Source: Vicinamibacteraceae bacterium | GTDB taxonomy: Bacteria; Planctomycetota; Phycisphaerae; Phycisphaerales; UBA5793 | Direction of reading: 5' to 3' | DNA length: 64,000 bases | NCBI GenBank assembly: GCA_011525805.1 | Contig: WYBR01000059.1 | Coordinates: 3,386-67,385 of the forward strand | Shown here: in pieces, positions 1-64,000 of the stretch | Position numbering within the stretch: position 1 is the stretch's first letter | How the letters are laid out: each line of letters opens with the position of its first letter | The notes under the pieces: model-generated | Databases searched by the model: none | What the model saw: only the letters and a program-made list of their open reading frames with translations | Told to the model about the DNA's origin: nothing | Made by a program: the position numbers and the translations under genes

Positions 1-850
1 GATCGGCCCGATCGAGCACGTCAACCCGCCTCACGTCGAACCCCGCCTGAGCGAACATCCCCGCGAGTTCGGACGCGCGGACGCGGTTGCCCTCCCGCCC
101 CTGGCGCCGCGCGAAGAGACGATCGAATCGCTCATCCGGCATGGCGAGGAATTCGAGCGGCCGGTCGGGATCGCAATGTTGTCGGAAGTCGACGAGGTGG
201 ACGCCGACTCCGCCAAGCCGGGTGAGGCGCGCCAGTTGTCGCGCGGCCTGGGACATATCGGAGACGTGTTCGAGCGCCGCATTCGAGACGATCGCGTCGA
301 AGCCTCGCTCCGCTACCGCTTCCTGCATCGACGAAGCGCACGCGAGGTCGGCGGCGATGACGCGGACGACGGCATCCGCGTCGCCGCCTTCGGCGCGGGC
401 GAGGCGCGCGGCGAGAGACCAGTTCAGTTCCGGCCAGCGGCGCTGCGCCGCTTCGACGAAGCGCGGGTAGAACGAGGCGTGGTACTCGCGGCGCCACCGG
501 ACGGGAAAGGCGTCCAGCGCCGCCGTCTCAGCCCCCGCGGCGGCGCAGACGAGCAGCGAGCCGATGGTCAGCCCCGGCCCGATCTCGAGGACGCTCAGGC
601 CGGCAAGATTGGGCCACGGCGAAGTCGCGCGCCCGAGCAGCGCGGCGACGTCGCGCGCGTAACCCATCCCGTTGATGAGCGCCTCCTCCACGTCTTCCTC
701 GATCTGCGCGGCGGAGACGTCGTAATGCGGGTAGTGCTCGTGCAGGTGCGCGAGTCGTCCGCGGCGCACGAGACGCCGCAGCCGCGCTTCGGCCAGAAGG
801 CGGCGCACGCCCAGCGGCAGGGCAGCGCGATAGAGGCGGCGCAGGAGCAT
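1..850 (-). CDS. Class I SAM-dependent methyltransferase (3' end runs off the window edge)
   Basis: Open-ended frame absent from the ORF track. My translation from the ATG at 850: MLLRRLYRAALPLGV...LSVLEIGPGLTIGSLLV (E-x-G-x-G motif I) ...FDAIVSNAALEHV. No stop before position 1. Confidence 0.6.
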   Translation of the reverse strand, partial: MLLRRLYRAALPLGVRRLLAEARLRRLVRRGRLAHLHEHYPHYDVSAAQIEEDVEEALINGMGYARDVAALLGRATSPWPNLAGLSVLEIGPGLTIGSLLVCAAAGAETAALDAFPVRWRREYHASFYPRFVEAAQRRWPELNWSLAARLARAEGGDADAVVRVIAADLACASSMQEAVAERGFDAIVSNAALEHVSDMSQAARQLARLTRLGGVGVHLVDFRQHCDPDRPLEFLAMPDERFDRLFARRQGREGNRVRASELAGMFAQAGFDVRRVDVLDRAD

Positions 851-875
851 GGCTGACGATACCCGCTCCGGTGGT

Positions 876-1961
876 TCACCGCCGCGACTCGAAGTGCTGT
901 TTCATCGCAGCGTTCAAAGCGGCTGCGTCGGGGCAGGGCTGCTGCGCGTCGAGGCGCTTCATCTTCAGCGCGATCGCCCGCGCTTGCTCGAAGGTCTCAT
1001 CGGTGATGAACCCGTCAATCCAGGAGACGGGGCGCAGGTCGCGCACCGGGGCGAGGTAGAGATACCCTTCAGCGGCTTCATCGAGCGAACTGCCCGAGCC
1101 GAGCATCGTGAAGTACATGCAATCGTCGCGGCGCAGGCCAGCCAACGGCGAACCCTTGACGGTGACGCCCACTGGGCCGTGCTGCCCCGCGAGGACCTCT
1201 TCAAGCAGACCGGTGAAGGGCGATGTTTCCCCCGGACCCGGGAAGTTGTGATGCAGCGCCACCTGGAAGATGCGCTCTCCGTACCTGCGCTTGAGCACCG
1301 TCGCGAAGCGCTCACCATGCTTCGTGATGCTGTGCGCATAGCCGACGTGCGCAAGAACCTTTGCGCCTGGCTCCTGGATCGCCGTTTCGAGACTCTCAAC
1401 CATGCACCGTTCGCGCTCCAGCCTGGTTCTGAAGTTCTTTGCTTGATCTGGTTCTTCGAGAAGGGCGAGTTGTTTCCAGTCGCTGTCGAGGCCGACGATC
1501 AGCATCGGCGCGGCGCCGGGCGGTCGATCGGCGTTGCTCCTCCAGATCGCTTCCAGAATGGCGAGGTACTCGCGGTAGCCCCAGAGGGGGTTGGGGCCGC
1601 GGCGCATCAGGTCGATCGCCGCCGCCTCGTCCCACTGCGGCGCCTGCACGAGTGCGTTGGCCTCCGCGCTCAGCCGGCGCGGAACGAACTCGGTCGCGTA
1701 GCGGCGCACCGCCGTGCGGCGCGCCAGATCCACGAGCAGATCGGCGATGAATTCCTCGTTGTCCGCGACCTCGTGAATCTCACCGATGATCACGACGTCG
1801 TGGTCGGCGAAGAGGTCCGCGACGTATTCGCAGGCGGGCCGCGCGCTGCGCCCGACGTATTCCCGCAGCCGGACCATTTCCTCGTCGGGTGACTCCTGCG
1901 CAACCGCGGCCCCGGCAAGAAGCGCACACGCCAGCGCTGTCGTCAGAATCGACTGGCGCAT
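876..1961 (-). CDS. Secreted protein, tentatively ChaN/TIKI/erythromycin-esterase-like
   Basis: ORF 876..1985. The ATG at 1961 gives signal peptide MRQSILTTALACALLAGAAVAQ. The DHDVVIIGEIHE and VLAHVGYAHS motifs resemble that superfamily (from memory, not searched). Confidence 0.6.
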   Translation of the reverse strand: MRQSILTTALACALLAGAAVAQESPDEEMVRLREYVGRSARPACEYVADLFADHDVVIIGEIHEVADNEEFIADLLVDLARRTAVRRYATEFVPRRLSAEANALVQAPQWDEAAAIDLMRRGPNPLWGYREYLAILEAIWRSNADRPPGAAPMLIVGLDSDWKQLALLEEPDQAKNFRTRLERERCMVESLETAIQEPGAKVLAHVGYAHSITKHGERFATVLKRRYGERIFQVALHHNFPGPGETSPFTGLLEEVLAGQHGPVGVTVKGSPLAGLRRDDCMYFTMLGSGSSLDEAAEGYLYLAPVRDLRPVSWIDGFITDETFEQARAIALKMKRLDAQQPCPDAAALNAAMKQHFESRR

Positions 1962-2075
1962 CTTTCTGTCCTCCCCTCTCGGCAAGTCCCGCCTGCTGGA
2001 GGAATTGTCCGCGGCCCGCCTCCGCGCGCCGCCGGGGAATCAACCCTGATCGCCGCACCCGGAACGTGGGTCGAG

Positions 2076-3674
2076 ATGGCGGCTGCGTCGGAAAGGCGCC
2101 TCCTACGATTGGGGGTGCTTGTTCCGGTCGCGCTTTACTCGGTGACGGTGCTGCTCGTGCTGTTGGGCGCGGTGGTGCTGCACGTGGCGGCGTTCCGCGA
2201 CCGGGCCAGGGGCCGGCCGCGCTGCCCTAAGTGCTGGTATGACATGACCGGCAGCCGCGGGTTTGTCTGCCCCGAGTGCGGCCACGACGCCGCGCGGCCG
2301 CGCAACCTCTACCGCACACGCCGGCATGGCGCTCGGGTGCTTCTCGGCGCCCTGCTGATCGTCTCGGGCCTCTCGCTTGGCGCCGTGCCGACGGTGCAGG
2401 AGCAGGGTTGGAGCGCGCTCATCCCCACCAGCGCGCTCATGCTCGTCCTGCCCTGGACCGACAATCCCTGGGTGTTTGAGGAAATCGATGCGCGCGTCTC
2501 GGCGACGAACCCGGAGTGGTTCGCGCGGCGGCGCGGCCGGCACGAAGTCTCGACGATGACGGTCTTTTACGCCCGCCGCTGCGCGACGCTGCTGCGCTCG
2601 CCGCGCGACGCGGACCTGCGCCTCAAGGCCTCGCAGACGCTCTTTGACCTCTGCGTCCGCGACGCCAAGGTCGAAGCGGCGCTCATCGCAGGCACGATCG
2701 ACCGGGAAGCCAAGGTTCGCAGCCAGTCCGTCCTGGCCCTCACGCAGATGGCGGGGAGGAACTCGCTTGTCGATGATTCGGCGTGCGCCATTGCGGTGGC
2801 GCGTTGCCTGAAGGATTCGAGTCCCGTGGTGAGCCAGGCGGCCGGCCGCTTCTTTCGCAGCCTGGACGAGCCGATCGCCTCGGTCGTGCCCGAACTCCTC
2901 GCCGCGCTCGAGGACGAGCGCTGGGAGGTGCGGGCCGAAGCGTGCGCCACGCTGGCGCAGTTCGGCCCGCTGGCTGAGCCGGCCGTGCCGCTGCTCATGC
3001 GGCTGATGGACGAGAGCCCTGATCGCGTGGCGACGTTCGCCATCGTCGCGCTCGGGCGCATCGGACCCGGCGCGGCGCCGGCGATCGAGCCGCTCGCGAT
3101 CGCGGCGCGCCGAGCCGACCGACGCGGGGCCGCGGCTCTCACGGCCCTGACGCGCCTCGGGTCCACCGCCAAACCCGCCGCGGGCACTCTTGTCGCCATG
3201 CTCCTCGACCCCACGCGGGGCAGCGAACAACGCACCGCCGTCGCCGCGGCTCTTCTCACGATCGATCCATACGACCCGGCCATCCTCCGGGCGATCGAAT
3301 CGGCGGCACAGGAAGACATCGAACCGCTGCGACTCCACCTCGCGCGCGAGATGACGCGGGTGCGCGCCGACGAGCCGCAGCAGGTGCGGATCATGCTTGC
3401 GTGCCTGCGGTCGGCCTCCGCCGAGGTGCGGCAGGAAGCGGCGCTGGCGCTCGGGCGACTCGCGCCCCTGCGGGCCGATGAGATCGCCGCACTCGCCGCA
3501 CTCGCGGAGGATTCGGAGTTCATCGGCCGCGAGCAGGCGCAGATCGCGCTGAGCCGCGCCATGGAACTGCCCGGCGCCGGCTCGGACCCCGCGGCCATGA
3601 CGGAGGGCTCCGACGGGCCGCCGCCCGTCGCCGATGCCCCGTCCGGCAAGGACGGCGGCTCGGCCGGCGGCTGA
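2076..3674 (+). CDS. Membrane-anchored HEAT-like repeat protein with N-terminal zinc ribbon
   Basis: 532-aa ORF. TM segment LGVLVPVALYSVTVLLVLLGAVVL, ribbon CPKCWYDMTGSRGFVCPECGH, then repeated helical units (EVRAEACATLAQFGPLAEPAVPLL; AEVRQEAALALGRLAP). Confidence 0.8.
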   Translation: MAAASERRLLRLGVLVPVALYSVTVLLVLLGAVVLHVAAFRDRARGRPRCPKCWYDMTGSRGFVCPECGHDAARPRNLYRTRRHGARVLLGALLIVSGLSLGAVPTVQEQGWSALIPTSALMLVLPWTDNPWVFEEIDARVSATNPEWFARRRGRHEVSTMTVFYARRCATLLRSPRDADLRLKASQTLFDLCVRDAKVEAALIAGTIDREAKVRSQSVLALTQMAGRNSLVDDSACAIAVARCLKDSSPVVSQAAGRFFRSLDEPIASVVPELLAALEDERWEVRAEACATLAQFGPLAEPAVPLLMRLMDESPDRVATFAIVALGRIGPGAAPAIEPLAIAARRADRRGAAALTALTRLGSTAKPAAGTLVAMLLDPTRGSEQRTAVAAALLTIDPYDPAILRAIESAAQEDIEPLRLHLAREMTRVRADEPQQVRIMLACLRSASAEVRQEAALALGRLAPLRADEIAALAALAEDSEFIGREQAQIALSRAMELPGAGSDPAAMTEGSDGPPPVADAPSGKDGGSAGG

Positions 3675-3696
3675 TTCAACCTCGACGGCTCCCACC

Positions 3697-4602
3697 ATGC
3701 CGGAACTTCCAGAAGTTGAAACGCTCCGCCGCTCACTCGTGCCGCGCCTGGTCGGCCGCGTGATCGAGCGCGTCGAAGTGCTCCGTCCGGAGATGGTGCG
3801 ATCGCGGCGTCGCGGTGAGGGGGGCGCTCCCGGAGCCGTTGTGATGCCCCGTCTCCGCGCGATGCTGCTCGTGGGGCGGCGCATCGAGCGGCTGGAGCGC
3901 CACGGCAAGCAACTCGCCATCGTCGCCGAGCGCGGCGGGCCCGTTCTCATCGTCCATCTCGGAATGACCGGGCAACTGCTGTATCTCGCTCGTGGCGAGT
4001 CGGCCGCGCGCGAAGATCACATCCACGTCCGCTGGATCTTCGGCGATGAAGCACAAGGCGCGTCGCTGCTCTTTCGCGACCAGCGCCGCTTCGGCCGCAT
4101 TACGCCGGCGGCGTCGATGGCGGATCTCCTGGCGCAGGAATGGAGCCGCCTCGGCCCCGATGCGCTGCGCGTGCGAGCCGCGGACCTCGCCGCGTCACTC
4201 TCCAGGACGACACGGAGCATCAAGGCCGCGCTGCTGGACCAGGAGATCATCGCCGGTATCGGAAACATCTATGCCGACGAGACCCTGTACCACGCAGGCC
4301 TTCATCCACTCACGCCCGCGCATTCCCTGACGCGACCGCAGGTGCACTCGCTGTCGGCAGCGATCCGGACTGTCCTCAACAGAGCGGTCCGCGCCGGCGG
4401 CACGACGTTGCGCGACTACGTCGACGGCAACGGCCAAGCCGGCAAGCACCGCGCCAACCTGCTCGTCTACGACCGGGCGGGTCTGCCGTGCCCCGTGTGC
4501 GGCAAGCCCCTGATCGCCTCGGTCGTGGCCCAACGGACCACCACATTCTGTCACCAATGCCAGCCTCCCGTCCCGTCCACAATTCGTCCACATCGTGGAT
4601 GA
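3697..4602 (+). CDS. mutM: Formamidopyrimidine-DNA glycosylase
   Basis: The ATG at 3697 gives the canonical N-terminus MPELPEVETLRR. H2TH region present; C-terminal zinc finger CPVCGKPL...TTTFCHQCQ. Confidence 0.93.
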   Translation: MPELPEVETLRRSLVPRLVGRVIERVEVLRPEMVRSRRRGEGGAPGAVVMPRLRAMLLVGRRIERLERHGKQLAIVAERGGPVLIVHLGMTGQLLYLARGESAAREDHIHVRWIFGDEAQGASLLFRDQRRFGRITPAASMADLLAQEWSRLGPDALRVRAADLAASLSRTTRSIKAALLDQEIIAGIGNIYADETLYHAGLHPLTPAHSLTRPQVHSLSAAIRTVLNRAVRAGGTTLRDYVDGNGQAGKHRANLLVYDRAGLPCPVCGKPLIASVVAQRTTTFCHQCQPPVPSTIRPHRG

Positions 4603-5061
4603 AGAGCCGCGCCTGCATGGCCTCCCGGATCCTTCAGCCAAGGCTGGTGCTTCGCACCGGGCAAGGGATAGTGGCGGTAGTTAGGAGTTACGAAAGTCTT
4701 TCTCTTCATCACCGTTAAAGGGCCTGTTGAGATGTGGACATCCGGATTAGATCGACACGTAAAGCGTTGTGGCTCAGCGGGTTACCCGGCTGATCAGCGC
4801 GGGGACAACTTGTCGATTGGGTGACGGGCTCGATCGATGCGGTTCTGTGAGGTCGGGAGGGGCGGTGTTCGGGATGTGAAGGGCAGGTGGATTCCCGCTG
4901 ACAGGGCGCCGCCCCGTGTCGAGAAGCAGCCCGGCTGTCGTCTTTTCCCAACAGGTTGTGCACAAGGACCACAAGCCCGCGGCGGCGATCGTCGCGGGTC
5001 GCCGCGAGCCCTGCTCCACTTGGCGCCGCGTGAATACCCTCTCTGACCGGAGTCTTTCCTC

Positions 5062-5562
5062 ATGGCGCAACCGACTGAAAACTCAGGATATCCCGAACCG
5101 AAGACGATCGAGCAGACCATCTCTCTGTGTCGCCTGCTGGTGGGGTGCTTCGCGCTGGCGCCGGCGGTCCTCGGCGTCATCGTGCTGGCCATGAACGGGG
5201 CCTCGGGGCCGATCGCGGGCGCCAACGCAATGATCGGGCAGATCCTCGGCGGAGTGGCCGCGGTCCTGCTGCTCGTCAACGCGGTGATCGGTGCCGTTCG
5301 CTGGCGGCTGCTCGCCGGCGAGCAAGATCGCGGCGAGGCCCCTTCGCCCGCGCGCCTGACCAGCGCCGTGATCGTGCGCGGAGCGCTGGTCGAAGGGCCG
5401 GCGCTGCTCGGCGCCGTCGCGGCGCTGCTTGGCGGTTCGGCCTACCTCTTCGTCACCCTCGCGGGCTGCGCGCTCCTCGTGATCATGTGGGTGCGGATGC
5501 CCGACGACCTCCGCAACATGGTGGGCGCGCTGGACCGCAACCCCTACCGCTGGGAGCGATGA
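5062..5562 (+). CDS. Hypothetical membrane protein (about 4 TM segments)
   Basis: 166-aa ORF with four hydrophobic stretches (e.g. LLVGCFALAPAVLGVIVLAM; AYLFVTLAGCALLVIMWV). No recognisable family. Confidence 0.55.
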   Translation: MAQPTENSGYPEPKTIEQTISLCRLLVGCFALAPAVLGVIVLAMNGASGPIAGANAMIGQILGGVAAVLLLVNAVIGAVRWRLLAGEQDRGEAPSPARLTSAVIVRGALVEGPALLGAVAALLGGSAYLFVTLAGCALLVIMWVRMPDDLRNMVGALDRNPYRWER

Positions 5563-5568
5563 GCCCCC

Positions 5569-7107
5569 TCACGACGATCGGATCTGAAGATCGCGCTCGA
5601 TCACATCGAGCCGGCGGTCGAACGAGGCGTCGTTGGCGCGCAGCCGGCTGATCTTCTTGACCGCGTGCATCACCGTGGTGTGGTCGCGCCCGCCGAAGAA
5701 CCCGCCGATCTCCTGGAGGCTGTGGTTGCTGTGGCACCGCGCCAGATACATGGCGACCTGCCGCGGCAGGGTGATCGACTTGTGCCGATCCTTTGAGAGC
5801 AGGTCCGTCTGCTTGACCTCGAAGTGGCGCGCGACGGTGGAGATGATCGCCTGCACGCTTACGATCGGCGCCAGAGGCGCGGGGACCTCGCCCAGGGCCT
5901 CGCGCGCCAGTTCCGCGTCGATGGTCCGGCTTGTCGCCATCGAGAGCGCCTGGAGTTGTGTGAGGGCGCCTTCCAGTTCGCGGATGTTCGAGTCGGTGTG
6001 GTGGGCGATGTAGCACAGCACGTCGTCGGGCAGCGAAAGGCCGCGCAACTTCGCCTTGATGCGGAGGATCGCCAGCCGTGTCTCGTAGCAGGGCTTGTCC
6101 ATCCGCGCCACGAGGCCCTGCTTGAAGCGGCTGAGCAGCCGGTCCTCCAGTTTCGGGATCTCGTTTGGGGCCGCGTCTGAACTGAGGACGATCTGCTTGC
6201 CCATCTGCCACAGGCTGTTGAACGTGTGGAAGAACTCCTCCTGCGTCCGATCGTGCGCGGCGAGGAAGTGGATGTCGTCGACGACGAGGACGTCGATGTC
6301 GCGGAACTTGTGGCGGAACTCGAGCATCTGCCCCGCCTGCACCGCCTCCATGAACTGGCTGACGAACCCTTCACAGGAGACGTAGTAGATGCGGCAGCCG
6401 GGCTGGGTCGTCAAGATCGCCTGGCAGATCGCCTGGAGGAGGTGCGTCTTGCCCAGCCCCACCCCGCTGTGAATGAAGAACGGGTTGTACGCCACCCCCG
6501 GCTGCTGCGAGACCGCCACCGCCGCGGCGTGCGCCAGGCGGTTGTTCGGCCCGACGACGTAGGTCTCGAACGAGTAGTCCGGATTGATGACCATCTCGTC
6601 GTAGATGGTCCCCCAGACCGGCCCGCCGTGGCGCACCGGGGCGGGCGGCGCCGCAACCGGCGGCGGCCCCGAGGGCTCCGCCACGGACGACCCCTTTGGG
6701 CGAGGGGGCGCGGCCAGCGCGGCCGACAGCGCCGCCTGGCCATTCACCGCGCCATTGCCGTGCCCGTTGCTGGTGCCGTTGGTCGATGCGCCGGGCGCGG
6801 CCGGAGCGCCCTCGTTCACCGGGGGGTTCGCGGGAATCGTCGTCACCATCGGAAGATCCTCCGTGGAGACGAAGACCACGCTCAGCAGCATCCCCGTCAC
6901 GCTCTGCGCCGCCTCGCGGAACACCTCCATGCACTCGCGCTGCAGGTAGCGCAGATGTACGGGGTTGCACGTGCGCAGCGTGAGCAGTCCGCCGGCGAGG
7001 CCGGCCATTTCGATCGCCTCAAACCACTGCCGGCACCGGGCGGGATGATGCTTCTTGAGGTGCGCAAGGATGCCGTCCCAGATCTTTGGATCGGGGTGAG
7101 TTGCCAT
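5569..7107 (-). CDS. dnaA: Chromosomal replication initiator DnaA
   Basis: ORF 5569..7179. The ATG at 7107 gives MATHPDPKIWDGIL. Walker A GVGLGKTHLL, VVDDIHFL box, C-terminal DNA-binding region ...GGRDHTTVMHAVKKI. Confidence 0.95.
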   Translation of the reverse strand: MATHPDPKIWDGILAHLKKHHPARCRQWFEAIEMAGLAGGLLTLRTCNPVHLRYLQRECMEVFREAAQSVTGMLLSVVFVSTEDLPMVTTIPANPPVNEGAPAAPGASTNGTSNGHGNGAVNGQAALSAALAAPPRPKGSSVAEPSGPPPVAAPPAPVRHGGPVWGTIYDEMVINPDYSFETYVVGPNNRLAHAAAVAVSQQPGVAYNPFFIHSGVGLGKTHLLQAICQAILTTQPGCRIYYVSCEGFVSQFMEAVQAGQMLEFRHKFRDIDVLVVDDIHFLAAHDRTQEEFFHTFNSLWQMGKQIVLSSDAAPNEIPKLEDRLLSRFKQGLVARMDKPCYETRLAILRIKAKLRGLSLPDDVLCYIAHHTDSNIRELEGALTQLQALSMATSRTIDAELAREALGEVPAPLAPIVSVQAIISTVARHFEVKQTDLLSKDRHKSITLPRQVAMYLARCHSNHSLQEIGGFFGGRDHTTVMHAVKKISRLRANDASFDRRLDVIERDLQIRSS

Positions 7108-7295
7108 TGGGGTTTGCTTTCGTCCGTTCGGTTGTTGAGAGTCCAGGAGATCCACCAGTCGAGCGCGAGGCGGCCGCACGCTTGCCCGGCCGTGCCGCGT
7201 TTCGCTTCAACGGCACAAAGGTAATTCTTCGTCCACCGTTTGTCAACCCCGATTCGCGCGAATTGCAGAAACTCTGCGGGACACGCCAACTTTTT

Positions 7296-8213
7296 TCAGG
7301 CCGACGCCTGCTGCTCGGCCTCGGCGCACTGCTGCTCGTAGCGCGCGCGGTTGCCCGGGTGGTCCATGAGCAGATGAACGCGGCCGCTGTGCGCTTCGCC
7401 CAGCCGCTCGTGCAGCATCTTCTTGGCCAGACCGAGGTTGGTGCGCCGCGAGACGTGGGTGAGCACGATCGCCTCGGCCTCGATGCGCTCGCACAACTCC
7501 GCGATATCGTCCGCGTGAACGTGCTTGCCCGTGATCGCCCGCTCCTTGTGCCCAGGCTCGAAAAAAGTGCACTCGATGATCACGATCCGCGCCCGCCGCA
7601 CCGGGTCGGCAAGCAGGTGCGGGCCCGGAAGCGTGTCGCCGATGTACGCGACCTGGGGCACGCGCACCTCGCGCGTGATCTCCACCCCCTCCTGCTTGAG
7701 TTGCCTCAGCCGCTCCTGCGGCTGGCCGATGAACTCGTCGCGCAACTTCGTCCGCCGCTCCACGATCCCCCAGCCCACGCTCGGCACCGTGTGATCGACC
7801 TCGAAGGGGCCGAGGAAGATGTTGTGCTTGATCTCGTGGTGCTCGCCGGGGGCCAACCCCACGATCTCGTGGCTGGTACGCTGCTGCTCCACATCCACCC
7901 ATCCGAGCATCATCGTCCGCAGGGCCGGCTCGATCCGCCGGTCGCACACGCACGTACCCATCCCCATGCCCTGGAACCACCGCTGGCTGAAGTAGTACGG
8001 CAGGCCCGCCACGTGATCCATGTGCCCGTGGCTGATGGCGATGAAGCGCGAGGTGAGCATCGGCTTGAAGCACACGCCGATGTCAAAGCAGACGTCGAAC
8101 TCGGGAACGGTGACGGCCGTCGCCTCGCCCGCGATCGAGTACCCCTCGACGCGGTAGGGCGGGAAATAGAGGAAGCCGAGTTGGCCGAGCCTCGGCGAGG
8201 GCTTGGGCAGCAT
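7296..8213 (-). CDS. MBL-fold metallo-hydrolase, RNase Z/ElaC-like
   Basis: 305-aa ORF starting at an ATG. HGHMDH metal-binding motif and overall beta-lactamase-fold pattern. Confidence 0.8.
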   Translation of the reverse strand: MLPKPSPRLGQLGFLYFPPYRVEGYSIAGEATAVTVPEFDVCFDIGVCFKPMLTSRFIAISHGHMDHVAGLPYYFSQRWFQGMGMGTCVCDRRIEPALRTMMLGWVDVEQQRTSHEIVGLAPGEHHEIKHNIFLGPFEVDHTVPSVGWGIVERRTKLRDEFIGQPQERLRQLKQEGVEITREVRVPQVAYIGDTLPGPHLLADPVRRARIVIIECTFFEPGHKERAITGKHVHADDIAELCERIEAEAIVLTHVSRRTNLGLAKKMLHERLGEAHSGRVHLLMDHPGNRARYEQQCAEAEQQASA

Positions 8214-8313
8214 CGAAAAATCTCCGCACCCGGACTTCCGCCCGGAGAGGATCAGAGGGCAAAGCGGAACGCAAGGGCATCATACCGCCGCAGACGCACG
8301 AGGCGAGGAACGC

Positions 8314-8539
8314 GACCAGCCCGAAGCGCCAGCGAGGAATCGAGCAGCGCAGCGACGAGAAGAACGCGGGGAGATGCAGGATCGAAGGCCGCTCACGCAG
8401 AGGCGCAAAGTGCGCAGAAAAGGATGCGCCTTGGCGAATCTCAGCGCCCTCAGCGCCTCTGCGTGAGGTTGACTTCCGGCTGCGGAATCGAGTTGTCGCT
8501 TCGCGCTCCCTTCCTCGCTGGCGCTTCGGCCCGGTGGTC
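8314..8539. repeat. Inverted-repeat element of the GCCGAAGCGCCAGCGAGGA family
   Basis: Left arm gaccagcccgaagcgccagcgaggaa (8314..8339). The right arm at 8511..8539 reverse-complements to gaccaccgggccgaagcgccagcgaggaa. Lies in the divergent region between 7296..8213(-) and 8639..9151(+). Confidence 0.65.
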
Positions 8540-8638
8540 CGTGCTCGCTCTTCGGGTTCACGGGCGGCGCGCCGGGCCGCCGGTCCGGGTCTCTGGTACA
8601 CTCCTCACGGGCGCGTCGGCGCTCTGCGGGGAGCATCC

Positions 8639-9151
8639 ATGCCTCGGCTGCCGGGTACAGATTCCAGTCCTGCCCGCGTTGTGGGAGTGGTGCTCGCCGC
8701 GACTCCGGCGATGGGGGCCCTGGGCGCTCTGGCGATGCTCGTGGCGATCGTCCGCTACGGTGGCTGGGCCGAGGCGCTGCACGATGATGATCTCCTCCTC
8801 GTTCCGGTCTGCTTCCTCATCGGTTGCGCCGTCGGAATTCTCAGTTTGCCGATCGTGGTCCCGGCGCTGGCGCGGACGGACCTGCGCTTCTCCGTGCCGG
8901 TGGTCTACGGCATCAGCGCGGTGGTGGTGGTCGTGTACGCCCTGTCGAGCCACTCGCCCTTCTACCCCCTGGACTGCGCTGTCCCCGCGTTCATCTCCGT
9001 GTGCGTTGTGAGCGCGCTCTACGGCCTGCTCTACCAGCCCCCGGAGCCACCCGCGTCGCCGGTGTGCCGCGAGTGCGCCTACGACCTCCGCGGCAACACG
9101 AGCGGCGTATGCCCGGAGTGCGGGGCCAGCGTGAACCGAGATCGCGCATGA
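8639..9151 (+). CDS. Membrane protein with C-terminal zinc ribbon
   Basis: In-frame ATG at 8639 within ORF 8534..9151. Four hydrophobic segments. C-terminus CRECAYDLRGNTSGVCPECGASV. Confidence 0.7.
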   Translation: MPRLPGTDSSPARVVGVVLAATPAMGALGALAMLVAIVRYGGWAEALHDDDLLLVPVCFLIGCAVGILSLPIVVPALARTDLRFSVPVVYGISAVVVVVYALSSHSPFYPLDCAVPAFISVCVVSALYGLLYQPPEPPASPVCRECAYDLRGNTSGVCPECGASVNRDRA

Positions 9152-9915
9152 GTCGCTCACGATCGAGTTCGTGGCGGCGGTTCATCTGCACGACGTTGCT
9201 GTGGTCGTTGGCGCTGCTGCTCATCACGAACGTCGGGTGGTCGGTGTGGTTCTCGCAACGCTTTGCGGAAGCGTACAAGGATCAGTTCATACGAGATCTG
9301 GTCGGGTATCCCGTCGATTGGCCCAAGTGGATCGAGACACAAGGCCAGCGGCGCGTGTGGATCTCCCGCAGTGACTTCGGCGGTTTCGAATCACGTTGGC
9401 TCAGTGGATTCAAGGTCACAGCGGTATCAATGGATCTGCCGGATTTCCTCTCGGCTGGAATGCCGGATCATGCTCCATCCCGATCACTTCCGCGCTGGGT
9501 CGATGTCGATCGGTGGCGAAACGATGATCGGCCACTGGCCAACGGCGTGGCACATGAAATGTACGTCGGCGTCGCGTATCCGGCGCGCCTGCTTTGGTGT
9601 CGATGGGTGATGGAGCAGGGTGCCTGGGCGATTGATCGATCCACCGCGATCAATCGAACAGATGACCCGCAACCCTGGAACGGACAGGTCGACGAGGTGC
9701 TGCCCTTCCGCCCGATCTGGACGGGACAACTGGCCACCGCAGCAATCTGGTTCGGCGCCGTCCTGGCGCTCAGGTGCCTGTGGTATCTCGTGCGCTTCGG
9801 CCTGCGCGATCTCCGACGCAGTCGCGAGTTGTGCGCGCATTGCGCCTACAACCTCCGCGGCAACACCAGCGGCGTCTGCCCGGAGTGCGGGACGCCCGCG
9901 CAGCCTCACCCATGA
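9148..9915 (+). CDS. Membrane protein with C-terminal zinc ribbon (paralogous tail)
   Basis: The ATG at 9148 overlaps the upstream TGA (ATGA). N-terminal TM LLWSLALLLITNVGWSVWF, second TM near the C-terminus, tail CAHCAYNLRGNTSGVCPECGTP. Confidence 0.75.
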   Translation: MSRSRSSSWRRFICTTLLWSLALLLITNVGWSVWFSQRFAEAYKDQFIRDLVGYPVDWPKWIETQGQRRVWISRSDFGGFESRWLSGFKVTAVSMDLPDFLSAGMPDHAPSRSLPRWVDVDRWRNDDRPLANGVAHEMYVGVAYPARLLWCRWVMEQGAWAIDRSTAINRTDDPQPWNGQVDEVLPFRPIWTGQLATAAIWFGAVLALRCLWYLVRFGLRDLRRSRELCAHCAYNLRGNTSGVCPECGTPAQPHP

Positions 9916-11369
9916 ATCATCCGCCCCACGCTCGCGAGGGCCGCTTCGTGCACCGCCTCGTTCATCGTGGGGTGCGCGTGGACGGTGTTGATGATGTCCT
10001 CGGCCGTCGCTTCGAGGCTGCGGGCCAGGGCGAACTCGGCGATGAGTTCCGTCGCCTCGGCGCCGATGAGATGCGCGCCGAGAATCTCGCCGTGCGGAAT
10101 GCTCGTGAGCAGTTTCACCAGGCCGACGTTCTCGCCCTCGGCGATCGCCTTGCCGTGCGCCTTGAGTTGGTAGGAGCCGACGTTGTAGTCCTTGCCCGCG
10201 ACGAGGCCCGCTTCCTTGAGCGCTCGCTCGGTGCGGCCGATGCTCGCCACCTGCGGATGGCAGTAGGTGCAGCCGGGGATGGAGTCGTAGTCGACGCCGA
10301 CGCAGTCGTGCCCATTCATCCGTTCGACGCAGGCGACGGCCTCCTCGCTCGCGACGTGCGCGAGCCACGGCGGGCCGATGACATCGCCGACGGCGTAGAT
10401 GCCCGGCGCGCTGGTCTGGTAGGTCGGATCCTCGACGCCGCGGTACGCGACCTTGATGTGGTCCTTGAAGGTCTCGATGTTGAGCGATGAGTCAAACAGC
10501 CCGTCGTAGCGGCCGCGCACGCCGATCGCCACGAGCACGACGTCCGCCTCGATCGTCTCGGTCTTCGCCTCGTCGCCCGTCGCGGCGATGGTGACGCTCA
10601 GACCGCCTTTGCCTTTGTCGATCTTCTTCACGACGTGGCCCGTGCGGATGTTGATGCCGGACTTCTTGAACTCGCGCTCGAGCACCTTGCTGATGTCATC
10701 ATCCTCGATGGGCAGGAGGCGGTCGAGCATTTCGACGATGGTGACCTGCGTGCCGAAGGCGTTGTAGAAGTAGGCGAACTCGACGCCGATCGCCCCGGCG
10801 CCGACGATGAGCAGGCGCTTGGGTTGCACCGCCAGCGTCATCGCTTCCTTGGCGGCGATGATGGTCGTGCCGTCGAAGGGGGCGAAGGGCAGTTCGCGCG
10901 GCACCGAGCCGGTGGCGATGAGCACCTTCGGCGCCGTCAGGGTGTGCTGTCTGCTCCCGCCGGGCTTGTCGAAGACCTGCACCTCGCAGGGCAGCGTCGG
11001 CCTGGCCGCGCGGGTGATCTTCGCGTGGCCGGCAAAGTGCGTGATCTTGTTCTTCTTGAAGAGGAAGTGGATGCCCTTGTTGAGTTGATCGGCTACGCCG
11101 CGGCTGCGGCCGATGACCTTCTCCCAGTTGTGGCTGAGGCGCTCGAACTCAAAACCCCAGTCCTTGCCGTGCTGGGCGACCTCCTTGTAGAGGTAGGCGT
11201 TCTTGAGCAGGGCCTTGGTGGGAATGCAGCCCCAGTTGAGGCACACGCCCCCGAGCAGGTCGCGCTCGATGCAGGCGACTTTCATGCCCAGTTGGGCGGC
11301 GCGGATGGCCCCGACGTACCCCCCGGGGCCGCCGCCGATGACGATGAGATCGAATTGCGTGTCCGACAT
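9906..11369 (-). CDS. lpdA: Dihydrolipoyl dehydrogenase
   Basis: The ATG at 11369 gives MSDTQFDLIVIGGGPGGY. Redox-active CLNWGCIPTK, second dinucleotide fold IVGAGAIGVE, C-terminal HAHPT. Confidence 0.93.
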   Translation of the reverse strand: MSDTQFDLIVIGGGPGGYVGAIRAAQLGMKVACIERDLLGGVCLNWGCIPTKALLKNAYLYKEVAQHGKDWGFEFERLSHNWEKVIGRSRGVADQLNKGIHFLFKKNKITHFAGHAKITRAARPTLPCEVQVFDKPGGSRQHTLTAPKVLIATGSVPRELPFAPFDGTTIIAAKEAMTLAVQPKRLLIVGAGAIGVEFAYFYNAFGTQVTIVEMLDRLLPIEDDDISKVLEREFKKSGINIRTGHVVKKIDKGKGGLSVTIAATGDEAKTETIEADVVLVAIGVRGRYDGLFDSSLNIETFKDHIKVAYRGVEDPTYQTSAPGIYAVGDVIGPPWLAHVASEEAVACVERMNGHDCVGVDYDSIPGCTYCHPQVASIGRTERALKEAGLVAGKDYNVGSYQLKAHGKAIAEGENVGLVKLLTSIPHGEILGAHLIGAEATELIAEFALARSLEATAEDIINTVHAHPTMNEAVHEAALASVGRMIHG

Positions 11370-11540
11370 GGATCGTTCCTTGTCAGGCCGGGCCGGCGCC
11401 AAAGGCCGGAGGGCCGCGATGGGTAGATGGACAGGAGCAGCGCCGAACCGCGCCGCGAAAGCGATGGTAGGCACCCTCGCCGCCCCTCTGGGCGCGCCCG
11501 CTACCGCAGCGCCGCCGGCGGGCGCGGCCCGCCGTGCACG

Positions 11541-11648
11541 CTACTTTCGCGGCCAGATGCGGCGCAGGTCGAGCAGGAACCAGAGGAACACGAGCACGGC
11601 CCCGGGGCCGAGGATGATCACCGCCAGCCACGTCGCCCACAGCATCAT
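11541..11648 (-). CDS. Candidate 35-aa single-TM mini-protein coupled to the symporter
   Basis: Below the track length cutoff. My translation: MMLWATWLAVIILGPGAVLVFLWFLLDLRRIWPRK*. Its ATG (11648) overlaps the symporter TGA (11647..11645). Confidence 0.4.
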   Translation of the reverse strand: MMLWATWLAVIILGPGAVLVFLWFLLDLRRIWPRK

Positions 11649-13090
11649 CGCTCATCCCTCCCCAGCAGCCATCCCGCCGCGAAGGCCAGGGCCGAGGCCG
11701 GCAGGGCGAAGAGCACCGCGTACTCGCGCCACGCCTCGAACGAACCGACGCGCCACACCATCGACTCCACCTCCACGTCATACTCGCCGTTGAGGGCGAC
11801 GGCGAGGTGATACGCCGCGTAAACGATGATCCCCGACATCGTGCTGAGCCAGCCCGCAAGCGGCGGCGGGTTGGCCAGGATCGCCCCGAGCGCCGGCACG
11901 AGCACGACCGACGCGAGGGCTCCGCTCATGAACACCCAGGCGTGGTTGATGCGGTCGAACTCGAGCGACAGCAGCGAGCCGAGCAGAAGAACGACGATGA
12001 TGCCCGCGCGCGTCAGCCAGATGAGTTGCGCGTCGGTCAGCGGTTTGCGGCGAAGGGGGCGGTAGATGTCGTAGACGATGTTGCCGCTGGCGAGCAGCGC
12101 ATAGGTGTCGGTGCTCGACATCGCCGCGGCGAGCACGCCGCCCAGAAACAGGCCGCGCAGCCCCAGCGGCAGCGTCTGCATGCACACGGCCATGAGCGCC
12201 TCGCGCCCTTCAAGATCGGCGCTGAGCAGTTGTTTCTCGACGGCGACGCGGCCGATCATCCCCACCACCGTCACGCCCCAGTCGTAGGCCGCCCAGAGAA
12301 GGATGCCGATGAGCAGCGCGCGGATGACGGAGCGGGCGTCCTTGGCCGCGAAGATGCGCTGATAGAACGCCGGCTCGACGAAGACCGTCAGCGCGCCGAC
12401 GGTCCACGCGAGGATGATGCCCCACCCCAGGCCGCCCGTGGCCGTCATGTGCTCGGCCGGGAGAATCTCGAAGGACTCGAACCCGCCGACCCACCGGAGC
12501 GCGATGGGAATGGCGATGGCGAGGGAGACGCACATGAGGACAAACTGGATAGTGTCGGAGATGGCGTCGGCCCAGAGGCCGCCCATCGCCGTGTACGCCG
12601 CGCAGATCCCCATCGAGATGAGCAGCGCGATGTGCGTCTCCCAGCCGAGCATTCTGAACATGATCGTCATGCCGGCGAGCGCGGTGATGGGCAGGCTGTA
12701 GACGAAGCAGGCCAGCGCGCCGGCGATGCGCGTGCCGACGCCGTACTGCCGTTCGAGCAGGTCGGGGAGGGTGATGCAGTCGAGTTTCTTGAGTCGCGGT
12801 GCGAGCAGGATCGCCGCGAGGATGATGCAGACGTAATACGGCCGGCTGAGCCAGAACCACGAGACCAGGCCGTAGTAATACCCCTGCTCGCTCACGGCAA
12901 AGGTGACGTCGAGTTCGTAATAGGTGCTCACCAGCGTGCAGACGAGCAGGGGCGTGGTGAGCGCCCCGCCGGCGAGGAAGTACTCCTTGAAGCCGTGAAT
13001 GCGCCGCGCCAGCAGCGCCCCGATCGCCATCATGCCGAGCATGTAGAAGGCGAGGATCGACCAGTCGAGGGTGTGGAGGGATTGGTCCAT
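11645..13090 (-). CDS. Sodium:solute symporter family transporter
   Basis: ORF 11645..13123; the ATG at 13090 gives MDQSLHTLDWSILAFYMLGMMAIG. About 13 hydrophobic segments, with the typical SSF N-terminus. Confidence 0.85.
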   Translation of the reverse strand: MDQSLHTLDWSILAFYMLGMMAIGALLARRIHGFKEYFLAGGALTTPLLVCTLVSTYYELDVTFAVSEQGYYYGLVSWFWLSRPYYVCIILAAILLAPRLKKLDCITLPDLLERQYGVGTRIAGALACFVYSLPITALAGMTIMFRMLGWETHIALLISMGICAAYTAMGGLWADAISDTIQFVLMCVSLAIAIPIALRWVGGFESFEILPAEHMTATGGLGWGIILAWTVGALTVFVEPAFYQRIFAAKDARSVIRALLIGILLWAAYDWGVTVVGMIGRVAVEKQLLSADLEGREALMAVCMQTLPLGLRGLFLGGVLAAAMSSTDTYALLASGNIVYDIYRPLRRKPLTDAQLIWLTRAGIIVVLLLGSLLSLEFDRINHAWVFMSGALASVVLVPALGAILANPPPLAGWLSTMSGIIVYAAYHLAVALNGEYDVEVESMVWRVGSFEAWREYAVLFALPASALAFAAGWLLGRDER

Positions 13091-13416
13091 CGCGGGGGCG
13101 ATTGTAGAGTGCCTGCGCGTCAAGACGGCCGCTGATGCACGCCACTAGGCCGACGCGCCGGCGGGGACGACAGACGGCGATCGGGACGGCCGTTTGCCGC
13201 CTTTCTGGGCGGCTTGACCGCGTGCGGTCCCTCGGCGGCGAGGTCGAGCCGCACCGGGGCGGGGCGGCGGGTCCAGGGACCGGCGTGGGGGGAGGACCGT
13301 ACTTCGGGGTGGTTTTCCTGCTGCACTCCCAGGAATCGGCGGTACACTCTCCAGAGGCGAAGCAGTTCACTGGGTTGGGTTGGACTGTTGTCCTCCCGAC
13401 GAAAGGCAGGTGCGCG

Positions 13417-13827
13417 ATGCAGACGTTTGCCCAGACGAAACGGTTGAAGTGGTTCTTCACGGTCGCGGCTGCGGCGATGAGCCTTGCAGCGGCCTCCGAT
13501 GCCTCCGCTCAGCCGGTGCTCACGCTGGAAGGCTCGTGTCCCGGGCCCATGCGGGCGGAGGTGCGCAACGCACCTCGCAACGTGAGTGCTTTCCTTCTCT
13601 TCGCTCGCTCCACCGGGAGTTTCCTCATCCGCGGCGGCGCATGCTGGGGCACGACGCTGGGGCTCAGTTCGCAGGGACTTCGACAGGTCGGTGAGGCCAT
13701 CACTGATGGAACAGGATTCGCTTCTTTCGAGGGCAATGTTGGGCGGGCCGCCTGTGGGGGATACTTACAGATCCTCATGGGTGCTGGCGGCGGGTGCCAA
13801 ACGAGCAATGTCGTCAGGATCGAGTAG
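13417..13827 (+). CDS. Small secreted Cys-containing protein
   Basis: In-frame ATG at 13417. Signal peptide MQTFAQTKRLKWFFTVAAAAMSLAAASDASAQ. The mature part aligns with the C-terminal domain of 39422..41152 (GSCPG...C.GT.L.L...AAC.G...Q...C.TS). Confidence 0.6.
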   Translation: MQTFAQTKRLKWFFTVAAAAMSLAAASDASAQPVLTLEGSCPGPMRAEVRNAPRNVSAFLLFARSTGSFLIRGGACWGTTLGLSSQGLRQVGEAITDGTGFASFEGNVGRAACGGYLQILMGAGGGCQTSNVVRIE

Positions 13828-13891
13828 GCGGTTCATGTATTGCGGGAGCGTTCTGAGGCTTCGAGGCAGTCTGCTGCTGGCGTCGGATTCG

Positions 13892-15593
13892 ATGGAGGGA
13901 CATGCGATGGAGCGAAGTACCGTTGGTCGCGATCGCAGCGTGAGTCTCAGAGTGGCTTTCATTCTTTTCACAAGCGCGCTCGGTGCCACCGCGTTCGGTC
14001 AAGAGTGTGGCCGCCGCGTGGACTTCGAGTTCGAGGCGCACTCCACCACGCTGGAGAATCAGGCAGATTGCGCGATTGCCGTCGGACCGAGCCACATTCT
14101 CACGACGACGAACTGGGGACGGCGTGTGTGGGATCGCAATGGTGGGCTGTTGGTTTCGGAGACGCTTGAGCAGTTCTTTGGGTTCCCCGTGTTCTCCGAT
14201 GCGGTCGTCGCATTTGATCCAGACTCGGCTCGGTTCTTCGTGCTGGTCATGCGCAATACGGTCGATTCGCTGGCGCTTGCCGTGTCGCACAACTCCGATC
14301 CCGTCGACCGCAACAACTGGGACTTCCACCAGCCGCCGGCGCTTCCTGTCTTGCCTGATTACCCGCACATGAGCGTCGGCCCACAGCAAGTCTTCTTCAG
14401 TTGGCAACGCGCTCACATCCCGACGAAAGGAACGGCCGAGATCGCCTGGGCCGACAAAGCCGCGCTCCTCAACGGACAGTTGCCGCCGGTCCAGCGGCAC
14501 TTCATCGATCAGATTCCCAACCAGGACAACACCTACTGGCGCGCCATCGGCTGCTTCAGGATGTATGAGCAGGTCTCGCCGTCCATGGGCTACTTCATCA
14601 CCGACTCCCACACGATCACCGGCGAGAACAATTGGGTGCGCCTGTACGCCCTGGACGCCGCCACCAACACGCTCTATGAGCCTTTCGACCTGACCGTGCC
14701 GTACTACAGGACCGCGCCCTGGGGGCATCAACATGCCCGGAGGCACCATCAACTGCATGCCGTTCTTCAAGTTTCCCGTGTATCGGAACGGATCGGCGTG
14801 GGTCGTTCACGCCATCGGCGACGATGAGCCGAACACGGCCAAACTGCGCTGGCACCAGATTGCCATGAACGGCTGGCCGCTGAGCGGCAACATCCCGACG
14901 CTCGTCCAGTCGGGAACCATCGATCCGGATGACGCTTCCGCCAGCGCTCTCTTTCCGGCGATTCACGTCGATGACGCCGGCAATATGGCGATCACCTACA
15001 ACGAATGCTCTCCGACGCAGCACATCGCCATCCGGCGAACCATCCGCAAGCACTACGATGCCCCGGGTACGACTCGCGCGCCGATCACCGTGCGCGAGAG
15101 CACGGCATCGCCAGTGAATGCGGCCTGGGCGGACTACAGCCAGATGGACGAGGATCCAGCAAACCCCGGCGTGATGTGGAGCCATCTTGAATGGTTCGGC
15201 ATCAACGCCGTGACGCCCGATCTCGTTGAAAAGAGGCGAACGTCCGTCGTGCGCACAGACCTGAACAAATCGCTCACGTTTGAGATTGGCCCGGAAGGTC
15301 CGATCCGGCGCGGGGTGACTTCCGTTCACCTCGAAACGCGCGGCGCCGCACCTGGGGGGCTGGTCAGGTGGTTTTACTCAACCACCGGCTGCGGTTCGAC
15401 CACGATCCTGCCTCTGCAGGTGACATTGGAGATCGGGAATGCGGTGTTCTTGGCGCAGGCTCTGGCGGATGCTGAAGGAACAGCCGTCAAGAACTTCACG
15501 ATGCCCGCTGATTTCCCGCTGGGCGAGGTGTGGGCGCAGTCCGCTGAGTATCAGAACACGTCGGAGGTCGTGAAGCGGATCATCGTGGACTGA
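13892..15593 (+). pseudogene. Secreted protein gene split by a +1 frame change in a G5 run
   Basis: ORF 13586..14827 has in-frame ATGs at 13892 and 13907 and a signal-like VSLRVAFILFTSALGATAFGQ. ORF 14733..15593 is one frame over. Removing one G from g14721-14725 reads ...YYRTAPWGINMPGGTINCMPFFKF continuously. Confidence 0.6.
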
Positions 15594-15610
15594 GGGTGGT
15601 ACTGGCTCGA

Positions 15611-17653
15611 TCACTTCGTCGATCGCTTCCTGCGAAGCCCGCCGCTCACAGTCGGCTGTGTTGCGTCGGCGAAGAGGTTTTCGGGCGAGGCGTCGGGATT
15701 TTCAGCCGCGCCGCCTTCGTCATCACCCGCATCGCCGGTGAGATTGATCGGCGCGCGGCGTTCTTCGCAGATGATCACGCCGTCATCGTCAGCCAGTCGC
15801 CCGCCGTCGTCCACGACGTTGCCGGAATCGTCGAGGACGTAGTCCGCCTCGGCGGTGCGGCGCTGCGCCTGCTTCATCAGCGCGTCGTAGAGCGCCTGGC
15901 CGTCGGTTCCGGTGATGGCTTCGCAGGCCCGGCTGATCTCGCCGATGTAGCGCAGGAAGGCGCCGCGCCGCTCGCCCTCGCGGCGCATCTTGCGCCGGCG
16001 GTTCAAATACGTCTGCATCTTGCGCCCGCATTCCTGAAGCGCCAGGCGCATCTCTTTGCGGATCTCGTCGTAGTCGGCGATGGCCTCTTTGCTCTCGCTC
16101 GTGAATGGCACCCAGACCGAGGCCATGTGGATCATCACCACGAGGGGGCCGACGGGCAGGGCGTTCTTGGGCTGCGTCAGGCCGTAGTTGCGCCAGTTCG
16201 TCTCGACGACCGCCTTGAAGGACGAGCACGCCGACTGCTGGTAGAGCAGCGGCACGCGATTGGCGAAGCGGATGACGCGCGCGGGGTCTTCGGCGGGGAG
16301 GTCACCGCCGAAGGCGATCGCGGCCTCGATCACGAAGGGCCTTCCGCGGTAGACCGCCGCAGGGCGCGTGCTGGCGGCGTAGAACTCCGCCTTCACTTCC
16401 TTGAGCAGGCCCGCCAGCAGCGTGCGCGTGCCGATGGGCTGCACGCAACTGGTCGGCGGGGCCATGATCTTCACTTCCTGAATCGCCTTGTAGAGGCGCT
16501 CGGCATCAGCATGGCCGGTCTGCTTGATCCAGGTGCGATCCGTGAGCCCTGCCTTGGCGCATATCTCCTTGGCGACACTGGGACCGACTCGGCAGAACTC
16601 CTTCTTGAAGAACGCGCCCAGTTGCGTCGTCTCCGTGCGCTCGAGCATCTGAATGAGCGTGCCCAGTTCGATGCCGCGCGGATGCGGCTTGATCTCTTCC
16701 GCCTCCGGGGGCAGGTCTTCGACGGTGCGGTTGTACTCGAATCGCTCATTCGTCGGCGCGATGTAGGTGAGGCGCGCGTGCGGGTTGGCGATGGCGGTCT
16801 GCTCGAGGTATTCGTCGATGCTCTGGCGTCCCTTGAGGTACTTGCCTTCGAGTTCGATGGTGACCTGCGTGCCGTGGCCCTCGGCGAAGAGCGGATCATC
16901 CTCGGGGTGCTCCGTTTCACTGACGACGTCGGCCTTGTTCTTGCTCGTGTCCATCTTGAGCAGGACTTCGTGGGCGGGCTTGTTTCTCTTCGTCTTGCTG
17001 ATGATGAGCACGGGCTTGCCGGTCGTCATCAGGCCGTACATGCCCGCGGCGGAGATGCCGATGCCCTGCTGGCCGCGGCTCATCTTGAGGCGGTGGAACT
17101 TCGAGCCGTAGAGGAGTTTGCCGAAGATGTTGTCGATCTGCTTGCGGACGATGCCGGGCCCGTTGTCGCGGATGGTGACCTTGAAGCGGCTCTCGTTGGT
17201 CTGGAGGATCTCGACGTGGATGTCGGGGAGGATGCCCGCCTCTTCGCAGGCGTCGAGGGAATTGTCCACAGCCTCTTTGACCGTCGTGAGCAGGGCTTTG
17301 CGCGGATTGTCGAAACCGAGCAGGTGGCGGTTTTTGGCGAAGAACTCCGAGACGCTGATCTCGCGCTGCTTCGCGGCCATGGACTCGGCGGTGGCGCGCT
17401 GGCGGGGCTTGCCTTTCGAGGAGGGGGTAACCGCAGAGGTCGCAGAGGGGGAATCCGATGGGTCGGGCTGCGAATCTGATGTCGCTGCGCTCGCTGCCTG
17501 GGCCCTCCTGGTCTCCTTTTTGCTCTTCTCTGCGCTCGCAGCACTCTCGGCGGTGAATTCCTCTTCTCCCGCCAGACGGAGGCGCGGGGCTTTGGTGGGC
17601 TTCTTCGATGGCATGGCGGAATCGAGCGGGTTGGTCGCGAACAGGGAAGTCAT
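15611..17653 (-). CDS. top6B: DNA topoisomerase VI subunit B (GHKL ATPase)
   Basis: 680 aa. Bergerat-fold boxes [21 protein letters not shown] and [15 protein letters not shown], followed by H2TH-like and transducer regions. Low-complexity basic N-terminus and acidic C-terminal tail. Confidence 0.88.
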
Positions 17654-17790
17654 GAATCAAGCCCTCCATGGCTTGCGGTGCGGCGCGGACGTGCGAGGCG
17701 CCGGCGCCCGGCAGCGCCCCGAGGGTCGGCGCGCCACGTTCTGCATCGGCACAACGGGCAAGGATAGTCGAGCGATCAGGGGGTGGCGTA

Positions 17791-20454
17791 TCAGCGCGTT
17801 GCCGCGCGGCCGTGCCGCCACGCGAGCATCGCCGGCAGGACGACGAGGGAGGCGAGCAGGCCCGCTGCGCTGCCGATGAGCATGAGCAGGCCGAGGCTGG
17901 CCAGACCGCGGTGCGAGGCGGTGAGCAGCGAGCCGAAGCCGATCATCGTTGTCATCGCGGTGACGAAGACGGCGCGGCGCGTCGAGCCGAGGTCGAGGGC
18001 CTCGCGCCCCTCTGCCTGCTGCTCGCGGCAGCGGCGGATGAGATGGATCCCGCTGTCCACGCCGATGCCGATGAGAATGGGCACGGCGAAGAAGTTGGCG
18101 AGGTTGAACTGAACCCCCAGCGCCCCCATCGCCTCGACCATCCATACCATGCCCACCAGCAGCGGCGCCATCGCCAGCAGCGCCTCGCGCCAGTTCCGCA
18201 GGTCGATCAGAATCAGCGCAAAGACCGCCGCCAGCGCCAGCATCGCCGCCTTCACGAACGCCCGGCGCATCTCCCTGAGCGATTCATACTGCGTCATTGG
18301 CACGCCGGTCGCATCAGGCTCGACGAGCCGCACCGCCTCGACGAAGCGCGCCATCGGCTCGAACTCCCAGACGTTTTCGCGCGGATGGATCGTAACGAGC
18401 AGCACCCCGCCGGGCGAGATGAGCCGGTCGCGCAGGGCCGCGGGAATCGCCTCGCGCAGGGGCATCTTCGACCCGAGGTGGATCCACATGAGCGCCTGCC
18501 GCGCTTCGTCGATCGCGCCCTTGACGCGCTGGGCCATCTCCCGCGCCTCTTCCTCCGTGCCGTGCAGCGCGTCGCGCACCTGCGCCCCGGCCGTGGCGAG
18601 GTGGAACATCATCTCCGACTCCTGCGGCGCCGCCGAAGCGGCGAGAGCGCCAAGGCGCTCGATCGCTTCGTCGAGTTTCACGGACGCCGTTCTCATCGCC
18701 TCGACGTCCGGGCCGACAAAGAACGAGGGATCGACGAGCGAGTCGCCTTCGCGGCGCGCCACTTCCTCGTCGAGCCGCACGCTCCACGCGAACGAAATCG
18801 GCTCGCCGCGCTGCACGACGTCGAGCACGCTGCCGACGCGCCCGATTGTTTCGCTCAGCCCGGCGCGCTGAGCGATCTCGCGCACGTCGTCCAGGCCATC
18901 GACTTTGACGGCGGCGAACCACGTCTCCGCCGAGTCGTCGAGAATGCGATGCTCCCACTCGACTGATTCGAGGCCGCGGGCCTGGAGGTCGAGCAGGTTG
19001 CCGTCGAAGCGCACCCGGGCCGCGAAGGGCAACAGCGCGGCGGTGGCCGCGGCGCACGCGGCGAGCACCCAGCCCGGGCGCGTGGTGACTGTCTTCCACA
19101 TGCGCCCGCCCGCGGCGGGAATCGCCTCGACGAGCGTCGCGGCCGGCCGGCCCCTGCCCCAGCGCCGCTCGTAGATCATGAGCAGGGCCGGAAGCACGAC
19201 GGTCATCGACACCAGGCACAGGAGCAGCCCGCTGCCGGCGATGAAGCCGAGTTCGCGCAGCCCCTGAAACTCGGTGAAGAGCGACATGAGAAACGCCGCG
19301 CTGGACGTCACCGCTCCGGTCACGTTGCCGCGACCCGTCGTGCCGACGGCGTGCTCGATGGCTCTCTCGACGCCTTCGCTGCGCAGAAACTCCTTGTAGC
19401 GCGCGATGAGGTGGACGCCGAAGTCGATCCCCACGCCGACGAGCACGAGGGTGAAGACGATGCTCAGCAGATTGAGTTGGCCGATGACGAGTGTCGTGAG
19501 GCCGAAGGTCCACCCGATGCCGACGCCCAGCGCCAGCAGCGCCAACAGCGAGCGCCACACCCCGCCGATGACGGTGATGAAGAGGATCGCCACGAGCGCG
19601 ACGGCGAGGATCGAGGCGCGCATCATGTCGCGCTCCGTCGTGGTCATCTCGTCGGCTTGGAGGACGGGTTTGCCGGTGAGTCCCATGTCGAGGTCCGGGA
19701 AGGCGGCACGGGCCTCGTCGAGCACAGCGCGGATGCGGCGCACCGGCTCGGCGATCACCGCCATCGTGCCGTAGTCCTTCACCGGCATGATGAGAATGAA
19801 GTGCAGTTCGCCCGAGTCGGAGGTGAGGTACTGCGACTTGAGGCCGTCGCCGGGATGCAGCGGCTGCGCGGGCGGCCCCCACGCGCCGGGCGAAGTGATG
19901 AGCCGCGCCAGCCAGACCGCCGCCGCGCCGAGGCGCGCGCGCTCGGCGGCGGGCATGAGCGCGCCCTCGCGCATGACGCGGTTGAGCAGGTCTGTCGCCT
20001 CCTCCATCAGGGCGGCGGGGCTGCTCTTGAGCATCAGCGGCGCGATGGCGTCGCTGAGCGCATCGAGCGCCGCCGCGTCTTCGTCGCTCATCGACCGGCT
20101 GGCGAGGAGCAGTTGCTCGCGCGGCGTGATGGACCAGTGCACCGCCGGCAGGCCCTCGATGGCGCTGAGCCGCGCGCCGATGAACTCGATGCACTCTTCG
20201 GCGCGCGGCGTGTGGCCGTTGTCGGCGACGACGACGTAGAGATACTCAAGGTCGCCGAATTCGTTGAGGAAAGCGTCATACTTCTCTTTGTAAGGCCGGT
20301 CGGCGCCGATAAGGTCATCGGTGTCGGCGTTGAGTTGCAGCGACGAAGCGGCATAGAGGCCGCAGAGCACAGCGCTGACCACGCCAAGCGCCGCGACGAC
20401 AAGCGCCCGCCGGCACGCGAATCTCGCCACCCATCGCAACCAACGTTCGAGCAT
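17791..20454 (-). CDS. RND-superfamily/MMPL-type exporter (HpnN-like)
   Basis: 887 aa. Two hydrophobic bundles, each after a large soluble loop. Duplicated motif LVGVGIDFGVHLIARY / LIGIGVDSGIHLIRRC. Confidence 0.85.
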   Translation of the reverse strand: MLERWLRWVARFACRRALVVAALGVVSAVLCGLYAASSLQLNADTDDLIGADRPYKEKYDAFLNEFGDLEYLYVVVADNGHTPRAEECIEFIGARLSAIEGLPAVHWSITPREQLLLASRSMSDEDAAALDALSDAIAPLMLKSSPAALMEEATDLLNRVMREGALMPAAERARLGAAAVWLARLITSPGAWGPPAQPLHPGDGLKSQYLTSDSGELHFILIMPVKDYGTMAVIAEPVRRIRAVLDEARAAFPDLDMGLTGKPVLQADEMTTTERDMMRASILAVALVAILFITVIGGVWRSLLALLALGVGIGWTFGLTTLVIGQLNLLSIVFTLVLVGVGIDFGVHLIARYKEFLRSEGVERAIEHAVGTTGRGNVTGAVTSSAAFLMSLFTEFQGLRELGFIAGSGLLLCLVSMTVVLPALLMIYERRWGRGRPAATLVEAIPAAGGRMWKTVTTRPGWVLAACAAATAALLPFAARVRFDGNLLDLQARGLESVEWEHRILDDSAETWFAAVKVDGLDDVREIAQRAGLSETIGRVGSVLDVVQRGEPISFAWSVRLDEEVARREGDSLVDPSFFVGPDVEAMRTASVKLDEAIERLGALAASAAPQESEMMFHLATAGAQVRDALHGTEEEAREMAQRVKGAIDEARQALMWIHLGSKMPLREAIPAALRDRLISPGGVLLVTIHPRENVWEFEPMARFVEAVRLVEPDATGVPMTQYESLREMRRAFVKAAMLALAAVFALILIDLRNWREALLAMAPLLVGMVWMVEAMGALGVQFNLANFFAVPILIGIGVDSGIHLIRRCREQQAEGREALDLGSTRRAVFVTAMTTMIGFGSLLTASHRGLASLGLLMLIGSAAGLLASLVVLPAMLAWRHGRAATR

Positions 20455-20646
20455 GAGAAGAGTCCGGTGAAAGGGGCGGGGGATCGAAGGTTGCGGTTCG
20501 CCGCGACGCGACGGCTTTGCGCAGCGGAGCGCGCGGCGCAGGAACAGACGGATCGGGGACCGTCATATCGTGCGTCCACGATCTTACTCGCGCGCGGCGC
20601 AACGGACACGATATCAAAGATCTCGCTCACGCGTCGGTCTCGCTGC

Positions 20647-20707
20647 GGGCGCCCTTGCACGCTGGCCGCGCTCCCCTGCGCAGAGCCTTCGGGTCGCGGC
20701 TGAACAA
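20647..20707 (+). repeat. Intergenic repeat family 2, copy A
   Basis: gggcgcccttgcacgctggccgcgctcccctgcgcagagccttcgggtcgcggctgaacaa. About 85 percent identical by eye to 22338..22398. Confidence 0.7.
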
Positions 20708-20808
20708 TCGCCTCGATGCCTTCAGCCCTCGGCGTCTTGGAGCCTTGGGGCTGGCCTTTCGTCTTGCCTTGCACTTGCCGTGGCGGCGAATCGATCCTCT
20801 TATCCGTC

Positions 20809-22326
20809 ATGGAACCAGCGGCCGCATCGCCCCGGACCGCCGACCGCCCCGCCCGCCGCGGCCGGGTGCGCAAGCGCTATCTCATCCTCCTCGCCATGGT
20901 GGTGCTCCTGGGCTGGGTGGGGTGGCAGGTGTACGGCGTCCTCACCGCGAAGCCCGGCCCGCTCATCGACTACACCGAACAACTCATCGCCCTGAGCGCC
21001 CGTTACCAGCCCGAGGGGGAGAACGGCTGGCCGGCGCTCGTCGCGGCTCTGGAACGCTTTGAGGCGATTGGCGTGCCGGATGTGGAGGGTTGGCCGACGG
21101 AATCCCGTGACCGCATCCTTCGCTTTGATCTGGTGCATGGCGGTGTGTTCTCTCAAGATCGCTTGAAGTACGTTCTGGCTTATCTGGAGCGCATCGAGCG
21201 CTCTGGCGTACTGGAGGAGATAGACGCGGCGCTTGCGGCTCGCCGCTTTGTACGAACGGAGTTTCCCGGCGCCGAAGGGGGATTCTTTGATCTTACGTTG
21301 CCGGAACTGGCGAGGGCGCGCACGTTTGCACGCGCAAGGGCCGCCTCGATTCGCATCGCGGCTGAGGCGGACGACTGGACGGCGGTCGAGCAGGCATGGA
21401 GTGAACTGCTTGAACTGGCGTCCGCTCTGTCGCACGACCCGATGCTGCTCAGTCACCTGGTCGCGCAGGCGATCAGTGTTCTCGCCGCTAAAGAACTCAA
21501 CTGGGTCATGGTTGAGCGCGAAGTAGATGAAGCAATCGCACAGAGACTGCTTCAGTCGATGGGCGACGGTGAGATTCTCGCCCCGCTCGAACTGGCGCTC
21601 GAAGGCGAACGGTTGATGTTCTATGACCTCATTCAACGTACGTTCACCGACGATGGGGGAGGCGACGGAACGCTGATGATCGATGCGCTGGCCAGGGTCG
21701 GGGATGTGGAGAACACCTTTGTGACCGGGGCCGAGGGGATAAAGCCGCTTGCAACTCTCGCCGGATCGATGTTCGCAGGGCGCGCCGAGACTCTGCGTGA
21801 GTTCGATCGATTCATGGATGCCGCCGTGCGACAGACACGAGGATCACGCGAGGAGGCCGAAGCCGATCTGGAGTTCCTGCGGGACTTCCAGAGCGAGTTA
21901 TCCAACCGGCAGATCTTCCTGAGATTGCTCCTGCCTGTACTGGACCGGCCGCTGGAGATGAGAAGAGTCTGGCGCTCGTGGATGAACGCGACTCGAATCC
22001 TCATTGCGATCGAACTGTACGAAGCTCGACACGGTTCTCTCCCCGCGTCGTTGGATGATCTCGTTCCCGAGTGCCTGACGGAGATTCCGAGGGACGAAGT
22101 CTCCGGCCTGCCCTTCTCGTATGTGCTTCGAACACCGACGCCGGATGATCCTCGCAGGCTTCTTCTCTATTCCATCGGCCTTGATCATCAAGACAACGGT
22201 GCGGCGGAGACATCGCTGGCACCGCCGGATTCAGTTCTCCTGCTCCGAACAGCGCCGGAGTCTCGCAACGGCTATGACTACATCTTCAACCGCCTCCGCG
22301 ATCCGTTGCCAGAGGTTGAAAATTGA
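20809..22326 (+). CDS. Hypothetical N-terminally anchored protein
   Basis: In-frame ATG at 20809. TM YLILLAMVVLLGWVGWQVYGVL followed by about 470 aa of helical sequence. C-terminal LLLYSIGLDHQDNG motif. No family recognised. Confidence 0.7.
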   Translation: MEPAAASPRTADRPARRGRVRKRYLILLAMVVLLGWVGWQVYGVLTAKPGPLIDYTEQLIALSARYQPEGENGWPALVAALERFEAIGVPDVEGWPTESRDRILRFDLVHGGVFSQDRLKYVLAYLERIERSGVLEEIDAALAARRFVRTEFPGAEGGFFDLTLPELARARTFARARAASIRIAAEADDWTAVEQAWSELLELASALSHDPMLLSHLVAQAISVLAAKELNWVMVEREVDEAIAQRLLQSMGDGEILAPLELALEGERLMFYDLIQRTFTDDGGGDGTLMIDALARVGDVENTFVTGAEGIKPLATLAGSMFAGRAETLREFDRFMDAAVRQTRGSREEAEADLEFLRDFQSELSNRQIFLRLLLPVLDRPLEMRRVWRSWMNATRILIAIELYEARHGSLPASLDDLVPECLTEIPRDEVSGLPFSYVLRTPTPDDPRRLLLYSIGLDHQDNGAAETSLAPPDSVLLLRTAPESRNGYDYIFNRLRDPLPEVEN

Positions 22327-22337
22327 GATGTGGCGTC

Positions 22338-22398
22338 GGGCGCCATTGCACGTTCGGCGCGCTCCCCTGTGCAGAGCCTCCGGGTCGCGGCTAACCAA
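22338..22398 (+). repeat. Intergenic repeat family 2, copy B
   Basis: gggcgccattgcacgttcggcgcgctcccctgtgcagagcctccgggtcgcggctaaccaa. Lies directly after the stop of 20809..22326. Confidence 0.7.
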
Positions 22399-22468
22399 GA
22401 TCCCGTGCCCCTGATCCCCATGGGGTCTTCGGGCCTTGCGGGTTTGACTTCCGATACGTCGGCAACTC

Positions 22469-23926
22469 TCACGCCTTCACAGGGGCAGTCTCGCTCCGCG
22501 CTCGGTGCGTTACCGCCATGGCGCCGAGGTCTTTGAGCACGCCCCACACCGGGCCGGGGAACTTGTGCACGTCCGCCATCACCTGCTCGAACGCATCGAG
22601 GAACCACTTCGCGTCATCCTCGCTGATGATCAGCGGCGGGATGAGTTTCACGACGTTGGTCCGGTGCCCCGCGACCTGCGTGAGGATGCGGTGGCGGTCG
22701 AGCAGCGGCATCGTCACCGCCTGCGGGAAGAGGTTCTCATCCATGCGGTTGATGAGCGACCATGCGGTGCGCAGGCCCAGCGACCTCGGCTTGCCGAACT
22801 GGATGCCGATCATCAGCCCCCGCTGCCGCACGGCGTGGAGGAACTCGAAGCGCGGGATCATGGCCTGCACGCCGTCGCGGATCATCGCGCCGATGCGAAT
22901 GGCGTTGTTCATCGCGTCGGTGTCGTCGAGCGCGGCAAGGGAGGCGAGCGCTGCAGCCATGGCCGGCGCGCCTTCGTGGAACGTCGAGGAATGCACGATG
23001 GCCCGGTCCATCGACGAGTACACGCGATCGAAGATCGACCGGCGCAGCAGCACCGCCCCGACCGGCACGTACCCGCCCGAGAGCGCCTTGGAGAGAACGA
23101 CCATGTCCGGCTCGCAGCCCTCATCCCACTGAGTGGCGAGAAACTTTCCGGTCCGCCCCACGCCCGTCTGCACTTCATCGACGACCAGCAGCGTGCCATA
23201 CTCGCGGCACAGGCCCATCGCTTCGGCGAGATAGCCGTCGGCGGGAATGTTGACGCCCTTGCCCTGGATCGGTTCGACGATGAACGCCGCGACGTCGCGG
23301 TTGCTCAGTGCCGCTTCGAGCGCGGTGAGGTTGTCGAAAGGGATCTGCCGGCAGTGCGGCAGGAACGGCTCAAAGCCGCTGCGGAAACTCTCGCACCCGT
23401 TGAGGGAGAGCGCGCCGAGCGTCAGGCCGTGGAACCCTTTCTCGCAGTGCACGATGCCGGGGCGACCGGTGGCGCAGCGGGCGAACTTGATCGCCGCCTC
23501 GATGCCCTCCGTTCCCGAGTTGGTGAAGAAGACGCGCTCGAGGGGGTAGGGGATGCGCTTCTTGAGTTCGGCGGCGAGGGCGCCGGCGAGCAGCGGCGCC
23601 TCCATCTGCACCCAACTGGGCAGGTCGGCTTCGAGGGCGTCGATGATCGCGCGGCGGATGTCGGGGTGGTTGCGGCCGAAGTTGAAGACCGCGTACCCGC
23701 CGAGCATGTCGAGGTACTTGCGGCCCTCGATGTCCCAGAGGTACGCCCCCTCGGCCCGGACGTAGCAGCGGTCAAAGCCGATCGTGCGCAGCACGCGGGC
23801 GAACTGCGGATTGACGTGCTCGCGCAGCAGGTCGTAGTTGCGGCCCTGGTGGTCGCGGATGATCTGGCGGATGTCGATGGGCACGGCCGTCTCCCCGGCG
23901 GTCGGTAGGGCGCAGCGGGCGTTCAC
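22469..23926 (-). CDS. Class III (ornithine/GABA-type) PLP aminotransferase
   Basis: 485-aa ORF with a GTG start at 23926 (alternative GTG at 23884). FTNSGTEGIEAAIKFAR, LVVDEVQTGVGRTGKF, and SKALSGGYVPVGA containing the PLP lysine. Confidence 0.9.
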   Translation of the reverse strand: MNARCALPTAGETAVPIDIRQIIRDHQGRNYDLLREHVNPQFARVLRTIGFDRCYVRAEGAYLWDIEGRKYLDMLGGYAVFNFGRNHPDIRRAIIDALEADLPSWVQMEAPLLAGALAAELKKRIPYPLERVFFTNSGTEGIEAAIKFARCATGRPGIVHCEKGFHGLTLGALSLNGCESFRSGFEPFLPHCRQIPFDNLTALEAALSNRDVAAFIVEPIQGKGVNIPADGYLAEAMGLCREYGTLLVVDEVQTGVGRTGKFLATQWDEGCEPDMVVLSKALSGGYVPVGAVLLRRSIFDRVYSSMDRAIVHSSTFHEGAPAMAAALASLAALDDTDAMNNAIRIGAMIRDGVQAMIPRFEFLHAVRQRGLMIGIQFGKPRSLGLRTAWSLINRMDENLFPQAVTMPLLDRHRILTQVAGHRTNVVKLIPPLIISEDDAKWFLDAFEQVMADVHKFPGPVWGVLKDLGAMAVTHRARSETAPVKA

Positions 23927-24014
23927 CCGCCGCAGGAGACTCTATGGGCACATCGCGCCGGCTGCCACCGTGGCCGGTCCCGGTCGAGGCTGGTCCTGTC
24001 TGCACATGACCCTT

Positions 24015-24278
24015 TCATGTCCGTCCCTTCGAGCCGACTTGCCATACGCTGTCAAGCTGGGCCGGGCTTTCGGCGGGTTGCCTTGGCCGCTTGTTCAATC
24101 CGCTTCGCTGAAGCAGTGAGCAAACCCCCCGATCGGGACTCCAGCGCGCAAGCGACGCCGCTCCTATGTGTAGTCGCCGCGCCCCGAAAAACTGGAGGAT
24201 GAACCGGCTCGCGTCGGCGTATCCGAGTTCGCGTATGAGAATCTCCATGCCGCGTTGCTGGAGTTCGATCGGGGTCAT
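24015..24278 (-). pseudogene. Possible decayed small antitoxin-like gene
   Basis: The ATG at 24278 gives MTPIELQQRGMEILIRELGYADASRFILQF. After a T5 run the +1 frame reads SGRGDYT, then TAG, then ERRRL. This resembles small proteins I recall with an ...RFLQQF..G.GDYT.ER motif. Weak evidence. Confidence 0.25.
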
Positions 24279-24401
24279 CGCCGATGCTCCGTTCAAGGCC
24301 GCTCAATCTTATCGGGTCGAACGACGGCGTGTGGTGTTGAGACCAAGAGACGCCGAGAAAAGCAGTCAGTGGAGCGCTACCATCGCTACGGAGACCCTGC
24401 G

Positions 24402-24629
24402 ATGCCTAAGGCGAAACGGTACACAGTCAGCGATGGGCGGCTCGTTCTGACGCTTGAGGAAGCGGAGCGGGGGTGGTACGCGGTCTCTTCGCCGATGGAA
24501 CCGGCCCTACAGACTCAGGCCAGGAGCATCCCTGAGGCGTTTGAGATGGCTCGGGATGCCATGAACGAACTGCGCAAGTACCGCGAATCGAAGTCCGCCC
24601 GCCGGAGCGGACGCCGAGCCAGCGCGTAG
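24402..24629 (+). CDS. Short HicB/DUF1902-like antitoxin-fold protein
   Basis: In-frame ATG at 24402. MPKAKRYTVSDGRLVLTLEEAERGWYAVSSPMEPALQTQARSIPEAFEMARDAMNEL fits the HicB N-terminal-domain pattern. No DNA-binding domain. Confidence 0.6.
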   Translation: MPKAKRYTVSDGRLVLTLEEAERGWYAVSSPMEPALQTQARSIPEAFEMARDAMNELRKYRESKSARRSGRRASA

Positions 24630-24824
24630 TCAGATGCCACTCGGACGAGGGATTCCGAGCTGTTTGGCGATGCCGCGAGCCGTGGGGTTGGGTATCTCAG
24701 TGTGGCGCGCCACGGTCGATTCACGGCCATTCGCAGGGTTGCACCAGACTTCGTGACGTCTGCCTTCGCGAGCGATTTCACACCCGTGTTTTTTGAGGTG
24801 GGCCACAAGATCACGCTTTCTCAC
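24630..24824 (-). CDS. hicA: HicA-family mRNA interferase toxin
   Basis: 64 aa: (GTG)RKRDLVAHLKKHGCEIAREGRRHEVWCNPANGRESTVARHTEIPNPTARGIAKQLGI. YcfA/HicA pattern including the conserved His. Confidence 0.8.
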   Translation of the reverse strand: MRKRDLVAHLKKHGCEIAREGRRHEVWCNPANGRESTVARHTEIPNPTARGIAKQLGIPRPSGI

Positions 24825-25588
24825 GTCTTGCCCTCCTCCTCGTCCGTCAGGACGTCCTTCATCAGGTCAAGCCACCCTCTGATCCGACTAAAGTCAGACT
24901 CTGAGATGGGCCGTGAAATCCTGAGTATTGCCGCACGGCCACGAGAAAGAGGGATGCTGAACGCCTCGCTCTCCTGCCCGGATTGAGGCGTTTGGTCGCC
25001 TGTCTGTCCCGAGTTGCTCCATGCATGCTGACCGTTCGGATGCGGCTCTGACTCCCGGCCAGAGCCCTCGCTTGAACCGGTCGTGGTGGGAACCTCACTC
25101 AGGACACCATGTTGAAGCAGTCGCGCGTACTCGACGCTTCGTCGAAAGCATGCCGCCACATCGGGCGCGGTTTTGGATTGCACGCCGAAGTCGTGAATCA
25201 GGCTTCCCTCCAGTTTGGACGGAAGTCCCTTCCCGAAGAACTTCTGGCACAAATCCCGGTATAGCGCGGGTGATCGCGCCGCTTCCGCCAGCGCACTCAC
25301 ACGGTCCGAATCGTCCCGCGGGTACAAAATTCTCTGCCCCAGCGGCGACAGGCGGTACGAGTTGCGTCCACGATCGAGAAGTCCAAAGTGAGTCAACGAT
25401 CCGACTTTTGAGTTCACGATGCCGCTGACGGCCTTGTGTCCAAGGGCCTCGGCCAAGGCTGCTCTGGCGAAGGGTCCGTCGCCAAGACTCTCGGAAATCC
25501 TCTTCAAGAACCCCACAGCGGTTTCCAGATCGAACTGGGGGCTGCGCCGGCCCCTCGACTGCGAGTCTTCGCTTTCTTCGCTGGCCAT
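24821..25588 (-). CDS. Unknown 255-aa protein coupled to hicA (winged-helix-like segments)
   Basis: ATG at 25588, preceded by GGAG. Its TGA overlaps the hicA GTG (GTGA at 24821-24824). Contains GSLTHFGLLDRGRNSYRLSPLGQRIL, a Ser/Gly/Gln-rich linker, and the C-terminal tail FSIPLSRGRAAILRISRPISESDFSRIRGWLDLMKDVL. Confidence 0.7.
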   Translation of the reverse strand: MASEESEDSQSRGRRSPQFDLETAVGFLKRISESLGDGPFARAALAEALGHKAVSGIVNSKVGSLTHFGLLDRGRNSYRLSPLGQRILYPRDDSDRVSALAEAARSPALYRDLCQKFFGKGLPSKLEGSLIHDFGVQSKTAPDVAACFRRSVEYARLLQHGVLSEVPTTTGSSEGSGRESEPHPNGQHAWSNSGQTGDQTPQSGQESEAFSIPLSRGRAAILRISRPISESDFSRIRGWLDLMKDVLTDEEEGKT

Positions 25589-25657
25589 GATTTGACTCCA
25601 AAGGTCTTTAGAGACAGTCAATTATGGCTGACCAAGGAGTCAAGTCAAGTCCGGCCG

Positions 25658-27055
25658 TCAAAACTCCGCCAGCCGCGGCGCTCTCGGGAAGGGGATCACA
25701 TCGCGCATGTTCGCCATACCGGTGACGTACATGAGCAGGCGCTCGAAGCCCAGGCCGAAGCCGGCGTGGGGGACCGTGCCGTAGCGGCGCAGGTCGCGGT
25801 ACCACCAGTAGGCCGCCTTGGGCAACTTCATCTCGTCGATGCGCCGGTCGAGCACCGCCAGGCGTTCCTCACGTTGCGAGCCGCCGACGAGTTCGCCGAT
25901 GCGCGGCACGAGCACGTCCATCGCCGCCACCGTCTTCTCATCGTCGTTGAGCCGCATGTAGAACGCCTTGATCTCCTTGGGATAGTCCGTCACCACCACC
26001 GGCTTGCGATGCACTTCCTCGCACAGGTATCGCTCGTGCTCTGACTGGAGGTTGTCGCCCCAGTTGACGGGGTACTCAAACTTCTTGCCGCTCTTGCGGA
26101 GTTCATTCACCGCATCGGTGTAGGTGAGGTGGACGAAGTCGGACTCGATGACGTGCTCGAGCGCGGCGATCAGCCCCTTCTCGATGCGCTCGTCGAAGAA
26201 CTTCATGTCGTCGGCGCAGTCGGTCAACACCGTTCGCAGCAGGTGCTTGACGAGGTCGATGGCGAGCAAGCGGTCATCGCGCAGGTCGGCGAAGGCGATC
26301 TCCGGCTCGATCATCCAGAACTCGGCGAGGTGGCGTGCGGTGTTGCTGTTCTCGGCCCGGAACGTCGGGCCGAAGGTGTAGACGTTGCTCAGGGCGCAGC
26401 AGAAAGTCTCGACGTTGAGTTGGCCCGAGACGGTCAGAAACGCCTCGCGGCCGAAGAAATCCTGGTCAAAGTCCACGCCGCCCTCGGGCGTGCGCGGCAG
26501 GTTGAGCAGATCGAGCGTGCTCACCCGGAACATCTCGCCGGCGCCCTCGGCGTCGGACGCGGTGATGATCGGCGTGTGGACCCAGAGAAAGCGGCGGGCG
26601 TCGAAGAACTGGTGAATCGCCTGGGCCAGCCGGTGCCGCACGCGCGCCACGGCCCCGAAGGTGTTGGTGCGCGTGCGCAGGTGGGCGACGGTGCGGAGGA
26701 ACTCGAAGGAGTGCTGCTTGGGGCTGATGGGATAGGTGTCGGGGTCTTCGACGTCGCCGAGGAGATCGATCGACTCGGCCTGAATCTCGCAGCGCTGCCC
26801 CTTGCCCTGGCTGGCGGCGAGCGTGCCGACGCAATCGACGCTGCACCCGGTCGTGAGTTTGAGTACGACGGACTCGTAGTTGGGCAGGCTGGCGGGGACG
26901 ACGACTTGGATCGGGTCGAAGCACGTGCCGTCGCTCACATGAACGAAACTCAGCCCGGCCTTGCTGTCGCGCCGGGTGCGCACCCAGCCCCTGACTCTGA
27001 TTTTCGTGCCGACCTGGCCTGAGTGAAAGGCGTCGGCGATGAGCGTGCGCTCCAT
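25658..27055 (-). CDS. asnS: Asparagine--tRNA ligase
   Basis: The ATG at 27055 gives [12 protein letters not shown]-fold N-terminus; class II motifs [21 protein letters not shown] and [12 protein letters not shown]. Confidence 0.95.
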
Positions 27056-27318
27056 GAATCGATCCTCCGCGCTGCAGGCGGGGATGATAGCGGGAGGAGG
27101 CGGGCGGCGCGGGAGGCGACCAGCCGAACGCGCGAGCGCGGAGGCGTCGCCGCATCTCGGTAGGTCGGGACAAGGCTCTGCGCCGGCCCGGCACTTGGGC
27201 GCACGTCGCGGCCGCCGTGTCCGTATCGCGCTCACACGCCAAACTCGCGGACTTATCCCACGATTCGCAGAGCCTCATCGTGGGCGTAGGAGACCACTCA
27301 TCGACTTCGGCGACGGTT

Positions 27319-28221
27319 CTAACCCGCCTTGCGCAGGCGGCGAAGTTGCGCCTCCTGCTGCATCGTCACGCAGCGGCGGATCTGGTCGGTGATGAACTTC
27401 TGGTGCCCGCGGTTGTGGCCGAACTCGAACGCCAGGCCGCAGTAGGTCTTCTGGCTCGAATCGATGTGCGTATGCACGAGTTTGGCCGTCACCGCCAGCG
27501 GGACCGCGATCTCGGGCGGCAGGGCGATGCTCAGCCAGAAGGTGCGGTGGCGGGTGAGGGCCTGGGCGTCGCCTGGCTCGACGACGAGGCCGATGCCGCC
27601 CCCGCCGATGTTGGCGAGGGTGGCGCGGAAGGCCGGGCCGACCTCGGGCATGGTGAGGTGCTCATCGACGTTCTCGAAGTCCGCCGCCTCCTGCGGATTC
27701 TGCGAGGCGAGGACGCGCATCTCGTTGGCCTTCTCCGCGAGGACCACCGAGTCGGGGTTGAGCAGCGGCCAGCACGTCACTTTCGGCAGGACGAGTTCGG
27801 TGGTGGAGACGCGGTAGAAGTTGCGCCTCCGGCAGCGTTCGACGCGCTCCGGACAGGCGATGCGCAGCGCGCTGATCGTCCGGCCGACGATCGTGACTTC
27901 CGCGGCGCCGAGGACGCGGGTGGTGAACATCCAGCGGTTCTGTCCGACGGCCATGACGGCGACGAGTTCGACCCCCTTGGCCAGGGTCATCGTCTCGCCG
28001 AGGGCCATGGGCTGTTCGAGGAAGATTTCCTCGTCGGTCAGACGGAGAATGCGGACGCGCCAGATGAGGTTGCAGGTGGCGTCATCGGCGGGGCTTGCCT
28101 CACCGGGGCCGGCGTCGCCGGTCCGAGCGCGGGGGAAGGAGATTTCGAGGCCCCCGCCGCGCTCGAAGATCTGTTCGAGGCTTCGTCGCCACTGTTCGTT
28201 TCGAAGGCGATTGGCGGGCAC
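27319..28221 (-). CDS. YcgR-like PilZ-domain c-di-GMP receptor
   Basis: PilZ signatures RRRNFYRV and NIGGGGIGL, preceded by a PilZN-like region. Start uncertain: I chose the GTG at 28221 because the track ORF start at 28494 overlaps the upstream gene end. Confidence 0.75.
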   Translation of the reverse strand: MPANRLRNEQWRRSLEQIFERGGGLEISFPRARTGDAGPGEASPADDATCNLIWRVRILRLTDEEIFLEQPMALGETMTLAKGVELVAVMAVGQNRWMFTTRVLGAAEVTIVGRTISALRIACPERVERCRRRNFYRVSTTELVLPKVTCWPLLNPDSVVLAEKANEMRVLASQNPQEAADFENVDEHLTMPEVGPAFRATLANIGGGGIGLVVEPGDAQALTRHRTFWLSIALPPEIAVPLAVTAKLVHTHIDSSQKTYCGLAFEFGHNRGHQKFITDQIRRCVTMQQEAQLRRLRKAG

Positions 28222-28367
28222 GCGGCGTTCCCCTCCGTGGTGCGGACCGCCGGCGCAGCGCGCGTGGGGGCGCGACGGTCTCCTGCGGGAGTATCGGCGT
28301 TTGGGGCCTCGACTTGAGGCGGGCCCGCACGCGCGGGCCAGGAGGACACGGCGAAGCGGCGCGGTCG

Positions 28368-29402
28368 TCAGTCGTGATCCGCGCCGTCCGGTAACGCGGC
28401 GGCCTGGCGCAATCGGGTTCGGAACCAGGCGAGGAAGCGCAGCGAAAACGGGGCGCACGAGAGCGTGTAGTGGCCGCAGAACATCTCCGTCCACTCGTGC
28501 TTCACGCCGTGCTCCTCGAACTGCGCCCGCAGCCGACGGCCGGTGTCGGTGGGGAAGGTGAAGTCATAGTGCGAGGTCAGCATCGCGCGGAGCGGGCGCG
28601 GCATGTCGCGCAGTTTCGGAACGTAGAGGTGCGCCGAGAGCGGCCGCCAGACGCGGTCGAGTTGCTCGCGCGAGATGTTCGCCTCGATGGACTTGCGGAT
28701 GTGCCGGGTGGAGATTCCCTCCATGACGCAGCGGGCGAAATCGTCTCCGCAGAGGACGCAGATGACGCCCAGCGGCCGCGGATCGAGGGTGTCGAGAATG
28801 TTGATGACGGCCGAGCCGACGCTGAACCCGGCAAGGATGATGCGGCGGTGGCCCAGTTGCCGCAGCACGCTCACGGCGTCCATGGTGTCGATGATGCTCT
28901 GCTGCATGGAGCGCATCGTGCGGCCGAGGTCGGAACAGATCAGCGCCTCGGCGTACGTCCAGCCCTCGGGCTGACGTTCGTCCTGGTAGGGCAGGCTGAT
29001 GGAGGCGCCTCCGAATCCGCACTGCTTCGCCGTGGGCAGCAGGGTCTTGAGCCGCCATCGCTGGGTGTTCCAGGCGGGGACGGCGAGGACCATCGGGCAA
29101 CCCTTGCCCAGCGGGCGATAGGCGATGTAGGCCGTGCGGTTGCGCGCTTCGCTCGTCACGCCGCGGCTCGGGAAGCGGATGAGGCCCGAATCCATCTCGA
29201 AGGGCACCTCCCCGGCCGCGCGCGGCAGGAAGCGCTGGGGGTCGGCGGCCCAGGCGTCGGCGACGCGGATGAGGCCATCAAGGTCGTCCGCGCCGCGGAT
29301 GTGCGCGAACTCATCCCTCCACCAGTCGGCCCCGACGCGATAGGGCAGCGGCACGTGGTCCCGGCCGTAGTGGTGCGCCAGGCGCACCTCCCAGTTTCGC
29401 AT
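28368..29402 (-). CDS. Alpha/beta-fold hydrolase
   Basis: The ATG at 29402 gives MRNWEVRLAHHYG. Nucleophile elbow GFSVGS. Late Asp/His candidates (HYDFTF, CGHY). Confidence 0.7.
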   Translation of the reverse strand: MRNWEVRLAHHYGRDHVPLPYRVGADWWRDEFAHIRGADDLDGLIRVADAWAADPQRFLPRAAGEVPFEMDSGLIRFPSRGVTSEARNRTAYIAYRPLGKGCPMVLAVPAWNTQRWRLKTLLPTAKQCGFGGASISLPYQDERQPEGWTYAEALICSDLGRTMRSMQQSIIDTMDAVSVLRQLGHRRIILAGFSVGSAVINILDTLDPRPLGVICVLCGDDFARCVMEGISTRHIRKSIEANISREQLDRVWRPLSAHLYVPKLRDMPRPLRAMLTSHYDFTFPTDTGRRLRAQFEEHGVKHEWTEMFCGHYTLSCAPFSLRFLAWFRTRLRQAAALPDGADHD

Positions 29403-29590
29403 GAGGCGGCTGTACAAGCGTGGGCTTCTCCCGTGCCGAACAACGACGCCATAGGGTAGGCGAATGCTCGGAAGCGCGCGGACGGGCGGCGGGGTGGACG
29501 GCGCCGCGAGCGCGCGGCCGGCGGCGACCTTCGGCGCTGGCGGCCTAACATCCGAACTGACGACCCCTCGCCCCTTGAGGACCACGCTCG

Positions 29591-29998
29591 ATGCACCTGA
29601 AGCGAGACGATCACGACCACGGCCCGAAGGAGATTCCCATCCGGTTCATCCTCGAGAACCCGGAAGAACTCGTCGCGCCCGAGCACGCCGAGCGCAAAGA
29701 GTGGGTGGTTCTGGGCGGCGTCGGCGAGAGCCTGCTTGAGGTCGCCCTCGACGCCGGAATCAACATCGAGCACTCCTGCGGCGGCGTCTGCGCCTGCTCC
29801 ACCTGCCACGTCTACATTGAGAAGGGCATGGAGCACCTGAGCGAGGCGACCGAGGCGGAGGAAGACCGCGTCGAGGAGGCGCCCGCCCTTCAGCGAAACA
29901 GCCGCCTGAGTTGCCAGTGCGAGATTCTCCGCAAGGGGGAGATCCAGGTGCGCGTGCCGGCGTGGAACCGCAACGCGATCAAGGAAGTGCCGCATTGA
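29591..29998 (+). CDS. fdx: 2Fe-2S ferredoxin, ISC/adrenodoxin type
   Basis: Cys ligands in IEHSCGGVCACSTCHV and NSRLSCQ. Aligns by eye with E. coli Fdx. Confidence 0.88.
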   Translation: MHLKRDDHDHGPKEIPIRFILENPEELVAPEHAERKEWVVLGGVGESLLEVALDAGINIEHSCGGVCACSTCHVYIEKGMEHLSEATEAEEDRVEEAPALQRNSRLSCQCEILRKGEIQVRVPAWNRNAIKEVPH

Positions 29999-30075
29999 GT
30001 TGAGCCGCGGTCCCCGAAGCCCACGTTCATTGAACGTGGGCTTCAGGGGCGGCGCGGACGCACGAATCCCCGACC

Positions 30076-30309
30076 ATGAACGACACGCTCCACTGGCTCG
30101 ACGTTGAGGACATCGCGGAGGAACTCGAGGAAGCGCACCGCGAGGTGGATCCGCTGCGCCTGGGCTTTCCCACGCTGCGGGCGCTGGTGGAGGCGCTGCC
30201 GAACTTCGCCGAGCGGCCGGGCCACCCGTGCAACGAGCGCATTCTCGAAACGATCCAGGCGCACTGGATCGAGTTGCGCGGCGGCGCGCCGGCGGGCGAC
30301 GACGACTGA
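30076..30309 (+). CDS. iscX: Fe-S assembly protein IscX
   Basis: 77 aa following the IscX pattern W.D...I.E.L....DP...F..L.......F...P...NE.ILE.I...W.E. Confidence 0.8.
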   Translation: MNDTLHWLDVEDIAEELEEAHREVDPLRLGFPTLRALVEALPNFAERPGHPCNERILETIQAHWIELRGGAPAGDDD

Positions 30310-30321
30310 TTCACTGGTGGT

Positions 30322-30423
30322 GTGGCATGGCGTCGCGCTTCGCGTCGCTATGCCATGAGCGCAAGTGTGCTCGAACGCAGTTGCCCGCACGGCATAGCCA
30401 GGCGAAGCGCCAGGCCATGCCAC
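30322..30423. repeat. Long near-perfect hairpin related to repeat family 1
   Basis: Arm gtggcatggcgtcgcgcttcgcgtcgctatgcc (30322..30354). The arm at 30391..30423 reverse-complements to gtggcatggcctggcgcttcgcctggctatgcc (4 mismatches in 33). 36-nt spacer. Confidence 0.75.
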
Positions 30424-30453
30424 CCACGCGGCGCTCCGTCATACCATCACTCG

Positions 30454-31299
30454 ATGTTTCCTGTTCGATTCACGATCCTCGGCTCGGGCACTTCGGCGGG
30501 GGTGCCGGTCATCGGCTGCGAATGCACCGTCTGCACCTCGCCGGACCCGCGCGATCAGCGCACGCGAAGCGGCGCATGCGTCGAGTTCGTCGATCGTGAA
30601 GGCCTGCCGCGCGTCGTGCTCCTCGACGCCTCGCCGGACCTGCGCTTCCAGGCGCTCCGCCAGCGCCTCAGCCGCTGCGACGCGATTCTCTTCACGCACC
30701 ATCACGTTGACCACGTCTTCGGCCTTGACGAGGTGCGCCGGTTCAACGCGGTGATGGAAGCGCCGATCGACATCTACGCCGAGCCGCACACCCTCGAAAA
30801 TCTTCAGCGCGTCTACCGGCACATCTTCGAGTCGCACAAAAACGTCAACCCGAGTTTCGTGGCCACGCTGATTCCGAAACTCATCGAGCCGCAGCGCCCG
30901 CTGGACCTGCACGGCCTGCGCTTCACGCCGCTGCGGCTGATGCACGGCCGGCTGCCGATCGTGGGCTTTCGCATCGACCGCACCGGGCCGAGCGAAACGA
31001 TCGACGTGGACGATCCGCTGCCGCTGGCGTACTGCACGGACGTTTCATCGATCCCGCCGGAGACCTGGCCGGCGCTGCGCGGCCTCAAGACGCTCTTTCT
31101 TGATGCGCTGCGCTACCGGCACCATCCCACCCATTTCACCGTCGATCAGGCGATCGAGGCGGCGCAGCGCATCGAGGCGAGCCAGACCTACCTCGTCCAC
31201 ATGACGCACGACATCATGCACAAGGACCTCGAATCGCAACTTCCCGAACGCATCGGGCTGAGTTACGACGGCCTGTGTGTCGGCCGGATCGCGACATAG
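30454..31299 (+). CDS. MBL-fold metallo-hydrolase, PhnP-like
   Basis: The ATG at 30454 gives MFPVRFTILGSGTSAGVPVIGCEC. HHHVDH motif. Confidence 0.8.
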   Translation: MFPVRFTILGSGTSAGVPVIGCECTVCTSPDPRDQRTRSGACVEFVDREGLPRVVLLDASPDLRFQALRQRLSRCDAILFTHHHVDHVFGLDEVRRFNAVMEAPIDIYAEPHTLENLQRVYRHIFESHKNVNPSFVATLIPKLIEPQRPLDLHGLRFTPLRLMHGRLPIVGFRIDRTGPSETIDVDDPLPLAYCTDVSSIPPETWPALRGLKTLFLDALRYRHHPTHFTVDQAIEAAQRIEASQTYLVHMTHDIMHKDLESQLPERIGLSYDGLCVGRIAT

Positions 31300-31357
31300 G
31301 CCGGGGAGGCGCGGCGGGCGCGACGCCGGCGGCGGACCGATCGCGTACACTCGTGCG

Positions 31358-32422
31358 ATGCTGCGCATCGGCCCATTCTCGACGGACTGCCGCGTGCTGC
31401 TCGCTCCGATCGCGGGGTACACCGACCTCGCGTTCCGGCTGGTGTGCCGCGCCGCGGGGCACCGCGGCCTCGCCTACACCGAACTCCTCCACAGCCGCGG
31501 CGTGCTCGAGCAGAACCGCGACAGCCTCGAGATCGCCCGCGTGAGCGAGGAGGACCGGCCCTTCGGCGTGCAGTTGTACGGCAACGACGCGGACTGGTTC
31601 TGCCGCGCCGCGCATCGGGCCGAGGGACTCGGCGCAACCCTCATCGACATCAACATGGGCTGCCCCGTCGACAAGGTCACCAAGACCAACGGCGGGTCAA
31701 TGCTCCTGTGCGATCCCGATCGCACCACGCGCATGGCCGAGCGCATCGTGCGGTCCGTGCGCGTCCCGATTACCGCGAAACTGCGGCTGGGCTGGAGCGA
31801 GTGCCGCATCACCGCTCCGCGGCTGGCGCGGCAACTCGAGAGTGTCGGCGTGCAACTCATCACGATCCACGGCCGCACGACGGCGCAGCGCTTCAAGGGC
31901 GCCGCGAATCTCGACGGCATCGCCGAGGTCGTTGCGGCCGTCGAACGCATCCCCGTCATCGGCAACGGAGACGTCGATTCGCCGCAGGCGGCCAGGCGCA
32001 TGATCGCCCACACCCGCTGCGCCGGCGTCATGGTGGCGCGCGCCGCGATCAAGCGCCCCTGGGTGCTGCGCGAGATTCAAGAGTCACTCGCGACGGGCCG
32101 CACACCGCCCGAGCCGACCGTCCTCGAAAGGATTCGGCTCATCCGGCTGCACTTCGATCTCATGCGGCGCTACCGCGGGGATCGGATGGCGATGATCGTC
32201 ATGCGCGGGCGGATCGCGGCCTATGGGACGACGCTCGGGCACGTCAAACCTTTCAAGGAGCGCGTTCGCCTCATGGCCGAGCCGGGCGACTTCGACGCGG
32301 CGATGGACGACCTCGAGCGGGCCGTCGATCCCCAGTGGCACGTCGTTCCACTCTGGGCGTTCGCGGGCCGGGAAGGCGCACAGGAACCCCTTGAGACGGC
32401 GGGAAACGAGGCGGGCGTTTGA
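31358..32422 (+). CDS. dus: tRNA-dihydrouridine synthase
   Basis: The ATG at 31358 gives MLRIGPF..LLAPIAGYTDLAFR. DINMGCP catalytic Cys region; ITIHGRT; GNGDV. Confidence 0.9.
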   Translation: MLRIGPFSTDCRVLLAPIAGYTDLAFRLVCRAAGHRGLAYTELLHSRGVLEQNRDSLEIARVSEEDRPFGVQLYGNDADWFCRAAHRAEGLGATLIDINMGCPVDKVTKTNGGSMLLCDPDRTTRMAERIVRSVRVPITAKLRLGWSECRITAPRLARQLESVGVQLITIHGRTTAQRFKGAANLDGIAEVVAAVERIPVIGNGDVDSPQAARRMIAHTRCAGVMVARAAIKRPWVLREIQESLATGRTPPEPTVLERIRLIRLHFDLMRRYRGDRMAMIVMRGRIAAYGTTLGHVKPFKERVRLMAEPGDFDAAMDDLERAVDPQWHVVPLWAFAGREGAQEPLETAGNEAGV

Positions 32423-32518
32423 CCCGGCCGGCGCGGGCCGGTCGATTGTGCCGCGCGGCAGTCGAATAATCGCCCTGCGGTGGCCCGCCTGAAGTTCAGA
32501 TCGTCGCTGGTTCTCAAG

Positions 32519-33394
32519 ATGCGTCTTCGGGCCTTCTGGCTGCGCACGATCGAGTCGGGCCGGGACCCGGGCATCGAGATCAAGCCCTTCATCCTCACGG
32601 GCCCGCCGCGGAGCGGGACCAGCCTGCTCACGGCACTGCTGACGCGCAAGGGCAACGTGCTGGTCGCCAACGAGCCGGTGGTGGTGGGCGATCCGCTGCT
32701 GGCTCGGGGCAAGCCGGCGCGCCTCCTGCGGGGCTACATCCACTCGCTGGCGCGGCAGGCGGTGCAGCGCGGCACCATGCCCACCAAGGTCGATCGGCGC
32801 GATCCCTCGCGCCCCACCACCGACACCGCGCACCACGGCGCCACCCGCCGCGACGTCGCCGTCCGCATCGACCGCGCGCGGCCGCTGTGCGTCGGCGTCA
32901 AGCACCCCATCTCCTTCATGGAGTACCTCGGCGAACTCGTCCATGGCTGGTCGCAACTCAAGGTCATCGTCCTGGCGCGCGACCCCGTGCTGACGATTCG
33001 CTCGTGGCGCGAGACGACCTACGGCTGGCAGCCGGGTCTCGACGATCCGGGCAAGGGGCTCTGGCGGCGCATGTACGCCGAGATTCCCGCCGACGTTTCT
33101 CCTCTCGAAAAGCGAGCGCACCTTTGGAACCTCCTCGTCGAGCGCGGCGAGAAGTACGCCGCGAGCCATCCTTCGCAGGTGCGCCTGCTGCGCTACGAGA
33201 CGCTCCTGGCCGATCCCGCGGCCACGATGCGCGCCCTGTTCGCACACATCGGCGCCGACCGGCCCGAAGAGCCCATCGACGTCTCCGACGTGCGGCCGCA
33301 GGAGCACGCCTCCTACAAGGGCTTCAGCGAAGACGAGGTGCAGATGATCCAGCGCCTCTGCGGCCCAACCGACCGCCGCACCCGCGGGGCGTAA
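32519..33394 (+). CDS. Sulfotransferase-family protein
   Basis: ATG at 32519 (the track start at 32480 is a GTG). PAPS-binding-type loop LTGPPRSGTSLL. Later RDP..T..SW region. Confidence 0.65.
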   Translation: MRLRAFWLRTIESGRDPGIEIKPFILTGPPRSGTSLLTALLTRKGNVLVANEPVVVGDPLLARGKPARLLRGYIHSLARQAVQRGTMPTKVDRRDPSRPTTDTAHHGATRRDVAVRIDRARPLCVGVKHPISFMEYLGELVHGWSQLKVIVLARDPVLTIRSWRETTYGWQPGLDDPGKGLWRRMYAEIPADVSPLEKRAHLWNLLVERGEKYAASHPSQVRLLRYETLLADPAATMRALFAHIGADRPEEPIDVSDVRPQEHASYKGFSEDEVQMIQRLCGPTDRRTRGA

Positions 33395-33447
33395 ACGAAT
33401 GTCAAATGAAGCGGCGCGAGAGCCGTCGCGCGGCGGGCGACCGTGGC

Positions 33448-34341
33448 TCAGGTCCCGAGGCTCTCGCCACCCACGGTGACCAGGGTCGAGCGCCAGGCTT
33501 CGCTCCCCCAACGCACGCGGCCGCGCTCGATCCAGAAGAACTCGACGGTGCGCGAGTGGTACATGTCGCCTCGGCGATAGATGCGAAACGGCAGGCCGAG
33601 CGCCTCCGCCTCGGTGCAGGCGGCGAGGTAAAGCGTCTCAGGGATGGCGAGGTCGAGTTCGTTCTCCGACCCCCCGCGGCCGATGGGCAGGAACTGGTAC
33701 AGGTGCCAGGCGTGGACGTTGCCGCCAAGGCGGACGTAGCGGCGCAGGAACTCCCCCACCGCCGCGACGTGCTCGACGTTGTGCCGCGTGATGACCGTCG
33801 AGATGGTGACGGACTTTCCGACCCGGCGCAAGGCGTCAAGTCGGTCCATGATGATCGCGTGATGCCGGCGGCGATAGAGGCGCATCGCGTTGTGCGGCCC
33901 GGGCTCGACGGATTCCAGGGGCAGGACGTAGCGATCGAAGGCGTCGGCAGACTCGAAGCCCTCCGGCAGCGCCACGCCGTTGGTCCCGACCTGCATGAGC
34001 AGCCCCAGCGAGCGCCCGTAGCGCCCCAGCGCCATCACGTCGTGCGGCCAGTCGAAAGGCTCGCCTCCGCCGAGGACGACGGAGCGCACGGTCCCGCCGG
34101 CCTTGAGCGCACCGAGCAGCGCCGCTCCCTGCTCGAAGGTCATGGCGCTGAAGTTGTCTTCCGTGATACAGAAGGTGCAGTGCATGTTGCACCGCGGTTG
34201 AAGGAAGATGACGGCGACGCGCGGCCCGGCGGCGGCGGGCAGGTCGATCGTCCCCAACTCGCTCGCCGCATCATGGGCGCTGCCGGCATGGCCTGTCTGA
34301 TTCGCTTTCACGTCGACTCCCGCCGAGGGCCAGACAATCAC
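33448..34341 (-). CDS. Radical SAM enzyme, unknown subfamily
   Basis: CNMHCTFC (C-x3-C-x2-C) followed by GGGEP. No SPASM-type extra Cys cluster seen. GTG start, position uncertain. Confidence 0.8.
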   Translation of the reverse strand: MIVWPSAGVDVKANQTGHAGSAHDAASELGTIDLPAAAGPRVAVIFLQPRCNMHCTFCITEDNFSAMTFEQGAALLGALKAGGTVRSVVLGGGEPFDWPHDVMALGRYGRSLGLLMQVGTNGVALPEGFESADAFDRYVLPLESVEPGPHNAMRLYRRRHHAIIMDRLDALRRVGKSVTISTVITRHNVEHVAAVGEFLRRYVRLGGNVHAWHLYQFLPIGRGGSENELDLAIPETLYLAACTEAEALGLPFRIYRRGDMYHSRTVEFFWIERGRVRWGSEAWRSTLVTVGGESLGT

Positions 34342-34422
34342 GCTGAATGATGCTCATTATTCGCCGCGCGGCCAGTGCGGGACTTGCCTTGGTCTGGCGG
34401 CGGCGCGCGAATACGCTCTGGC

Positions 34423-35199
34423 GTGAGCGATGCAGCAGACCCGTTGACGTACTTTTCAGGCCTGGCGGATGACTACGCGGCCCACCGACCCTCCTACCCG
34501 GCGGAGGCGATCGCGGCGATTCTCGAGGGCCTGCCGAAGGCCCCGCGCGTGGCGGACGTGGGGTGCGGAACGGGCATCGCCTCGACCCTCCTTGCCGAGG
34601 CCGGCGCGGCCGTGACCGGCATCGAACCCAACGAGGAGATGCGCCGCCGGGCCGTCGACCGCCGCCCGCCGCGCCTCGCGCCGCGGCTGGAGTACCGCTT
34701 CGGCACGGCGGAGCAGACGGGATTGCCCGATGCGGCCGTGGACGCGATCGTCTGCGCCCAGTCCTTTCACTGGTTCGACGTCGAGCCGGCGCTGCGGGAG
34801 TTTCGCCGCATCCTGCGCCCGGGCGGACGCCTGGCGCTCATGTGGAACATCCGCGTGTCGAAGAGCGAGTTCGACCGCATCTATGCCGAAACGGTCGTTC
34901 AGGCGCAGGAGGATGCCAAGCGGCGCGGCCGTCTGCTGCGGCGCGACTACGGCGTGGACCTGAGCGAACTCGGCCCGCTCTTTCGCGGCGCTCGACGGCT
35001 TACCTGGCCGAATCCCCAGGTCTGCACGCTCAGCGCCCTGCTCGGAAAGGCGCGCAGCGCTTCGTACTTTCCCAGAGAAGGGCCGCTCGTCGATGAACTG
35101 CTCGGTCGGCTGACCGAGGCGTTTCACGCGCACCAGCGCGATGGCGTGGTGACGGTGAACCAGGAGTGCAGCCTCACCCTCGCCGAGCGCGCGGACTGA
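34423..35199 (+). CDS. Class I SAM-dependent methyltransferase
   Basis: VADVGCGTGIAS motif I; RPGGRLAL motif. Start is a GTG at 34423 or 34375. Confidence 0.8.
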   Translation: MSDAADPLTYFSGLADDYAAHRPSYPAEAIAAILEGLPKAPRVADVGCGTGIASTLLAEAGAAVTGIEPNEEMRRRAVDRRPPRLAPRLEYRFGTAEQTGLPDAAVDAIVCAQSFHWFDVEPALREFRRILRPGGRLALMWNIRVSKSEFDRIYAETVVQAQEDAKRRGRLLRRDYGVDLSELGPLFRGARRLTWPNPQVCTLSALLGKARSASYFPREGPLVDELLGRLTEAFHAHQRDGVVTVNQECSLTLAERAD

Positions 35200-35218
35200 T
35201 CATTACGCCCGCCCCCGC

Positions 35219-35458
35219 TCACCAGCGGCAGGCCCGGCAGCGGCAGCCGGGGCCGTGGTGATGCCAGTACCGGTAGTGATGGTGATGGCGGTAGTAGTGA
35301 TCGTGATGATGGATGCTCCGGCCGTAGGAGCCGCGATAGTAAATGTGCGAACTCGAAGAACACCCGCCCGCCGACGCCGACGACGCCAGAAGCATGACGG
35401 CGAGGGCGGAGGCGCCGAGCACCCGGCCGACGCGACGGTTGAGAGCGTGAAGCGACAT
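35219..35458 (-). CDS. Secreted (possibly lipidated) His/Tyr/Arg-rich mini-protein
   Basis: The ATG at 35458 gives MSLHALNRRVGRVLGASALAVMLLASSASAGGC (signal peptide with a possible lipobox Cys). Mature part: SSSSHIYYRGSYGRSIHHHDHYYRHHHHYRYWHHHGPGCRCRACRW. Confidence 0.55.
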   Translation of the reverse strand: MSLHALNRRVGRVLGASALAVMLLASSASAGGCSSSSHIYYRGSYGRSIHHHDHYYRHHHHYRYWHHHGPGCRCRACRW

Positions 35459-35618
35459 GACAACCTCCCCGCGAACGCGGATTCGGCGCTGCTGGCCGCC
35501 CGGAATCAGCCGGACGCACCGGCGCCCGTTCAGTGGGACGCTCCCCACGTCGCTCTATTCCACGCAATCCGCTGTGAATCCACTTCACGCGGCTGGTCGC
35601 GAGGCCATCTTGCTCGCG

Positions 35619-36131
35619 TCAGAAGCCCTCGGCAAACATCCAGACAAGCAAGGCGCCCCAGGCGAGAGTGAGCAGTCCGCCGAGGATGATGCCGACCCAG
35701 GCGTGGATGGCCCCCTTGATCTCCGGCTTGCGGCGGTAGCGCATGAAGCCGATGATGCCGAGGATGACCGCGGCGACGCCGAGCAGGGCGCCGATGCCCG
35801 GGATGAGCGCGAAGATGCCGCAGTAGTAGGCGATGAGGGCGGGAGGATTCGCGTAGGGGATCAGGGCCGACGCCCCGCCTGCGGGTACCGCTGCCGCCGT
35901 GAACGGCATGGTCGGCGGCGCCTTGAGGAGCCGCGCCAGCCTCGGCTCGGCAAAGACGCTGCGAACCCGCGAAGGGTCGGCGGTTTCGACGAGCAGGCCG
36001 TCGTGGGGCACCCGTCCCTGTCGCGCCCACTCTTCCAGCAGGTTGAGATCAGCCGGGCCGAACTCCCCCCCGTCGCCGAGGCGAAGCATCCAGGTCGGGG
36101 CCGGTTGAGCGGCGGTCGTCGGCTGCTCCAT
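35619..36131 (-). CDS. GYF-like N-terminal domain plus DUF4190-like membrane domain protein
   Basis: ATG at 36131. WMLRLGDGGEFGPADLNLLEEWARQGRV (GYF_2-like), then two TM segments and an RYRRKPEIKG loop. Confidence 0.7.
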   Translation of the reverse strand: MEQPTTAAQPAPTWMLRLGDGGEFGPADLNLLEEWARQGRVPHDGLLVETADPSRVRSVFAEPRLARLLKAPPTMPFTAAAVPAGGASALIPYANPPALIAYYCGIFALIPGIGALLGVAAVILGIIGFMRYRRKPEIKGAIHAWVGIILGGLLTLAWGALLVWMFAEGF

Positions 36132-36265
36132 GCGGGGAGTATGCCCGCTGCCCGGCGCGGGGTCAAGTGGGATTATTTGACAAATCCTGCCGCAGCGTTC
36201 GATATGGGCCAAGGTGAGCCGCTGCCGGCAGCGGCTCCGTCCCTTCACTTCCAAGGAACGCCTGC

Positions 36266-36586
36266 ATGTCCCAGTACCCACCTCAAGCGTCCGGTCCGCC
36301 CGGGTCATACGGCTCAATGCGCCCTCACCGCGGCGCACTCGTCCTTGTGCTCGGCATTCTCGGGTTGCTGCTGTGCGTCATCCTCGGCATCATCGCCTGG
36401 GTGATGGGCAACGGCGACCTGCGCCAGATGGATGCCGGAGTGATGGACCCGGCGGGCCGCGGCCTCACCCAGGCGGGCCGGATCCTCGGCATGATCTCCT
36501 GCATCCTCGCGATTCTCGGCATTGCAATCTGGGTGATCTTCGTGGGACTGGCGGTCATCGGCGCGGCCGCGAGCGGTGGGCCCTGA
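36266..36586 (+). CDS. DUF4190-like small membrane protein
   Basis: 106 aa. HRGALVLVLGILGLLLCVILGIIAWVMGNGDL...AGRILGMISCILAILGIAIWV. Confidence 0.7.
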   Translation: MSQYPPQASGPPGSYGSMRPHRGALVLVLGILGLLLCVILGIIAWVMGNGDLRQMDAGVMDPAGRGLTQAGRILGMISCILAILGIAIWVIFVGLAVIGAAASGGP

Positions 36587-36620
36587 GGCGATCGACACTC
36601 CCCTTCCCAATCGCGATGAC

Positions 36621-36995
36621 ATGCGGCTGCTTCTCCTGGTCGTGGTGACGTGGGCGGTGCTGCTCATGGTCGGCCTGATGCTCAGCCGGAGTTTCGGCGT
36701 TGAGATGCCGTCGTGCCTCTTCCGCCGGATGACGGGCCAGCCCTGCGCCGCTTGCGGCGGGACGCGCGCCACCATCCTCCTCGCGCAGGGGCAGTTCGGC
36801 CAGGCCCTGCGGATGAACCCTCTCGTTGCAATCGCGTGGCTCGGCGTTCCGGGGATCGCGGCGTGGCTGCATCTGCGGCGCCGCGGGGGGGCTTCTCGAA
36901 TCACCCCGATCGCGGTGCGGCGCCTCTGGATCATCGCCGGGCTGCTCCTCGCCGCAAACTGGGCCTACCTTCTCCTGTGGGGCGTGGCCGTCTGA
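36621..36995 (+). CDS. DUF2752-like membrane protein
   Basis: In-frame ATG at 36621. CLFRRMTGQPCAACGGTRA motif between TM segments. Confidence 0.72.
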   Translation: MRLLLLVVVTWAVLLMVGLMLSRSFGVEMPSCLFRRMTGQPCAACGGTRATILLAQGQFGQALRMNPLVAIAWLGVPGIAAWLHLRRRGGASRITPIAVRRLWIIAGLLLAANWAYLLLWGVAV

Positions 36996-37054
36996 GCAGG
37001 GCAGGTCGAGCCCGCGGCAATCACCACGCCGAGGCTGGTCGGCCCACGGCCGGG

Positions 37055-38077
37055 CTACTTCCCTTCCAATTCGCCGCCGCCGCGCGCGGCGGCGGTGAGT
37101 TCCGCGAGCGATTCGGGTCCGGGCGTCATCGTCGCGGCCTGGGAGGCGCGGGCCCGGAGGACATCGATGCGCTCGCGCACTTCCTCGGCCATGCGCGTGT
37201 TGGGGAACTCGTCGATGATGGTCTCACCGATACGGACGGCGGTGGCCCAGTCGTGATCCTGGACGGCGAGTTTGAACTGAAGGCCGATGTTGGCGCGGGC
37301 CTTGTTGATCACGCCGCGCGCCACTTCCTGCAGCGGCGCCGCCTCGTCGGGGGTGAGAAAGACGTCGAGATCTTTGAGCAGTTGCATGGCTTGATCGACG
37401 TGCCCCGCCCCCGCGGCTTCGAGGAACTCGCGCTCCAGCGTCTTCTTGTGGCCCTCCCACGCCTTGCGCACCCGCTGCTCGAGGCCGCGCGTGCGGTGTG
37501 AGTCGGGGAAGAGACGCGCGATCCGCGCCGCCTCCGCGTACGCCGCCGCCCAGTCGCGCGAGTCGAGGACCATCTGGAAGTGATCGAGCGCTTCGGTGAT
37601 GCGGCGGTTCTGCCCGTCGGCCCGGCTGCGGTCGATGCGCGCCAGGAACTCCTCCGCCTCCTCGCGGTAGCCGAAGCGCTCGCGCATCTCGTTGACGAGG
37701 ACGGTGGCGGCCTGCCAGTCCTCGTTGGCGATGTCCTCTTCAATGGCGCGGGCGAGCATGGCCCGCTCGTCGCGACGGTAGGCGATGTGCTTGGCCGAGT
37801 CGGAGAGGAGCGTGTGCTCCTGGATGCGCTCGAGCAAATCCAGTTGCCGGCGGAGGAGGTCGCTCATCGCCGTCCGGTCGGCGCGCGAGCGGAGCAGGAC
37901 GAAGGTGAGCGGGACGAGGGCGGCGACGACGATGAAGGAGACGATGCCGCCGGCGAGCAGCGCGCCGCTGCCGCCCTGCGCCGCTTCCTGACGGCCCGCG
38001 ATCACAAGCCAGACGCTTGCGGCCAGCAGCAGAACGTGGACGGCGCCCACGAGCACGTTGGTGGTGGAATGTCGCAT
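37055..38077 (-). CDS. Membrane-anchored helical-repeat (TPR-like) protein
   Basis: ATG at 38077, preceded by GGAGGTGA. Two TM segments, then repeated D/NW..A helical pairs (EDWQAATVLV, RDWAAAYAEA, HDWATAVRIG). Confidence 0.7.
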   Translation of the reverse strand: MRHSTTNVLVGAVHVLLLAASVWLVIAGRQEAAQGGSGALLAGGIVSFIVVAALVPLTFVLLRSRADRTAMSDLLRRQLDLLERIQEHTLLSDSAKHIAYRRDERAMLARAIEEDIANEDWQAATVLVNEMRERFGYREEAEEFLARIDRSRADGQNRRITEALDHFQMVLDSRDWAAAYAEAARIARLFPDSHRTRGLEQRVRKAWEGHKKTLEREFLEAAGAGHVDQAMQLLKDLDVFLTPDEAAPLQEVARGVINKARANIGLQFKLAVQDHDWATAVRIGETIIDEFPNTRMAEEVRERIDVLRARASQAATMTPGPESLAELTAAARGGGELEGK

Positions 38078-38116
38078 GAAGTCACCTCCCGGAATCACGG
38101 CGCGGCGCCAGGCGCG

Positions 38117-38485
38117 TCAGGCGCCCGGCGTCGGCTGGCCGCAGTCAAACGTCGTCGGCACCATGCACAGGAACTGGAGCGGCTCGCCCCGGTCGGCGCG
38201 GAACTGGTGCTGAACATTGGGTTGGACGAAGAGCGAGTCCCCGGCCTTGACGGCGCGCGATTCGCCGCCGATCTCCGCCGTGCCGCGCCCGCCGACGACG
38301 TAGATGCCGTGCTCGTAGTTGTGCTGGTGGCGGGGCGTGTGCCCGCCCGTCTTGACGGTGAAGTGCCGCATCGCAAAGGTCGGGGCGCCGTCCGCCCGGC
38401 CCAGGAGCAGCCGCATCCCGACCTCTTCCGCGCCGGGCATCGTCACCGGCGCCTCGGGCATCTCGCTTACATTGCGGATCAGCAT
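38117..38485 (-). CDS. Cupin-domain protein
   Basis: 122 aa. GGHTPRHQHNYEHGIYVVGG ... GDSLFVQPNVQHQF cupin motifs. Confidence 0.8.
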   Translation of the reverse strand: MLIRNVSEMPEAPVTMPGAEEVGMRLLLGRADGAPTFAMRHFTVKTGGHTPRHQHNYEHGIYVVGGRGTAEIGGESRAVKAGDSLFVQPNVQHQFRADRGEPLQFLCMVPTTFDCGQPTPGA

Positions 38486-38581
38486 GGCCTGAACTCCCCT
38501 GCGTGGGCAGCGATCGACCTACTCTAGTTTACGATCCAACTCCTCGTGAGGGTGCAGGGAAGTTGCCCGGGAACGCGATTC

Positions 38582-39238
38582 ATGCCCCAGATTGACACGA
38601 CCGATCCGATTGTGAAATCCTGCACGCTCGGACCGTGGGAGACGAACTGCTATGTCGTCTCCCTTCCCGGACGGCCGGAGTGCTGGATCGTGGATGCGGG
38701 ATTTGACCCCGATCCTCTCATCGGCTGGGTTCGCCGGGCGGGGCTGCGCCCCGTGCGGATCATCCTGACCCACGCCCACCTCGACCACATCGCCGGCGTG
38801 CGCGAGGTGCTCGCGCAATTCGGCCCGATCCCGCTGGCCATCCACGAGGCCGAGGCGGACTTCCTTCTGGATCCCGACCTCAACCTTTCAACCTTCGTCG
38901 AGATGAACGTCACTACGCCTCCCGCGGATGAGTTGCTCAAGGACGGGCAGATGCTGGCGCTGGGCGAATCGCAGTGGCGGGTGCTGCACACGCCCGGCCA
39001 CAGCCCCGGCGGAATCACCCTTCACCACGCCCCCTCGAAGCAGGCAATCGTCGGCGACACCCTCTTCGCCGGCTCGATCGGCCGCTACGACTTCCCCACC
39101 AGCGACGGGCAGGCGCTGATGCGCTCCATTCGCGAGCGGCTCCTGACCCTGCCGGATGAGACGCGCATCTACCCCGGCCACGGACCCGAATCGACGATCG
39201 GCCGCGAACGCCGGACCAATCCATTCCTCAATGCTTAG
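38582..39238 (+). CDS. MBL-fold hydrolase, glyoxalase II-like
   Basis: ATG at 38582. THAHLDHIAG, HTPGHSPG, GDTLF, PGHG. Confidence 0.85.
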   Translation: MPQIDTTDPIVKSCTLGPWETNCYVVSLPGRPECWIVDAGFDPDPLIGWVRRAGLRPVRIILTHAHLDHIAGVREVLAQFGPIPLAIHEAEADFLLDPDLNLSTFVEMNVTTPPADELLKDGQMLALGESQWRVLHTPGHSPGGITLHHAPSKQAIVGDTLFAGSIGRYDFPTSDGQALMRSIRERLLTLPDETRIYPGHGPESTIGRERRTNPFLNA

Positions 39239-39277
39239 CCGCGACCCGGAGGCTCTGCGCAGGGGAGCGGACGTCCC
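39235..39277 (-). repeat. Intergenic repeat family 2, copy C (inverted)
   Basis: The reverse complement reads gggacgtccgctcccctgcgcagagcctccgggtcgcggctaa. The core matches copies A and B and overlaps the TAG stop of 38582..39238. Confidence 0.65.
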
Positions 39278-39421
39278 ACGGGAGGCGCCGCCGATCCCGC
39301 GCGAGACCCACGCCTGGGCATCACACCCGCATTTCACGCTCGTGCGTCAATTCCCCGTTGCAATCCGGCGCGACTTCGGGTACGCTGTCTCTTTGCCGCG
39401 CTCCTTGCGGCACCAGGAGGT

Positions 39422-41152
39422 GTGAAGATGCAGCGCTCTCTCCGCGCCCAGTCCGTGATCTTTGCGGCCACGGCCGGTCTTTCCGGTCCGGCGCTTCTCG
39501 CCCAGCACTGCGATCCGCCGGCGGATCTCATCCTCGCCGACCTCGCGGGCGAGCAGGTGCAGCCGAAAGCGGCGAGTGTCGTCGATGCGGCCGACTACGT
39601 CGCGTGGTTCGACAACGCCTCGGGCGGATACGACGTGCGCCTCCAGCGCCTCGATGCGCGCGGCAGTGAGACGTTCGCCCACAACGGTCTGCTCATCGCC
39701 GATCGCAACTTCTCCTCGACGCAGGACTACGGCCTGGTGACAGACGCCGCCGGCCACGCGCTGCTCGCCTTTCGCGATGACCGCTTCGGCGGGGTCCGCA
39801 TCACGACCCAGCGCATCGCGCCCGACGGCTCCATGCCGTGGGGTCCCGGCGGCGTGCAGTTCGCCAACGGGAGCGACTTCGTCGCCTCTCCCAAAATCGC
39901 CGCAACTTCCGACGGCCACGTCGTCGTCGCCTGGACCAACGAGAGCACCGTCCGCCTCCAGCGGCTCGACGCCTCGGGCAACGTCCTGTGGATGAGCGAC
40001 GTCGTCCTCTCCGACCCCAATGCCTCGCTTTCGCTGTGCGACCTCAAGCCGGCGCTCGACGGCGGAGTGATCGCGTCGTGGGTGCGCAGCGCCTCCTTCA
40101 ACAGCCCCAAACACCTCTACGCCCAGCGCCTTGACGCCAATGGCAACCTTCTCTGGGGCGCAAATCACGTTGCCGTCTTCGACGGCGGCTCGCTCCAGTT
40201 CGGCAATTTCCCGCCGATGGTCTCCGACGGTTCAGGCGGGGCGGTCTTCGCGTGGTACAGCACGAGCGGCTCGCTCCAGTGCTTCGTTCAGCGCCTCGAC
40301 GCCGACGGCAACGAGGTCTTCCCGCACAACGGCGTGCCCGTTTCCATCAATCCGCTGCAGGATCGCGTCTCACCCTCCGCCGCCTTCGATCCCAACACCG
40401 GTGAGACATACGTCTTCTGGATGGAGCAGCGCAACGCGCAGTCGGAGCGGGGCGTCTACGGCCAGCGGTTCGACGCCTCCGGCGCGCGGCAGTGGGGCGA
40501 CAACGGCGTGGTGATCCGGCCGGTGAGCCCCTCGACCGATTTCCGCTCGATCAACGCTGCTTTCACCGCGGGCGGCGCGATGGCGTCGTTCATCGAGAGC
40601 GCCGGGTTCGGCAATGACGCGGTGCGCGCCGCGGGGCTCAATCCCGCCGGCGATTTCACCTGGTCGCCCGCCGTCGTCGACGTCACGCCCGGCGGCGTCG
40701 AACGCGCGCGGCTCGTCAGCGCCGCCGGATCGGCAAACGGACGCATCACCCTCGCCTGGCAGCACGGCTCGACCGGCTCATCGGACCTCCACGCCCAGGC
40801 GATCCGCATCGGCACCGGCACGCTCGGATGGGCGCCGCTCGATCTGCTTCTCTCAGGCTCCTGCCCGGGCGCCGTGACGGTTACGGTGCGCGACTGCACG
40901 CCCGGCCGGCGCGTGGCGATCCTCCACGCCCGCGGCGCGGGCAGCCTGCGCATTCCCGACGGCAACCCCTGCGCCGGCACGCGATTGTGCCTCAACGCCA
41001 CCGCCCAGGTCGGCGCGATCCTCGACGCCGACCGTTCCGGATGGGTGCGCCTGACGCGCCAACTCCCCCCTGCCGCCTGCGCCGGCCGCGTGCTCATCCA
41101 GGCGATCGACGTGACGACGTGCGGCACGAGCCGGCCTGCGGCCACGCCGTGA
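39422..41152 (+). CDS. Secreted repeat (propeller-like) protein with C-terminal Cys domain
   Basis: Signal peptide ...SVIFAATAGLSGPALLAQ. About six ~55-aa repeats marked by QRLDA.G (RLQRLDARGSE, RLQRLDASGNV, AQRLDANGNL, VQRLDADGNE, GQRFDASGAR). Tail domain GSCPGAVTVTV.... Confidence 0.75.
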   Translation: MKMQRSLRAQSVIFAATAGLSGPALLAQHCDPPADLILADLAGEQVQPKAASVVDAADYVAWFDNASGGYDVRLQRLDARGSETFAHNGLLIADRNFSSTQDYGLVTDAAGHALLAFRDDRFGGVRITTQRIAPDGSMPWGPGGVQFANGSDFVASPKIAATSDGHVVVAWTNESTVRLQRLDASGNVLWMSDVVLSDPNASLSLCDLKPALDGGVIASWVRSASFNSPKHLYAQRLDANGNLLWGANHVAVFDGGSLQFGNFPPMVSDGSGGAVFAWYSTSGSLQCFVQRLDADGNEVFPHNGVPVSINPLQDRVSPSAAFDPNTGETYVFWMEQRNAQSERGVYGQRFDASGARQWGDNGVVIRPVSPSTDFRSINAAFTAGGAMASFIESAGFGNDAVRAAGLNPAGDFTWSPAVVDVTPGGVERARLVSAAGSANGRITLAWQHGSTGSSDLHAQAIRIGTGTLGWAPLDLLLSGSCPGAVTVTVRDCTPGRRVAILHARGAGSLRIPDGNPCAGTRLCLNATAQVGAILDADRSGWVRLTRQLPPAACAGRVLIQAIDVTTCGTSRPAATP

Positions 41153-41254
41153 GCGCCATGCGGCGCGGATCGATCGCGTCGCAACCCGGCTGAGGCGCCG
41201 GCGATGAGAAGTGTCCCGCGCCACCGGCCGGGCAGCGTCGGGTGGATCCTGCAT

Positions 41255-43399
41255 CTATGGCGAATCGTCCGCCTCCGGCGCCACGCCCTCCGGCAGGGCG
41301 TCGAGGAACTTGCGGCCGTAGAACTTCGTCACGATGCGCGAGTCGAGCACGACGAAGCGGCCCGTGTCCGTCGTCGAGCGGATGAGCCGGCCGAAGCCCT
41401 GCTTGAAGCGGATCACGGCGCGCGGCAGCGAATCTTCCATGAACGGGTTGCCGCCACGCGCCTTGATGCGCTCGAGACGCGCTTCGATGAGCGGGCGATC
41501 CGGCACGTCGAAGGGCAGACGCGTGATGATGACGTTGCGCAGGTTGCGGCCGCGCACGTCCACCCCCTGCCAGAAACTCGCGGTTCCCAGCAGCACGCTG
41601 CGCTCATCCTCGCGGAAGCGTTTGAGCAGCACGCCGCGCGGCCCGTCCTGGCCGTGAATGAGCAGGGGGAACTCCTCGACGCCCGTGCCGCGGCACTCGA
41701 GCAGCAGCCGGTCCGCGACGTGATTGAGCATCGCGAAACTCGTGAAGAGCACGAACGCGCCGCCGTCGGTGGCGCGCAGGTGATGAAGAACGCGCGGCAC
41801 GAGGCGGTCGATGTACGAGCCGTCGCCGGGGTCGGGCAGGTCGCGCTCGATGATCATCTTCACCTGCCGCGCGTAGTCGAAGGGGCTGCCGAGTTGCAGT
41901 TCCTCGGCGTCATCGCAGCCGAGGCGGCTGCGGAGGTGCGCGAAGTCGCCGCGGGCGGTGGTGAGGGTGGCGCTGGTGAGGATGATCGAGGGGCGCTTCT
42001 TTGTCGCATTGTCGCGAGGCGCCGGCGCGGGCGCTTCATCTTCATGATCCGCGTCGCTTCCATCTGAAGAACCGCTCTCCTGCCCCTCCCACGCTTGCGT
42101 CTTCGCCTCCCCGACCGCGCCGAACAGATGCCTACGAAGCACAGGCGCCACCTCGACGGGCGAGCACGAGAGACTGGCGCGGCGAAACGCGCGCCCACCG
42201 TCGCGGGCCCCCACCTCCACCCAGTAGACGCAACCATCAAGCGCCTGCTCCGTGAGCGCCTCGGCGTCGCCGGCGATCGCCGACGCCCGCGCCGCATAGG
42301 AATTAAGTTCGAACTTGTCCTCCTCGCGCTTCGCCAGTTCCTTGAGGCGGCGAAGGCGCAGCGCCAGTTCCGTCGCGATCGGCGTCAGGATGTTCTCGAC
42401 GAGGTTCGGCTCGTGTAGACGGATCGCCTGCCGGCTGCCGCGCTGGCGCTCGTAGTAATCGATCCACCGGTCGAAGAAGGCCCGCGCAGCGCTGCGGCAC
42501 CGGCTCACGGCGTTGAGCGTCTCGTTGATCGCCTCATCGTCGCCGGCGTCGAGTTCGAGCGAGGCGAGAAAGCCCCGCGGCCGCGTCTGCGCCCTGCTCC
42601 GCCGATCCGAGTAGAGCGCGTTGAGCAAGTGAACGATCCGCCCTTCGGTGAGCGACAGGCCGAAGTGCTCGCTTGCGACCTCTTCGATGTTGTGCGCTTC
42701 ATCGAAGATGACGTGGTCGTAGCGCGGCAGGAAGCCGACGCCCTCGCGCCGCAGCGCGAGATCGGAGAAGAACAGCGCGTGGTTGCACACGAGAATGTTC
42801 GCCGCCTCCATCCGCCGCCGCGCCGACTGGTAGAAGCACTTGCGGTACGTCGGGCAGCGCCGCCCCATGCAGTTGTCCGCGTCGGACTGCACGCGGTCCC
42901 AGATGTCCGGGCGGGCGAGTTGCGGCAGCGTCGCCAGCGAGCCGTCGCTCGTCTCATACGCCCAGTCCTCGATCATGTGCAGGTCATCAAGTTGCGCGCG
43001 GTCGGGGAAGAGGATCTTCTGCCGTTCGCTGGCGAGTTTGAGGCGGCGGAGCGAGATGTAGTTGCCGCGCCCCTTGACGAGCACGGCGGTGAACTCCTCC
43101 GGCAAAGCCGCCTGGAGAAGGGGAATGTCCTTCTCCATCAACTGTTCCTGGAGGCTGATGGTGTTGGTCGCGATGACGAGGCGCTCGCGATGATGCACGG
43201 CCCGTTGGATGGCGGGCAGGAGGTAGCCGAAACTCTTGCCCACGCCCGTGCCCGCCTCGACGAGAAGGCGGCCGCGAGAGGCCAGCGCGCGCTCGACGGC
43301 CCGGGCCATCTCCGTCTGCTGCGGCCGCGCCTCGAAGCCGGCGATCCGCCGCGCGATCGGCCCGTCGGGAGCGAGCAGCGTGGTGATGGCCTCGGACAT
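41255..43399 (-). CDS. dinG: DinG/XPD-family ATP-dependent DNA helicase with Fe-S cluster
   Basis: The ATG at 43399 gives MSEAITTLL. EAGTGVGKS Walker A, DEAHN box, Cys cluster DNCMGRRCPTYRKCFYQ...VCNH. Confidence 0.9.
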   Translation of the reverse strand: MSEAITTLLAPDGPIARRIAGFEARPQQTEMARAVERALASRGRLLVEAGTGVGKSFGYLLPAIQRAVHHRERLVIATNTISLQEQLMEKDIPLLQAALPEEFTAVLVKGRGNYISLRRLKLASERQKILFPDRAQLDDLHMIEDWAYETSDGSLATLPQLARPDIWDRVQSDADNCMGRRCPTYRKCFYQSARRRMEAANILVCNHALFFSDLALRREGVGFLPRYDHVIFDEAHNIEEVASEHFGLSLTEGRIVHLLNALYSDRRSRAQTRPRGFLASLELDAGDDEAINETLNAVSRCRSAARAFFDRWIDYYERQRGSRQAIRLHEPNLVENILTPIATELALRLRRLKELAKREEDKFELNSYAARASAIAGDAEALTEQALDGCVYWVEVGARDGGRAFRRASLSCSPVEVAPVLRRHLFGAVGEAKTQAWEGQESGSSDGSDADHEDEAPAPAPRDNATKKRPSIILTSATLTTARGDFAHLRSRLGCDDAEELQLGSPFDYARQVKMIIERDLPDPGDGSYIDRLVPRVLHHLRATDGGAFVLFTSFAMLNHVADRLLLECRGTGVEEFPLLIHGQDGPRGVLLKRFREDERSVLLGTASFWQGVDVRGRNLRNVIITRLPFDVPDRPLIEARLERIKARGGNPFMEDSLPRAVIRFKQGFGRLIRSTTDTGRFVVLDSRIVTKFYGRKFLDALPEGVAPEADDSP

Positions 43400-43584
43400 G
43401 GGAGGATTGTAAGTCAAGGTCGTGAACTCCGCCGAAGCGCCGGCGAGGACGCGAAGCGGGCAACGCTCCACCAGCCCGAAGCGCGAGCGCACCTTGTGAG
43501 AATCGACGGATCATCCCCGGCTCGGCGGCAGCGATCGCCGCATCGCTCCCCCACGTTCGTTGTTCACGCGGGTACACTCGTGGC

Positions 43585-44985
43585 ATGGCCGAGGCGCTGG
43601 CGATCGTGTTCGGGGTGCTCTTTGTGCTTGCGGCGGCGGCCGCGGCGTGGCTGCTCATCGGCCGGTCGCGGCTCGCGCTCGACGCCGCCCGGGCCGGGCA
43701 GGAGGCGGCGCACAGCCGCGAGGCGCTGGAGCGCGTCGAACTCGAGAAGCGGCAGGCCCTGGAGCGGGCCGACGACCTCGGCGTGCAACTCTCGCAGGCG
43801 AGCCAGCGCCTCGCCGCGCTCGAATCGCGGCGCGAGGCGGAGGAGCAGGCGCACCAGCAGCGCCTCGCCGATCTTCAGGCCGCCCGCCAGCAATTCGCCG
43901 ACACGTTCAAAGCCATTTCGGCGGACATTCTCAAGGAGCAGAACACCCGCGCCGCCGAGCACTTCGAGCAGCGCCGCCAGGCCATCGAGCAGATGGTCAG
44001 GCCCATGCGCGAATCGCTCGAGCGCTATGAGAAGACGCTGACGGCCATCGAGAAGGACCGGGCCGAGTCGCACTCGCGCCTCCACGCGCAGATCGAGCAC
44101 ATGAAGCAGACGGGCGAGACGCTGCGCCGCGAGACAAGCCAGTTGACGCTCGCGCTGAAGGGATCGGAGACGCGCGGGCGCTGGGGCGAGTTCCAGTTGC
44201 GCCGAATCGTCGAACTCGCGGGCATGACCGAGCACATCGATTATGTGCAGCAGCAGTCGCTGAGCACGGGCGACGGCGCGCGGCAGCGGCCGGACATGAT
44301 TGTCCATCTCCCAGAAGGCCGCCGTCTCGTCGTTGACGCCAAGGCGATCATCGATGCTTACCAGGATGCCGTCGCCGCCGACAGTGATGAGGCGCGACAC
44401 GCGGCCCTGCTGCGCCACGCCCGCCACGTGCGCGAGCAGGTCGTCGCGCTCGGCGCCAAAGCCTATTGGGAGCAGTTCGACCACACGCCCGATTTCGTCA
44501 TCATGTTTCTTCCCAGCGAGGCGCACCTGGCCGAAGCGGCGAAAATTGATCCCAACCTGCTTGAAGACGCGATCATTCGAAACGTCCTCATCGCCTCGCC
44601 CATGACGCTCATGGCCCTGCTTAAGAGCGTGGCCTACGGCTGGCGGCAGGAGGCCCTCGCCGACAACGCGCGCGCGATCATGAACCTCGGACGCGAGATG
44701 CACAACCGCCTGTGTACGCTGGCTGAACACGCCTTGCGCGCCGGCGACGGGCTTGACAAGGCCGTGCGCTCTTACAACGCCTTCGTCGGCTCGCTCGAGA
44801 GCCAGGCGCTGGTGCAGGCGAAGCGGTTTGAGTCGCTCGGGGTGAAGTCCGCGAAGGACGTTCCCGAAGCGGCGCTGATCGAGTCGCAGTCGCGGGCCTT
44901 CCGGCGCCTCACCGGCGAAGCGGAGGAGAGCGCGGGCGAGTCGAGCGCCTCGGCCGGCGCAGCAAAACGCGGCGACTGCGCGTGA
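43585..44985 (+). CDS. rmuC: DNA recombination protein RmuC
   Basis: N-terminal TM, long coiled coil, RGRWGEFQLRRIVELAGM and a PD-(D/E)xK-like region VVDAKA. Confidence 0.9.
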   Translation: MAEALAIVFGVLFVLAAAAAAWLLIGRSRLALDAARAGQEAAHSREALERVELEKRQALERADDLGVQLSQASQRLAALESRREAEEQAHQQRLADLQAARQQFADTFKAISADILKEQNTRAAEHFEQRRQAIEQMVRPMRESLERYEKTLTAIEKDRAESHSRLHAQIEHMKQTGETLRRETSQLTLALKGSETRGRWGEFQLRRIVELAGMTEHIDYVQQQSLSTGDGARQRPDMIVHLPEGRRLVVDAKAIIDAYQDAVAADSDEARHAALLRHARHVREQVVALGAKAYWEQFDHTPDFVIMFLPSEAHLAEAAKIDPNLLEDAIIRNVLIASPMTLMALLKSVAYGWRQEALADNARAIMNLGREMHNRLCTLAEHALRAGDGLDKAVRSYNAFVGSLESQALVQAKRFESLGVKSAKDVPEAALIESQSRAFRRLTGEAEESAGESSASAGAAKRGDCA

Positions 44986-45030
44986 GGCGCACGCGCAGCG
45001 CCGCGAGGTGAGTCGGCGATCCGGCGTCGC

Positions 45031-45501
45031 TCAGGCCGCGGTGTACAGCCCGCGATCGACCTTTCGGAACATCTTCGAGTTCTTGATGAGCGTCTGGTTG
45101 ACGATGGTGCGGAAGTTCGCGGCGTTGGTCTTGTAGCCGGCCTTCTGCACTGCCTTGGAGACTTCCGTCACGCCCATCGTCTTGCCGCGCAGGACGCCCT
45201 GAAGGGCCTCGGTGAGCGTCATGGTGTTCTGGGCGCGGGTCGCGGCGGCGCCGCGGTTCGAGCGGCGTCCCCTGCGGCCGGTCTTGCCGCGCTTCTTCTT
45301 ATTCTTCGATCCCGGCGGGCGCCCCGGGCCGCGCTTCACCACCACCGGCTCTCCGAACGCGTTCAATTCGGCGTCGAGGCTCGCGAGTTCCGCCGCCAGT
45401 TGCGCCCGGCGCGACTGAATCGCGCCGACGCGGCTGTGGCGGCGCTCGAGTTCCCGGCGAAGGTCCACGGTGGAAATCCTGCTCAGTTTTGGCTTGGCCA
45501 T
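45031..45501 (-). CDS. Coiled-coil / AT-hook-like / winged-helix DNA-binding protein
   Basis: The ATG at 45501 gives MAKPKLSR. Coiled coil RAQLAAELASLDAELNAF; basic tract KRGPGRPPGSKNKKKRGKTGRRGRR; C-terminal MTLTEALQGVLRGKTMGVTEVSKAVQKAGYKT...FRKVDRGLYT (HARE-HTH-like by eye). Confidence 0.7.
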   Translation of the reverse strand: MAKPKLSRISTVDLRRELERRHSRVGAIQSRRAQLAAELASLDAELNAFGEPVVVKRGPGRPPGSKNKKKRGKTGRRGRRSNRGAAATRAQNTMTLTEALQGVLRGKTMGVTEVSKAVQKAGYKTNAANFRTIVNQTLIKNSKMFRKVDRGLYTAA

Positions 45502-45744
45502 ATGCAACCTTGTCGATTGAGAAAGGGAAGATCACTGCCGCTGGCGACGCGACCACACATCAGCGTCCGGCAATGAAATGAAGAACGGCGAATCGATACA
45601 CCCCCCCCGTCGCGGTTCGGGCGCATGTTAGGTACCTGCGCGCTCCATGTCCAACATGACGCGCCGGAGGCCAGGTCGAGCGCCGCGGCGCTCTCTCGTC
45701 TTGCGATCGGCGGCGATCGTTTCGCGCGGCGGCGCGATGCGCGG

Positions 45745-46740
45745 CTAGCGCTCGGCGTGTCGAATGAACGCCTCGAATTCATCGAGGTTCGCGAAGGTGA
45801 GAATCACCTGGCCGGACGTGCGCGAGGCCCCCTGCCGAATCCGCGCCGGCAGGCGCAGCGCGCGCGAGAGGCGCTCTTCGAGCGCTGTAATATGTTCGGG
45901 TGTCGTACGGCCAGTGCGAGGCGCCGCCGAGTGAGTCTGATCCGACGAGATCAGCGACTCCACTTCGCGCTCGAGGCGCCGGACCGACCACCCGTGCCGG
46001 ACGACGGACCGTGCCATCGTTCGCCGCAGCGCCGCGTCGGGCAGCGCCAGCAGCGCCTTGGCGTGACCCTGGCTGAGGCGGCCGGCGCGCACCTCCCCTT
46101 TCGTCTCTGCATCCAGCGCGTTCAGGCGAATCGTGTTCGCCACGCTCGAACGATCCATCCCCACGCGCTCGGCAATCTGCGAGTGCGTCAGTCCGAATTC
46201 AGACATGAGCATCTGAAACGCTTCCGCGCGCTCGATCGGGTCGAGGTCTTCGCGCTGGAGGTTCTCGACGAGCGCCCATTCGGCCGCCCCGGCGTCGTCG
46301 AGGTCGCATTCGATCGCCGGAAGTTCTTTCAGGCCAGCCAGTTGCGCCGATCTCCACCGCCTCTCGCCTGCAATGATTTCAAAACCGGAGTTGGATTTAT
46401 TGGCCCGCACGAGGATCGGCTGCATCACCCCGGACTGGCGGATGGAGGCCGCGAGCGTTTCGAGGCGTGTGGCGTCGATCGCCTTTCGCGGCTGAAAGCG
46501 GTTCGGCTGGATCAGATCGACGGGGATGGAGCGGATACGCCCCCCCTGCTCGCCTCCACCAGGACGCGGCTTTGATCCAGTCGTTTCCACGGCCGGTTCG
46601 CGCATCGGGCCCTGCTCGCGCGAGGCAGGAGCCGGTGATCCGCTCGCCTGCGCCGCGATGCTCACGGGCTGGCTCATGAGGCTGGCCAGGCCGCGTCCAA
46701 GGCGGCGGCGCTGCTTGACGCTCGTGTTCGCTTCGACCAT
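45745..46740 (-). CDS. parB: Chromosome partitioning protein ParB/Spo0J
   Basis: RRLGRGLASLM N-terminus (ATG at 46740; the track ORF extends to 46794). IIAGERRWRSAQLAG box, HTH GLTHSQIAERVGMDRSSVANTIR. Confidence 0.9.
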   Translation of the reverse strand: MVEANTSVKQRRRLGRGLASLMSQPVSIAAQASGSPAPASREQGPMREPAVETTGSKPRPGGGEQGGRIRSIPVDLIQPNRFQPRKAIDATRLETLAASIRQSGVMQPILVRANKSNSGFEIIAGERRWRSAQLAGLKELPAIECDLDDAGAAEWALVENLQREDLDPIERAEAFQMLMSEFGLTHSQIAERVGMDRSSVANTIRLNALDAETKGEVRAGRLSQGHAKALLALPDAALRRTMARSVVRHGWSVRRLEREVESLISSDQTHSAAPRTGRTTPEHITALEERLSRALRLPARIRQGASRTSGQVILTFANLDEFEAFIRHAER

Positions 46741-46871
46741 CCCTGGTCCTTTCACACTTGTTTTCTCGAGGTGTTTGCCGCTGACTGTCGCCACTGCGGA
46801 GAACGCTAAGGGAGGATCCCGCGGAAGCGGCTCGTCGGGACGCTAGGGGCCGGATGGCCCCGAGGCAAGAT

Positions 46872-46885
46872 GTTCCACGTGGAAC
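46872..46885. promoter_or_regulatory. parS-like palindrome 1
   Basis: GTTCCACGTGGAAC is a perfect 14-bp palindrome. It differs from the canonical parS core GTTTCACGTGAAAC by one symmetric substitution per half-site. Confidence 0.7.
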
Positions 46886-46946
46886 GCCTGCAGATTCCCG
46901 CGAGATGAGGCGACCCGGATCGGCTGCGACGCGAGCCGGCACGCGC

Positions 46947-46960
46947 GTTCCACGTGGAAC
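46947..46960. promoter_or_regulatory. parS-like palindrome 2
   Basis: Identical GTTCCACGTGGAAC, starting 75 bp after copy 1. Both lie upstream of parB. Confidence 0.7.
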
Positions 46961-47029
46961 TCCTGCGGCCGGTGCGCGCGGCCTCGGGTTCAAGGCACGT
47001 TCTGCGAACGCCGATGGGAAGGGGAGATC

Positions 47030-47902
47030 GTGCGGTGCGATCTCAACCCGGCGGCCAGCACAATGTCATACGACGCCAAACTCTCCAATGACCGTGATGT
47101 CCTCCTTGGCCGCATCCGGGAGATGGAGGGCCAGATCAGCCGCCTCGAGGCGGACCTCGACCGCACCAGCCGCCTCGCCACGCTCGGCATCCTCGCCGGC
47201 ATGATCGCACACGAGTTCAACAACCTCCTCACGCCGGTGATGAGTTACTCCCAACTCGCCATCGCTTCACCGGATGACCGGGAACTCGTCGCCAAGGCCC
47301 TCAATCGCACCGTCGATGGCGCCCAGCAACTCTCCCGCATCGCCTCCGCGATCCTCGGATTCCTCCGCGATGATGACCAGATGGCCGAAGCCGATGTCAA
47401 TCGCGTGATCGATCTGACTCTCGAGTGCATGGCGAAAGATCCGCAGAAGACTGGGATCTCGGTGGTTCGGCGGATCCCCGACGGGGTTCGCGCCGGCATT
47501 CGCCCCATCTGCCTGCAGCAGGTGCTGCTCAACCTGTTCCTGAACGCGATCGAAGCGATGCGCGGCAGCGGCGGAGAGTTGCGTGTGACCGGAGCGGTCG
47601 AGCCTGGCGGCTTTGTCCGCCTCACCGTCTCCGACACGGGCTGCGGCATGACGCGCGAGATGATCGAGCAGGCCTTCCGGCCGCTGGCCTCGCGAACGAG
47701 AGACGCAGGGGGATCGGCGCCGCCGGAGGCCGTAGCCCGGCCCGGCGCGCGGCGCGGCCACGGCCTGGGCCTGGCGATCTGCAAGCGCCTCATTGAGGAG
47801 GCGGGCGGATCGATCCAGATCGACAGCCAGGTGGGAGAGGGGACGACGTTCGCGATCCGCGTCCCCGCGGCGCGGCAAGGCCAGTCCCGCCGTTCCGCGT
47901 GA
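47030..47902 (+). CDS. Cytoplasmic histidine kinase without sensor domain or adjacent regulator
   Basis: GTG at 47030 after GGGGAG (alternative ATG at 47063). H-box AGMIAHEFNNLLTPV, N-box LLNLFLNAIEAM, DTGCGM, GHGLGLAICKRLIE. Confidence 0.85.
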   Translation: MRCDLNPAASTMSYDAKLSNDRDVLLGRIREMEGQISRLEADLDRTSRLATLGILAGMIAHEFNNLLTPVMSYSQLAIASPDDRELVAKALNRTVDGAQQLSRIASAILGFLRDDDQMAEADVNRVIDLTLECMAKDPQKTGISVVRRIPDGVRAGIRPICLQQVLLNLFLNAIEAMRGSGGELRVTGAVEPGGFVRLTVSDTGCGMTREMIEQAFRPLASRTRDAGGSAPPEAVARPGARRGHGLGLAICKRLIEEAGGSIQIDSQVGEGTTFAIRVPAARQGQSRRSA

Positions 47903-48051
47903 GGCGCCGCATCGCGGGCACACGAACACACCATATACTTATAATATTTTGGTACATCGCTCCGCGGGCGGCGGAGGCCGCCGCACCGTCTCCGGCGCGC
48001 TGGCGCCTGGGGCTGGCGGTGGGAGGCGATGCCGCGGCGCCATGCGAAACC

Positions 48052-48196
48052 GGGCCGAAGAGCCAGCGAAGACGCGAGGAGCGAAGCGACGAGGGCGCGG
48101 CCATGCGATCATTCGCGCTGGCGCGTCGCGCGGACGGGAGCATCACAAGGCGCATCGCTTCGCTCTGCGTCCTTGCTGGCCCGTCGGGCTCGCAGG
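48052..48196 (+). repeat. Repeat family 1 hairpin element, copy upstream of the GT2 gene
   Basis: ggccgaagagccagcgaagacgcgaggagcgaagcga...tcgcttcgctctgcgtccttgctggcc. The arms are complementary. About 85 percent identical by eye to 49065..49206. Confidence 0.7.
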
Positions 48197-48254
48197 TGGG
48201 GGGGGCCGGCGCGAGGCGCCGCGTCGCGCGGGGACGGTCGCCCGGGCGCACGCT

Positions 48255-49055
48255 ATGCTCCTGCCCAGCATGGCCGAGCCGCACGAGTGTCAGATTGAAC
48301 TCTCCATCATCGCGCCGGCGCACAACGAGGAGGAGAACGTCGGCCCGCTCGTCGAGGAGATTCACGCCGCGCTCGCCGGCTTCGTCGAACTCGCGGGGCG
48401 ATTCGAGGCGATCATCGTCGATGACGGCTCGACCGACCGTACCCTCGAACGGCTGACATCGCTCATGACGGTGCGGCAATGGCTGCGCGTGGTGCGGATG
48501 ATGGACACGCCGCCGGGGCGCGGGCACGGGCAGTCGGCCGCGTTCCACGCCGGGCTGCGCCACGCGCGCGGCGAGATCGTCGCGCTGCTCGACGCCGATC
48601 TCCAGAACGATCCCGCCGACCTCCCGCGCATCCTCGAAATCATGCGGCAGACCGGGGCCGACCTCGTGCAGGGCGATCGCTCACTGAACCGGCGCGACAC
48701 CGCGGGTCGGCGGGCGGCGAGTTGGGTCGGTCGGTCCTTCCGCCGCCTCCTCCTCGCCGACACCATCCGAGACACCGGCTGCTCGCTGCGCGTCATGCGC
48801 CGCGAAGTCGCGCTGGCCATCCCGCTCGAGTTCCACGGCATGCACCGCTTCATCCCGCTCACGGCGCGGCAACTGGGCTACACCGTCATCGAAACGCCCG
48901 TCTCGCATCGGCCGCGCACCGCGGGCGCGGCGAAGTACGGCGTCTTCAACCGCGCGCTGCCGGGCCTGCTCGACTGCCTCGCCGTGCGATGGATGCACCG
49001 GCGCAGACGCCCGACGCGCGCCAGCGAAATCACGCGCGAGGACGCGCCAGATTGA
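48255..49055 (+). CDS. Family 2 glycosyltransferase (polyprenyl-phosphate sugar transferase-like)
   Basis: ATG at 48255 or 48270. LSIIAPAHNEEENV, IIVDDGSTD, LLDADLQND (DxD), GCSLRVMRRE. Confidence 0.85.
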   Translation: MLLPSMAEPHECQIELSIIAPAHNEEENVGPLVEEIHAALAGFVELAGRFEAIIVDDGSTDRTLERLTSLMTVRQWLRVVRMMDTPPGRGHGQSAAFHAGLRHARGEIVALLDADLQNDPADLPRILEIMRQTGADLVQGDRSLNRRDTAGRRAASWVGRSFRRLLLADTIRDTGCSLRVMRREVALAIPLEFHGMHRFIPLTARQLGYTVIETPVSHRPRTAGAAKYGVFNRALPGLLDCLAVRWMHRRRRPTRASEITREDAPD

Positions 49056-49064
49056 GTCCAATCA

Positions 49065-49206
49065 GGCCGAAGTGCCAGCGAGGACGCGAGGAGCGAAGCG
49101 AAGAGGGCCGCCGCCCAAACGGCCGCGCTGGCGCGTCGGGCAGGCGGGAGCATCACAAAGCGCATCGCTTCGCTCCGCGCCCTTGCTGGCGCTGCGGGCT
49201 CGCGGG
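49065..49206 (+). repeat. Repeat family 1 hairpin element, copy downstream of the GT2 gene
   Basis: ggccgaagtgccagcgaggacgcgaggagcgaagcga...tcgcttcgctccgcgcccttgctggcg. Same orientation as 48052..48196. Confidence 0.7.
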
Positions 49207-49217
49207 GGCGGGGGGGG

Positions 49218-49643
49218 TTACGAAAGGAACCTGATGGTGACGGGGTAGCGCACGTATTCGCCGCCGTTGGCGCGGATGGCCATCACGATCGATGCAATGA
49301 TCTGCAGCAGCAGCACCAGCGGCACGAGCACGAATCCCACACACACGGTCATCAGCACGGCCGAGACGATCGCATACAGGAATACTGATATCTGGAAGTT
49401 GACCGCCTCGCGGCCATGATCGTCGATGAAGGGCGACGTCTTGCGCTTCATCAGCCAGAGGATCAGAGGCGCAAAGATCGAGGCCGTGGGAAGGATGAAC
49501 CCTCCCAGCCCCGCAAGGTGGATGAAGGTCGCCCACAGGCGCTCGTCATCCGTCGCGTTGAGTTCGTAGAGGCGCTCCCGACCGCCGGGGACGTTGGCCT
49601 GCGCGGCATTCGCGTCGTTGAAGTTCATGGCCACGGTGCCCAT
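49218..49643 (-). CDS. DUF4870-like membrane protein
   Basis: ERLWATFIHLAGLGGFILPTASIFAPLILWLMKRKTSPFIDDHGREAVNFQISVFLY matches the pattern I recall for DUF4870. ATG at 49643 or 49628. Confidence 0.72.
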   Translation of the reverse strand: MGTVAMNFNDANAAQANVPGGRERLYELNATDDERLWATFIHLAGLGGFILPTASIFAPLILWLMKRKTSPFIDDHGREAVNFQISVFLYAIVSAVLMTVCVGFVLVPLVLLLQIIASIVMAIRANGGEYVRYPVTIRFLS

Positions 49644-49746
49644 GCGGCTGGTCTCCCGCCCCTTGTTGGGCGGAGCGCGGGCGGGGTTTCATCCCCCGGC
49701 CGCAACAACCTCGCGCGAACCATTCTACCCGACTACCCTACAGCCT

Positions 49747-50367
49747 GTGCCTGATCACGAACCCAACCCGGCGCCTCGGCGCCCGCCGTCGGCCGGCCTG
49801 CTGCTGGTCATCTCGGGCCCTTCGGGGGTCGGCAAGACGACGATCACGCGCCAAGTGGTCGATCGGCTCGGGGCCGTCTTCAGCGTCTCGGCCACCACGC
49901 GCCCCCCAACCGCGGCCGACACGCCGGGGGTGGACTACCACTTTGTCAGCGACGAGGAGTTTCAGCGGATGATCGCGGCCGGCGACCTGCTCGAGTACGC
50001 CCGGGTTTTCGGCAAGTTTTCATACGGGACGCCGCGTCGGCCCGTCGAAGAGGCCCTTGCTCAGGGAAGGGTGGTCCTGTTGGAGATCGACGTGCAGGGG
50101 GCGCTCCAGGTGCGGGCCAACCTGCCCGAGGCGCTGCTGGTGTTCATCTTGCCGCCGGATGACGCGACCCTGCTTGAGAGGCTCAGAAAGCGGGGTCGGG
50201 AAGGGGAGGAGGAGATCGCCCGGCGCTTCGCCGAAGCCAAGCGGGAGATCGCCACGGCGGAGGGGAGCGGGGCCTATGACCTGTTCCTGGTGAACGATGA
50301 GGTCGAAAAAAGTGTGGCCGAAGTGTGTTTTGCGGCAAGGAAGCGCTTGCAGGGAGGCGTCAGGTAG
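49747..50367 (+). CDS. gmk: Guanylate kinase
   Basis: ISGPSGVGKTT P-loop, SATTRPP, EYARVFG..YGTP. Start uncertain: the GTG at 49747 gives a typical length, and the ATG at 49642 would overlap the neighbouring gene. Confidence 0.85.
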   Translation: MPDHEPNPAPRRPPSAGLLLVISGPSGVGKTTITRQVVDRLGAVFSVSATTRPPTAADTPGVDYHFVSDEEFQRMIAAGDLLEYARVFGKFSYGTPRRPVEEALAQGRVVLLEIDVQGALQVRANLPEALLVFILPPDDATLLERLRKRGREGEEEIARRFAEAKREIATAEGSGAYDLFLVNDEVEKSVAEVCFAARKRLQGGVR

Positions 50368-50426
50368 GGTACATTCTCTAGACCGGAAGTCCGGCTGACC
50401 GGAACCAGACGCTGGAGGACGCGCCC

Positions 50427-51197
50427 ATGAGGCCCCATCGCCCCGCCGCCCGCAAGGGCTTCACCCTCATCGAACTTCTCGTGGTGATCTCGATCATCGC
50501 GCTGCTGATTGGCCTGCTGCTGCCGGCGCTGCAGCAGGCGCGGGAGTTCGGCCGGGCGACCGGCTGTCTTTCCAACCTGCGCCAGATCGGCTTTGCCGCG
50601 ACGGCGTACATCAACGACAACAATCTCGTGCCGCGCGAGGCGGCGAGTATTCCGGGCCGAGACATCGCCTGGGCACTTGCCTTCCGGCCATACTTCTCGA
50701 AGATCAAGGATGACCGGTTCGAGTCGGTACCGATGTACCGGTGCCCGGACCATCCGAACAAGGCACACTGGCTTCACTTCGTCATCAATGCGTTCAATTT
50801 CAGTCGGCCCGGGCAGGTGTACGGCGACCGTCGGGAGGAGCACAAGCCGAATCTGATCTACTTTCCCAGCCAGACGATCTACATGGCGGACTTCACCGAC
50901 GACTCACAGAATATTCTCGTGAACGCGTGGTACGCGCAGGGGCAAAACACGCACGAGAACAACGTCGTGATCTGGTACGACATCTGGGCGGCTGTTCATG
51001 TCCAGCGGCCGATCGAAGGACAGCAGAATGGATTGCGACTGGAGCCGCGCCGACACGTCGGCGGCAGCAACGCACTCTTCCTTGACGGACACGCCGCAAG
51101 GCTGCCCGAGGAAGACATGCAGAACCTCGATAACTGGGACGATCGGACCTACTTGCGAGGCAACGTGAACGATTACGAGCGCAACCGGTATCGGTAA
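50427..51197 (+). CDS. Prepilin-type N-terminal methylation domain protein (DUF1559-like)
   Basis: [31 protein letters not shown], then CLSNLRQIG, and C-terminal [14 protein letters not shown]. Confidence 0.85.
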
Positions 51198-51208
51198 ACG
51201 CCAGGTAG

Positions 51209-51226
51209 GTCAGGTCGCGACCTGAC
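51209..51226. repeat. 18-bp perfect palindrome GTCAGGTCGCGACCTGAC
   Basis: Lies 12 nt after the stop of 50427..51197. Possible terminator stem, but no T-tract. Confidence 0.5.
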
Positions 51227-51316
51227 ACGGCGTGCAAGCGCCGCCGATCGTGCGGAAGGCGTGAATCGGGATTCATGCGACGGGACGACGTGCGCCGCAG
51301 CGCCGCACACGCGAGC

Positions 51317-51334
51317 GTCAGGTCTCGACCTGAC
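51317..51334. repeat. Near-identical palindrome GTCAGGTCTCGACCTGAC
   Basis: Second copy, starting 108 bp after the first and 20 nt beyond the stop of the sdhA 3' fragment. Confidence 0.5.
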
Positions 51335-51354
51335 CGACGGCTGGACCCGCCCCC

Positions 51355-51453
51355 TCACACACTCGCCGCGACCTTCTCCTTGGCCGGCTTCTTCTCCGCC
51401 GCGACCTTCTCGACTTTGCCGTAGGTCCGCGCCTTGGGTTTGGCGAGGCCCAT
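51355..51453 (-). pseudogene. Orphan duplicate of the last 32 codons of sdhA
   Basis: Encodes MGLAKPKARTYGKVEKVAAEKKPAKEKVAASV*. Compare ...MGLAKPKARTYGKVEKDAAEKKPAAEKVAAASA* at 53318..53419. No upstream sdhA sequence is attached. Confidence 0.75.
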
Positions 51454-51570
51454 CTGCTCTGGGCATGATCGTTGCGGCTCGGCGGGCATTCCGCCGATAC
51501 TCTGACGTACAATGGTGAAGTGCCGCCCGGAGATCGGCGGGCGGGCGCGCCCCAGCCCGGCGTCCACGCG

Positions 51571-52374
51571 ATGAAGAGCCCCAAGTACAAGAAGCCGCCT
51601 GTCGTCGAGACCGTCCTCGGGGTGCAGTTCCCGGAGATCGCTGAGTTCGGCAACGTTCACTTCGGGCTGTACTGGGAGACGATCCGCGAGCGCTACCCGA
51701 AGCCGCCGCAGAATCAGCCGCGCATCGCGTGGGCCGTGGAGACTTTTCCGTACCGACCGCTGCCGGCGGGACTGAATCTGCGCCTCAGCGATCGGGGGCC
51801 GCAGCGCATGTGGTTCACGGCCGAGAGCGAATCGGAACTCATCCAGGTCCAGCCGGACCGCTTCCATTTCAACTGGCGCGGTGAGGAGGGCAAGCCGTAT
51901 CCGTCGTACCGGGCCAACTCGCGGAAGTTCTTCGATGAGTTCGCGGGCTTTGAGGCCTTCTGCAAGGGGCAGGGCTGGGAGCCGCCCAGACCGAACCTGG
52001 CGGAGGTTACCTACGTCAACCACATCCTCCCAGTGGAGGGAGAGACGAGCATCGAACTCTTCCAGAAGGCGTTCGTCGGCGTCGACTTCACGGAGGTGGT
52101 CGAGATGCCTTGCCTGCCGGAGCGGGCGGTCTTCAACCGCGTCTATCCGATGGAGGGCGAGAAAGGACGGCTGTACGTCGAGGCGAATCTGGCGCAGAAG
52201 CGCGACCGCACGGAGTTTGTGCTGCTCAAGATGACGGCGCGGGTGATCGTCCCTCCCACCGGTGCGGTTCCATTGGCCGAGGGCCTCCAGAAGGCGCATG
52301 ACTGGGTCGTGGGCGGCTTCGCGGCCATCACGCGGCCCGAGATTCAGCAGCAGAGATGGGAGCGGATTGAATGA
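51571..52374 (+). CDS. TIGR04255-like uncharacterised protein (cassette gene 1)
   Basis: The ATG at 51571 gives MKSPKYKKPPVVETVLGVQF, which matches the N-terminal signature I recall for the TIGR04255 family. 267 aa. Its stop overlaps the next start (ATGA). Confidence 0.7.
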   Translation: MKSPKYKKPPVVETVLGVQFPEIAEFGNVHFGLYWETIRERYPKPPQNQPRIAWAVETFPYRPLPAGLNLRLSDRGPQRMWFTAESESELIQVQPDRFHFNWRGEEGKPYPSYRANSRKFFDEFAGFEAFCKGQGWEPPRPNLAEVTYVNHILPVEGETSIELFQKAFVGVDFTEVVEMPCLPERAVFNRVYPMEGEKGRLYVEANLAQKRDRTEFVLLKMTARVIVPPTGAVPLAEGLQKAHDWVVGGFAAITRPEIQQQRWERIE

Positions 52375-52883
52375 ATCCCGACATGCTCGAGTATGCACCA
52401 ACCGGCGCGGCCTTCAGCACCTGGCGCGTGGAGGAACGCGTGGAGGAACTTGCAGCGAGCGCACTCGGCGACACTGTCGTGCTGGAGAAGCATCGAACGC
52501 CGGTCTTTGCGGTGCGCACGGCGCCGGCGCCTTGGTTCGCCTCTGTCAACCAGGCCATCCTCCGCCTTGCTGACCGCAGTGAGAACTGGGACAGTTACGG
52601 GGCAAAGGCGATTGATCCGGCCGCGGTCGCGAACGCAACGCGCATCGCGCGCGAGTTGGCCATGATCGAAGGCGTCGCACGGCCCGTGGTGGGCGGCACG
52701 CCGGACGGTGAAGTTGTGTTCGAGTGGGACACCGGCGAGTGGAGCCTCGACCTGACCGTCGATCCATCCGACCAGTTCCACTACGCCTATCTGGATCGGC
52801 TCGATCCGGCGTGCGACGATGAACAATACACGCGGAACCTCGACGATCTACTTGTCCTGCTCACGCAACTTCCGAGGCGCTGA
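52371..52883 (+). CDS. Unknown protein (cassette gene 2)
   Basis: 170 aa. ...ENWDSYGAKAIDPAAVANATRIARELAM...PVVGGTPDGEVVFEWDTGEWSLDLTV. No family recognised. Its stop overlaps the next start (TGATG). Confidence 0.68.
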   Translation: MNPDMLEYAPTGAAFSTWRVEERVEELAASALGDTVVLEKHRTPVFAVRTAPAPWFASVNQAILRLADRSENWDSYGAKAIDPAAVANATRIARELAMIEGVARPVVGGTPDGEVVFEWDTGEWSLDLTVDPSDQFHYAYLDRLDPACDDEQYTRNLDDLLVLLTQLPRR

Positions 52884-53308
52884 TGGGCGCGGGTGAAGAC
52901 GACGCCGATCTTGCCAACGCCTCTCCTCTGGTGGAATCAGAGACGCTGATTCGCCGAGTTCTTCCGGACGGGATCGTCGAGCGGCCCGGCATCGGGTGGA
53001 CGGCCCAATCAGGCGCGCTCAGAGCCACCGACGATGACCCGTACCCTTCGTGGAGCCTCCTTCGAGTCACATCACCGCAGCGCCTTATCGAGATTGAGTC
53101 CATGCGGCGAGATACACGCGGCTGGCACGTTGTGGCCATCTCCATCGGGCAACTCGCAGCACTCGGAATCACGGTGGTTACAGATCCCACTGAAGAGGAT
53201 CCCGGTCACTGCATCCTCAAACCCGCCGATGCTGAGCCGTTCAAGGGCAAGTCGATCTGGAAAAAAGTTGCCGAACGCACACGCGTCGTCTACACCCATC
53301 CCTCCTGA
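52883..53308 (+). CDS. Unknown protein (cassette gene 3)
   Basis: 141 aa. ...LIRRVLPDGIVER...SGALRATDDDPYPSWSLLRV...VAISIGQLAALGITVVTDPTEEDPGHCILKP. Ends 9 nt before the sdhA stop on the other strand. Confidence 0.65.
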   Translation: MGAGEDDADLANASPLVESETLIRRVLPDGIVERPGIGWTAQSGALRATDDDPYPSWSLLRVTSPQRLIEIESMRRDTRGWHVVAISIGQLAALGITVVTDPTEEDPGHCILKPADAEPFKGKSIWKKVAERTRVVYTHPS

Positions 53309-53317
53309 TCGCCTTAC

Positions 53318-55210
53318 TCACGCGCTTGCCGCCGCGACCTTCTCCGCGGCCGGCTTTTTCTCCGCCGCGTCCTTCTCGACCTTGCCGTAGGTCCGCGCCT
53401 TGGGTTTGGCGAGGCCCATGGTGATGTCCTCGTAGCGGATGCTCGGGCGGCCGCTGCCGGGTTCCCACTGCGCCACGGTCGTCTTGAGGAACCGCTCATC
53501 GTCGCGCTCGGGATAGTCGGTGCGGTAGTGCGCGCCGCGACTTTCCTTGCGCATCAGGCCGCCGAGGAGAATCACCTCGGCGAGTTTGAGCATGTCGCCC
53601 ACCGCTCGCGCGAAACTGAGGTTCTGGTTCGTCCACAGGCCGTGGTCGGCGAGGCTGATGCGCGAGTAGCGGTCCTGGAGTTCGTGCAGCACCGCCATGG
53701 CCTGCGTCATGCGGGCCTCGGTCTTCACGACGGTCGAGGCGGCGGTCATCTCCGCCCCCATCTCGTGCGCAATGACGTAAGGATTCTCGGGGCCGCTTGC
53801 GTCGATGAGGTTCTGCATCTTGCGCGTTTCTGACTCGACGGCGTCGTCGAAGAGGCCCGCGGGCCGATCGGCCGCGGCGACGGGCAGGCTGCGCACGCGT
53901 TCGGCGATGCCCTTGCCGGCAAAGAGGCCGTCGAAGGTGCATGAGAGCAGGGCGTTGGCGCCGAGGCGCGTCGCGCCGTGGTACTGGTAGTTGACCTCGC
54001 CCAGCGCGTAGAGGCCCTCGATGTTGGTCATCATGGTGTTGGGCGCGCCGTAGACCATGCCCTTGCCGTCGGCCTTGGCGGTGTAGGTCGCCCACATCCC
54101 GCCCATGGTGTAGTGGACGGCGGGGAAGATCTTCATGGGCAGTTCGCACGGATCGTCGCCGGCGAACTTGCGGTAGATGTCGAGGATGCCGCCGAGTTTG
54201 GTTTCGAGGTATTCGCGCGGCTTGTGGGTGAGGTCGAGGTAGACCATGTTGCCCCCGCCCACGCCCAGGCCCAGGTTCACGCACACGTCGAAGATCTCGC
54301 GCGTGGCGATGTCGCGCGGCACGAGGTTGCCGTACTTCGGATACTTCTCCTCGAGGAAGTACCAGCGTTCGCTCTCGGGGATCTGGCGCGGGTCGCGGCT
54401 ATCGCCGGCCTTTCGCGGCACCCAGACGCGGCCGCCCTCGCCGCGGGCGGACTCGGACATGAGGCGGCACTTGTCAGCGCCGGGGATGGCGGTGGGGTGG
54501 ACCTGGATGAACTCGCCGTTGGCGTACCACGCGCCGGCCTGGTAGCAGCGGCTCGCCGCGCCGCCGGTGCAGACGATCGAGTTGGTGGACTGGCCGAAGA
54601 TCAGCCCGTTGCCGCCGGTACACATCACGACGGCATCGCCGCGGAAGGCGCGGATCTGCATCGTGCGCATGTCCTGGGCGACGCAGCCGACGCACACGCC
54701 GCTGTCGTCGAGGATCGGCCAGAGGAACTCCCAGAACTCATACTTGGTGACTTTGCCCTCGGCCTCGGCGCGGCGGGTCTGTTCGTCGAGGGCGTAGAGC
54801 AGTTGCTGGCCCGTCGTCGCGCCGGCAAAGAAGGTGCGCTTGAAGAGTGAGCCGCCGAAGAGCCGCAGGTCGCGGTTGCCTTCCGGCGTGCGGTTGAAGG
54901 GCACGCCCATGCGGTCGAAGAGGTCGATGATGCGCGGCGCCCAGTGGGTCATCTCATAGACGGGGGGTTGATGGGCGAGGAAGTCCCCGCCGTAGAGCGT
55001 CTCCTCCATGTGGATCCACTCGCTGAATCCCTGCTGCCGCGCAACTTCGTTGCAGGCGTTGATCCCGCCCTGGGCGCAGACGGAGTGGGATCGCTTGACG
55101 GGGACCATGGAGATGAGATCGACGGCGATGTCTTCCTCGGCGAGTTTGATCGCGGCCGCAAGCCCGGCGAGTCCGCCGCCTACCACAATGACGCGTTTGC
55201 TGGAAGTCAT
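53318..55210 (-). CDS. sdhA: Succinate dehydrogenase/fumarate reductase flavoprotein subunit
   Basis: 630 aa. VVGGGLAGLAAA FAD fold, RSHSVCAQGGI (His for covalent FAD), HYTMGG, ESRGAHYR. Confidence 0.95.
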   Translation of the reverse strand: MTSSKRVIVVGGGLAGLAAAIKLAEEDIAVDLISMVPVKRSHSVCAQGGINACNEVARQQGFSEWIHMEETLYGGDFLAHQPPVYEMTHWAPRIIDLFDRMGVPFNRTPEGNRDLRLFGGSLFKRTFFAGATTGQQLLYALDEQTRRAEAEGKVTKYEFWEFLWPILDDSGVCVGCVAQDMRTMQIRAFRGDAVVMCTGGNGLIFGQSTNSIVCTGGAASRCYQAGAWYANGEFIQVHPTAIPGADKCRLMSESARGEGGRVWVPRKAGDSRDPRQIPESERWYFLEEKYPKYGNLVPRDIATREIFDVCVNLGLGVGGGNMVYLDLTHKPREYLETKLGGILDIYRKFAGDDPCELPMKIFPAVHYTMGGMWATYTAKADGKGMVYGAPNTMMTNIEGLYALGEVNYQYHGATRLGANALLSCTFDGLFAGKGIAERVRSLPVAAADRPAGLFDDAVESETRKMQNLIDASGPENPYVIAHEMGAEMTAASTVVKTEARMTQAMAVLHELQDRYSRISLADHGLWTNQNLSFARAVGDMLKLAEVILLGGLMRKESRGAHYRTDYPERDDERFLKTTVAQWEPGSGRPSIRYEDITMGLAKPKARTYGKVEKDAAEKKPAAEKVAAASA

Positions 55211-55250
55211 GCCTGGTCAGTCCTTGCGTGAGCCGGTCGCGCGGGTCGGA

Positions 55251-56033
55251 TCAGTGCCCGGGTTCGGCCGGAGGAATAGTTGCGGATTCGACCTCGATGG
55301 GTCCGCCGTGGCCGGCCTGCATGGCGGTCTCGATGGCGCGGGCCTCGTCGATGTCGAGCGCCGAGAAGCCGACGACGGCCGCGACGCCGGCGCCGGCGAG
55401 CGCGAGCCCGAGCGCGGCGCAGACGTAGCCCCAGCGCTTCTGCGCCTCGACGCTGATGGTCAGCCCCCATGTGATCGCCGCGGTCCACAGGCCGTTGGCG
55501 AAGTGGAAGACGAGCGCGCTGACGCAGACGAGGTAGAAGAGGGCCATGAGCAGGCCAAGGCCGCCCTGCTGAAAGTGCGCGGCGGTGCTCGACGCGGCGT
55601 GCTCGCCCTCGAAGGCCGGCATCAGCCCGCCGTAGGTCCAGCCGAAACGAAGCGAGGTGATGTGCAGGAAGATGAAGAGGACGCCGACGTAGCCGCTGAG
55701 GCGCTGGAGCGAGTAGCGCCAGTTGTCCTGGTAGTTGTAGGCCTTGACGTTGCCCTTGCCGGTCGTGGCGTAGTAGATGCCCAGCAGGGCGTGGAAGGCG
55801 ATGGGCACGAAGAGCACGAGCCACTCCATGAGCGGGAGGGCGGCGAGGTTGTGAATGAAGTTCACCTCGTGCTGAAAGGTCTCGACGCCCGCGTCACCGT
55901 GCTGGCTCTTTCCCAGCACGCGGCCCCACATGATCGAGGAGTTGGTCGTGAGGTGGAAGAGCAGAAACGCGCCGATGGGGACGATGCCGCTGAGCGAGTG
56001 CAGGCGGCGGAGCAGGAAGTAGTGCCGATCCAT
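55251..56033 (-). CDS. sdhC: Succinate dehydrogenase cytochrome b558-type membrane subunit
   Basis: The ATG at 56033 gives MDRHYFLLRRLHSLSGIVPIGAFLLFHL, similar to the B. subtilis SdhC N-terminus. Five TM segments with conserved His. Confidence 0.85.
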   Translation of the reverse strand: MDRHYFLLRRLHSLSGIVPIGAFLLFHLTTNSSIMWGRVLGKSQHGDAGVETFQHEVNFIHNLAALPLMEWLVLFVPIAFHALLGIYYATTGKGNVKAYNYQDNWRYSLQRLSGYVGVLFIFLHITSLRFGWTYGGLMPAFEGEHAASSTAAHFQQGGLGLLMALFYLVCVSALVFHFANGLWTAAITWGLTISVEAQKRWGYVCAALGLALAGAGVAAVVGFSALDIDEARAIETAMQAGHGGPIEVESATIPPAEPGH

Positions 56034-56187
56034 GAATCCGGCGGATGGTTCAGACACGGCAGAGCGCCTTTCCAGCGGAGGAGCGGGGTGAGGTCGGCCC
56101 CGGCGGCCGCCCCCGGCCGGAGCGCGGCATTATACGGCCGGGCGGAGGTTTCTCTGGCAGGGGGAATTACCTGAAGCCGCGCCGCGA

Positions 56188-56646
56188 CTACGGCCGGACT
56201 CCCCCGCCGCGCGGGCCGCGCCCGGGGCCGCCCCCGCCGCCCGAGATCGCCTGGGCAACGCGGACGTACTGCATCCGCAGTTCGTAGAGCACGGCTGCGA
56301 GTTGCTTGGCCTCATCCTCCGTGAGATTGCCCTTGGTCTTGGTTTCGAGGACGCCGAGGAGGTCGATCTGGTGCCGGGCGGCTTCGAGATCGACCATGGG
56401 GCGGTTGGTCTGCGGATCGACGTATCCGCCCATGTAGAGGAGCGCCTGCGTGGCCATCATGCCCATGAGGGTGTCCCAGTTGGCGGGGGGGAGTTGGCCG
56501 TGGGCGCCCGCGGCGCCTGGGCCGCCGCCGGCCTTGGTTTGCGCCTTCTCCTGCTCGATGGCCGCGAGGCGCTCTTTCTCCGCCTGGGCCTGGCTCTTCC
56601 AGTCGCTGTCAATCTGAATCTTCGGCTGCTCGCCCTGGTCTGCCAT
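56188..56646 (-). CDS. DUF1844-like protein
   Basis: 152 aa. ...MATQALLYMGGYVDPQTNRPMVDLEAARHQIDLLGVLETKTKGNLTEDE... fits the DUF1844 pattern from memory. Confidence 0.72.
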   Translation of the reverse strand: MADQGEQPKIQIDSDWKSQAQAEKERLAAIEQEKAQTKAGGGPGAAGAHGQLPPANWDTLMGMMATQALLYMGGYVDPQTNRPMVDLEAARHQIDLLGVLETKTKGNLTEDEAKQLAAVLYELRMQYVRVAQAISGGGGGPGRGPRGGGVRP

Positions 56647-56722
56647 GTCCGCCCGCTCCTTGCTGCGTCCTGCGGTTGAAAGTCGGTCCGTAAGGGGCAG
56701 TATAGGCGGATGCGCCGCGCCC

Positions 56723-58267
56723 TCATCCCCGCCGCACCCGGCGCTCGATGAAGCGGATGAGCAGGCTGAGGAGCACGGCCATGCAGGCCGCTGGGACGGC
56801 GCCGAGGAGGGTCAGCCGCGAGTCGTTGCGCGCCAGGCCGCGCGCGATGAAGTCGCCCAGCCCGCCCGCGCCGATGTAGGTCGAGAGCGTGGCGATCCCG
56901 ACCGTCAGCACCGTTGCGGCGCGGATGCCGGCAATGATCACCGGTGCCGCGAGGGGCAGTTCCACCATCCACAGGCGCTGTCGCGAGGAGAATCCCAGCC
57001 CGTCGGCCGCCTCGATCACCTGCCGCGGCACTTCGCGCAGACCCGTGAAGGTGTTGAGCACAACGGGCAGCAGGGCGTAGAGGACCAGCGCCGTCACCGC
57101 CGGCGCCGTCCCCAGCAGGCCGTAGAGCGCAAAGAGAAACGCCAGCATCGCCAGGCTCGGGATTGTTTGCACGATCTCCGTGAAGGCGAGGACCGCGCCG
57201 CGGGCCGCGTCCCGGCGATGGATGAGAATGCCCAGCGGCACGCCGATGAGGACGGCCATCGACGCGCCCAGCGCCGTCAAGACGAGATGCTCGCCGACCT
57301 TGCGCGCCACCTCGCCGCGCCGCTCGATTGCCAGGGCGAAGACGCCGCGCGCGTCGCCGGCGTCCCGCTCCTGGGCCTCCTCGCGCGCGGGCCGCTCGCC
57401 GAGGCGGTCTTCGATCCACTCGCGCGCCACCTCCGCCGGAGACCGCTTGAGCACGTCCACCGCGTGGTTCATCCGCCGCATCGACTCGTCGTCGATCGTC
57501 CCCGCGAGCGTTGCCAGCACCTCGCGCAGCCGGGGCAGACGCGCGAGCACCGCGCTCCGCACCACCGGCGCCGCGTCATAAGGAGGAAAAAAGCCGCGAT
57601 CATCCTCGAGGACCGCGAGGTTGTACTCGGCGAGGCGCCCGTCCGTGGCGAACGCGCAGATCAGATCGACCTGCCCGCGGTTGAGCGCCTCGTACATGAG
57701 GCCGGGGTCGAGGTCGGTGGTGCGGCCGATCGCGAGGCCATACGCCACGCGCAGCCCCGGCAGGCCGTCGGGCCGCTCCATGAACTCGGAGGTGAACCCA
57801 CCGTGCAGCCCGGCGGCGTCGGCGGCGAGGTCGGAGAGGCGCCGCCAGCCGCGCTGCGCCGCGTCCTCGGCGCGCACGGCGATCGCGTAGGTGTTGTTGA
57901 AGCCGATGGGCGGCAGCCATTCGAGATCGAAGCGCAGTCGGTAGTTGCGCGCGACGGTTCGGTAGGCGAGGTCGGGGTTGGCGATGACGTCGCGCTTGAG
58001 GATGTTGAGCAGGCCGGTGCCGGTGTACTCGACGTAAAGGTCGATCTCGCCGGCGAGCAGCGCGGCCTGGCAGAGGTCGGTGCCGCCGAGGCCGAAGCGC
58101 CGCACCACGCGCCATTCCGAGCCGCGCTCGATGAGTTGCGCGACGAGTTCCCCGAGGATTTCCTGCTCGGTGAAGTTCTTGGCGCCGATGCGGATGGTCT
58201 CGACCTGCCGGGCCGGCGCGGGCGAACCGCCGAGCAGGACGACGAGCGCGAGGATCCACCGGCACAT
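56723..58267 (-). CDS. Osmoprotectant-type ABC transporter, fused substrate-binding and permease protein
   Basis: N-terminal glycine-betaine-type binding domain (IRIGAKNFTEQEILGEL...). C-terminal 5-6 TM permease with an EAA-like loop IEAADGLGFSSRQRLWMVELP. Confidence 0.88.
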   Translation of the reverse strand: MCRWILALVVLLGGSPAPARQVETIRIGAKNFTEQEILGELVAQLIERGSEWRVVRRFGLGGTDLCQAALLAGEIDLYVEYTGTGLLNILKRDVIANPDLAYRTVARNYRLRFDLEWLPPIGFNNTYAIAVRAEDAAQRGWRRLSDLAADAAGLHGGFTSEFMERPDGLPGLRVAYGLAIGRTTDLDPGLMYEALNRGQVDLICAFATDGRLAEYNLAVLEDDRGFFPPYDAAPVVRSAVLARLPRLREVLATLAGTIDDESMRRMNHAVDVLKRSPAEVAREWIEDRLGERPAREEAQERDAGDARGVFALAIERRGEVARKVGEHLVLTALGASMAVLIGVPLGILIHRRDAARGAVLAFTEIVQTIPSLAMLAFLFALYGLLGTAPAVTALVLYALLPVVLNTFTGLREVPRQVIEAADGLGFSSRQRLWMVELPLAAPVIIAGIRAATVLTVGIATLSTYIGAGGLGDFIARGLARNDSRLTLLGAVPAACMAVLLSLLIRFIERRVRRG

Positions 58268-59025
58268 CAGCGCACCTCCCCGATGAGCGCCGCCTGCCGT
58301 CTGGCGTGATCGAAGAGTTCGGCGACGAAGGGCGTCGCGGGGCGCTCCATGAGGTCCGACGCCGTGCCGATCTGCTCCAGCCGCCCGCCGTTCATCACGC
58401 CGATGCGGTCCGCGAGGCGAATCGCCTCGAAGAGGTCGTGCGTGACGAAGACGATGGTCTTGCGCAGCGCGGCCCGGAGGTCGATGAGTTGCCGCTGCAA
58501 CTGGTCGCGCGTCACGGCGTCGAGCGCGCCGAACGGCTCATCCATGAGCAGATGCCCCGGGTCGGCCGCCAGCGCGCGGGCGATGCCGATGCGCTGCTGC
58601 TGCCCGCCGGAGAGGTGAAGGGGCAGCCGCCCGCCGTGTTCCTCCGCGTCCAACCCGACGAGTTGCAGCAGTTCCGCCGATCGCTCCCGGCGCTTCTCAA
58701 CGGGCCAGCCGAGCAGGCGAGGCACGATCTCGACGTTCTCGCGGGCCGTCAGGTGCGGAAAAAGCCCGATGTCCTGAAAGACGTACCCGATCGAGCGCCG
58801 CAGGTCGAGCACATCGCGCTCGCGCACCTCCACGCCGTCCACCTCGATGCGGCCGGCGCTCGGCTCGATGAGGCGGTTGATCATCTTGAGGGTCGTCGTC
58901 TTGCCGCAGCCCGAGGCGCCGAGGAGCACGAGCGTCTCTCCGCCGCCGACATCGAGGCTCACGTCGCGCACCGCGCACGTGGCGCCTCCGTCAAACGACT
59001 TAGACAGTTCGGAAAGCAGTATCAC
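58267..59025 (-). CDS. ABC transporter ATP-binding protein
   Basis: GASGCGKTT Walker A, LSGGQQQRIGIARAL signature, LLMDEPFGALD Walker B. Its stop overlaps the permease ATG. Confidence 0.92.
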   Translation of the reverse strand: MILLSELSKSFDGGATCAVRDVSLDVGGGETLVLLGASGCGKTTTLKMINRLIEPSAGRIEVDGVEVRERDVLDLRRSIGYVFQDIGLFPHLTARENVEIVPRLLGWPVEKRRERSAELLQLVGLDAEEHGGRLPLHLSGGQQQRIGIARALAADPGHLLMDEPFGALDAVTRDQLQRQLIDLRAALRKTIVFVTHDLFEAIRLADRIGVMNGGRLEQIGTASDLMERPATPFVAELFDHARRQAALIGEVR

Positions 59026-59357
59026 TCGCGCACGGGCTCCGCGGGTCGCGATTGGTGCAGCAAATCGATGGGATGTGCGGTAACGTATTCATAGGCACTC
59101 CGCTCCGGCGGAGCCGCCTGGAGTCGGTGGGGGCGCCTCGCGGCCCATTGTGCAAGCCGCGCCTTCCCGCGCGTCGATGTATGGAAGAACGCCGACCGTG
59201 GCTCATGGCCCGCCCCGCCGAGGCCCGACGACCCGGCCGACCGGGCGACCTTTCCGCGGGCGCGGATGGAGACGGCAGGGGCGCCCTCCTGATTGCCGGT
59301 CGCGGGCGCCGATCGCGGCGCGTAAGATCAGACCTCCGGATTCCCGGGAGACTGGCC

Positions 59358-60662
59358 ATGCTCGAGTCAGAGAATCGTGGTGGATGGACGCCGGCAGGCG
59401 CGCTCACGCTGACGCTGGCAAGCGCGCTCGCGCTGGTGGGCTGCGCCGGCAAACCCGACAGCCTGGCGGCGCGACCCGAGCGGCCGCACGCCAGCCGGAC
59501 GCTGAGCGTGGCGGACTTCCGGGGCGAGCCGGCCGCGCCGCCCTTGGCGGTCGTCGGCTCGGCGGCGGTAGGGGCCCAGGCGCAGGCGGCCGCGTCGGCG
59601 GTTCCGGGAGCGCCGCAGGGGAGCAGCGCCGCTGCGGCTCCGGTCGAGGCGCCGCCGACGGCGCAGACGCCATCGGCCGCCGAAGCCGGCACTGTGCCGC
59701 CCGCCTTCGTCAGCCACGCCGGTCTCGTCGGGCAAGTGAACGGCCGGCCGATCTACGTCGCCGAGTTCTTCGCCCCCGTCGAAAACCAGTTGCGCATCTG
59801 GGGGCGCGACATGACGCGCCTCGAGTTCACCGCCAAGGCCTACACCTTCATCCAGGAGCAACTCGCCGAACTCATCACCCGCGAACTCGTCTACTCCGAG
59901 GCGGAGGCTTCGCTCACCGAAAACGAGCGCGTCGGCCTGCGCTACTTCCTCCAGCAACTGGAGGCGGACGTAACGCGGACGCGCGGCCGGGTCGCGCAAG
60001 AGCAGGTGCTGCGCGAGGAGCAGGGGCTGGGGGTCGATGAGGTCATCGAACTCGAACGGCGCAAGCAACTCGTCAAGTACAAGATTCAGGCGGAGATCCG
60101 CAAGCGCGTCGTCGTCTCGTGGCGCGACGTGGAGCGCTACTACCGCGACCACTACGCCGAGTTCAATCCGCCCGCCTCGATCCAGGTGCGCATCCTCGCC
60201 GTCAAGGCGTCGGACGTGGCGAAGCGGGCCGAGATCGAGCGCTCCCTCGCCGAGGGTTACCTCTTCAGCGCGCTGGCCGAGGAGCACAGCGCCATCCTCG
60301 CCAGCCGCGGCGGCCTGCTCGACCCCATGCCGCTGACGCAGGGGCTCGAGAGCACGGCCATCACGCGCTGGCCCGAGGTGGACGCCCTCGCCCGGACGCT
60401 CAGGGAAGGGGAGTTCGGCGGGCCCGTCGTGAATGGTGACCTTGCCATCTGGGTCTACGTGGAGAACTTCGAGGACGGCACGGGCCGCTCTCTCTACGAC
60501 CTCCAGCATGAAATCCAGGAGCGCCTGGCAAACGAGCGCTTCGCCGCCGAGCAGAAGAAATACCTCGCCGACCTCTTCGCGCGCGGCAACATGGACGACT
60601 TCAACAACATGACTTATCTCCTCCTCGACATCGCGATTCAGCGCTGGGCCAGGCCGGAGTAA
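59358..60662 (+). CDS. Lipoprotein, SurA/PrsA-like chaperone or parvulin-type PPIase
   Basis: ATG at 59358. Lipobox LALVGCAG. Ala/Pro-rich linker, SurA-like N-domain, and a parvulin-like segment IQVRILAVKASD...GGLLDPM. Confidence 0.7.
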   Translation: MLESENRGGWTPAGALTLTLASALALVGCAGKPDSLAARPERPHASRTLSVADFRGEPAAPPLAVVGSAAVGAQAQAAASAVPGAPQGSSAAAAPVEAPPTAQTPSAAEAGTVPPAFVSHAGLVGQVNGRPIYVAEFFAPVENQLRIWGRDMTRLEFTAKAYTFIQEQLAELITRELVYSEAEASLTENERVGLRYFLQQLEADVTRTRGRVAQEQVLREEQGLGVDEVIELERRKQLVKYKIQAEIRKRVVVSWRDVERYYRDHYAEFNPPASIQVRILAVKASDVAKRAEIERSLAEGYLFSALAEEHSAILASRGGLLDPMPLTQGLESTAITRWPEVDALARTLREGEFGGPVVNGDLAIWVYVENFEDGTGRSLYDLQHEIQERLANERFAAEQKKYLADLFARGNMDDFNNMTYLLLDIAIQRWARPE

Positions 60663-60667
60663 CGGCG

Positions 60668-61096
60668 GTGAGCGCGCTCTTCGCCTGGTGCCGGCGCCGG
60701 TGGTCGGCATGGCGCGGCGCCGAGCGCCGAGACGAGCGCCACCAACTCGGTCAGCGCGGCGAAGACCTCGCCGTCTCCCACCTTGCCTCCATCGGCCTGC
60801 ACTGCATCGACCGCAACGTGCGGCTGCGCGGCGGGGAGATCGACCTCATCTGCGAAGCCCGCGACGGCGCCATCGTCTTCGTCGAAGTGAAGACGCGCAC
60901 CGGCGATGAGTACGCCGGCGAACTCGCCATCAACCGCGCCAAGCGGGCGCGCCTCATCCGTCTCGTGCAGATGATCGCCCGTCGCCGCCGCTGGCTCACC
61001 CGGCGCCTGCGCATCGACGTGGTCGTCATCGTCTGGCCGGCGGGAGGCGAGCCCCTCATCCGCCACCACCCCAGCGCCGTGACGCTGGACCGCTGA
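60668..61096 (+). CDS. yraN: YraN-family (UPF0102) endonuclease-like protein
   Basis: GQRGEDLAVSHLASIGLHCIDRNVRLRGGEIDLICEARDGAIVFVEVKTR. GTG start. Confidence 0.8.
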   Translation: MSALFAWCRRRWSAWRGAERRDERHQLGQRGEDLAVSHLASIGLHCIDRNVRLRGGEIDLICEARDGAIVFVEVKTRTGDEYAGELAINRAKRARLIRLVQMIARRRRWLTRRLRIDVVVIVWPAGGEPLIRHHPSAVTLDR

Positions 61097-61137
61097 CGCG
61101 ATTCCCGATCAAGCGTTTCGGCGCGCACGAGCCGCCA

Positions 61138-61345
61138 GACCAGGCCGAAGCGCCAGCGAGGACGAGAGGCACGGCCGCGAAGAGGCACAAGAGGCGCAGA
61201 GCGAGATCGAACCAACCGAAGCGCTGGAGATGCCGAAGCCCTCCACCGCGGCGCCGTGCTTCGCGGCTCTCTGAGCAAAGCATGGCGAACGGGCAAGCAC
61301 AGCCGTTCGCCCTTGCCTCTCGGCACACATCGCCCGCCTTCGGTC
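61138..61345. repeat. Repeat family 1 copy with degenerate right arm
   Basis: Begins gaccaggccgaagcgccagcgaggacgagaggcac. The distal gcctctcg...ccttcggtc pairs only partially. Contains the internal hairpin ggcgaacgg(n10)ccgttcgcc. Confidence 0.5.
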
Positions 61346-61658
61346 CAACTCAGGCCGGGGAAGCGGTCCGATGTGTGGCGCCCCCAATTGATTCGCCGCA
61401 CCAGAGAGGGTGCCACACAGCATCGCGCCAGCGTGCTGTGTGCGAGCGAGCAACGACGAACGAACGGAGGAGACACGAGCGTCCTGGCCCTTCGCGCTGC
61501 ACTCTCGCCCGAGGCGGGTCGATGCATGGCACGAGCCCCGGACACCCGTCCCTCTCTCCAGTCGCGCCTTGGGGTACACCCCCGATTGATCGCCTCGGCC
61601 ACGGGGTTCGTCGGCGGCGCGGGGCCGCTCGCCGCACCGCGCGCTATCGTGAGCCTGC

Positions 61659-62513
61659 ATGTCTGGAGCGATTGGATTGAGCGACCCTGGGCCCGCCGCG
61701 CCGTTGCCCGAGCGGCGGCCGTGGTACCGCGGCAAGCCGCTGCGCCGCCTGCAGAGCCTCGTCGGCGCCGTGGTGCATCATCACCCCCACCGCAACCTCT
61801 TCATCACCGCGATGCCCAAGTCCGGCAGCACCTGGCTGGCGCGCATGCTCGCGTCCATCCCCGGCTACCGCGAGTGGATCCCCACCTACATCACCGAGAC
61901 GGACCACACCCTGCGCCCGGATTCGCTCCGCCATCCGCCGCTGGGCTACACCGTCACGAAACTGCACTGCAAGCCCACGTCCGAGCACATCGCCCTGCTC
62001 AACGGCCTTCAGCGCCCCTACGTCATCCTCTTCCGCGACTTGCGCGACGCGGCCGTCAGCGCCTACTTCTACCTCCACGGCGTCTATCGCCACGACTCCG
62101 CCGCCCCCTATCGCACCCTCGGGGCCGAGGAAGGCATCGCACGCTGGATCGATGAACGACTCAGCGAGCGCATCGAATGGATCGACGGCTGGCTGCGCGG
62201 CCACGACCCGAAGTGGGGCCTCATCGTCCGCTACGAAGAGTTGCTCCGCGACACGCTCGGCGTCCTCCACGGCGTCTGCGACCACTACGAAGTCAACCTG
62301 ACTGCCGCCCAGTTGCAGCGCATCGTGCAGCGAAACTCCTTCGAGCGGACCACCGGCCGCAGACCCGGCACGCCTGACGCCGCCTCCTTCAACCGCAAGG
62401 GAATCGCCGGCGACTGGGTCAATCACTTCACCCCCGCGCTTAAGGAGCGATTCAAGGCGATCGCAGGCGACGCGCTGGTTCGCTTCGGGCATGAGAAGAG
62501 CAGCGACTGGTGA
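61659..62513 (+). CDS. Sulfotransferase (Sulfotransfer_1-like)
   Basis: ITAMPKSGSTWL 5'-PSB loop, FRDLRDAAVS, RKGIAGDWVNHF near the C-terminus. Confidence 0.8.
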   Translation: MSGAIGLSDPGPAAPLPERRPWYRGKPLRRLQSLVGAVVHHHPHRNLFITAMPKSGSTWLARMLASIPGYREWIPTYITETDHTLRPDSLRHPPLGYTVTKLHCKPTSEHIALLNGLQRPYVILFRDLRDAAVSAYFYLHGVYRHDSAAPYRTLGAEEGIARWIDERLSERIEWIDGWLRGHDPKWGLIVRYEELLRDTLGVLHGVCDHYEVNLTAAQLQRIVQRNSFERTTGRRPGTPDAASFNRKGIAGDWVNHFTPALKERFKAIAGDALVRFGHEKSSDW

Positions 62514-62589
62514 TGCGGCGGAGCGCGATGAACGGGCAATCGCGTCCGTTCACCACGGCGCGCGCCGCATCGCGCTGCAACGCCGCCGG

Positions 62590-63546
62590 TCATGACGTGC
62601 GCTGAAGAGTGCGCCTGGTCTTGCGCACGGCGTGCGCGGCCGCGTCGAGCGCGACCCAGAGCGGATGATGCGTGCGCCATCCGGAGACGGGCTGATAGCC
62701 GAGTTTCACCATCGTCGGCCCGGCGAGGCGCTCGACCAGCGCGACCTGGCGCGGCGTCAAGTTCGACCGGTAGCGTCCGATCGAGGCGTTGGAGAGGGGA
62801 CGGCGCGTCTGGCCCTTCCACGCCGACTCTCGCTCGTGAAATCCGCTCGGCCCGCGCTCGTGGTAGCGCAGCATCGCCGGCTCGAACGCCTCGCCGAGAA
62901 AGTCGCACAGGCGGCGCAACTCCTCCTCCGGCCGCTCAATGAGCGTCTCGAAGCGCACGCCGGTGTAGCGCTGCGGCGGCATCTCATGGCACAGCCTGCG
63001 GTGCTCGTCGAGGATCTTGCGCCAGTTCCGCGCGTGGTCGCGCACCGAAGCCGTCGTCCACTCCATGGTTCGCATCGAGGCGACGACGTCGCGCGCATCG
63101 CGGTAAACGTGAATGAACCGCGCGGCCGGAAAGACCTGCGCGATGCGCCGCACGCACTTGCAGTGAAGCGGGCTCTTTTCGCCGAGACGCGCCTTGCCGC
63201 TGCGCGACCGCCACGCGCGCATCAGCGCCAGAAACAGCGACGCGGCGCTGCGATCGCTCGCCCGCATGAGCGGCTCGACCTCGCGGCGCTCCAGCCCCAG
63301 GTCGGCCCAGTCCGGCGAGGCGAAATAGTCCTCGAGCCACGCCTCGAAGCGGTCCGCCGGCAGGGGGTCGCCGCCGAAGCGCGGCTCGATCGGGTCGTGC
63401 CGCTGAAAAAACTTCGTCTCCGGCGGGATGTCCAGGCGCGAATGCGACGCCAGCATCGTCTGTACCAGCGTCGTCCCGCTGCGCCCCGTGCCCACGATGA
63501 AAAAGAGATTGTCCGCCAGCGGGTCGGTTGCGGGCATGATGCTCAT
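62590..63546 (-). CDS. Sulfotransferase-family protein
   Basis: ATG at 63546. FIVGTGRSGTTLV loop, HVYRDARDVVAS, RYRSNLT. Confidence 0.8.
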   Translation of the reverse strand: MSIMPATDPLADNLFFIVGTGRSGTTLVQTMLASHSRLDIPPETKFFQRHDPIEPRFGGDPLPADRFEAWLEDYFASPDWADLGLERREVEPLMRASDRSAASLFLALMRAWRSRSGKARLGEKSPLHCKCVRRIAQVFPAARFIHVYRDARDVVASMRTMEWTTASVRDHARNWRKILDEHRRLCHEMPPQRYTGVRFETLIERPEEELRRLCDFLGEAFEPAMLRYHERGPSGFHERESAWKGQTRRPLSNASIGRYRSNLTPRQVALVERLAGPTMVKLGYQPVSGWRTHHPLWVALDAAAHAVRKTRRTLQRTS

Positions 63547-63611
63547 TATAGTTGGGGCGGCGCGGCGTCCGGACGCGGTCAGCGCCGCCGATCGCTTCGC
63601 TCGGGAGGCTG

Positions 63612-64000
63612 ATGAACGTCTGCGTCGTCATGCCGGTGTACAACGCCGCCGCCGCGGTCGGTTGCGCCATCCGCAGTGCGCTGGCCGAGACCCGCGTCTC
63701 GGCCGTCATCGTCATCGACGACGGCTCGACGGACGGCAGCGCCGACGCGGCCCGCTCGGTCGCCGACGCCCGCATCCTCGTCGAATCGCAGCCCAACGCC
63801 GGGCCGGGCGCCGCCCGCAACCGCGGCATCGACCTTGCCCTCAATGGGCGCGAGGTGACGCACCTCCTCTTCCTCGACGCGGACGACCAGTGGCTGCGCG
63901 GCTCACTCGACGCCGTCGCCGCGATCGTCGCCGAACATCCGCACGCCGGCCTCATCGTCGGCGGCCGCGTCGAAGTGGACGGCGGCGAGGAGAGAGCCGC
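63612..64000 (+). CDS. Family 2 glycosyltransferase (5' part, runs off the window)
   Basis: Open-ended frame not in the track. The ATG at 63612 gives MNVCVVMPVYNAAAAVGCAIRSAL...VIVIDDGSTDGS...LFLDADD. Confidence 0.8.
   Translation, partial: MNVCVVMPVYNAAAAVGCAIRSALAETRVSAVIVIDDGSTDGSADAARSVADARILVESQPNAGPGAARNRGIDLALNGREVTHLLFLDADDQWLRGSLDAVAAIVAEHPHAGLIVGGRVEVDGGEERA

Follow-up and report, generated by a model that had tools for sequence, protein, structure and literature searches.

The window analyzed here, a stretch of 64,000 nucleotides taken as a whole, encodes a canonical bacterial topoisomerase VI B subunit (Top6B), whose partner gene top6A lies elsewhere on the same chromosome after the operon was split by insertions and rearrangement. 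We place the probability of this reading as a whole at about 93%. The apparent orphan status of top6B arises because a 64-kb view was taken of a genome with a split operon, and a partner gene missing from a window is weak evidence for its absence from the genome.

The top6B locus in the window

The database proteins closest to the window Top6B, at 70 to 88% identity, carry the name Top6B and come from MAGs assigned to Phycisphaerales or Planctomycetota, and judging by these matches the organism is a Phycisphaerales (Planctomycetota) bacterium. In sister genomes the NCBI annotation of Top6B is correct. The window represents ordinary chromosomal DNA, with housekeeping genes that also include an aspartyl/asparaginyl-type tRNA synthetase, Fpg, and RmuC. 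The genes that bear on the top6B locus are as follows.

17791..20454, minus strand: MMPL/RND-type exporter gene (Pfam MMPL), directly upstream of top6B with a 137-bp gap
15611..17653, minus strand: top6B coding sequence, DNA topoisomerase VI subunit B (ORF of 680 aa plus stop codon; profile models, 2q2e_B alignment, dN/dS)
13736..15593, plus strand: convergent gene in the cassette inserted between top6B and the SSF gene, frameshifted and with no Pfam match
11645..13123, minus strand: sodium:solute symporter (SSF) gene (Pfam SSF), located between top6B and top6A in relatives
5569-7206, minus strand: dnaA, 8.4 kb from top6B
45745-46842, minus strand: parB, a housekeeping gene

Both neighbors named in the earlier sequence-only reading, a frameshifted gene and an RND/MMPL exporter, are in place on either side of top6B. 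The convergent gene is broken by one additional G (+1) in a G-run, with G-run indels at 14721 and 15354. The cassette to which it belongs is approximately 2.4 kb long and on the opposite strand; it is present in loci L008, L103, and L018 (relatives are given by locus number) and absent in L006, L019, and L020, where the SSF gene directly follows top6B. On this distribution the cassette is a lineage-specific insertion. The MMPL gene adjoins top6B in L008, L103, L017, and L018 as well. A scan of positions 15300 to 18000 found no promoter-like sites, and terminator-like matches there were at background level.

The gene order of the window runs from MMPL through top6B, the cassette, SSF, and a small ORF to a pyridine-nucleotide oxidoreductase gene and, further on, dnaA. 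This order is repeated in two MAGs (L008 and L103) that are approximately 98% identical in DNA and therefore conspecific, and the MMPL-top6B-cassette part is also found in two further species (L017 and L018).

Identity and conservation of the Top6B protein

Features within and immediately before the gene are listed below in order from the start codon side.

17662..17667, minus strand: Shine-Dalgarno-like GGAGGG, 8 nt upstream of the M1 ATG
17393..17653, minus strand: N-terminal low-complexity extension, residues 1 to 87 (the 2q2e_B alignment begins at residue 88)
16868..17284, minus strand: GHKL (Bergerat) ATP-binding domain core, residues 124 to 262 (Pfam HATPase_c_3 and HATPase_c; motifs; E127, N131, D163-G167, G194-G199)
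16472..16714, minus strand: H2TH region, residues ~314 to 394 (continuous M. mazei alignment; sub-threshold NFACT_N; helical model)
15974..16459, minus strand: transducer domain, residues 399 to 560, including WRNY at 487 to 490 (PF09239, 2.4e-58)
16088..16090, minus strand: codon of the switch lysine K522 (aligned to S. shibatae K427; invariant in 37 homologues)
15614..15844, minus strand: C-terminal tail, residues 604 to 680 (conserved motif, acidic stretch, LF motif, terminal basic patch)

Judged by its sequence, the window protein is a bona fide Top6B and the family assignment is unambiguous. The NCBIfam model NF003218 ("DNA topoisomerase VI subunit B") scores 677.1 bits against a cutoff of 274 and covers model positions 3 to 513 of 539, and TIGR01052 scores 516.6 bits against a cutoff of 380.7. 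Pfam detects Topo-VIb_trans (PF09239) at residues 399 to 560 (2.4e-58), together with HATPase_c and HATPase_c_3. The closest solved structure is Methanosarcina mazei Top6B (2q2e_B; E=1.6e-154), with 51% identity over 473 aligned positions in an unbroken alignment of residues 88 to 565.

The Bergerat ATPase signature claimed from the letters alone was located in full within the 680-aa ORF. The N-box motif at residues 126 to 135 contains the predicted general-base Glu127 and the Mg-binding Asn131, and is followed by the G1 motif DNGPGI (163 to 168) and the G2 motif GQQGIG (194 to 199). The H2TH and transducer regions, also part of that claim, are both seen. The H2TH region (residues ~300 to 395) aligns without gaps to 2q2e_B, has a sub-threshold NFACT_N match at 314 to 394 (E=1.9e-4; 20.8 bits against a cutoff of 31), and is helical in the AlphaFold model (pLDDT ~77 to 90 at residues 331 to 390). 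The transducer domain carries WRNY at residues 487 to 490 and, within SESKEAIAD, the lysine K522, which corresponds to the switch lysine K427 of S. shibatae Top6B in a phmmer alignment to 2zbk_B; the catalytic lysine that the sequence-only reading had proposed to look for is thus accounted for. Across 37 Phycisphaerales Top6B sequences, E127, N131, D163, G165, G167, G194-G199, and K522 are invariant.

The AlphaFold model, built from a 37-sequence alignment, has a mean pLDDT of 58 and is unreliable for the transducer at 401 to 528, and its use was limited to tail disorder and a Foldseek sanity check. Because the model is poor at 401 to 528, the transducer and switch-lysine assignment is drawn from sequence alone. 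In the Foldseek comparison against the PDB, the best 16 matches to the model are all Top6B chains, with other GHKL proteins far behind.

The Bergerat motifs behind the first identification are common to all GHKL proteins, and a different type IIB or GHKL member (the B module of Topo VIII, a meiotic TopoVIB-like protein, MutL, or a histidine kinase) could in principle have been misread as Top6B. The profile searches move the protein to no such family: the Top6B equivalog models are exceeded by a wide margin, whereas the MutL and histidine-kinase models reach only E values of ~1e-2 to 1e-4, far under their cutoffs, and the alignment to a solved Top6B is continuous across GHKL, H2TH, and transducer. 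In topoisomerase VIII a single polypeptide contains both the A and the B module, and its gene is found on plasmids or integrated mobile elements (PMC7671362). This family was rejected, since the window protein has no fused 5Y-CAP or Toprim domain (Pfam) and the gene sits in a chromosomal context among housekeeping neighbors (dnaA 8.4 kb away, parB, tRNA synthetase). Meiotic TopoVIB-like proteins (MTOPVIB/TOPOVIBL) are eukaryotic, with a degenerate GHKL-like fold and no H2TH (PMC11302465), and were rejected on the intact GHKL motifs, the H2TH region, and the bacterial lineage. We regard the chance of such a misassignment as close to negligible.

The gene is also intact and constrained. Relative to the conspecific copy, the window top6B has 45 synonymous and 18 nonsynonymous differences (dN/dS 0.12) and is under purifying selection. 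A frameshift in the neighboring gene and the repeated rearrangement of the locus would fit a decaying remnant, in which top6B became dispensable after separation from top6A and is drifting toward a pseudogene. However, such decay is highly improbable given the uninterrupted 680-codon ORF, the invariance of all catalytic residues, the low dN/dS, and the fact that no fewer than two other species (L017 and L018) keep the split arrangement with intact genes.

The claim of a low-complexity basic N-terminal extension held in part: the extension exists (residues 1 to 87), but it is only marginally basic, with 14 K/R versus 11 D/E, and S, T, A, P, and G account for 53 of 91 residues. PGAP places the start in the conspecific MAG at Met92, giving a 589-aa protein (P0242). 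The M1 start of the window gene is nonetheless credible because it is preceded by GGAGGG at a distance of 8 nt and by an in-frame stop at -6 relative to the M1 ATG, and because the ribosome-binding site and N-terminal motif are conserved in relatives. The ACGGAGGG element before the start is kept in L008, L017, L018, L006, and L020, and elements similar to ACGGAGGG precede the top6B start in the distant L049, L072, and L092; the N-terminal motif MTSLFA..PSKK..RLRLA is conserved in close relatives only. On this evidence the extension appears to be real. AlphaFold pLDDT is <50 at residues 1 to 89 and 620 to 680, and residues 1 to 87 are predicted to be disordered.

The acidic C-terminal tail described earlier is likewise present and needs one correction. 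Its last 77 residues hold 18 D/E versus 8 K/R, yet they terminate in the basic RRKRSTK. The order of conserved motif, acidic stretch, invariant LF, and K/R-rich end is kept across Phycisphaerales, and the tail is a lineage trait and not peculiar to the window gene.

The Top6A partner and the loss of linkage

As stated in the sequence-only reading, the 64-kb window holds no top6A. A tblastn search of the window with Phycisphaerales Top6A gave a best match at E=1.6, and Pfam detected no TP6A_N, Toprim, or Topo_VI_alpha among the ~49 window ORFs scanned, namely, those with coding-like codon-position G+C. A stretch of 64 kb without a Top6A, Toprim, or 5Y-CAP ORF would suit a true orphan, a Top6B whose organism has lost top6A and which functions by itself or together with some other DNA-cleaving protein, and the evidence for Top6A comes from conspecifics and shared sequencing runs rather than from the window's own assembly. 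That evidence nevertheless makes a true orphan very unlikely. Conspecific genomes with identical local gene order carry intact top6A on the same contig, a 99%-identical Top6A occurs in the same runs as the exact window Top6B, and the Top6A protein is conserved and intact. No gene for an alternative partner was seen adjoining top6B.

In the conspecific genome GCA_023382955.1, contig JAHDXM010000001.1 (431,920 bp) carries top6B at 286,018-287,787 on the plus strand and an intact top6A (P0137, 396 aa) at 151,607-152,797 on the minus strand. The two genes are 133 kb apart on opposite strands; the conspecific evidence comes from MAGs, in which mis-binning is possible, and this separation lies on a single contig. 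P0137 has TP6A_N and Toprim domains and the LRGMFY and DCD motifs. PGAP and NCBI name it (MCL4195970.1) "DNA topoisomerase IV subunit A," and because of this naming Top6A can be overlooked when the partner is searched for by name. In a second conspecific genome, GCA_048499635.1, the top6B contig is 1,413,340 bp long, and the P0137 protein is also recorded on a contig of 1,413,340 bp.

A Top6A variant from the window's own population, P0135, differs from P0137 at 3 residues (99% identical), and its locus has 99.3% DNA identity to the conspecific top6A locus. Runs SRR14787579 and SRR14787580 yielded both P0135 and the exact window Top6B; P0135 was also assembled from four SRR365191xx runs, and the exact window Top6B from SRR36519099 and SRR36519113. 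The link between the window Top6B and Top6A is therefore based on conspecific MAGs and on shared runs, of which two are identical and the rest belong to the same series. In NCBI records, the longest contig is 69,599 bp for the exact window Top6B and 29,938 bp for P0135. At the species level, a cognate Top6A (5Y-CAP plus Toprim) is encoded in the genome, as seen on the conspecific contig and in the shared runs.

The B subunit is 98.2% identical to its conspecific counterpart and 84% identical to that of the L006 clade, and the corresponding values for the A subunit are 99.2% and 88%; the two subunits diverge in step. The stand-alone status implied for this B subunit does not survive the intact conspecific top6A 133 kb away and the 99%-identical Top6A in the same sequencing runs. 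The sequence-only reading had itself allowed that a top6A elsewhere in the genome with matching phylogeny would indicate a split operon, and this is the pattern found.

We surveyed top6B-top6A adjacency by scanning one genome per species with a fused query of Top6A and the window Top6B and then locating both genes at each locus. The survey comprised 80 species-representative loci among the matches listed, where the best Top6B match is 88% identical to that of the window. Among these listed matches, top6A lies <1.6 kb downstream of top6B on the same strand at 62 of 80 loci and 2 to 6.5 kb downstream on the same strand at 7; 4 have no top6A within 10 kb downstream, and 7 are cut by contig ends, leaving 73 that could be judged. 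The same-strand order of B then A, with top6A 0.1 to 6.5 kb downstream, was therefore found at 69 of 73 judgeable loci among the matches listed, in agreement with the earlier claim that top6A normally adjoins top6B. For one of the four split loci, JABFGK010000001.1 (2.86 Mb), Top6A is recorded on a contig of 2.86 Mb. The top6B-top6A operon is the rule in Phycisphaerales and has been split more than once, on independent occasions. Operon linkage is absent from the 64-kb window; such linkage is typical of Top6B and not defining.

The closest relatives illustrate how linkage was lost in this clade. In L005 (Top6B 79% identical to that of the window), top6B and top6A are adjacent. In L007 (82%), a single nucleotidyltransferase (MNT) antitoxin gene separates them, and in L006 (84%), six genes intervene, consisting of an SSF gene, a 41-aa ORF, two unknown genes, and an MNT/HepT pair. 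The window and L006 share a block of top6B, SSF, and small ORF, and synteny ends after the small ORF. The window SSF gene, which is 79% identical to the L006 gene sited between top6B and top6A, belongs to the last syntenic block before the breakpoint. The downstream neighbors of top6A, an ANTAR response regulator, a Tricorn/PD40 protein, and an integrase-family gene, are kept across these genomes. We suggest that an ancestral top6B-top6A operon was separated by insertions and at least one large rearrangement in the window species and its closest relatives.

The opposite-strand, 133-kb geometry in the conspecific genome is compatible with an inversion, and an inversion may have been the exact event that separated top6B from top6A. 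A single clean inversion was rejected as the full history. The sequence upstream of top6B also departs from that in L006 and L007, and more than one rearrangement event is therefore needed.

It is also conceivable that the unlinking was not neutral. In this clade, top6B would have moved to an origin-proximal position 8.4 kb from dnaA while top6A was kept with its ANTAR neighbor, which could have brought separate regulation and new interactions of the tails. If so, B-subunit dosage might, for example, be tied to replication while A-subunit expression is under antitermination control, and the clade-specific disordered N-terminal extension and the acidic/basic C-terminal tail may mediate new interactions. 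We consider this very unlikely.

Function and comparison with known systems

Under the preferred reading, that of a canonical B subunit with top6A elsewhere on the chromosome, the enzyme would work as described for the family. A point that weighs against this reading is that unlinked subunit genes offer no inherent means of balancing the amounts of the two subunits. In topoisomerase VI, ATP-bound B subunits clamp the transported duplex and signal via the transducer, and the A subunits cleave the gate duplex (Corbett & Berger structures; Wendorff & Berger 2018, PMC5922973; Allen & Maxwell 2024, PMC11302465). By analogy, two window B subunits would dimerize on ATP via their GHKL domains and trap a DNA duplex, the signal would reach two Top6A subunits by way of the H2TH and transducer domains and the switch lysine K522, and the Top6A pair would cut and then reseal a second duplex. 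The resulting A2B2 enzyme would relax supercoils and decatenate chromosomes; both the activity and the decatenase role of the window Top6B are inferred from the family. A published survey detected topoisomerase VI in PVC bacteria, two Phycisphaerae families (Sedimentisphaeraceae and Anaerohalosphaeraceae) among them, and found these bacteria to be without topoisomerase IV (PMC11302465). Because the surveyed PVC bacteria are without topoisomerase IV, decatenation and relaxation of positive supercoils are the likely role, and topoisomerase VI probably takes the place of the missing enzyme.

Earlier work already documents topoisomerase VI in PVC bacteria, Phycisphaerae among them, and the window Top6B is a known enzyme in a lineage known to have it. 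Only the gene order is unusual, and local rearrangement accounts for it. The significance beyond correct annotation is small; what the survey adds is the operon rule and the repeated splits in Phycisphaerales.

One of the closest known counterparts is MCL4196106.1 (P0242) of the conspecific GCA_023382955.1, which belongs to the same 90% cluster as the window Top6B and is ~98% identical. Its gene has the same flanking genes, and its neighborhood is likewise without top6A. It differs in the Top6B start (Met92; 589 aa) and in the length of G-runs in the neighboring gene.

The M. mazei Top6B (PDB 2Q2E chain B; cryo-EM 9O0G and others) shares with the window protein the GHKL-H2TH-transducer order, the ATP-binding motifs, the KGR(R) loop, the WxxY stalk motif, and the switch lysine. 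In contrast, the window Top6B has an N-terminal extension of ~87 aa that is predicted to be disordered, and its C terminus carries a short, conserved acidic motif together with a basic tail where M. mazei Top6B has an Ig-like domain. Bacterial Top6B proteins are stated to be without the Ig-like domain (PMC11302465).

The PVC topoisomerase VI of Pirellula staleyi, Thermogutta terrifontis, Sedimentisphaera, and Anaerohalosphaera (Allen & Maxwell 2024, PMC11302465), a study in which the gene order of the top6 subunits is not covered, is the same enzyme in the same phylum. The window case differs from these in coming from a different order, the Phycisphaerales, and in that its subunit genes are unlinked.

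Chromosomal setting and variable segments

The following genes of the window bear on its chromosomal position:

5569-7206, (-), dnaA
45745-46842, (-), parB

Because dnaA and parB both lie within it, the window is probably an origin-proximal part of the chromosome; the distance from dnaA to top6B, which is upstream of it and shares its strand, is 8.4 kb. Three sulfotransferase-family genes also fall within the 64 kb:

32423-33394, (+), sulfotransferase-family gene
61653-62513, (+), sulfotransferase-family gene
62590-63627, (-), sulfotransferase-family gene

One further reading frame is located between the MMPL exporter and aminotransferase genes:

20716-22326, (+), 536-aa ORF

This ORF had no Pfam match and is missing from L008, the corresponding locus of a conspecific MAG; the region is therefore a strain-specific insertion of ~1.9 kb. 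Two segments (~9100-9990 and ~24500-25500) align at only 58-74% identity, against 96-100% for the rest of the alignment.

Frame differences in the convergent neighbour of top6B

13736-15593, (+), convergent neighbour gene of top6B, with G-runs at 14721 and 15354

Compared with two conspecific MAGs, the window carries one additional G in each run (G5 versus G4 at 14721, and G6 versus G5 at 15354). In the window, the gene loses its reading frame at the first G-run, and the MAG copies appear to end prematurely at the second; G4 combined with G6 would be required for an intact gene of ~619 aa. In the G-run region, the Logan assembly L001 and the window share 100% identity. These differences could reflect homopolymer assembly error, real pseudogenization, or slipped-strand switching.

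Subunit tails and the top6A neighbourhood in relatives

15614-15844, (-), C-terminal tail of Top6B, compared with Top6B of loci L005-L092

In all Phycisphaerales Top6B proteins examined (the window and L005-L092), the C-terminal region has one shared layout: the motif [23 protein letters not shown], then an acidic stretch, the dipeptide LF (invariant), and finally a K/R-rich terminus. In the same genomes, the N terminus of Top6A is basic and of low complexity. Between top6B and top6A, close relatives carry the following insertions:

L006 15145-15790 and L007 12200-12508, MNT/HepT-type (NTP_transf_2/HepT-like) toxin-antitoxin pair or MNT half

Their presence there suggests that insertions recur in the gap separating the two genes of the operon. 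Directly 3' of top6A, an ANTAR-domain response regulator gene is found in every Phycisphaerales locus examined (L005, L006, L007, L009, and L097), a pairing that is kept even where top6B has relocated and that may represent a regulatory link or mere conserved synteny.

The NCBI name for Top6A/Spo11-family proteins P0128, P0137 (from a conspecific genome), P0150, and others, "DNA topoisomerase IV subunit A," is misleading: a name-based Top6A search would miss proteins so labelled, and the label could imply topoisomerase IV (ParC) in genomes without any.

Follow-up and report, generated by a model that had tools for sequence, protein, structure and literature searches.

A hicA gene coupled to a predicted winged-helix gene and convergent with a short hicB: a candidate three-gene HicAB module

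Results and Discussion

Organisation of the locus

The window, by which we mean the whole stretch of 64,000 nucleotides of DNA analysed here, contains a locus of three genes, termed big, hicA and hicB-short. All three open reading frames are intact. The features of the locus are:

24402..24629, forward strand: hicB-short, 75 aa (profile against PDB HicB chains, AF2, Foldseek)
24627..24632, both strands: abutting stops of the convergent genes, hicB TAG (24627-24629) and hicA TGA (24630-24632), 0 intergenic bases
24630..24824, reverse strand: hicA, predicted 64-aa HicA RNase toxin (Pfam PF07927, PHROG 353)
24821..24824, reverse strand: GTGA stop/start overlap of big and hicA, with presumed translational coupling (from the sequence)
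24831..24840, reverse strand: Shine-Dalgarno-like AGGAGGAGGG for hicA, 6 nt 5' of the GTG (read directly)
24821..25588, reverse strand: big, 255-aa protein (ORF, ATG at 25588, GGAG 8 nt upstream)
25621..25648, reverse strand: candidate sigma-70-like promoter of the big-hicA operon, TTGACT-16-CATAAT (a consensus match alone, 10/12)
25580..25655, no strand assigned: candidate operator, formed by an inverted repeat whose 20-nt arms, 80% complementary, bracket the promoter

The GTG of hicA (24824-24822) overlaps the TGA of big (24823-24821), which yields the GTGA, and AGGAGGAGGG sits within the acidic C-terminal codons of big. The initial annotation had described hicA as start/stop-coupled to the 255-aa reading frame, and the 75-aa gene as convergent with its TAG touching the hicA stop; all of these coordinates agree with ours, to the base.

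Near-consensus -35 and -10 boxes are also present just upstream of most big-gene homologues, as read by eye from the sequences. The repeat core of the candidate operator is TTGACTCC / GGAGTCAA; TTGACTCC occurs twice in the 64-kb window, both times within the repeat at 25580..25655. In a related locus, L002, three exact GTCGCGAC palindromes with 18-bp spacing are found at the equivalent place. An operator shared by big and hicB was rejected: no common repeat was found in the window, and the GTCGCGAC array of L002 is absent 5' of its hicB. Since the upstream regions of the two arms share no repeat, coordinated control of both by the big protein is not supported.

HicA and its putative antitoxin

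The assignment of hicA, made initially without profiles, holds in a profile search: its product reaches 42.8 bits against Pfam HicA_toxin PF07927 (gathering score 27), with the match spanning profile positions 2–58 of 58, and it matches PHROG 353, 'toxin', with E=1.8e-13. By these matches, hicA encodes a HicA-family RNase. The corresponding proteins of L002 and of another related locus, L024, score 35.6 and 37.3 bits against PF07927. In an alignment, the GRRH of the window, GGNH of L002 and GRGPH of L024 fall opposite the KGSH in the HicA of locus L029, a canonical one, all three thereby retaining a histidine at the catalytic position. The conserved histidine after the first beta-strand is reportedly His24 in B. 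pseudomallei HicA.

The 75-aa protein had been called HicB-like, and profile, AF2 and Foldseek results together identify it as a true HicB domain without a DNA-binding domain. Alone, the window protein matches 0 Pfam families at E<=1 and stays below the Pfam threshold (PF15919 / DUF1902), while 18 of 39 relatives match HicB_lk_antitox, the best with only E=0.003. A profile of the 39 relatives matches the HicB chains 6u0i (E=1.2e-6) and 6hpb (E=1.4e-6) over residues 14–53, and database sources label such relatives 'antitoxin HicB'. The AF2 model (pLDDT 85.9) finds its best Foldseek matches in the HicB chains 6hpb_B, 6g1n_C and 6u0i_B, with probabilities up to 0.97 but E>=0.31. It has four strands and one long helix (E6-10, E15-20, E26-29, E37-40, H43-72). 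Compared to the HicB topology beta-beta-beta-alpha-beta, the aligned part is beta-beta-beta-alpha, with an additional N-terminal strand and no strand past the helix. A basic tail is all that follows the HicB domain, and no match to a DNA-binding family was found in the 75-aa protein, which sets it apart from Gerdes classes 3–6 (HTH/RHH/Phd-YefM). As judged from profile and model, HicB-short is the HicB neutralising (partial RNase H-like) domain plus a basic C-terminal tail, lacking a DNA-binding domain. In HicB the N-domain packs against HicA (Gerdes 2024, PMC10865869).

Close relatives of HicB-short (63–65% identity) are found at the loci L019–L021, which lack a big gene and are ordinary tandem hicB->hicA pairs; the HicA partner there is related to that of the window at about 45% identity. 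Because their relatives pair in this way without a big gene, HicB-short and HicA are likely to be a cognate pair. Among the options initially considered for the antitoxin, the convergent HicB is therefore the one that fits best.

Conservation of the three-gene arrangement

The same triad, with the same orientations and with big and hicA coupled, was found in three divergent lineages, namely in the window, L002 and L024. In L002, big and hicA overlap by GTGA and 15 nt lie between the stops of hicA and hicB; in L024 the overlap of big and hicA is 14 nt, with 0 nt between the stops. Identities to the window for L002 and L024 are 46 and 38% for the large protein, 47 and 47% for HicA and 52 and 66% for HicB. 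The flanking genes of L024 differ, hence the triad exists in at least two genomic contexts. Since L002 and L024 repeat the genes, the orientations and the coupling, the three-gene layout is not due to chance, and as far as these sequences tell, the three genes are kept as one unit. A three-component system, mentioned initially as a further option, is thus plausible, given that the genes have stayed together across three divergent lineages.

All three triads found probably belong to one phylum (Planctomycetota-like).

One could also imagine that there is no integrated system here at all, and that a small hicBA pair was rearranged such that hicA became inverted behind an unrelated regulator gene, is incidentally co-transcribed with it and belongs to a decaying module. 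The same HicB and HicA subfamilies do occur as plain tandem hicB->hicA, and hicA is disrupted (pseudogenised) in both tandem lineages, from which it follows that this toxin-antitoxin lineage does decay. Furthermore, the big family is mostly found without HicA, and the HicA-linked big genes are not monophyletic in a neighbour-joining tree, which is star-like and carries no support values; a hicA linkage confined to a single family clade is not what this tree gives. Against such an origin, all three reading frames are intact in the window and hicA is intact in 3 of 3 triads. Coupling and stop-to-stop abutment have been kept across 38–66% protein identity and at least two genomic contexts, which would not be expected from a neutral accident. 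A search for an inversion scar gave no convincing inverted repeats on either side of hicA, such as a recent inversion would have left. We therefore consider a mere rearrangement unlikely.

The 255-aa protein and its family

The initial annotation saw winged-helix-like segments in the 255-aa reading frame and could not assign it to a family. Both points are borne out, by AF2 and Foldseek in the first case, and in the second by the lack of any match in Pfam, NCBIfam, PADLOC, PHROGs or PDB sequences. The AF2 model (pLDDT 82.5) falls into three parts:

25094..25555, reverse strand: N-terminal globular domain, aa 12–165 (pLDDT ~95)
24977..25093, reverse strand: disordered low-complexity linker, aa 166–204 (pLDDT <50 for aa 171–204)
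24833..24976, reverse strand: conserved C-terminal tail, aa 205–252, beta-hairpin and helix (AF2 pLDDT 81–90)

In the model, the N-terminal domain contains a winged helix of helices followed by a beta-hairpin (aa 71–80) around the motif LTHFGLL, with more helices thereafter. Its second half may be a second winged helix, a possibility that we read from the secondary-structure string and that was not returned by a tool. The protein also bears a basic N-terminal arm. Foldseek against PDB and BFVD gave generic winged-helix matches alone (MarR, IclR and O-methyltransferase N-domains). As the best of these is weak (E=2.8e-3), DNA binding by the protein is presumptive. Sub-threshold Pfam matches among 150 family members include CARF-assoc_HTH (21/150) and HVO_A0261_N (16/150).

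The linker differs in length and sequence across the family. The tail is modelled with strands at 207–213 and 219–225 and a helix at 230–252, and a regular expression for its motif, [YF][ST]IPL..GR.A.L.LP.P....D..RI..W..LM, finds 61 of 162 family members. A profile of the tail has no relative in the PDB. The idea that it mimics HicB was rejected, since hhalign, comparing a profile of 45 tails with one of 39 HicB-short sequences, returned a probability of 0.14%.

The family is large, with 6351 cluster representatives (50% identity) at E<=1e-3, and a metagenome scan for its neighbourhoods returned 8 loci. We read about 16 distinct contexts, a small sample. An overlapping gene for a 304-aa partner is found in three of these contexts (L001, L003 and L013) and HicA nearby in four; in the remainder the gene stands alone. 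L029 has a canonical hicBA pair 533 nt upstream of the family member. The 304-aa partner resembles the PADLOC defence candidate PDC-S05, and the members coupled to it carry a tail of a different type, here called type B. The type-A tail of the window also occurs in members without an adjacent toxin (such as L010 and L023, both downstream of thiC, and L014, L016 and L018). The initial expectation that homologues would neighbour HicA or other toxins thus holds for some contexts, most members being without HicA. Because about half of the contexts read have no nearby toxin, the big protein clearly must have a role independent of HicA. A phage- or plasmid-borne family can be rejected: there was no tblastn match in 50,697 phage records and none in IMG/VR, and plasmid records gave one weak match, on a 1.1-Mb Tistrella replicon.

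These data bear on whether the 255-aa protein is itself an antitoxin of HicA, the main or a second one, in which case its winged helix would autoregulate the operon, linker and tail would block HicA by folding onto it in the manner of classical type II antitoxins, and HicB-short would be a back-up or relic. The order of an upstream gene and then the toxin gene, overlapping by 4 nt, is that of classical antitoxin-toxin pairs, and a DNA-binding-like domain, a disordered linker and a short structured C-terminus, as modelled here, are seen in many antitoxins. The members with a type-B tail are likewise coupled to another putative effector, as a modular antitoxin would be. However, the type-A tail is just as conserved where no toxin is adjacent, and the tail of the HicA-less L010 appears, by eye and with no computed identity, nearer to that of the window than the tail of the HicA-linked L024. 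The type-A tail is, moreover, unrelated to HicB, and an intact, conserved HicB-short is present in every triad. HicA was found to pair strictly with HicB (Makarova et al. 2009, PMC2701414), which also speaks against this role. The new class of dedicated HicA antitoxin that the initial annotation had envisaged is thus not supported, and we regard a neutralising function of the 255-aa protein as improbable.

The convergent junction

No terminator-like site was found between or just after hicA and hicB in the window locus. Since no bases separate the ends of the two genes and no terminator is visible, their transcripts should overlap or the polymerases collide, which would couple toxin and antitoxin output negatively. 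Convergent transcription thus probably links the two arms of the module. The local RNA fold at the junction was no better than that of shuffles on either strand and Rfam gave no family match there, therefore an RNA element at the junction was rejected.

A more far-reaching possibility is that the mRNA of hicB also serves as antisense RNA, the 3'-overlapping transcripts pairing and becoming degraded or blocked in translation, in what would be a type I/type II hybrid. The spacing of 0 or 15 nt between the stops in 3 of 3 triads and the lack of a terminator-like site between or just after the genes are in line with it. The evidence consists of gene positions, however; neither the junction folding nor Rfam lends it support, and Rho-dependent termination is possible. 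We consider the chance that such pairing operates here to be small.

Comparison with known systems

In the three-component type II systems omega-epsilon-zeta and paaR2-paaA2-parE2, the three genes are co-directional within a single operon and include a dedicated regulator, which in the omega-epsilon-zeta type represses the toxin/antitoxin promoter. Towards such a regulator the triad offers the predicted winged helix and the repeats near the promoter. The triad resembles these in having a toxin, an antitoxin without a DNA-binding domain and a separate, here predicted, DNA-binding protein. It differs in that hicB is on the opposite strand, so that there is no single operon, and in that the family of the regulator is mostly found without HicA. 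Convergent, 3'-overlapping transcripts are known from the type I systems txpA/RatA and bsrG/SR4 of Bacillus subtilis. As in these, toxin and antidote genes of the window converge with no space for separate 3' ends, but the antidote gene is a protein-coding hicB homologue and the likeness is one of gene geometry alone.

BrxR/CapW (wHTH-WYL) proteins are portable winged-helix regulators upstream of diverse defence systems. The big gene is similar in that it encodes a predicted winged helix, has its own candidate promoter and lies directly 5' of varied effectors, here HicA and the PDC-S05-like protein. It is not a member of this group: the 255-aa protein lacks WYL and combines a winged helix with a disordered linker and a beta-hairpin/helix tail. 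Nor does it have the DUF4065 of the PanA antitoxins. Neither WYL nor DUF4065 was matched in the window protein in Pfam, NCBIfam or PADLOC, and both are absent from the 25 families most matched by 150 relatives, among 43 matched in all.

Among hicBA modules, Class 2 has a small HicB of 63–103 codons without a DNA-binding domain, encoded upstream of hicA (Gerdes 2024, PMC10865869). The window shares with it a HicA in the range of 60–85 aa and a HicB of about 75 aa lacking a DNA-binding domain, and its nearest relatives (L019–L021) are exactly such tandem pairs, but in the window hicA is on the strand opposite to hicB, with abutting stops, and is coupled to the gene of the 255-aa winged-helix protein. 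In the window, L002 and L024 alike, the two genes converge, unlike the same-strand bicistronic operons of Gerdes classes 1–8. None of the 14 HicA contexts in that work has this layout, and the words 'convergent', 'opposite' and 'winged' are absent from its text (Gerdes 2024, PMC10865869). In Class 8, the 'very long HicB' of Thermococcus litoralis, WP_004069337.1, has an uncharacterised N-domain of 171 aa (Gerdes 2024, PMC10865869) and is, similar to the big protein, a long protein encoded 5' of hicA and overlapping it. It has a HicB fold, however, which the 255-aa protein lacks, and a relationship of the big family to it was rejected (hhalign probability 0.16%).

A model for the module and its implications

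The explanation that we favour, tentatively and at somewhat less than even chance, is that the locus is a rewired three-gene HicAB toxin-antitoxin module, in which HicB-short is the antitoxin and a separate winged-helix regulator drives hicA. HicB-short would neutralise HicA by direct binding, by analogy to the homologous domain in solved HicAB complexes. The winged-helix protein would bind the repeats at its own promoter and so set the transcription of the big-hicA operon; the DNA binding that a canonical HicB performs in cis would thereby be provided in trans. As its family pairs with other effectors or stands alone, the winged-helix protein may be seen as a portable regulator, with hicA grafted onto it. 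Anatomy and homology are what is established here; the mechanism we infer from them.

In a wider and rather doubtful version, the 255-aa family would be a widespread new class of portable partners for toxic or defence effectors, with tail type A or B matching the downstream effector, HicA or PDC-S05-like. Its HicA version would act as a switch of three parts, in which the winged-helix protein, on sensing a signal, drives hicA, and transcription running on into the convergent hicB at the same time shuts off the antitoxin, through either antisense pairing or transcriptional interference. If true, this would amount to a type I/type II hybrid mode of control, undescribed for any HicA context.

Coming back to the three-gene module with HicB-short as antitoxin, what is new is its wiring, found in three triads and with the mechanism as proposed, whereas the components HicA and HicB are well known. 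In the commonest hicBA modules HicB has no DNA-binding domain, and their regulation is an open question (Gerdes 2024, PMC10865869). The locus would offer one concrete, testable answer: a toxin gene detached from its antitoxin, placed under a winged-helix gene and opposed head-on to hicB. It also exposes a large family that Pfam, NCBIfam and PADLOC do not contain and that recurs beside toxin or defence-candidate genes. Characterising this family could add a class of regulators or adaptors to the toolkit of toxin-antitoxin systems and phage defence.

Gene layout and identity of the components

The hicA locus is composed of the following elements, read directly from the sequence:

24821–25588, minus strand: ORF of 255 aa, ATG at 25588, TGA at 24823–24821
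24840–24831, minus strand: ribosome-binding site of hicA, a AGGAGGAGGG run 6 nt 5' of the GTG, coded in the acidic C-terminus of the 255-aa protein
24630–24824, minus strand: hicA, 64 aa, GTG at 24824–24822, stop at 24632–24630
24402–24629, plus strand: short hicB, 75 aa, TAG at 24627–24629, abutting the hicA stop without a gap

The stop of the 255-aa ORF and the start of hicA have the tetranucleotide GTGA in common. The initial annotation had placed all three ORFs, this overlap and the touching stops exactly, and its hicA call was upheld by profile searches: the 64-aa protein reaches 42.8 bits against Pfam HicA_toxin (curated cut-off 27 bits) over nearly the whole model and matches PHROG 353 'toxin' with E=1.8e-13. 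A histidine in it lines up with the one in the GSH of a canonical HicA.

As a single sequence the 75-aa protein has no Pfam match and a marginal HicB match in the PDB (E=0.015). Its 39 close relatives, about 74 aa each and several of them named 'antitoxin HicB' in their sources, yield a profile that picks up two solved HicB chains, 6u0i and 6hpb, with E-values near 1e-6. The AF2 model (pLDDT 85.9) has four strands followed by a long helix; its best Foldseek matches are HicB structures, with weak E-values, as is expected for so small a domain. The HicB-like nature suggested at first is supported by both profile and model. After the HicB-like part comes a basic tail alone, and the protein is thus predicted to be a HicB neutralising domain without a DNA-binding domain.

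In four public contigs identical to the window (L006–L009), the 255-aa and 75-aa genes are annotated and hicA is missed in all four, leaving an apparent gap of 190 nt, presumably because its GTG start overlaps the upstream stop. This arrangement would consequently escape automated surveys. One of the four, L009, is alone in calling an 87-aa ORF at 24015–24278 on the minus strand (MTPIELQQRGMEILIRELGYADASRFILQF...), divergent from hicB at 124 nt from its start; it has no Pfam match and may be a small gene, or else a remnant.

Conservation of the triad

The three genes recur, oriented as in the window, in two metagenomic loci, L002 (ENA) and L024 (JGI), with identities to the window of 46%/47%/52% and 38%/47%/66%, respectively, for the 255-aa protein, HicA and HicB. 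L002 has the GTGA overlap of the window, its convergent stops are 15 nt apart and, like the window, it has asnS upstream. In L024 the first two genes overlap by 14 nt and 0 nt separate the stops; its flanks are unlike those of the window, a response regulator being present and asnS absent. Every ORF is intact in all three triads. This recurrence of layout and intact ORFs in L002 and L024 argues for a selected unit, far beyond chance adjacency. The GC content of the block with its upstream spacer (24000–25700) is 0.60–0.64, that is 3–8 points below the window mean of 0.674, which fits an insert acquired by horizontal transfer, with a housekeeping gene on either side of it (asnS; a class III aminotransferase).

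A class IIb Asn/Asp-tRNA synthetase lies directly upstream of the 255-aa-type gene in the window (asnS, 25658–27235), in L002 (1327–2760) and in L011/L028 (aspS, 4419–5813), the latter a Patescibacteria MAG and hence from a phylum different from the window's. A lysyl-tRNA-synthetase-like (OB-fold) middle domain has been noted in Class 8 HicB (Gerdes 2024, PMC10865869); the two observations may be coincidence.

Pairing of the short HicB with HicA

In three Tepidisphaeraceae contigs (L019–L021), relatives of the short HicB (63–65% identity) are followed after 3–4 nt on the same strand by a relative of the window HicA, and the 255-aa gene is absent. This small tandem hicBA layout is 'Class 2' of Gerdes 2024 (PMC10865869); the components are the same as in the triad, but the wiring differs. 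Because these relatives form tandem pairs without the large gene, the comparison points to the short HicB and HicA as a cognate pair. Of the initial suggestion that the convergent HicB-like gene is the true antitoxin, the pairing is hereby supported; as to neutralisation, the solved HicAB complexes that the same work covers lead us to infer that the short HicB would bind and block HicA.

The tandem hicA genes are broken, by a CGA-to-TGA nonsense mutation at codon 50 in L021 (3230–3420) and by a common +1 frameshift in L019 and L020 (3230–3424), with hicB intact in each. hicA is disrupted in two of two tandem lineages versus intact in three of three triads, though these are small numbers. It is improbable that the triad layout is an incidental rearrangement of a decaying hicBA pair.

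The family of the 255-aa protein

That the 255-aa protein fits no family was confirmed, as even a 150-member profile gave no match in Pfam, NCBIfam, PADLOC, PHROGs or PDB sequences. A 6-member profile, run exhaustively with HMMER, collected 6351 cluster representatives at E<=1e-3, 350 of them at E<=1e-30, mostly of 240–280 aa. The AF2 model (16 relatives in the alignment, pLDDT 82.5) consists of a globular N-terminal part (aa 12–165, pLDDT about 95), a disordered linker (aa 171–204) and a tail of a beta-hairpin plus helix (aa 207–252, pLDDT 81–90). Foldseek returned generic winged-helix matches only (MarR, IclR and O-methyltransferase N-domains; best E=2.8e-3), and 21 and 16 of 150 relatives have sub-threshold matches to two winged-helix Pfam families. 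On these grounds the winged-helix-like segments recognised earlier, and with them a DNA-binding-like character, are supported; actual DNA binding is a prediction. In likeness, not in membership, the family comes closest to portable winged-helix regulators of the BrxR/CapW type; tests for the domains that define BrxR/CapW and PanA were negative.

About 16 distinct genomic contexts of the family were read, a small sample, and three of these are triads. In L029 (303–2127) a family member is preceded on its own strand, at a distance of 533 nt, by a canonical hicB (Pfam 48.5 bits) and hicA (71.7 bits) in this order. The pair belongs to a subfamily different from the window's and brings HicA near the family in a second, independent way. 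In L001, L003 and L013 a member with a different C-terminal tail ('type B') is overlapped at its 3' end by a conserved 304-aa gene (5767–6681, 2073–2990 and 4776–5690; 54% identity among the three). Its product has no Pfam match; the C-terminal half matches PDC-S05, a candidate phage-defence protein of PADLOC (E=6.5e-7 and 3.4e-5), and holds an HDRW...NLPSTS motif which by eye resembles a PLD-like HxK/GSxN motif. In the remaining contexts the gene stands alone; among these are two Planctomycetota loci downstream of thiC and one adjoining an IS element. HicA-linked members are not monophyletic in a neighbour-joining tree without support values. Among the contexts read, the family is not tied to HicA.

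The tail of the window protein has the motif [YF][ST]IPL..GR.A.L.LP.P....D..RI..W..LM; a relationship to HicB was ruled out by comparison. The protein had been put forward as a possible new antitoxin or regulator class for HicA; a dedicated antitoxin class is not supported, as most of the contexts read are without HicA and the tail is equally conserved in HicA-less and HicA-linked members. A direct antitoxin acting via this non-HicB tail is, for the same reasons, unlikely.

Some stand-alone members (L016/L017, 2453–4567; L018, 336–2070) have neighbours of defence type. Convergent with one is the gene of a 704-aa nSTAND/AAA_16 + Schlafen-AlbA_2 protein; another has a BamHI-type restriction-modification pair close by, together with an IS fragment. 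In L010, a Planctomycetota MAG, a small basic ORF (about 1963–2100, plus strand) ending ...PPGYRWVYCRYFRHWRTGKKVYPKKSEFFRFLVRA lies just 3' of a stand-alone gene and has no Pfam match.

Regulatory signals and a possible mechanism

Between asnS and the 255-aa gene there is a candidate sigma-70-like promoter (TTGACT-16-CATAAT, a consensus match). The 20-nt arms of an imperfect inverted repeat lie on either side of it, and the 8-nt core of this repeat, TTGACTCC, has no further copy in the 64-kb window. Just 5' of the L002 homologue (2766–2831) the palindrome GTCGCGAC occurs three times without mismatch, spaced by 18 bp, and a fourth time with one mismatch; it is not found upstream of L002 hicB. 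The deposited L002 gene call renders the palindromes as a spurious N-terminal extension (MSRHRCKSRHRCMSR...). Near-consensus promoter boxes, read by eye, precede most homologues. At the level of consensus, boxes and repeats fit an autoregulated, self-contained gene. The hicA/hicB junction shows neither a terminator-like site nor an Rfam match, and the RNA there does not fold with unusual stability.

Judged by fold and promoter repeats, the 255-aa protein would be a DNA-binding regulator setting transcription of its own operon, hence of hicA, and would stand in for the DNA-binding domain missing from the short HicB. From the geometry, the two transcription units would have to overlap or collide, giving antagonistic toxin and antitoxin output. 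This composite, with HicA blocked by the short HicB, is our tentative reading, with a chance a little short of even. Control mainly via antisense RNA would draw on the same convergence and is doubtful.

The nearest functional analogues of the triad are three-component systems with a separate regulator (omega-epsilon-zeta, paaR2-paaA2-parE2), and nearest to its geometry are type I loci with 3'-overlapping transcripts, in both cases as likeness and not membership. Gene identities, coupling, convergence and conservation of the triad are established. HicA and HicB appear only as exclusive pairs in Makarova et al. 2009 (PMC2701414), and none of the 14 HicA contexts in the catalogue of Gerdes 2024 (PMC10865869) is wired like the triad. 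Within the scope of three triads and about 16 contexts, the triad is real and conserved, and arranges a known toxin-antitoxin pair in a way not described before. With it, a large winged-helix family that lacks annotation and associates with toxic or defence-candidate genes comes into view for the first time.

Follow-up and report, generated by a model that had tools for sequence, protein, structure and literature searches.

A three-gene cassette between two copies of the sdhA 3' end in a Phycisphaerales species, best interpreted as an old recombination scar maintained as a polymorphism by the host's own recombination

The element e14 and phage 21 integrate at the 3' end of the icd gene in E. 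coli; both use their own integrase and are excised site-specifically. Chromosomal segments are also lost precisely by RecA-dependent recombination between short direct repeats. Displaced ("orphan") gene 3' ends are found in Rhs, CDI and T6SS effector-immunity arrays, where they are attributed to homology-facilitated illegitimate recombination; displaced ends of this kind are a known by-product of anchored events (PMC5361080). Here we describe a locus, within a 64,000 nt stretch of contig WYBR01000059.1 (the whole of which is called "the window" below), in which the 3' end of a succinate dehydrogenase gene is present on both sides of a small gene cassette.

The window's sdhA gene (53318..55210, minus strand) encodes a 630 amino acid succinate dehydrogenase flavoprotein that matches NCBIfam NF006392 above its curated cut-off (E = 2.4e-272) and contains the Pfam domains FAD_binding_2 and Succ_DH_flav_C. 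It is the last gene of a DUF1844-sdhC-sdhA block that is syntenic in about 50 Phycisphaerae loci. The original prediction, made from the letters of this DNA, was that the terminal ~100 nt of sdhA occur twice in direct orientation, and a repeat search of the window agrees: 51364-51453 and 53330-53419 form a 90 nt direct repeat with 94% identity, spanning the last 32–33 codons of sdhA, and this tail pair is the single outstanding direct-repeat family in the window. When the orphan region was compared with the whole window by BLAST, tail copy 2 was matched at E = 5e-36 and all remaining matches were at most 14 nt long (E = 3.2). Tail copy 2 (53318..53419, minus strand, 33 codons and stop) is contiguous with sdhA and is translated as MGLAKPKARTYGKVEKDAAEKKPAAEKVAAASA before its stop; tail copy 1 (51355..51453, minus strand, 32 codons and stop), the orphan or displaced, untranslated sdhA 3' end, would read MGLAKPKARTYGKVEKVAAEKKPAKEKVAASV before its stop. 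From the shared Met codon the copies are identical for 38 nt (51416-51453 and 53382-53419), so the predicted identity holds and only its length, given as 36 nt, needs correction. Beyond this run there are, much as predicted, five substitutions at four places: two synonymous Lys changes (AAA/AAG), a GTC to GAC change (Val/Asp), and an adjacent pair that turns AAG to GCG (Lys/Ala). The predicted 3 nt indel lies just ahead of the stop together with two further substitutions, both copies keep an in-frame stop, and the similarity between them ends abruptly, exactly at the Met codon, again as claimed.

The 1,864 bp between the copies (51454-53317) hold three plus-strand genes, here c1, c2 and c3, whose starts and stops overlap or abut, making up an operon of a TIGR04255-family gene and a fast-evolving pair that points convergently at the sdhA end. 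None of the three has an integrase or transposase match in Pfam, NCBIfam, PHROGs or PADLOC, in keeping with the original reading of the insert. The c1 and c3 models, both of which AF2 gave with confidence, matched no known recombinase in a Foldseek comparison with the PDB. No integrase is annotated in the 10 kb to the left or to the right of the cassette; a cryptic recombination activity of c1, c2 or c3 is conceivable. The conserved first gene of the triad, c1 (51571..52374, plus strand, 267 amino acids), scores 58.6 bits against TIGR04255 (NCBIfam cut-off 30), with its residues 5–263 on profile positions 1–251 of 252, and has 357 homologues. The top PDB matches of its model (pLDDT 93) are TBP and helix-grip/START folds, and these are weak (E about 5e-3); by this modelled TBP-like fold c1 is possibly a DNA-binding protein. 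The C-terminal part of the hypervariable c2 protein (52371..52883, plus strand, 170 amino acids) resembles the C-terminus of PADLOC PDC-M32A (E = 4.8e-5, only positions 262–333 of 375 matched). The equally hypervariable c3 (52883..53308, plus strand, 141 amino acids) has 61 relatives, in whose alignment R25, S56 and H109 are invariant; c3 itself matches PDC-M32B at E = 0.054, and nine of 45 members of its family do so at E <= 0.01 (best E = 1e-7). The c3 model (pLDDT 92) has its top TM-scores with ADP-ribosyltransferase-fold proteins (DarT, AvrPphF, Tse2), none of them significant. The c2-c3 pair is thus weakly related to the PADLOC candidate PDC-M32. The triad possibly has a defence or toxin-type role and is a reasonable candidate for a toxin/antitoxin or anti-phage system.

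The G+C contrast that had been noted for the insert is weak as stated (0.639 versus 0.674 for the window), and third-position composition is more telling: GC3 is host-like in c1 (0.86) and low and foreign-looking in c2 (0.75) and c3 (0.66), against 0.81–0.92 in neighbouring genes. The c3 stop is 9 nt from that of sdhA, and the spacer between the tail copy 2 3' end, GCAAGCGCGTGA, and the c3 stop is 9 nt in all three filled haplotypes of the window's species; GCAAGCGCGTGA itself is cassette-linked in the same three of three. There is no sdhA terminator ahead of c3. A terminator-like hairpin with a T-run on the cassette (plus) strand lies inside tail copy 2 (53331..53350) and is created by substitutions peculiar to the window's copy (-18.4 kcal/mol versus -9.5 for the orphan equivalent), although the scan gave 4 such sites versus 2.5 expected, and on that basis alone this one is not significant.

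A chimeric join or mis-resolved strain variation might yield such a duplication, since the window's sequence is metagenome-derived and both filled and empty haplotypes of the species are in public data, although no one sample was seen to contain the two. However, at least four independent assemblies, made with different assemblers, back each junction, which excludes misassembly there, and the architecture recurs on a 74-kb contig of a diverged relative. The window's layout is also that of JGI contig Ga0307786_1001106. Of the Logan contigs, L103 spans the left junction, and L104 and L105 run over the right one into sdhA. Logan unitigs of 1,988 bp, present in more than 30 runs, end exactly where a 38 nt repeat is bound to interrupt a k=31 graph. 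An artefact is thus effectively refuted, and we give it almost no weight.

Strains 98–99% identical to the window have one tail and lack the cassette; they occur in at least 11 samples and as two haplotypes, L088/L113 (99% identical over sdhA) and L114-L117 (98.8% over 7.8 kb, in at least 10 sequencing runs). Logan k=31 unitigs pass unbroken through the tail of these strains, indicating that it is single-copy. The sought empty site therefore exists, not all relatives have two copies, and the cassette is a true presence/absence polymorphism within one Phycisphaerales species. The single tail has the bases of the intact copy at variants 1–2, followed by an orphan-type 3' end and downstream DNA. 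It equals what one copy crossing over with the other would produce, if the exchange fell in the 45 nt block that the copies of the L099-type haplotype have in common without a mismatch. We note that a crossover product looks alike whether read as integration or as deletion.

The DNA 3' of the orphan is the same as that 3' of the single tail in empty-site strains. Just past the orphan stop is a palindrome, GGTCAGGTC-NCG-GACCTGACC (51316..51338), which has no T-run after it, is the first palindrome 3' of sdhA on the sdhA strand, and probably is the original sdhA terminator hairpin; it is found past the single tail in L113/L088 and past the orphan in the relative L089 (below). A second copy (51205..51227) lies just past a DUF1559 prepilin-like gene, "type W" (50427..51197, plus strand), and the two palindromes bound a ~146 nt segment that is absent from the empty haplotype L114. 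The type W gene is tied to the filled haplotype; empty-site strains have a 46%-identical paralogue in its place, and because of this different paralogue they are not one-step deletions of the window haplotype.

The relative L089, ~82% identical in nucleotide sequence, has both tail copies, the cassette and the junction positions of the window, in the same order (sdhA, c3, c2, c1, orphan tail, palindromes, DUF1559-W), and such an architecture in a clearly diverged relative indicates that the event is old. The c1 protein is 86% identical between the two, as compared with 84–94% for the flanking genes. In a third genome, L090 (SdhA 89% identical), c1-c3 converge on sdhA in a donor-type architecture without a second tail in its 14.8 kb, and its left flank has been remodelled by a permease insertion; either the orphan was later lost there or the cassette stood beside sdhA before the duplication. 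The c2 protein is 58% identical to that of L089 and 53% to that of L090, and c1 86% and 64%. The left junction and cassette leader (51454..51570, plus strand) holds a block, GCCGATACTCTGACGTACAAT (51493-51513), that is conserved in both relatives, at a distance from the repeat end of 39 nt in the window as against 38 nt in L089; its TACAAT is a possible -10 element, and a consensus promoter scan of 50300-54300, GCCGATACTCTGACGTACAAT included, found no promoter-like site. The L099 haplotype is 96% identical to the window through c1, is essentially unalignable from about 52390 to about 53256 save for a 177 nt stretch at 71%, and then is alignable again; identity plotted in sliding windows and the gradient in GC3 likewise fit swapping of a c2-c3 module. 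A recent, discrete island was considered and rejected, since L089 has the same layout, L090 has no orphan, and c1 diverges like the flanks and has host-like GC3. Of the predicted integration footprint with a replacement end, the duplication, the cassette-linked 3' end and the empty sites thus stand, and its discrete, recent nature does not.

At five sites the two copies within a genome share a genome-specific base, and at none is a base tied to the copy type in different genomes alike, a sign of gene conversion between the tails. Recurrent insertions, independent in each lineage, would account for this 5-versus-0 pattern as well. The orphan tails of the two lineages are 84% alike and both keep an open frame and stop, far better conservation than in the essentially unalignable intergenic 51200-51299 (0.31), which lies past the orphan and its palindrome, and this might be taken to mean that the orphan is kept for a function, either as a small protein (the 44-codon ORF 51355-51489) or as an RNA element. 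Such an element might pair in antisense with the end of sdhA, or it might supply the true 3' end and terminator to an sdhCA transcript running antisense through the cassette. The lack of an sdhA terminator ahead of c3 and the position of the first palindrome past the orphan would suit the latter. We consider such a function improbable: the Met codon is lost in L089, where no ATG, GTG or TTG lies between the upstream stop and the orphan, making a conserved small protein unlikely and showing that no longer conserved gene includes the orphan, a situation that would have undone the original reading. In addition, the orphan is dispensed with in L090 and in every empty strain, Rfam gave no match, hairpin energies are no better than those of shuffled sequence, and gene conversion from the selected copy accounts for the conservation without any function.

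The main rival is that the repeats are attL and attR of a site-specific integrative element that targets the sdhA 3' end and brings a replacement end, as e14 and phage 21 do at icd, and that decayed and lost its integrase and other genes, or of a satellite mobilised in trans by a recombinase encoded elsewhere. As in integrase islands, the flanking direct repeats of ~100 nt hold the 3' end of the target gene and the gene is restored in frame, a classic footprint; empty sites exist, the junctions fall at the same places in two diverged lineages, which is what site-specific integration would produce, and c2 and c3 have foreign-looking GC3. The triad was found in seven loci that represent six genomic contexts, and in Gimesia (L111) and L112 it is 2–3 kb from Phage_integrase genes, in L111 also near a portal-protein gene, so it can travel as island cargo. 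But no flanking repeats surround the triad in those integrase-linked contexts or in two others (L093 and L096), a search of viral contigs for the tail found none, and the integrase-free neighbourhood, the single-tailed L090 cassette and the co-divergence of host-like c1 with its flanks all argue against an island. Decay would moreover have to strip all but three genes and spare the repeats to within 9 nt on one side and about 40 nt on the other. We regard this reading as possible but rather unlikely. There is also a slim chance that the triad and one sdhA tail together make up a minimal mobile cassette that lacks a recombinase gene, whose ~100 nt tail serves as its attachment site and which repeatedly enters and leaves the sdhA 3' end through a host, trans-acting or own protein, c1 with its weak TBP-like fold being one such protein; if true, this would give identical junctions and similar copies within a genome in two diverged lineages without gene conversion.

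The best explanation, to which we give a fair preponderance of belief, is an origin by recombination anchored on sdhA 3' end homology and upkeep by host recombination; the junction is then an old scar, kept polymorphic by this recombination, and not a mobile island whose recombinase has simply gone unseen. One side offers a homologous anchor, the other side shows an abrupt joint without homology, and after the orphan comes native downstream DNA; by eye, the only hint of microhomology at the joint is a CAT / GGGCAT resemblance near 51451-51475. A donor "sdhA end plus cassette" may have come in by homology-facilitated illegitimate recombination, with the joint at the Met598 codon, or by a single Campbell-type crossover of a circle bearing a tail copy; either would give sdhA a replacement end and push the resident end downstream. 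Host homologous recombination would thereafter convert the tail copies against each other, holding the non-coding orphan at 92–94% likeness to the selected copy, and an occasional crossover between them would delete the cassette precisely and yield empty alleles. The same machinery would also swap the variable c2-c3 from strain to strain, breaking at the c1/c2 boundary and close to the end of c3 or the sdhA tail.

The locus is a clean natural case of an accessory cassette at the end of an essential respiratory gene that is left unharmed through a replacement end; its 90 nt scar makes the cassette precisely removable and is probably kept "fresh" by gene conversion. It also shows that, in this Phycisphaerales clade, a variable hotspot lies 3' of sdhA, and it defines a conserved, uncharacterised module, TIGR04255 plus a hypervariable PDC-M32-like pair. 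By itself it does not reveal a new mobility mechanism.

Like e14 and phage 21, the cassette is inserted at the 3' end of a central-metabolism gene, which stays intact with a slightly different replacement end, and the original end forms an orphan direct repeat (about 100–165 nt) on the far side; unlike them it has only three genes, none a recombinase, and its structure is common to lineages about 18% diverged, with concerted evolution. As with Rhs, CDI and T6SS orphans, there is a conserved 5' anchor, a module with its own 3' end shifts the resident end downstream without turning it round, an integrase plays no part, the pair of genes alongside is hypervariable, and orphans can recombine back. 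Here, however, the anchor is a housekeeping enzyme and not a toxin, the displaced part is a 32-codon low-complexity tail rather than a toxin domain with an immunity gene, and the cassette is convergent, not co-linear. With PDC-M32, an unvalidated PADLOC candidate, the locus shares an adjacent two-gene arrangement and the match of c2 to the C-terminal ~90 residues of PDC-M32A, but c2 has 170 residues to the 375 of M32A, whose N-terminal two thirds are absent, and the conserved TIGR04255 gene of the triad is an addition that PDC-M32 does not have. RecA-type deletion fits without differences: a 90 nt repeat with exact blocks of 38–45 nt lies 2 kb apart, the empty alleles correspond to the crossover product, and such deletion is an ordinary part of the explanation.

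The sdhA gene (53318–55210, minus strand) follows sdhC and a DUF1844 gene, and its 3' end is present twice in direct orientation. A repeat search of the window reported one outstanding repeat, 90 nt at 94% identity (51364–51453 and 53330–53419), and a BLAST comparison of the orphan region (the displaced tail copy, 51355–51453) with the window found the second copy at E = 5e-36 and no other match better than E = 3, confirming the duplication described in the original prediction. On the sdhA strand the two copies share their initial Met codon, and each closes with an in-frame stop. Their initial block of identity is real, but is 38 nt long rather than the 36 nt first counted; it is followed by five substitutions and, at the extreme end, by a 3-nt indel (both as described) and two further changes. 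The 1,864 bp between the copies contain three plus-strand genes whose stops and starts overlap or abut, c1 (51571–52374), c2 (52371–52883) and c3 (52883–53308), and the c3 stop is 9 nt from that of the convergent sdhA gene. Searches of four profile libraries bear out the statement that this cassette includes no integrase or transposase.

Both junctions are crossed by independent contigs. JGI contig Ga0307786_1001106 has a layout identical to that of the window, Logan contig L103 spans the left junction and the entire orphan, and Logan contigs L104 and L105 span the right junction into sdhA. In addition, 1,988-bp Logan unitigs in more than 30 runs correspond to 51424–53411, and they end at these points because a k=31 graph must break at the 38-nt exact repeat. 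Misassembly, raised in the original prediction as a point to check, is thus excluded.

A degenerate search of metagenome contigs with the tail peptide gave two loci, L088 and L089. The first (WBZO01011598.1, full contig L113) shares 99% identity with the window across sdhA, after which it runs directly into the orphan tail and its downstream DNA (window 51453–51202) without the cassette. A second empty haplotype (L114–L117), 98.8% identical over 7.8 kb, is present in at least 10 Logan runs, whose k=31 unitigs cross the tail unbranched; its tail is therefore single-copy and the empty site is real, not an assembly collapse. The anticipated empty site, an sdhA gene with a single 3' end, thus exists in two haplotypes, and the cassette is a presence/absence polymorphism in which the filled form carries the gene end twice in direct orientation, with the gene itself restored and the displaced end still joined to its native downstream DNA.

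The filled architecture is old and shared between lineages. L089 (Ga0326597_10000438), which has ~82% nucleotide identity to the window and an SdhA that is 94% identical, shows the complete layout, with sdhA followed by c3, c2 and c1, then another tail copy (97 nt, 92%), a pair of palindromes and the window's DUF1559 gene. In a third lineage, L090 (GCA_002418285.1, SdhA 89% identical), c1–c3 are also convergent on sdhA; a second tail is absent throughout its 14.8 kb, and left of c1, where the orphan would be, there are a permease gene and an 82-codon ORF. The nearest species-level genomes among GTDB representatives are Phycisphaerales/Phycisphaerae MAGs (SdhA 65–75% identical, the closest about 70–75%), whose loci conserve DUF1844-sdhC-sdhA, usually with sdhB directly after, and have neither a second tail nor a cassette homologue. 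We note that sdhB directly follows sdhA in most Phycisphaerae relatives and was not found in the 64-kb window (tblastn, Sporosarcina SdhB query, E ≤ 1e-5); the sdhCAB operon is split in the window's clade and likewise in L010, L047 and L042.

The gene-attached copy (53318–53419) ends in GCAAGCGCGTGA plus a 9-nt spacer to c3 in all three filled haplotypes of the species (the window, L099 and L103), while the orphan and both empty alleles end in AGTGTGTGA followed by GGGGGCGGG or GGGCGGCGC. In the empty alleles, the one tail present agrees with the gene-attached copy at variant sites 1 and 2 and has an orphan-type end, and in the L099-type haplotype the two copies share a 45-nt identical block precisely where a crossover is placed. 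The empty-allele tail matches the product of a crossover between the two copies; integration would leave the same pattern, so the direction of the event is not readable from the tail. In the comparison of the window with L089, a genome-specific base is common to both copies at five sites, and at no site does each copy type match its counterpart in the other genome. Orphan similarity across the two lineages is 84% (intergenic DNA beyond the orphan and palindrome, 51200–51299, aligns at 0.31), and the distance from the end of the repeat to a conserved c1 leader block (GCCGATACTCTGACGTACAAT, 51493–51513) measures 39 nt in the window against 38 nt in L089. The shared bases within genomes, the conserved orphan and the matching leader distance together point to one old event, probably followed by gene conversion from the copy under selection; recurrent site-specific insertion may be an alternative.

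Sequence change is much faster in the Lys/Ala/Glu-rich SdhA tail than elsewhere in the gene, and in the filled strain L103 (positions 1–110, window 53300–53405) the gene-attached tail differs at 8 of 75 positions in a contig that is 98.2% identical overall. A terminator-like hairpin and T-run for the cassette transcript lie antisense within the sdhA tail (53331–53350, plus strand), created by two substitutions particular to the window's gene-attached copy (GCG for AAG and AAA for AAG); its stability is -18.4 kcal/mol versus -9.5 for the orphan equivalent, and the terminator scan overall was not above chance.

The orphan is not part of a longer functional gene, which had been named as a possible refutation: the 348-codon antisense ORF that includes it (51355–52401) overlaps c1, a gene with 357 homologues, and the only ORF that the gene caller retained on the orphan has 44 codons and lacks a start codon in L089. 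A functional role for the orphan as a small protein or RNA element is unlikely, since this start codon is not conserved and the orphan is missing in L090 and the empty strains; the junction has no Rfam match to a known RNA.

The c1 protein scores above the NCBIfam TIGR04255 cut-off, and its homologues are mostly from Planctomycetota and other environmental bacteria. Its AF2 model (pLDDT 93) has weak likeness to TBP and helix-grip/START folds (E about 5e-3, TM 0.2–0.35), and its Foldseek matches in the PDB include no recombinase. The c2 protein has a match (E = 4.8e-5) in the C-terminal portion of PDC-M32A, a PADLOC candidate. An exhaustive search found 61 relatives of c3, with R25, S56 and H109 invariant, and 9 of 45 family members match PDC-M32B (best E = 1e-7). 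The top TM-scores of the c3 model (pLDDT 92) are with ADP-ribosyltransferase-fold proteins (DarT, AvrPphF ORF2 and Tse2), a likeness that is only a lead because every match has E > 0.2. Sequence searches of the PDB with c2 and c3 gave no match; in the literature we found no mention of TIGR04255, and PDC-M32 only in passing. The four profile libraries and the two confident structure models lead us to reject a recombinase concealed in the cassette, which is an uncharacterised three-gene module, possibly of defence or toxin type. Three IMG/VR viral contigs (L118–L120) encode distant TIGR04255-family relatives, 28–35% identical to c1, and these are the only cassette-side matches in viral contigs, in which the tail is absent.

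The three genes have not had the same history. Compared with L089, protein identity is 86% for c1 and 84–94% for the flanks, versus 58% for c2 and 53% for c3, and in a sliding comparison identity falls abruptly where c1 meets c2 and rises again close to the end of c3. L099 is 96% identical to the window through c1, essentially unalignable from ~52390 to ~53256 (apart from one 177-nt stretch at 71%) and alignable beyond. GC3 falls from 0.86 in c1 to 0.75 in c2 and 0.66 in c3, compared with 0.81–0.92 in host genes. The identity drop, the L099 exchange and the GC3 gradient suggest that c1 is a long-term resident and that c2–c3 form a module replaced by recombination. In L099 (1466–1903) the c2 allele differs from the window's and c3 is broken into ORFs of 61 and 64 codons, so the third gene has probably become a pseudogene there.

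The triad recurs as a conserved unit in six genomic contexts, beside sdhA (the window, L089 and L090) and in L093, L096, L111 and L112, answering the question of whether the cassette occurs elsewhere; no direct repeats flank it in the non-sdhA contexts or in L090. It follows valS in L096, lies 2–3 kb from a phage-type integrase and a portal-protein gene in L111 (Gimesia), and in L112 points towards a release-factor gene in convergent orientation, 3 kb from an integrase. These integrase-linked contexts and the footprint itself match a decayed or trans-mobilised integrase island, a serious alternative that we nevertheless consider rather improbable, as it would need extensive and very tidy decay and conflicts with the host-like history of c1. 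We note that L096 also carries, 3.8 kb downstream and past the triad, a 184-nt inverted copy (96%) of valS codons 818–878 (5988–6171 and 9941–10124), a second housekeeping-gene fragment duplicated beside the triad; being an inverted copy of an internal segment and not of a 3' end, it is a different signature from the sdhA-tail repeat.

The surrounding DNA is also variable. The DUF1559 prepilin-like gene left of the orphan (50427–51197; 3527–4147 in L113 and 7910–8608 in L114) is of one type in the filled window and L089, and is replaced in L113 and L114, strains otherwise 98–99% identical, by a different paralogue with 46% protein identity to the window's gene and 75–79% to two tandem paralogues of L090. 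This difference marks the entire gmk-sdhA interval as a recombination hotspot and not a single-event site. Two copies of the palindrome GGTCAGGTC-NCG-GACCTGACC (at about 51208–51227 and 51316–51335) are the only ones in the window, with 0 expected by chance, and L089 likewise has two. They bound a ~146-nt segment (51202–51347) that is in the window and the empty L113 and missing from the empty L114, a second small indel polymorphism at the locus. A glycosyltransferase gene (48255–49055) lies between ~160-nt direct repeats (48048–48205 and 49060–49215, 87–90% identical), and shorter copies near 8311–8537 and 61139–61169 indicate a dispersed intergenic repeat family.

The original observation is thus confirmed, and its interpretation as the footprint of integration into a gene's 3' end is partly supported: the restored gene, displaced end and empty sites agree with it, while the old shared architecture and host-like c1 speak against a discrete, recent island. 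We infer that the cassette was inserted by recombination anchored on sdhA homology. In one possible route, a donor fragment arranged as in L090 (sdhA end plus cassette) entered by homology-facilitated illegitimate recombination, the illegitimate joint lying at the Met codon; in the other, a circle with a copy of the tail integrated through one crossover. Later host recombination would account for conversion between the copies, loss of the cassette from some strains and the exchange of c2–c3 alleles. Structures of this kind are known, in which an insertion brings a replacement end for the gene it enters and leaves the gene end duplicated, and the locus is a new example. Homology-facilitated illegitimate recombination, the first of the two routes suggested here, has also been put forward to explain the displaced 3' ends of Rhs and T6SS arrays (PMC5361080).

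Follow-up and report, generated by a model that had tools for sequence, protein, structure and literature searches.

A TIGR04255-headed three-gene cassette beside sdhA, a candidate tripartite toxin-antitoxin or defence-like module

The cassette and its three genes

Three plus-strand ORFs were found in the 64,000-nt stretch of DNA analysed here (the window), flanked by gmk, a DUF1559-like gene, the succinate dehydrogenase gene sdhA and sdhC (Table 1). Their coordinates and lengths, first proposed in a sequence-only reading of the window, were borne out by an ORF check. Both stop/start overlaps were also read in the sequence, an ATGA at the gene 1/gene 2 junction (...TTGAATGAATCCC, 52371-52374) and a TGATG at the gene 2/gene 3 junction (...GCGCTGATGGGC, 52881-52885), and such overlaps were retained in most related loci. 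The motifs quoted in that reading for the cassette proteins were found in the translations. Its placement of the cassette as antisense within a host operon was incorrect, as the cassette is co-directional with the upstream gmk and DUF1559-like genes and convergent with sdhA, the stop codon of which is 10 nt from that of gene 3.

Table 1. Features of the cassette and its flanks, in window coordinates
Feature	Position	Strand	Remarks
Left direct repeat	51355..51456	-	Orphan copy of the last ~32 sdhA codons; translates to MGLAKPKARTYGKVEKVAAEKKPAKEKVAASV*, matching the SdhA C-terminus
Upstream leader	51457..51570	+	Putative promoter region; unique sequence from the left repeat to the gene 1 start
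Gene 1 (267 aa)	51571..52374	+	TIGR04255 family (NCBIfam match); proposed sensor/platform
Gene 2 (170 aa)	52371..52883	+	NWDSYGA-motif domain; ATGA overlap; proposed neutraliser/adaptor
Hypervariable block	52412..53340	+	Gene 2 ~codon 15 to gene 3 stop; from DNA comparison with L001
Gene 3 (141 aa)	52883..53308	+	Small alpha/beta protein, conserved R24-R25/S56/H109; TGATG overlap; proposed effector/toxin
Right direct repeat	53318..53419	-	Functional sdhA 3′ end (sdhA ORF 53318-55210)

The three ORFs are real genes and not high-GC shadow ORFs, given the full-length TIGR04255 match of gene 1, the same-order orthologues of all three genes in dozens of genomes, dN/dS values between 0.11 and 0.39, which indicate purifying selection on each of the three, and the plus-strand GC3 (0.86 in gene 1, 0.75 in gene 2 and 0.66 in gene 3). 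We do not count an antisense ORF of 348 aa (51355-52401, minus strand) as a gene, since it is a shadow of gene 1 due to high GC and the ORF was not conserved in L001, the nearest relative, which served as the reference for DNA identity. The cassette is indeed less GC-rich, as noted earlier, but only modestly so (GC 0.635, at the 7th percentile of same-size windows; window mean 0.674).

For the leader, which shared 58-80% identity with L001, we infer a role as a putative promoter region, and a scan of it found no sigma-70 promoter consensus. Terminator-like sites were not in excess over shuffled controls, an Rfam search of 50300-54000 returned nothing relevant and no second copy of the cassette was found within the window.

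Gene 1 had been recognised as a TIGR04255 member from its sequence, and the NCBIfam profile confirmed this (58.6 bits, E 7.9e-16). The match is above the curated cutoff of 30 bits and near full-length, with residues 5-263 aligned to profile positions 1-251 of 252. It represents a divergent subclade; canonical members score 95-113 bits and share 12-14% identity with it. Identity to its syntenic orthologues was 86% and 64%, with a dN/dS of 0.11. NCBIfam describes TIGR04255 as a ‘sporadically distributed’ uncharacterised protein. A full-text literature search for the name found nothing, and gene 1 matched no Pfam or PADLOC profile.

Genes 2 and 3, which the sequence-only reading could not place, belonged to no named family, with no match in Pfam, NCBIfam or PHROG searches, and PDB sequence searches using profiles of all three cassette proteins detected no relative. 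The gene 2 family is nevertheless large, with 2082 clusters (at 50% identity) at E <= 1e-3. Its AF2 model had a pLDDT of 86.6, residues 1-45 being of low confidence and residues 47-170 forming a folded core. The gene 3 model was of similar quality (pLDDT 88.8, pTM 0.81). Neither model had a significant Foldseek match in the PDB, so that both are confident predicted structures without a counterpart among solved structures, and a BFVD structure search with gene 3 gave a single unnamed match.

Across 63 members of the gene 3 family, S56 was conserved in 100%, H109 in 98% and R25 in 95%. A possible catalytic His/Cys had been suggested for this protein; Cys110 was conserved in the close clade only. 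R92 occurred in 89% of the family, yet it was lost in all three sdhA-linked orthologues, which speaks against the tripartite reading given below. The conserved Arg-Arg, Ser and His set suggests that gene 3 may bind a phosphate-bearing substrate, either nucleic acid or nucleotide.

Insertion beside sdhA and divergence of genes 2 and 3

The cassette had been thought to be inserted, and the direct repeat that flanks it agrees with this. The 90-nt repeat core (51364-51453 and 53330-53419) was 94% identical between its copies and duplicates the sdhA 3′ end. The duplication was also found in L001 (92% over 97 nt), and it was absent from L004. Duplication of the target end, as seen in the window and in L001, is expected of a site-specific integrative element. 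Within the 1.9-kb insert no integrase or recombinase was found, the three cassette genes being the only genes inside.

Recent acquisition of the cassette at this locus was not supported. The cassette shares its site with L001 and L004 and the insertion is thus ancient. In total, synteny of the cassette with sdhA extended to three genomes, and their SdhA proteins were 89-94% identical. We suggest that in this Phycisphaerales lineage the cassette entered the sdhA 3′ end long ago and was then vertically inherited, and that the gene 2-3 block would have been replaced or diversified after this entry.

This block was markedly divergent. DNA identity to L001 was 40-70% in it, whereas sdhA, gene 1 and the DUF1559-like gene each reached 85-90%. 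The edges of the divergence were sharp, identity collapsing exactly over genes 2 and 3, while gene 2 up to about codon 14 fell in the conserved block with gene 1. The dS was 1.28 in the gene 2-3 block, against 0.61 in gene 1 and 0.33 in sdhA, and the GC3 of the block was atypical and lower than that of gene 1.

In this lineage the age of the cassette, its synteny and the purifying selection on it would also fit a domesticated cellular role. The cassette could encode a non-toxic accessory complex, such as one serving the stress response or regulation, whose conflict-like features are coincidental. The sdhA synteny in three genomes, the purifying selection on all three genes and the lack of a recognisable toxin domain are all consistent with such a complex. 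The insertion signature at the cassette, the sharp edges of the divergence block and its raised dS speak against it.

Spread of the trio and exchange of its downstream genes

Among 92 loci recovered through gene 2, 57 carried genes 1, 2 and 3 in this order on one strand, and a further 19 carried genes 2 and 3 but no gene 1 detected by the profile. In three loci seemingly lacking gene 1 (two of these 19 and L080), the upstream ORF proved to be a canonical TIGR04255 protein (95-113 bits). The gene 3 of L080 was also divergent. A reciprocal test was conducted with 80 loci seeded with canonical TIGR04255 proteins, independently of gene 2. Gene 2 was the next gene after TIGR04255 in 58 of the 75 seeded loci having a downstream gene, and a gene 3 relative came second in approximately 45-47 of the 61 that had a second downstream gene. 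The start codon in the seeded loci almost always overlapped the preceding stop. Co-occurrence of genes 2 and 3 with TIGR04255, proposed in the sequence-only reading as a check, was therefore tight in both directions.

The distribution of the trio was patchy and covered at least 12 phyla, in contexts that differed by genome (next to topoisomerase VI, ValRS, T2SSE or sdhA). The full trio was found on a viral contig once only (L092). TIGR04255 also preceded two-gene modules unrelated to genes 2 and 3, an alternative pair being present in 11-13 loci, and hhalign detected no relationship of the alternative modules to genes 2 and 3. Three-gene TIGR04255 cassettes with other downstream modules were found on two plasmids. 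On a Crinalium plasmid TIGR04255 was followed by a different two-gene pair, and on a Vibrio plasmid by a hypothetical gene and then one whose annotation reads ‘zeta toxin family protein’. The latter label is the record's own and was not confirmed against the PDB. These comparisons show a conserved unit of three translationally coupled genes, mobile between genomes, in which TIGR04255 is the constant first gene and the downstream pair is exchangeable and fast-diverging.

Enrichment in defence islands, also named as a check in the sequence-only reading, was not seen. The 133 immediate neighbours from ~70 loci (one adjacent gene on each side of the cassette, with no formal background) were mostly housekeeping genes. 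Only a handful were defence-like, each a single case (type I RM, MTase_II, SoFic, AbiEi, HEC-06 and DarT). The association with defence islands is thus weak. The mainly housekeeping neighbours would again suit a non-toxic complex. However, patchy occurrence across phyla in unrelated contexts would not be expected of it, nor would the replacement of the downstream module by unrelated pairs, one of them with an annotated zeta toxin, and we consider a non-toxic complex quite unlikely.

The weak island association is also compatible with a selfish toxin-antitoxin system that acts by addiction (post-segregational killing) and has no anti-phage role. Such a system would persist because its loss is lethal, and the hypervariability of the gene 2-3 block would reflect competition between toxin-antitoxin alleles. 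Addiction would draw on the same architecture, modularity and hypervariability as the tripartite reading set out below, and the TIGR04255 cassettes on plasmids, one with the gene annotated as a zeta toxin, are in keeping with it. On the other hand, the copies are mostly chromosomal and beside housekeeping genes, and the weak relationship to PDC-M32 described below points to defence loci. The sequence data do not tell addiction and defence apart, two functions that many toxin-antitoxin systems combine. We regard pure addiction as unlikely.

Likeness to known systems and proposed roles

The only link obtained for genes 2 and 3, and a weak one, was to PDC-M32. This PADLOC candidate system of two genes, A and B, was put forward on account of its location inside BREX, DISARM or type I RM loci (Payne et al., bioRxiv 10.1101/2024.01.29.577857). 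In a full-text literature search PDC-M32 was mentioned only incidentally. Gene 2 of the window gave a weak match to PDC-M32A (E 4.8e-5) at positions 262-333 of the 375 in the profile, and every tested gene 2 orthologue matched the C-terminal ~100 positions of the PDC-M32A profiles (E 1e-3 to 2.5e-6). The match is not full-length, as only positions ~258-365 of the ~375 were covered by gene 2 and its orthologues. The first ~257 positions of PDC-M32A have no counterpart in the cassette, which has a separate TIGR04255 gene instead, and neither gene 1 nor canonical TIGR04255 proteins gave a hit. Among 60 loci, no fusion of genes 1 and 2 was found that might have connected the cassette to PDC-M32A with its 375 aa. 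Gene 3 of the window matched PDC-M32B weakly (E 0.054). A match was found for 10 of 20 close gene 3 homologues, with a best E-value of 1.7e-4, and the L072 orthologue reached 6.3e-9. Gene order and adjacency are the same in PDC-M32 as in genes 2 and 3, though the similarity is remote and PDC-M32 is itself only a candidate.

In type II toxin-antitoxin systems the antitoxin gene usually precedes the toxin gene. Gene 2, which is small and has a low-confidence tail, followed through the TGATG overlap by gene 3 with its conserved residues, has the same layout. Overlapping frames between adjacent small genes, as in type II and tripartite toxin-antitoxin operons, are present at both junctions. Tripartite examples include omega-epsilon-zeta and the toxin-antitoxin-chaperone (TAC) modules. 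The cassette shares with them three small overlapping genes and, if the proposed roles are right, a neutraliser that precedes the toxin and a third gene that modulates. It differs in lacking any sequence or fold relation to omega, epsilon, zeta or SecB-like chaperones, and in having its third component upstream, ~260 aa in length and without a recognisable DNA-binding domain.

ADP-ribosyltransferase toxins of the R-S-E type (DarT, ParT and RES relatives) possess an Arg, a Ser-x-Ser motif and a catalytic Glu on an ART fold. Gene 3 resembles them in its small size, a conserved Arg in the first strand and a Ser within an S-x-S motif. The pairing of a gene 2-like gene and a macrodomain gene in one phage locus is a further parallel. 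However, its third conserved residue is His and not Glu, and it has no conserved Glu. The closest Foldseek resemblance to an ART fold, AvrPphF ORF2 (1s21), was not significant (TM 0.34, probability 0.13). With His in place of Glu and no fold match, membership of gene 3 in this group was rejected, and the resemblance serves as a lead only.

The defence or toxin-antitoxin hypothesis of the sequence-only reading thus gained indirect, comparative backing from the patchy spread, the swappable module, the hypervariable block and the weak PDC-M32 matches, but none from defence-island enrichment. We consider the chances about even that the cassette is a tripartite toxin-antitoxin or defence-like module, with gene 3 as effector, gene 2 as neutraliser or adaptor and gene 1 as sensor or platform. 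The assignment of toxin, antitoxin and sensor to genes 3, 2 and 1 is inferred by analogy and from gene order only. The cassette would then be one example of a widespread conflict module that has no name so far and consists of three genes, similar in type to tripartite toxin-antitoxin or abortive-infection systems. The gene 2-like proteins of phage-like contigs, possible decoys, would agree with this. Gene 3, a small enzyme-like alpha/beta protein, would be the toxin, bound and restrained by the folded C-terminal domain of gene 2. The low-confidence N-terminal tail of gene 2 may link it to gene 1, which as sensor, regulator or platform would decide the release of gene 3, for example upon phage infection or loss of the locus.

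The same observations could be read with the roles reversed. TIGR04255 would then be the effector or enzyme, while genes 2 and 3 would serve specificity or regulation as a pair, and their contact with phage factors would explain their fast evolution. Gene 1 stays constant while genes 2 and 3 vary, as immune sensors often do, and the TIGR04255 protein is the largest and best conserved of the trio, with conserved polar residues in the family that include E13 and N150. Phages, in addition, carry gene 2-like proteins. Against this, the conservation of gene 3 (S56, H109 and R25) is the most enzyme-like, and the annotated zeta toxin lies at the third position on one plasmid, which argues for position 3 as the effector slot. 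We find the reversed arrangement very unlikely.

If the cassette is a tripartite conflict module with gene 3 as its effector, it would provide the first functional context for TIGR04255, a family annotated yet unexplained for more than a decade, and would define a common three-gene system (at least 12 phyla, and over 2000 clusters for gene 2 at 50% identity). A constant gene with a swappable pair and a sharply bounded hypervariable block offers natural experiments on specificity. The stable position of the module beside a core respiratory gene is relevant to the persistence of conflict systems away from defence islands, in places that discovery methods built on such islands overlook.

More doubtfully, TIGR04255 might serve as the shared sensor or platform in a large class of immune or toxin-antitoxin systems that has gone unrecognised, each with three components and with interchangeable neutraliser-effector pairs. 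The gene 2-3 pair would be the dominant one, gene 3 would represent a new toxin fold with an Arg/Ser/His site, and phage gene 2 decoys would counter the system. Searches of phage and other collections were mostly negative. Phage and plasmid records gave no tblastn match to gene 2, phages none to the L072 gene 3 and E. coli genomes none to the DNA of an enterobacterial-type trio, and in IMG/VR neither canonical TIGR04255 nor close relatives of gene 3 were picked up by pattern scans. Phage-like contigs did, however, carry gene 2-like genes on their own, with products of ~90-100 aa that could be such decoys.

The cassette and its apparent insertion beside sdhA

The sequence-only reading had described three ORFs chained by overlapping stop and start codons, ATGA between genes 1 and 2 and TGATG between genes 2 and 3; the overlaps, lengths and coordinates were all verified. 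Since the genome is GC-rich (0.674 in the window), shadow ORFs are abundant. One of them, a 348-aa antisense ORF over gene 1, was rejected in favour of the plus strand reading. The plus strand ORFs are real genes, because gene 1 matches the NCBIfam family TIGR04255 from end to end (58.6 bits, cutoff 30), orthologues of all three proteins keep the gene order in other genomes, dN/dS is 0.11-0.39 and third-position GC on this strand is high. The family assignment proposed for gene 1 is thus correct. The cassette had also been called less GC-rich, and its GC is indeed 0.635, but this is just the 7th percentile among windows of equal size and the adjacent DUF1559-like gene is lower still.

Features of the cassette and the convergent sdh genes
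Feature	Position	Strand	Remarks
gene 1	51571-52374	+	267 aa ORF
gene 2	52371-52883	+	170 aa ORF
gene 3	52883-53308	+	141 aa ORF
sdhA	53318-55210	-	converges on cassette; stop 10 nt from gene 3 stop
sdhC	55251-56057	-	converges on cassette

The last ~100 nt of sdhA have a second copy across the cassette (core 51364-51453, 94% identical to 53330-53419), and this orphan copy still encodes the SdhA C-terminal peptide on translation. Owing to this duplication, the 1.9-kb cassette looks like an insertion into the 3′ end of sdhA that supplied the gene with a new end, either carried in or regenerated, in agreement with the earlier suggestion of an insertion. No integrase gene was found within the 1.9 kb. 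The trio occupies the identical site, between the gmk/DUF1559-like genes and sdhA, in a soil metagenome contig (L001) and in Phycisphaerales bacterium UBA5793 (L004/L012). The insertion is therefore old, and the cassette is ancient and vertically retained here. The duplication is also carried by L001 (92% over 97 nt) and is absent from L004. Among the three genomes, identity is 89-94% for SdhA, 64-86% for gene 1, 55-61% for gene 2 and 49-51% for gene 3.

The stretch separating the DUF1559-like gene from the orphan sdhA fragment holds an 18-nt palindrome, GTCAGGTC(G/T)CGACCTGAC, twice (51209-51226 and 51317-51334; 0 expected by chance). Both copies probably served originally as terminators for the convergent genes. 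A GC-rich hairpin followed by a T-run (53331-53360, plus strand) lies directly past the gene 3 stop, within the 3′ coding end of sdhA. The substitutions that form it are absent from the left repeat copy and from L001, and terminator-like sites were no more numerous than in shuffled controls. Further upstream, a direct repeat of ~160 nt (48048-48205 and 49060-49215, 87-90% identical), detected as two adjoining repeat families with a spacing of 1010-1012 nt, lies on both sides of a glycosyltransferase ORF (~48.3-49.05 kb).

Distribution of the trio and of alternative gene pairs

With gene 2 as query, exhaustive HMMER searching recovered 2082 clusters (50% identity; E <= 1e-3), the majority of them stand-alone proteins of 120-180 aa. 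A genome scan with the same seed yielded 80 loci in at least 12 phyla, including Planctomycetota, Gemmatimonadota, Rhodothermales, Ignavibacteriales, Acidobacteriota, Chloroflexota, Cyanobacteriota, Gamma- and Betaproteobacteria (Klebsiella and Enterobacteriaceae MAGs among them), Myxococcota and SAR324. Architectures were counted by iterated local profile searches over these 80 and earlier loci, 92 in total, and some of the 92 are duplicates or cut contigs. The full trio, in the same order and on the same strand, was found in 57 loci, genes 2 and 3 in 19, gene 2 alone in 13, and genes 1 and 2 in three, two of which are cut by contig ends. At three loci where gene 1 seemed to be missing, the ORF before gene 2 proved to be a canonical TIGR04255 member (95-113 bits), so the true gene 1 fraction is higher than counted.

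The reciprocal test used only canonical TIGR04255 proteins as seeds and covered 80 metagenome loci. In nearly all of them the TIGR04255 stop is overlapped by the next gene. This is a gene 2 relative in 58/75 loci, and the one after it is related to gene 3 in 28/61, with 17-19 more belonging to a divergent gene 3 branch. Neither of the outcomes that the sequence-only reading had named as speaking against it, a failure of gene 1 to match TIGR04255 and homologues that never co-occur, was observed. Genomic contexts of the trio vary, and include topoisomerase VI with IS200, ValRS, T2SSE with a DDE transposase, and sdhA.

TIGR04255 also precedes other gene pairs, and neither HMM nor hhalign comparison related any of them to genes 2 and 3. 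A pair of ~145 and ~150 aa follows canonical TIGR04255 in 11-13 metagenome loci (including L140, L145, L147, L150, L155, L156, L160, L162, L170 and L175). Its ~150-aa protein has a YNCIAWA...HAAR...SKLG pattern, which suggests a Cys/His enzyme, and the pair has no PDB relative. On the Crinalium plasmid pCRI9333.03 (NC_019754.1; L099 3992-5822), TIGR04255 is followed by two unrelated hypothetical genes. On the Vibrio parahaemolyticus plasmid CP063527.1 (L100 158-2105) it is followed by a hypothetical gene and one annotated in the record as "zeta toxin family protein", the sequence of which has a Walker A motif (GCNGAGKST); comparison with the PDB did not confirm this annotation. At some loci the first position is held by a different gene. 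In a Dehalococcoidia MAG (L063 5248-6772), a Prok-JAB gene with the JAMM motif HSHPESSG stands in the place of TIGR04255, directly 5′ of the gene 2 and gene 3 relatives.

Families, structures and the variable block

TIGR04255 is the sole family of gene 1, which had no Pfam or PADLOC match. Genes 2 and 3, which the earlier reading could place in no named family, belong to none in Pfam, NCBIfam or PHROG, and profile search detected no PDB relative. Their only family link is in PADLOC, to PDC-M32. This two-family cassette, with 98 occurrences in RefSeq, is one of 145 "phage defence candidates" proposed from their embedding in BREX, DISARM or type I RM loci (bioRxiv 10.1101/2024.01.29.577857). The PDC-M32A profiles span 375 positions, and gene 2, like each of its orthologues that was searched, aligns with the C-terminal ~100 of them (E 1e-3 to 2.5e-6). 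In PDC-M32A-like proteins this domain is the C-terminus of a 375-450-aa protein. PDC-M32B was matched by 10/20 gene 3 homologues, weakly by gene 3 of the window (E 0.054) and more strongly by a Kapaibacterium orthologue (6.3e-9).

In the gene 2 model (pLDDT 86.6) the N-terminal ~45 residues are of low confidence, and helices together with a five-stranded sheet make up a compact core; Foldseek found no PDB match. Gene 3 is confidently predicted to be an alpha/beta protein (pLDDT 88.8, pTM 0.81). Foldseek gave it no significant PDB match (best E 0.04, TM <0.35) and one match to an unnamed viral structure. Across 63 family members its conserved polar residues are R24 (92%), R25 (95%), S56 (100%), R92 (89%) and H109 (98%). 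Of the His and Cys earlier put forward as possibly catalytic, the His is therefore well conserved, but the adjoining Cys is kept in the close clade only. An ADP-ribosyltransferase-like identity was rejected, as gene 3 has His instead of Glu and no fold match. R92 is lost from all three sdhA-linked orthologues, being Ala in the window and L001 and missing from the aligned segment AAVLKIG of L004, and the putative effector of this lineage may thereby be attenuated.

Alignment of the window with L001 defined a variable block. DNA identity is 85-90% across the DUF1559-like gene, gene 1 and sdhA. Between 52412, near codon 15 of gene 2, and ~53340, at the end of gene 3 and the stop of sdhA, it drops with sharp edges to 40-70%. 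The dS value is 1.28 in the block, against 0.61 in gene 1 and 0.33 in sdhA, and GC3 declines along the cassette (0.86 in gene 1, 0.75 in gene 2, 0.66 in gene 3). In gene 1, sdhA and gmk the window is clearly closer to L001 than either is to L004, while in genes 2 and 3 the window, L001 and L004 are about equally distant from one another. The simplest reading is that the block was swapped in by recombination between gene 1 and the end of sdhA; the alternative is episodic diversification. The first ~14 codons of gene 2 are co-inherited with gene 1.

Proposed function

These results establish the trio as a linked, mobile and modular unit with a variable block. A conflict module is indicated by the constant first gene with its exchangeable, fast-diverging pairs, by the tight coupling of translation, by the patchy distribution and by a block that appears to recombine, and a tripartite toxin-antitoxin or abortive-infection-like system is our favoured reading, at about even odds. 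Gene 3 would be the effector, given its enzyme-like invariant Arg/Ser/His set and its third position, held in one variant by the annotated zeta toxin; its basic conserved residues suggest a phosphate-bearing substrate. Gene 2 would neutralise gene 3 or serve as its adaptor, as it precedes the effector and its folded domain co-varies with gene 3, while the first residues of its flexible tail co-vary with gene 1. Gene 1 would act as sensor or platform.

The defence or toxin-antitoxin interpretation offered from sequence is thus partly supported, but no enrichment in defence islands was seen among the immediate neighbours of ~70 loci. These are overwhelmingly housekeeping genes, with defence-type neighbours as single cases (type I RM, type II MTase, SoFic, AbiEi, HEC-06 and DarT). 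The full trio occurred once on a viral contig, and pattern scans of IMG/VR detected neither TIGR04255 nor close gene 3 relatives. These two findings, together with the ancient vertical retention at sdhA, keep three rivals alive: the module may serve addiction alone, its proteins may form a domesticated complex that is not toxic, or the roles may be reversed, with TIGR04255 as effector.

Small multi-gene toxin-antitoxin or defence candidates are a known kind, and PDC-M32, a remote relative with two genes, already figures as such a candidate. The literature searched appears to contain no description of the three-gene architecture led by TIGR04255, of how widely it occurs or of the two proteins without PDB fold match.

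Stand-alone gene 2-like genes, of ~90-100 aa, occur on phage-like IMG/VR contigs. In one of low GC (UViG_3300028666_000001; L094 5974-6862), the gene for a 101-aa gene 2-like protein runs into the start of a Macro-domain gene (PF01661, 39.3 bits), and the two could be an anti-defence pair.
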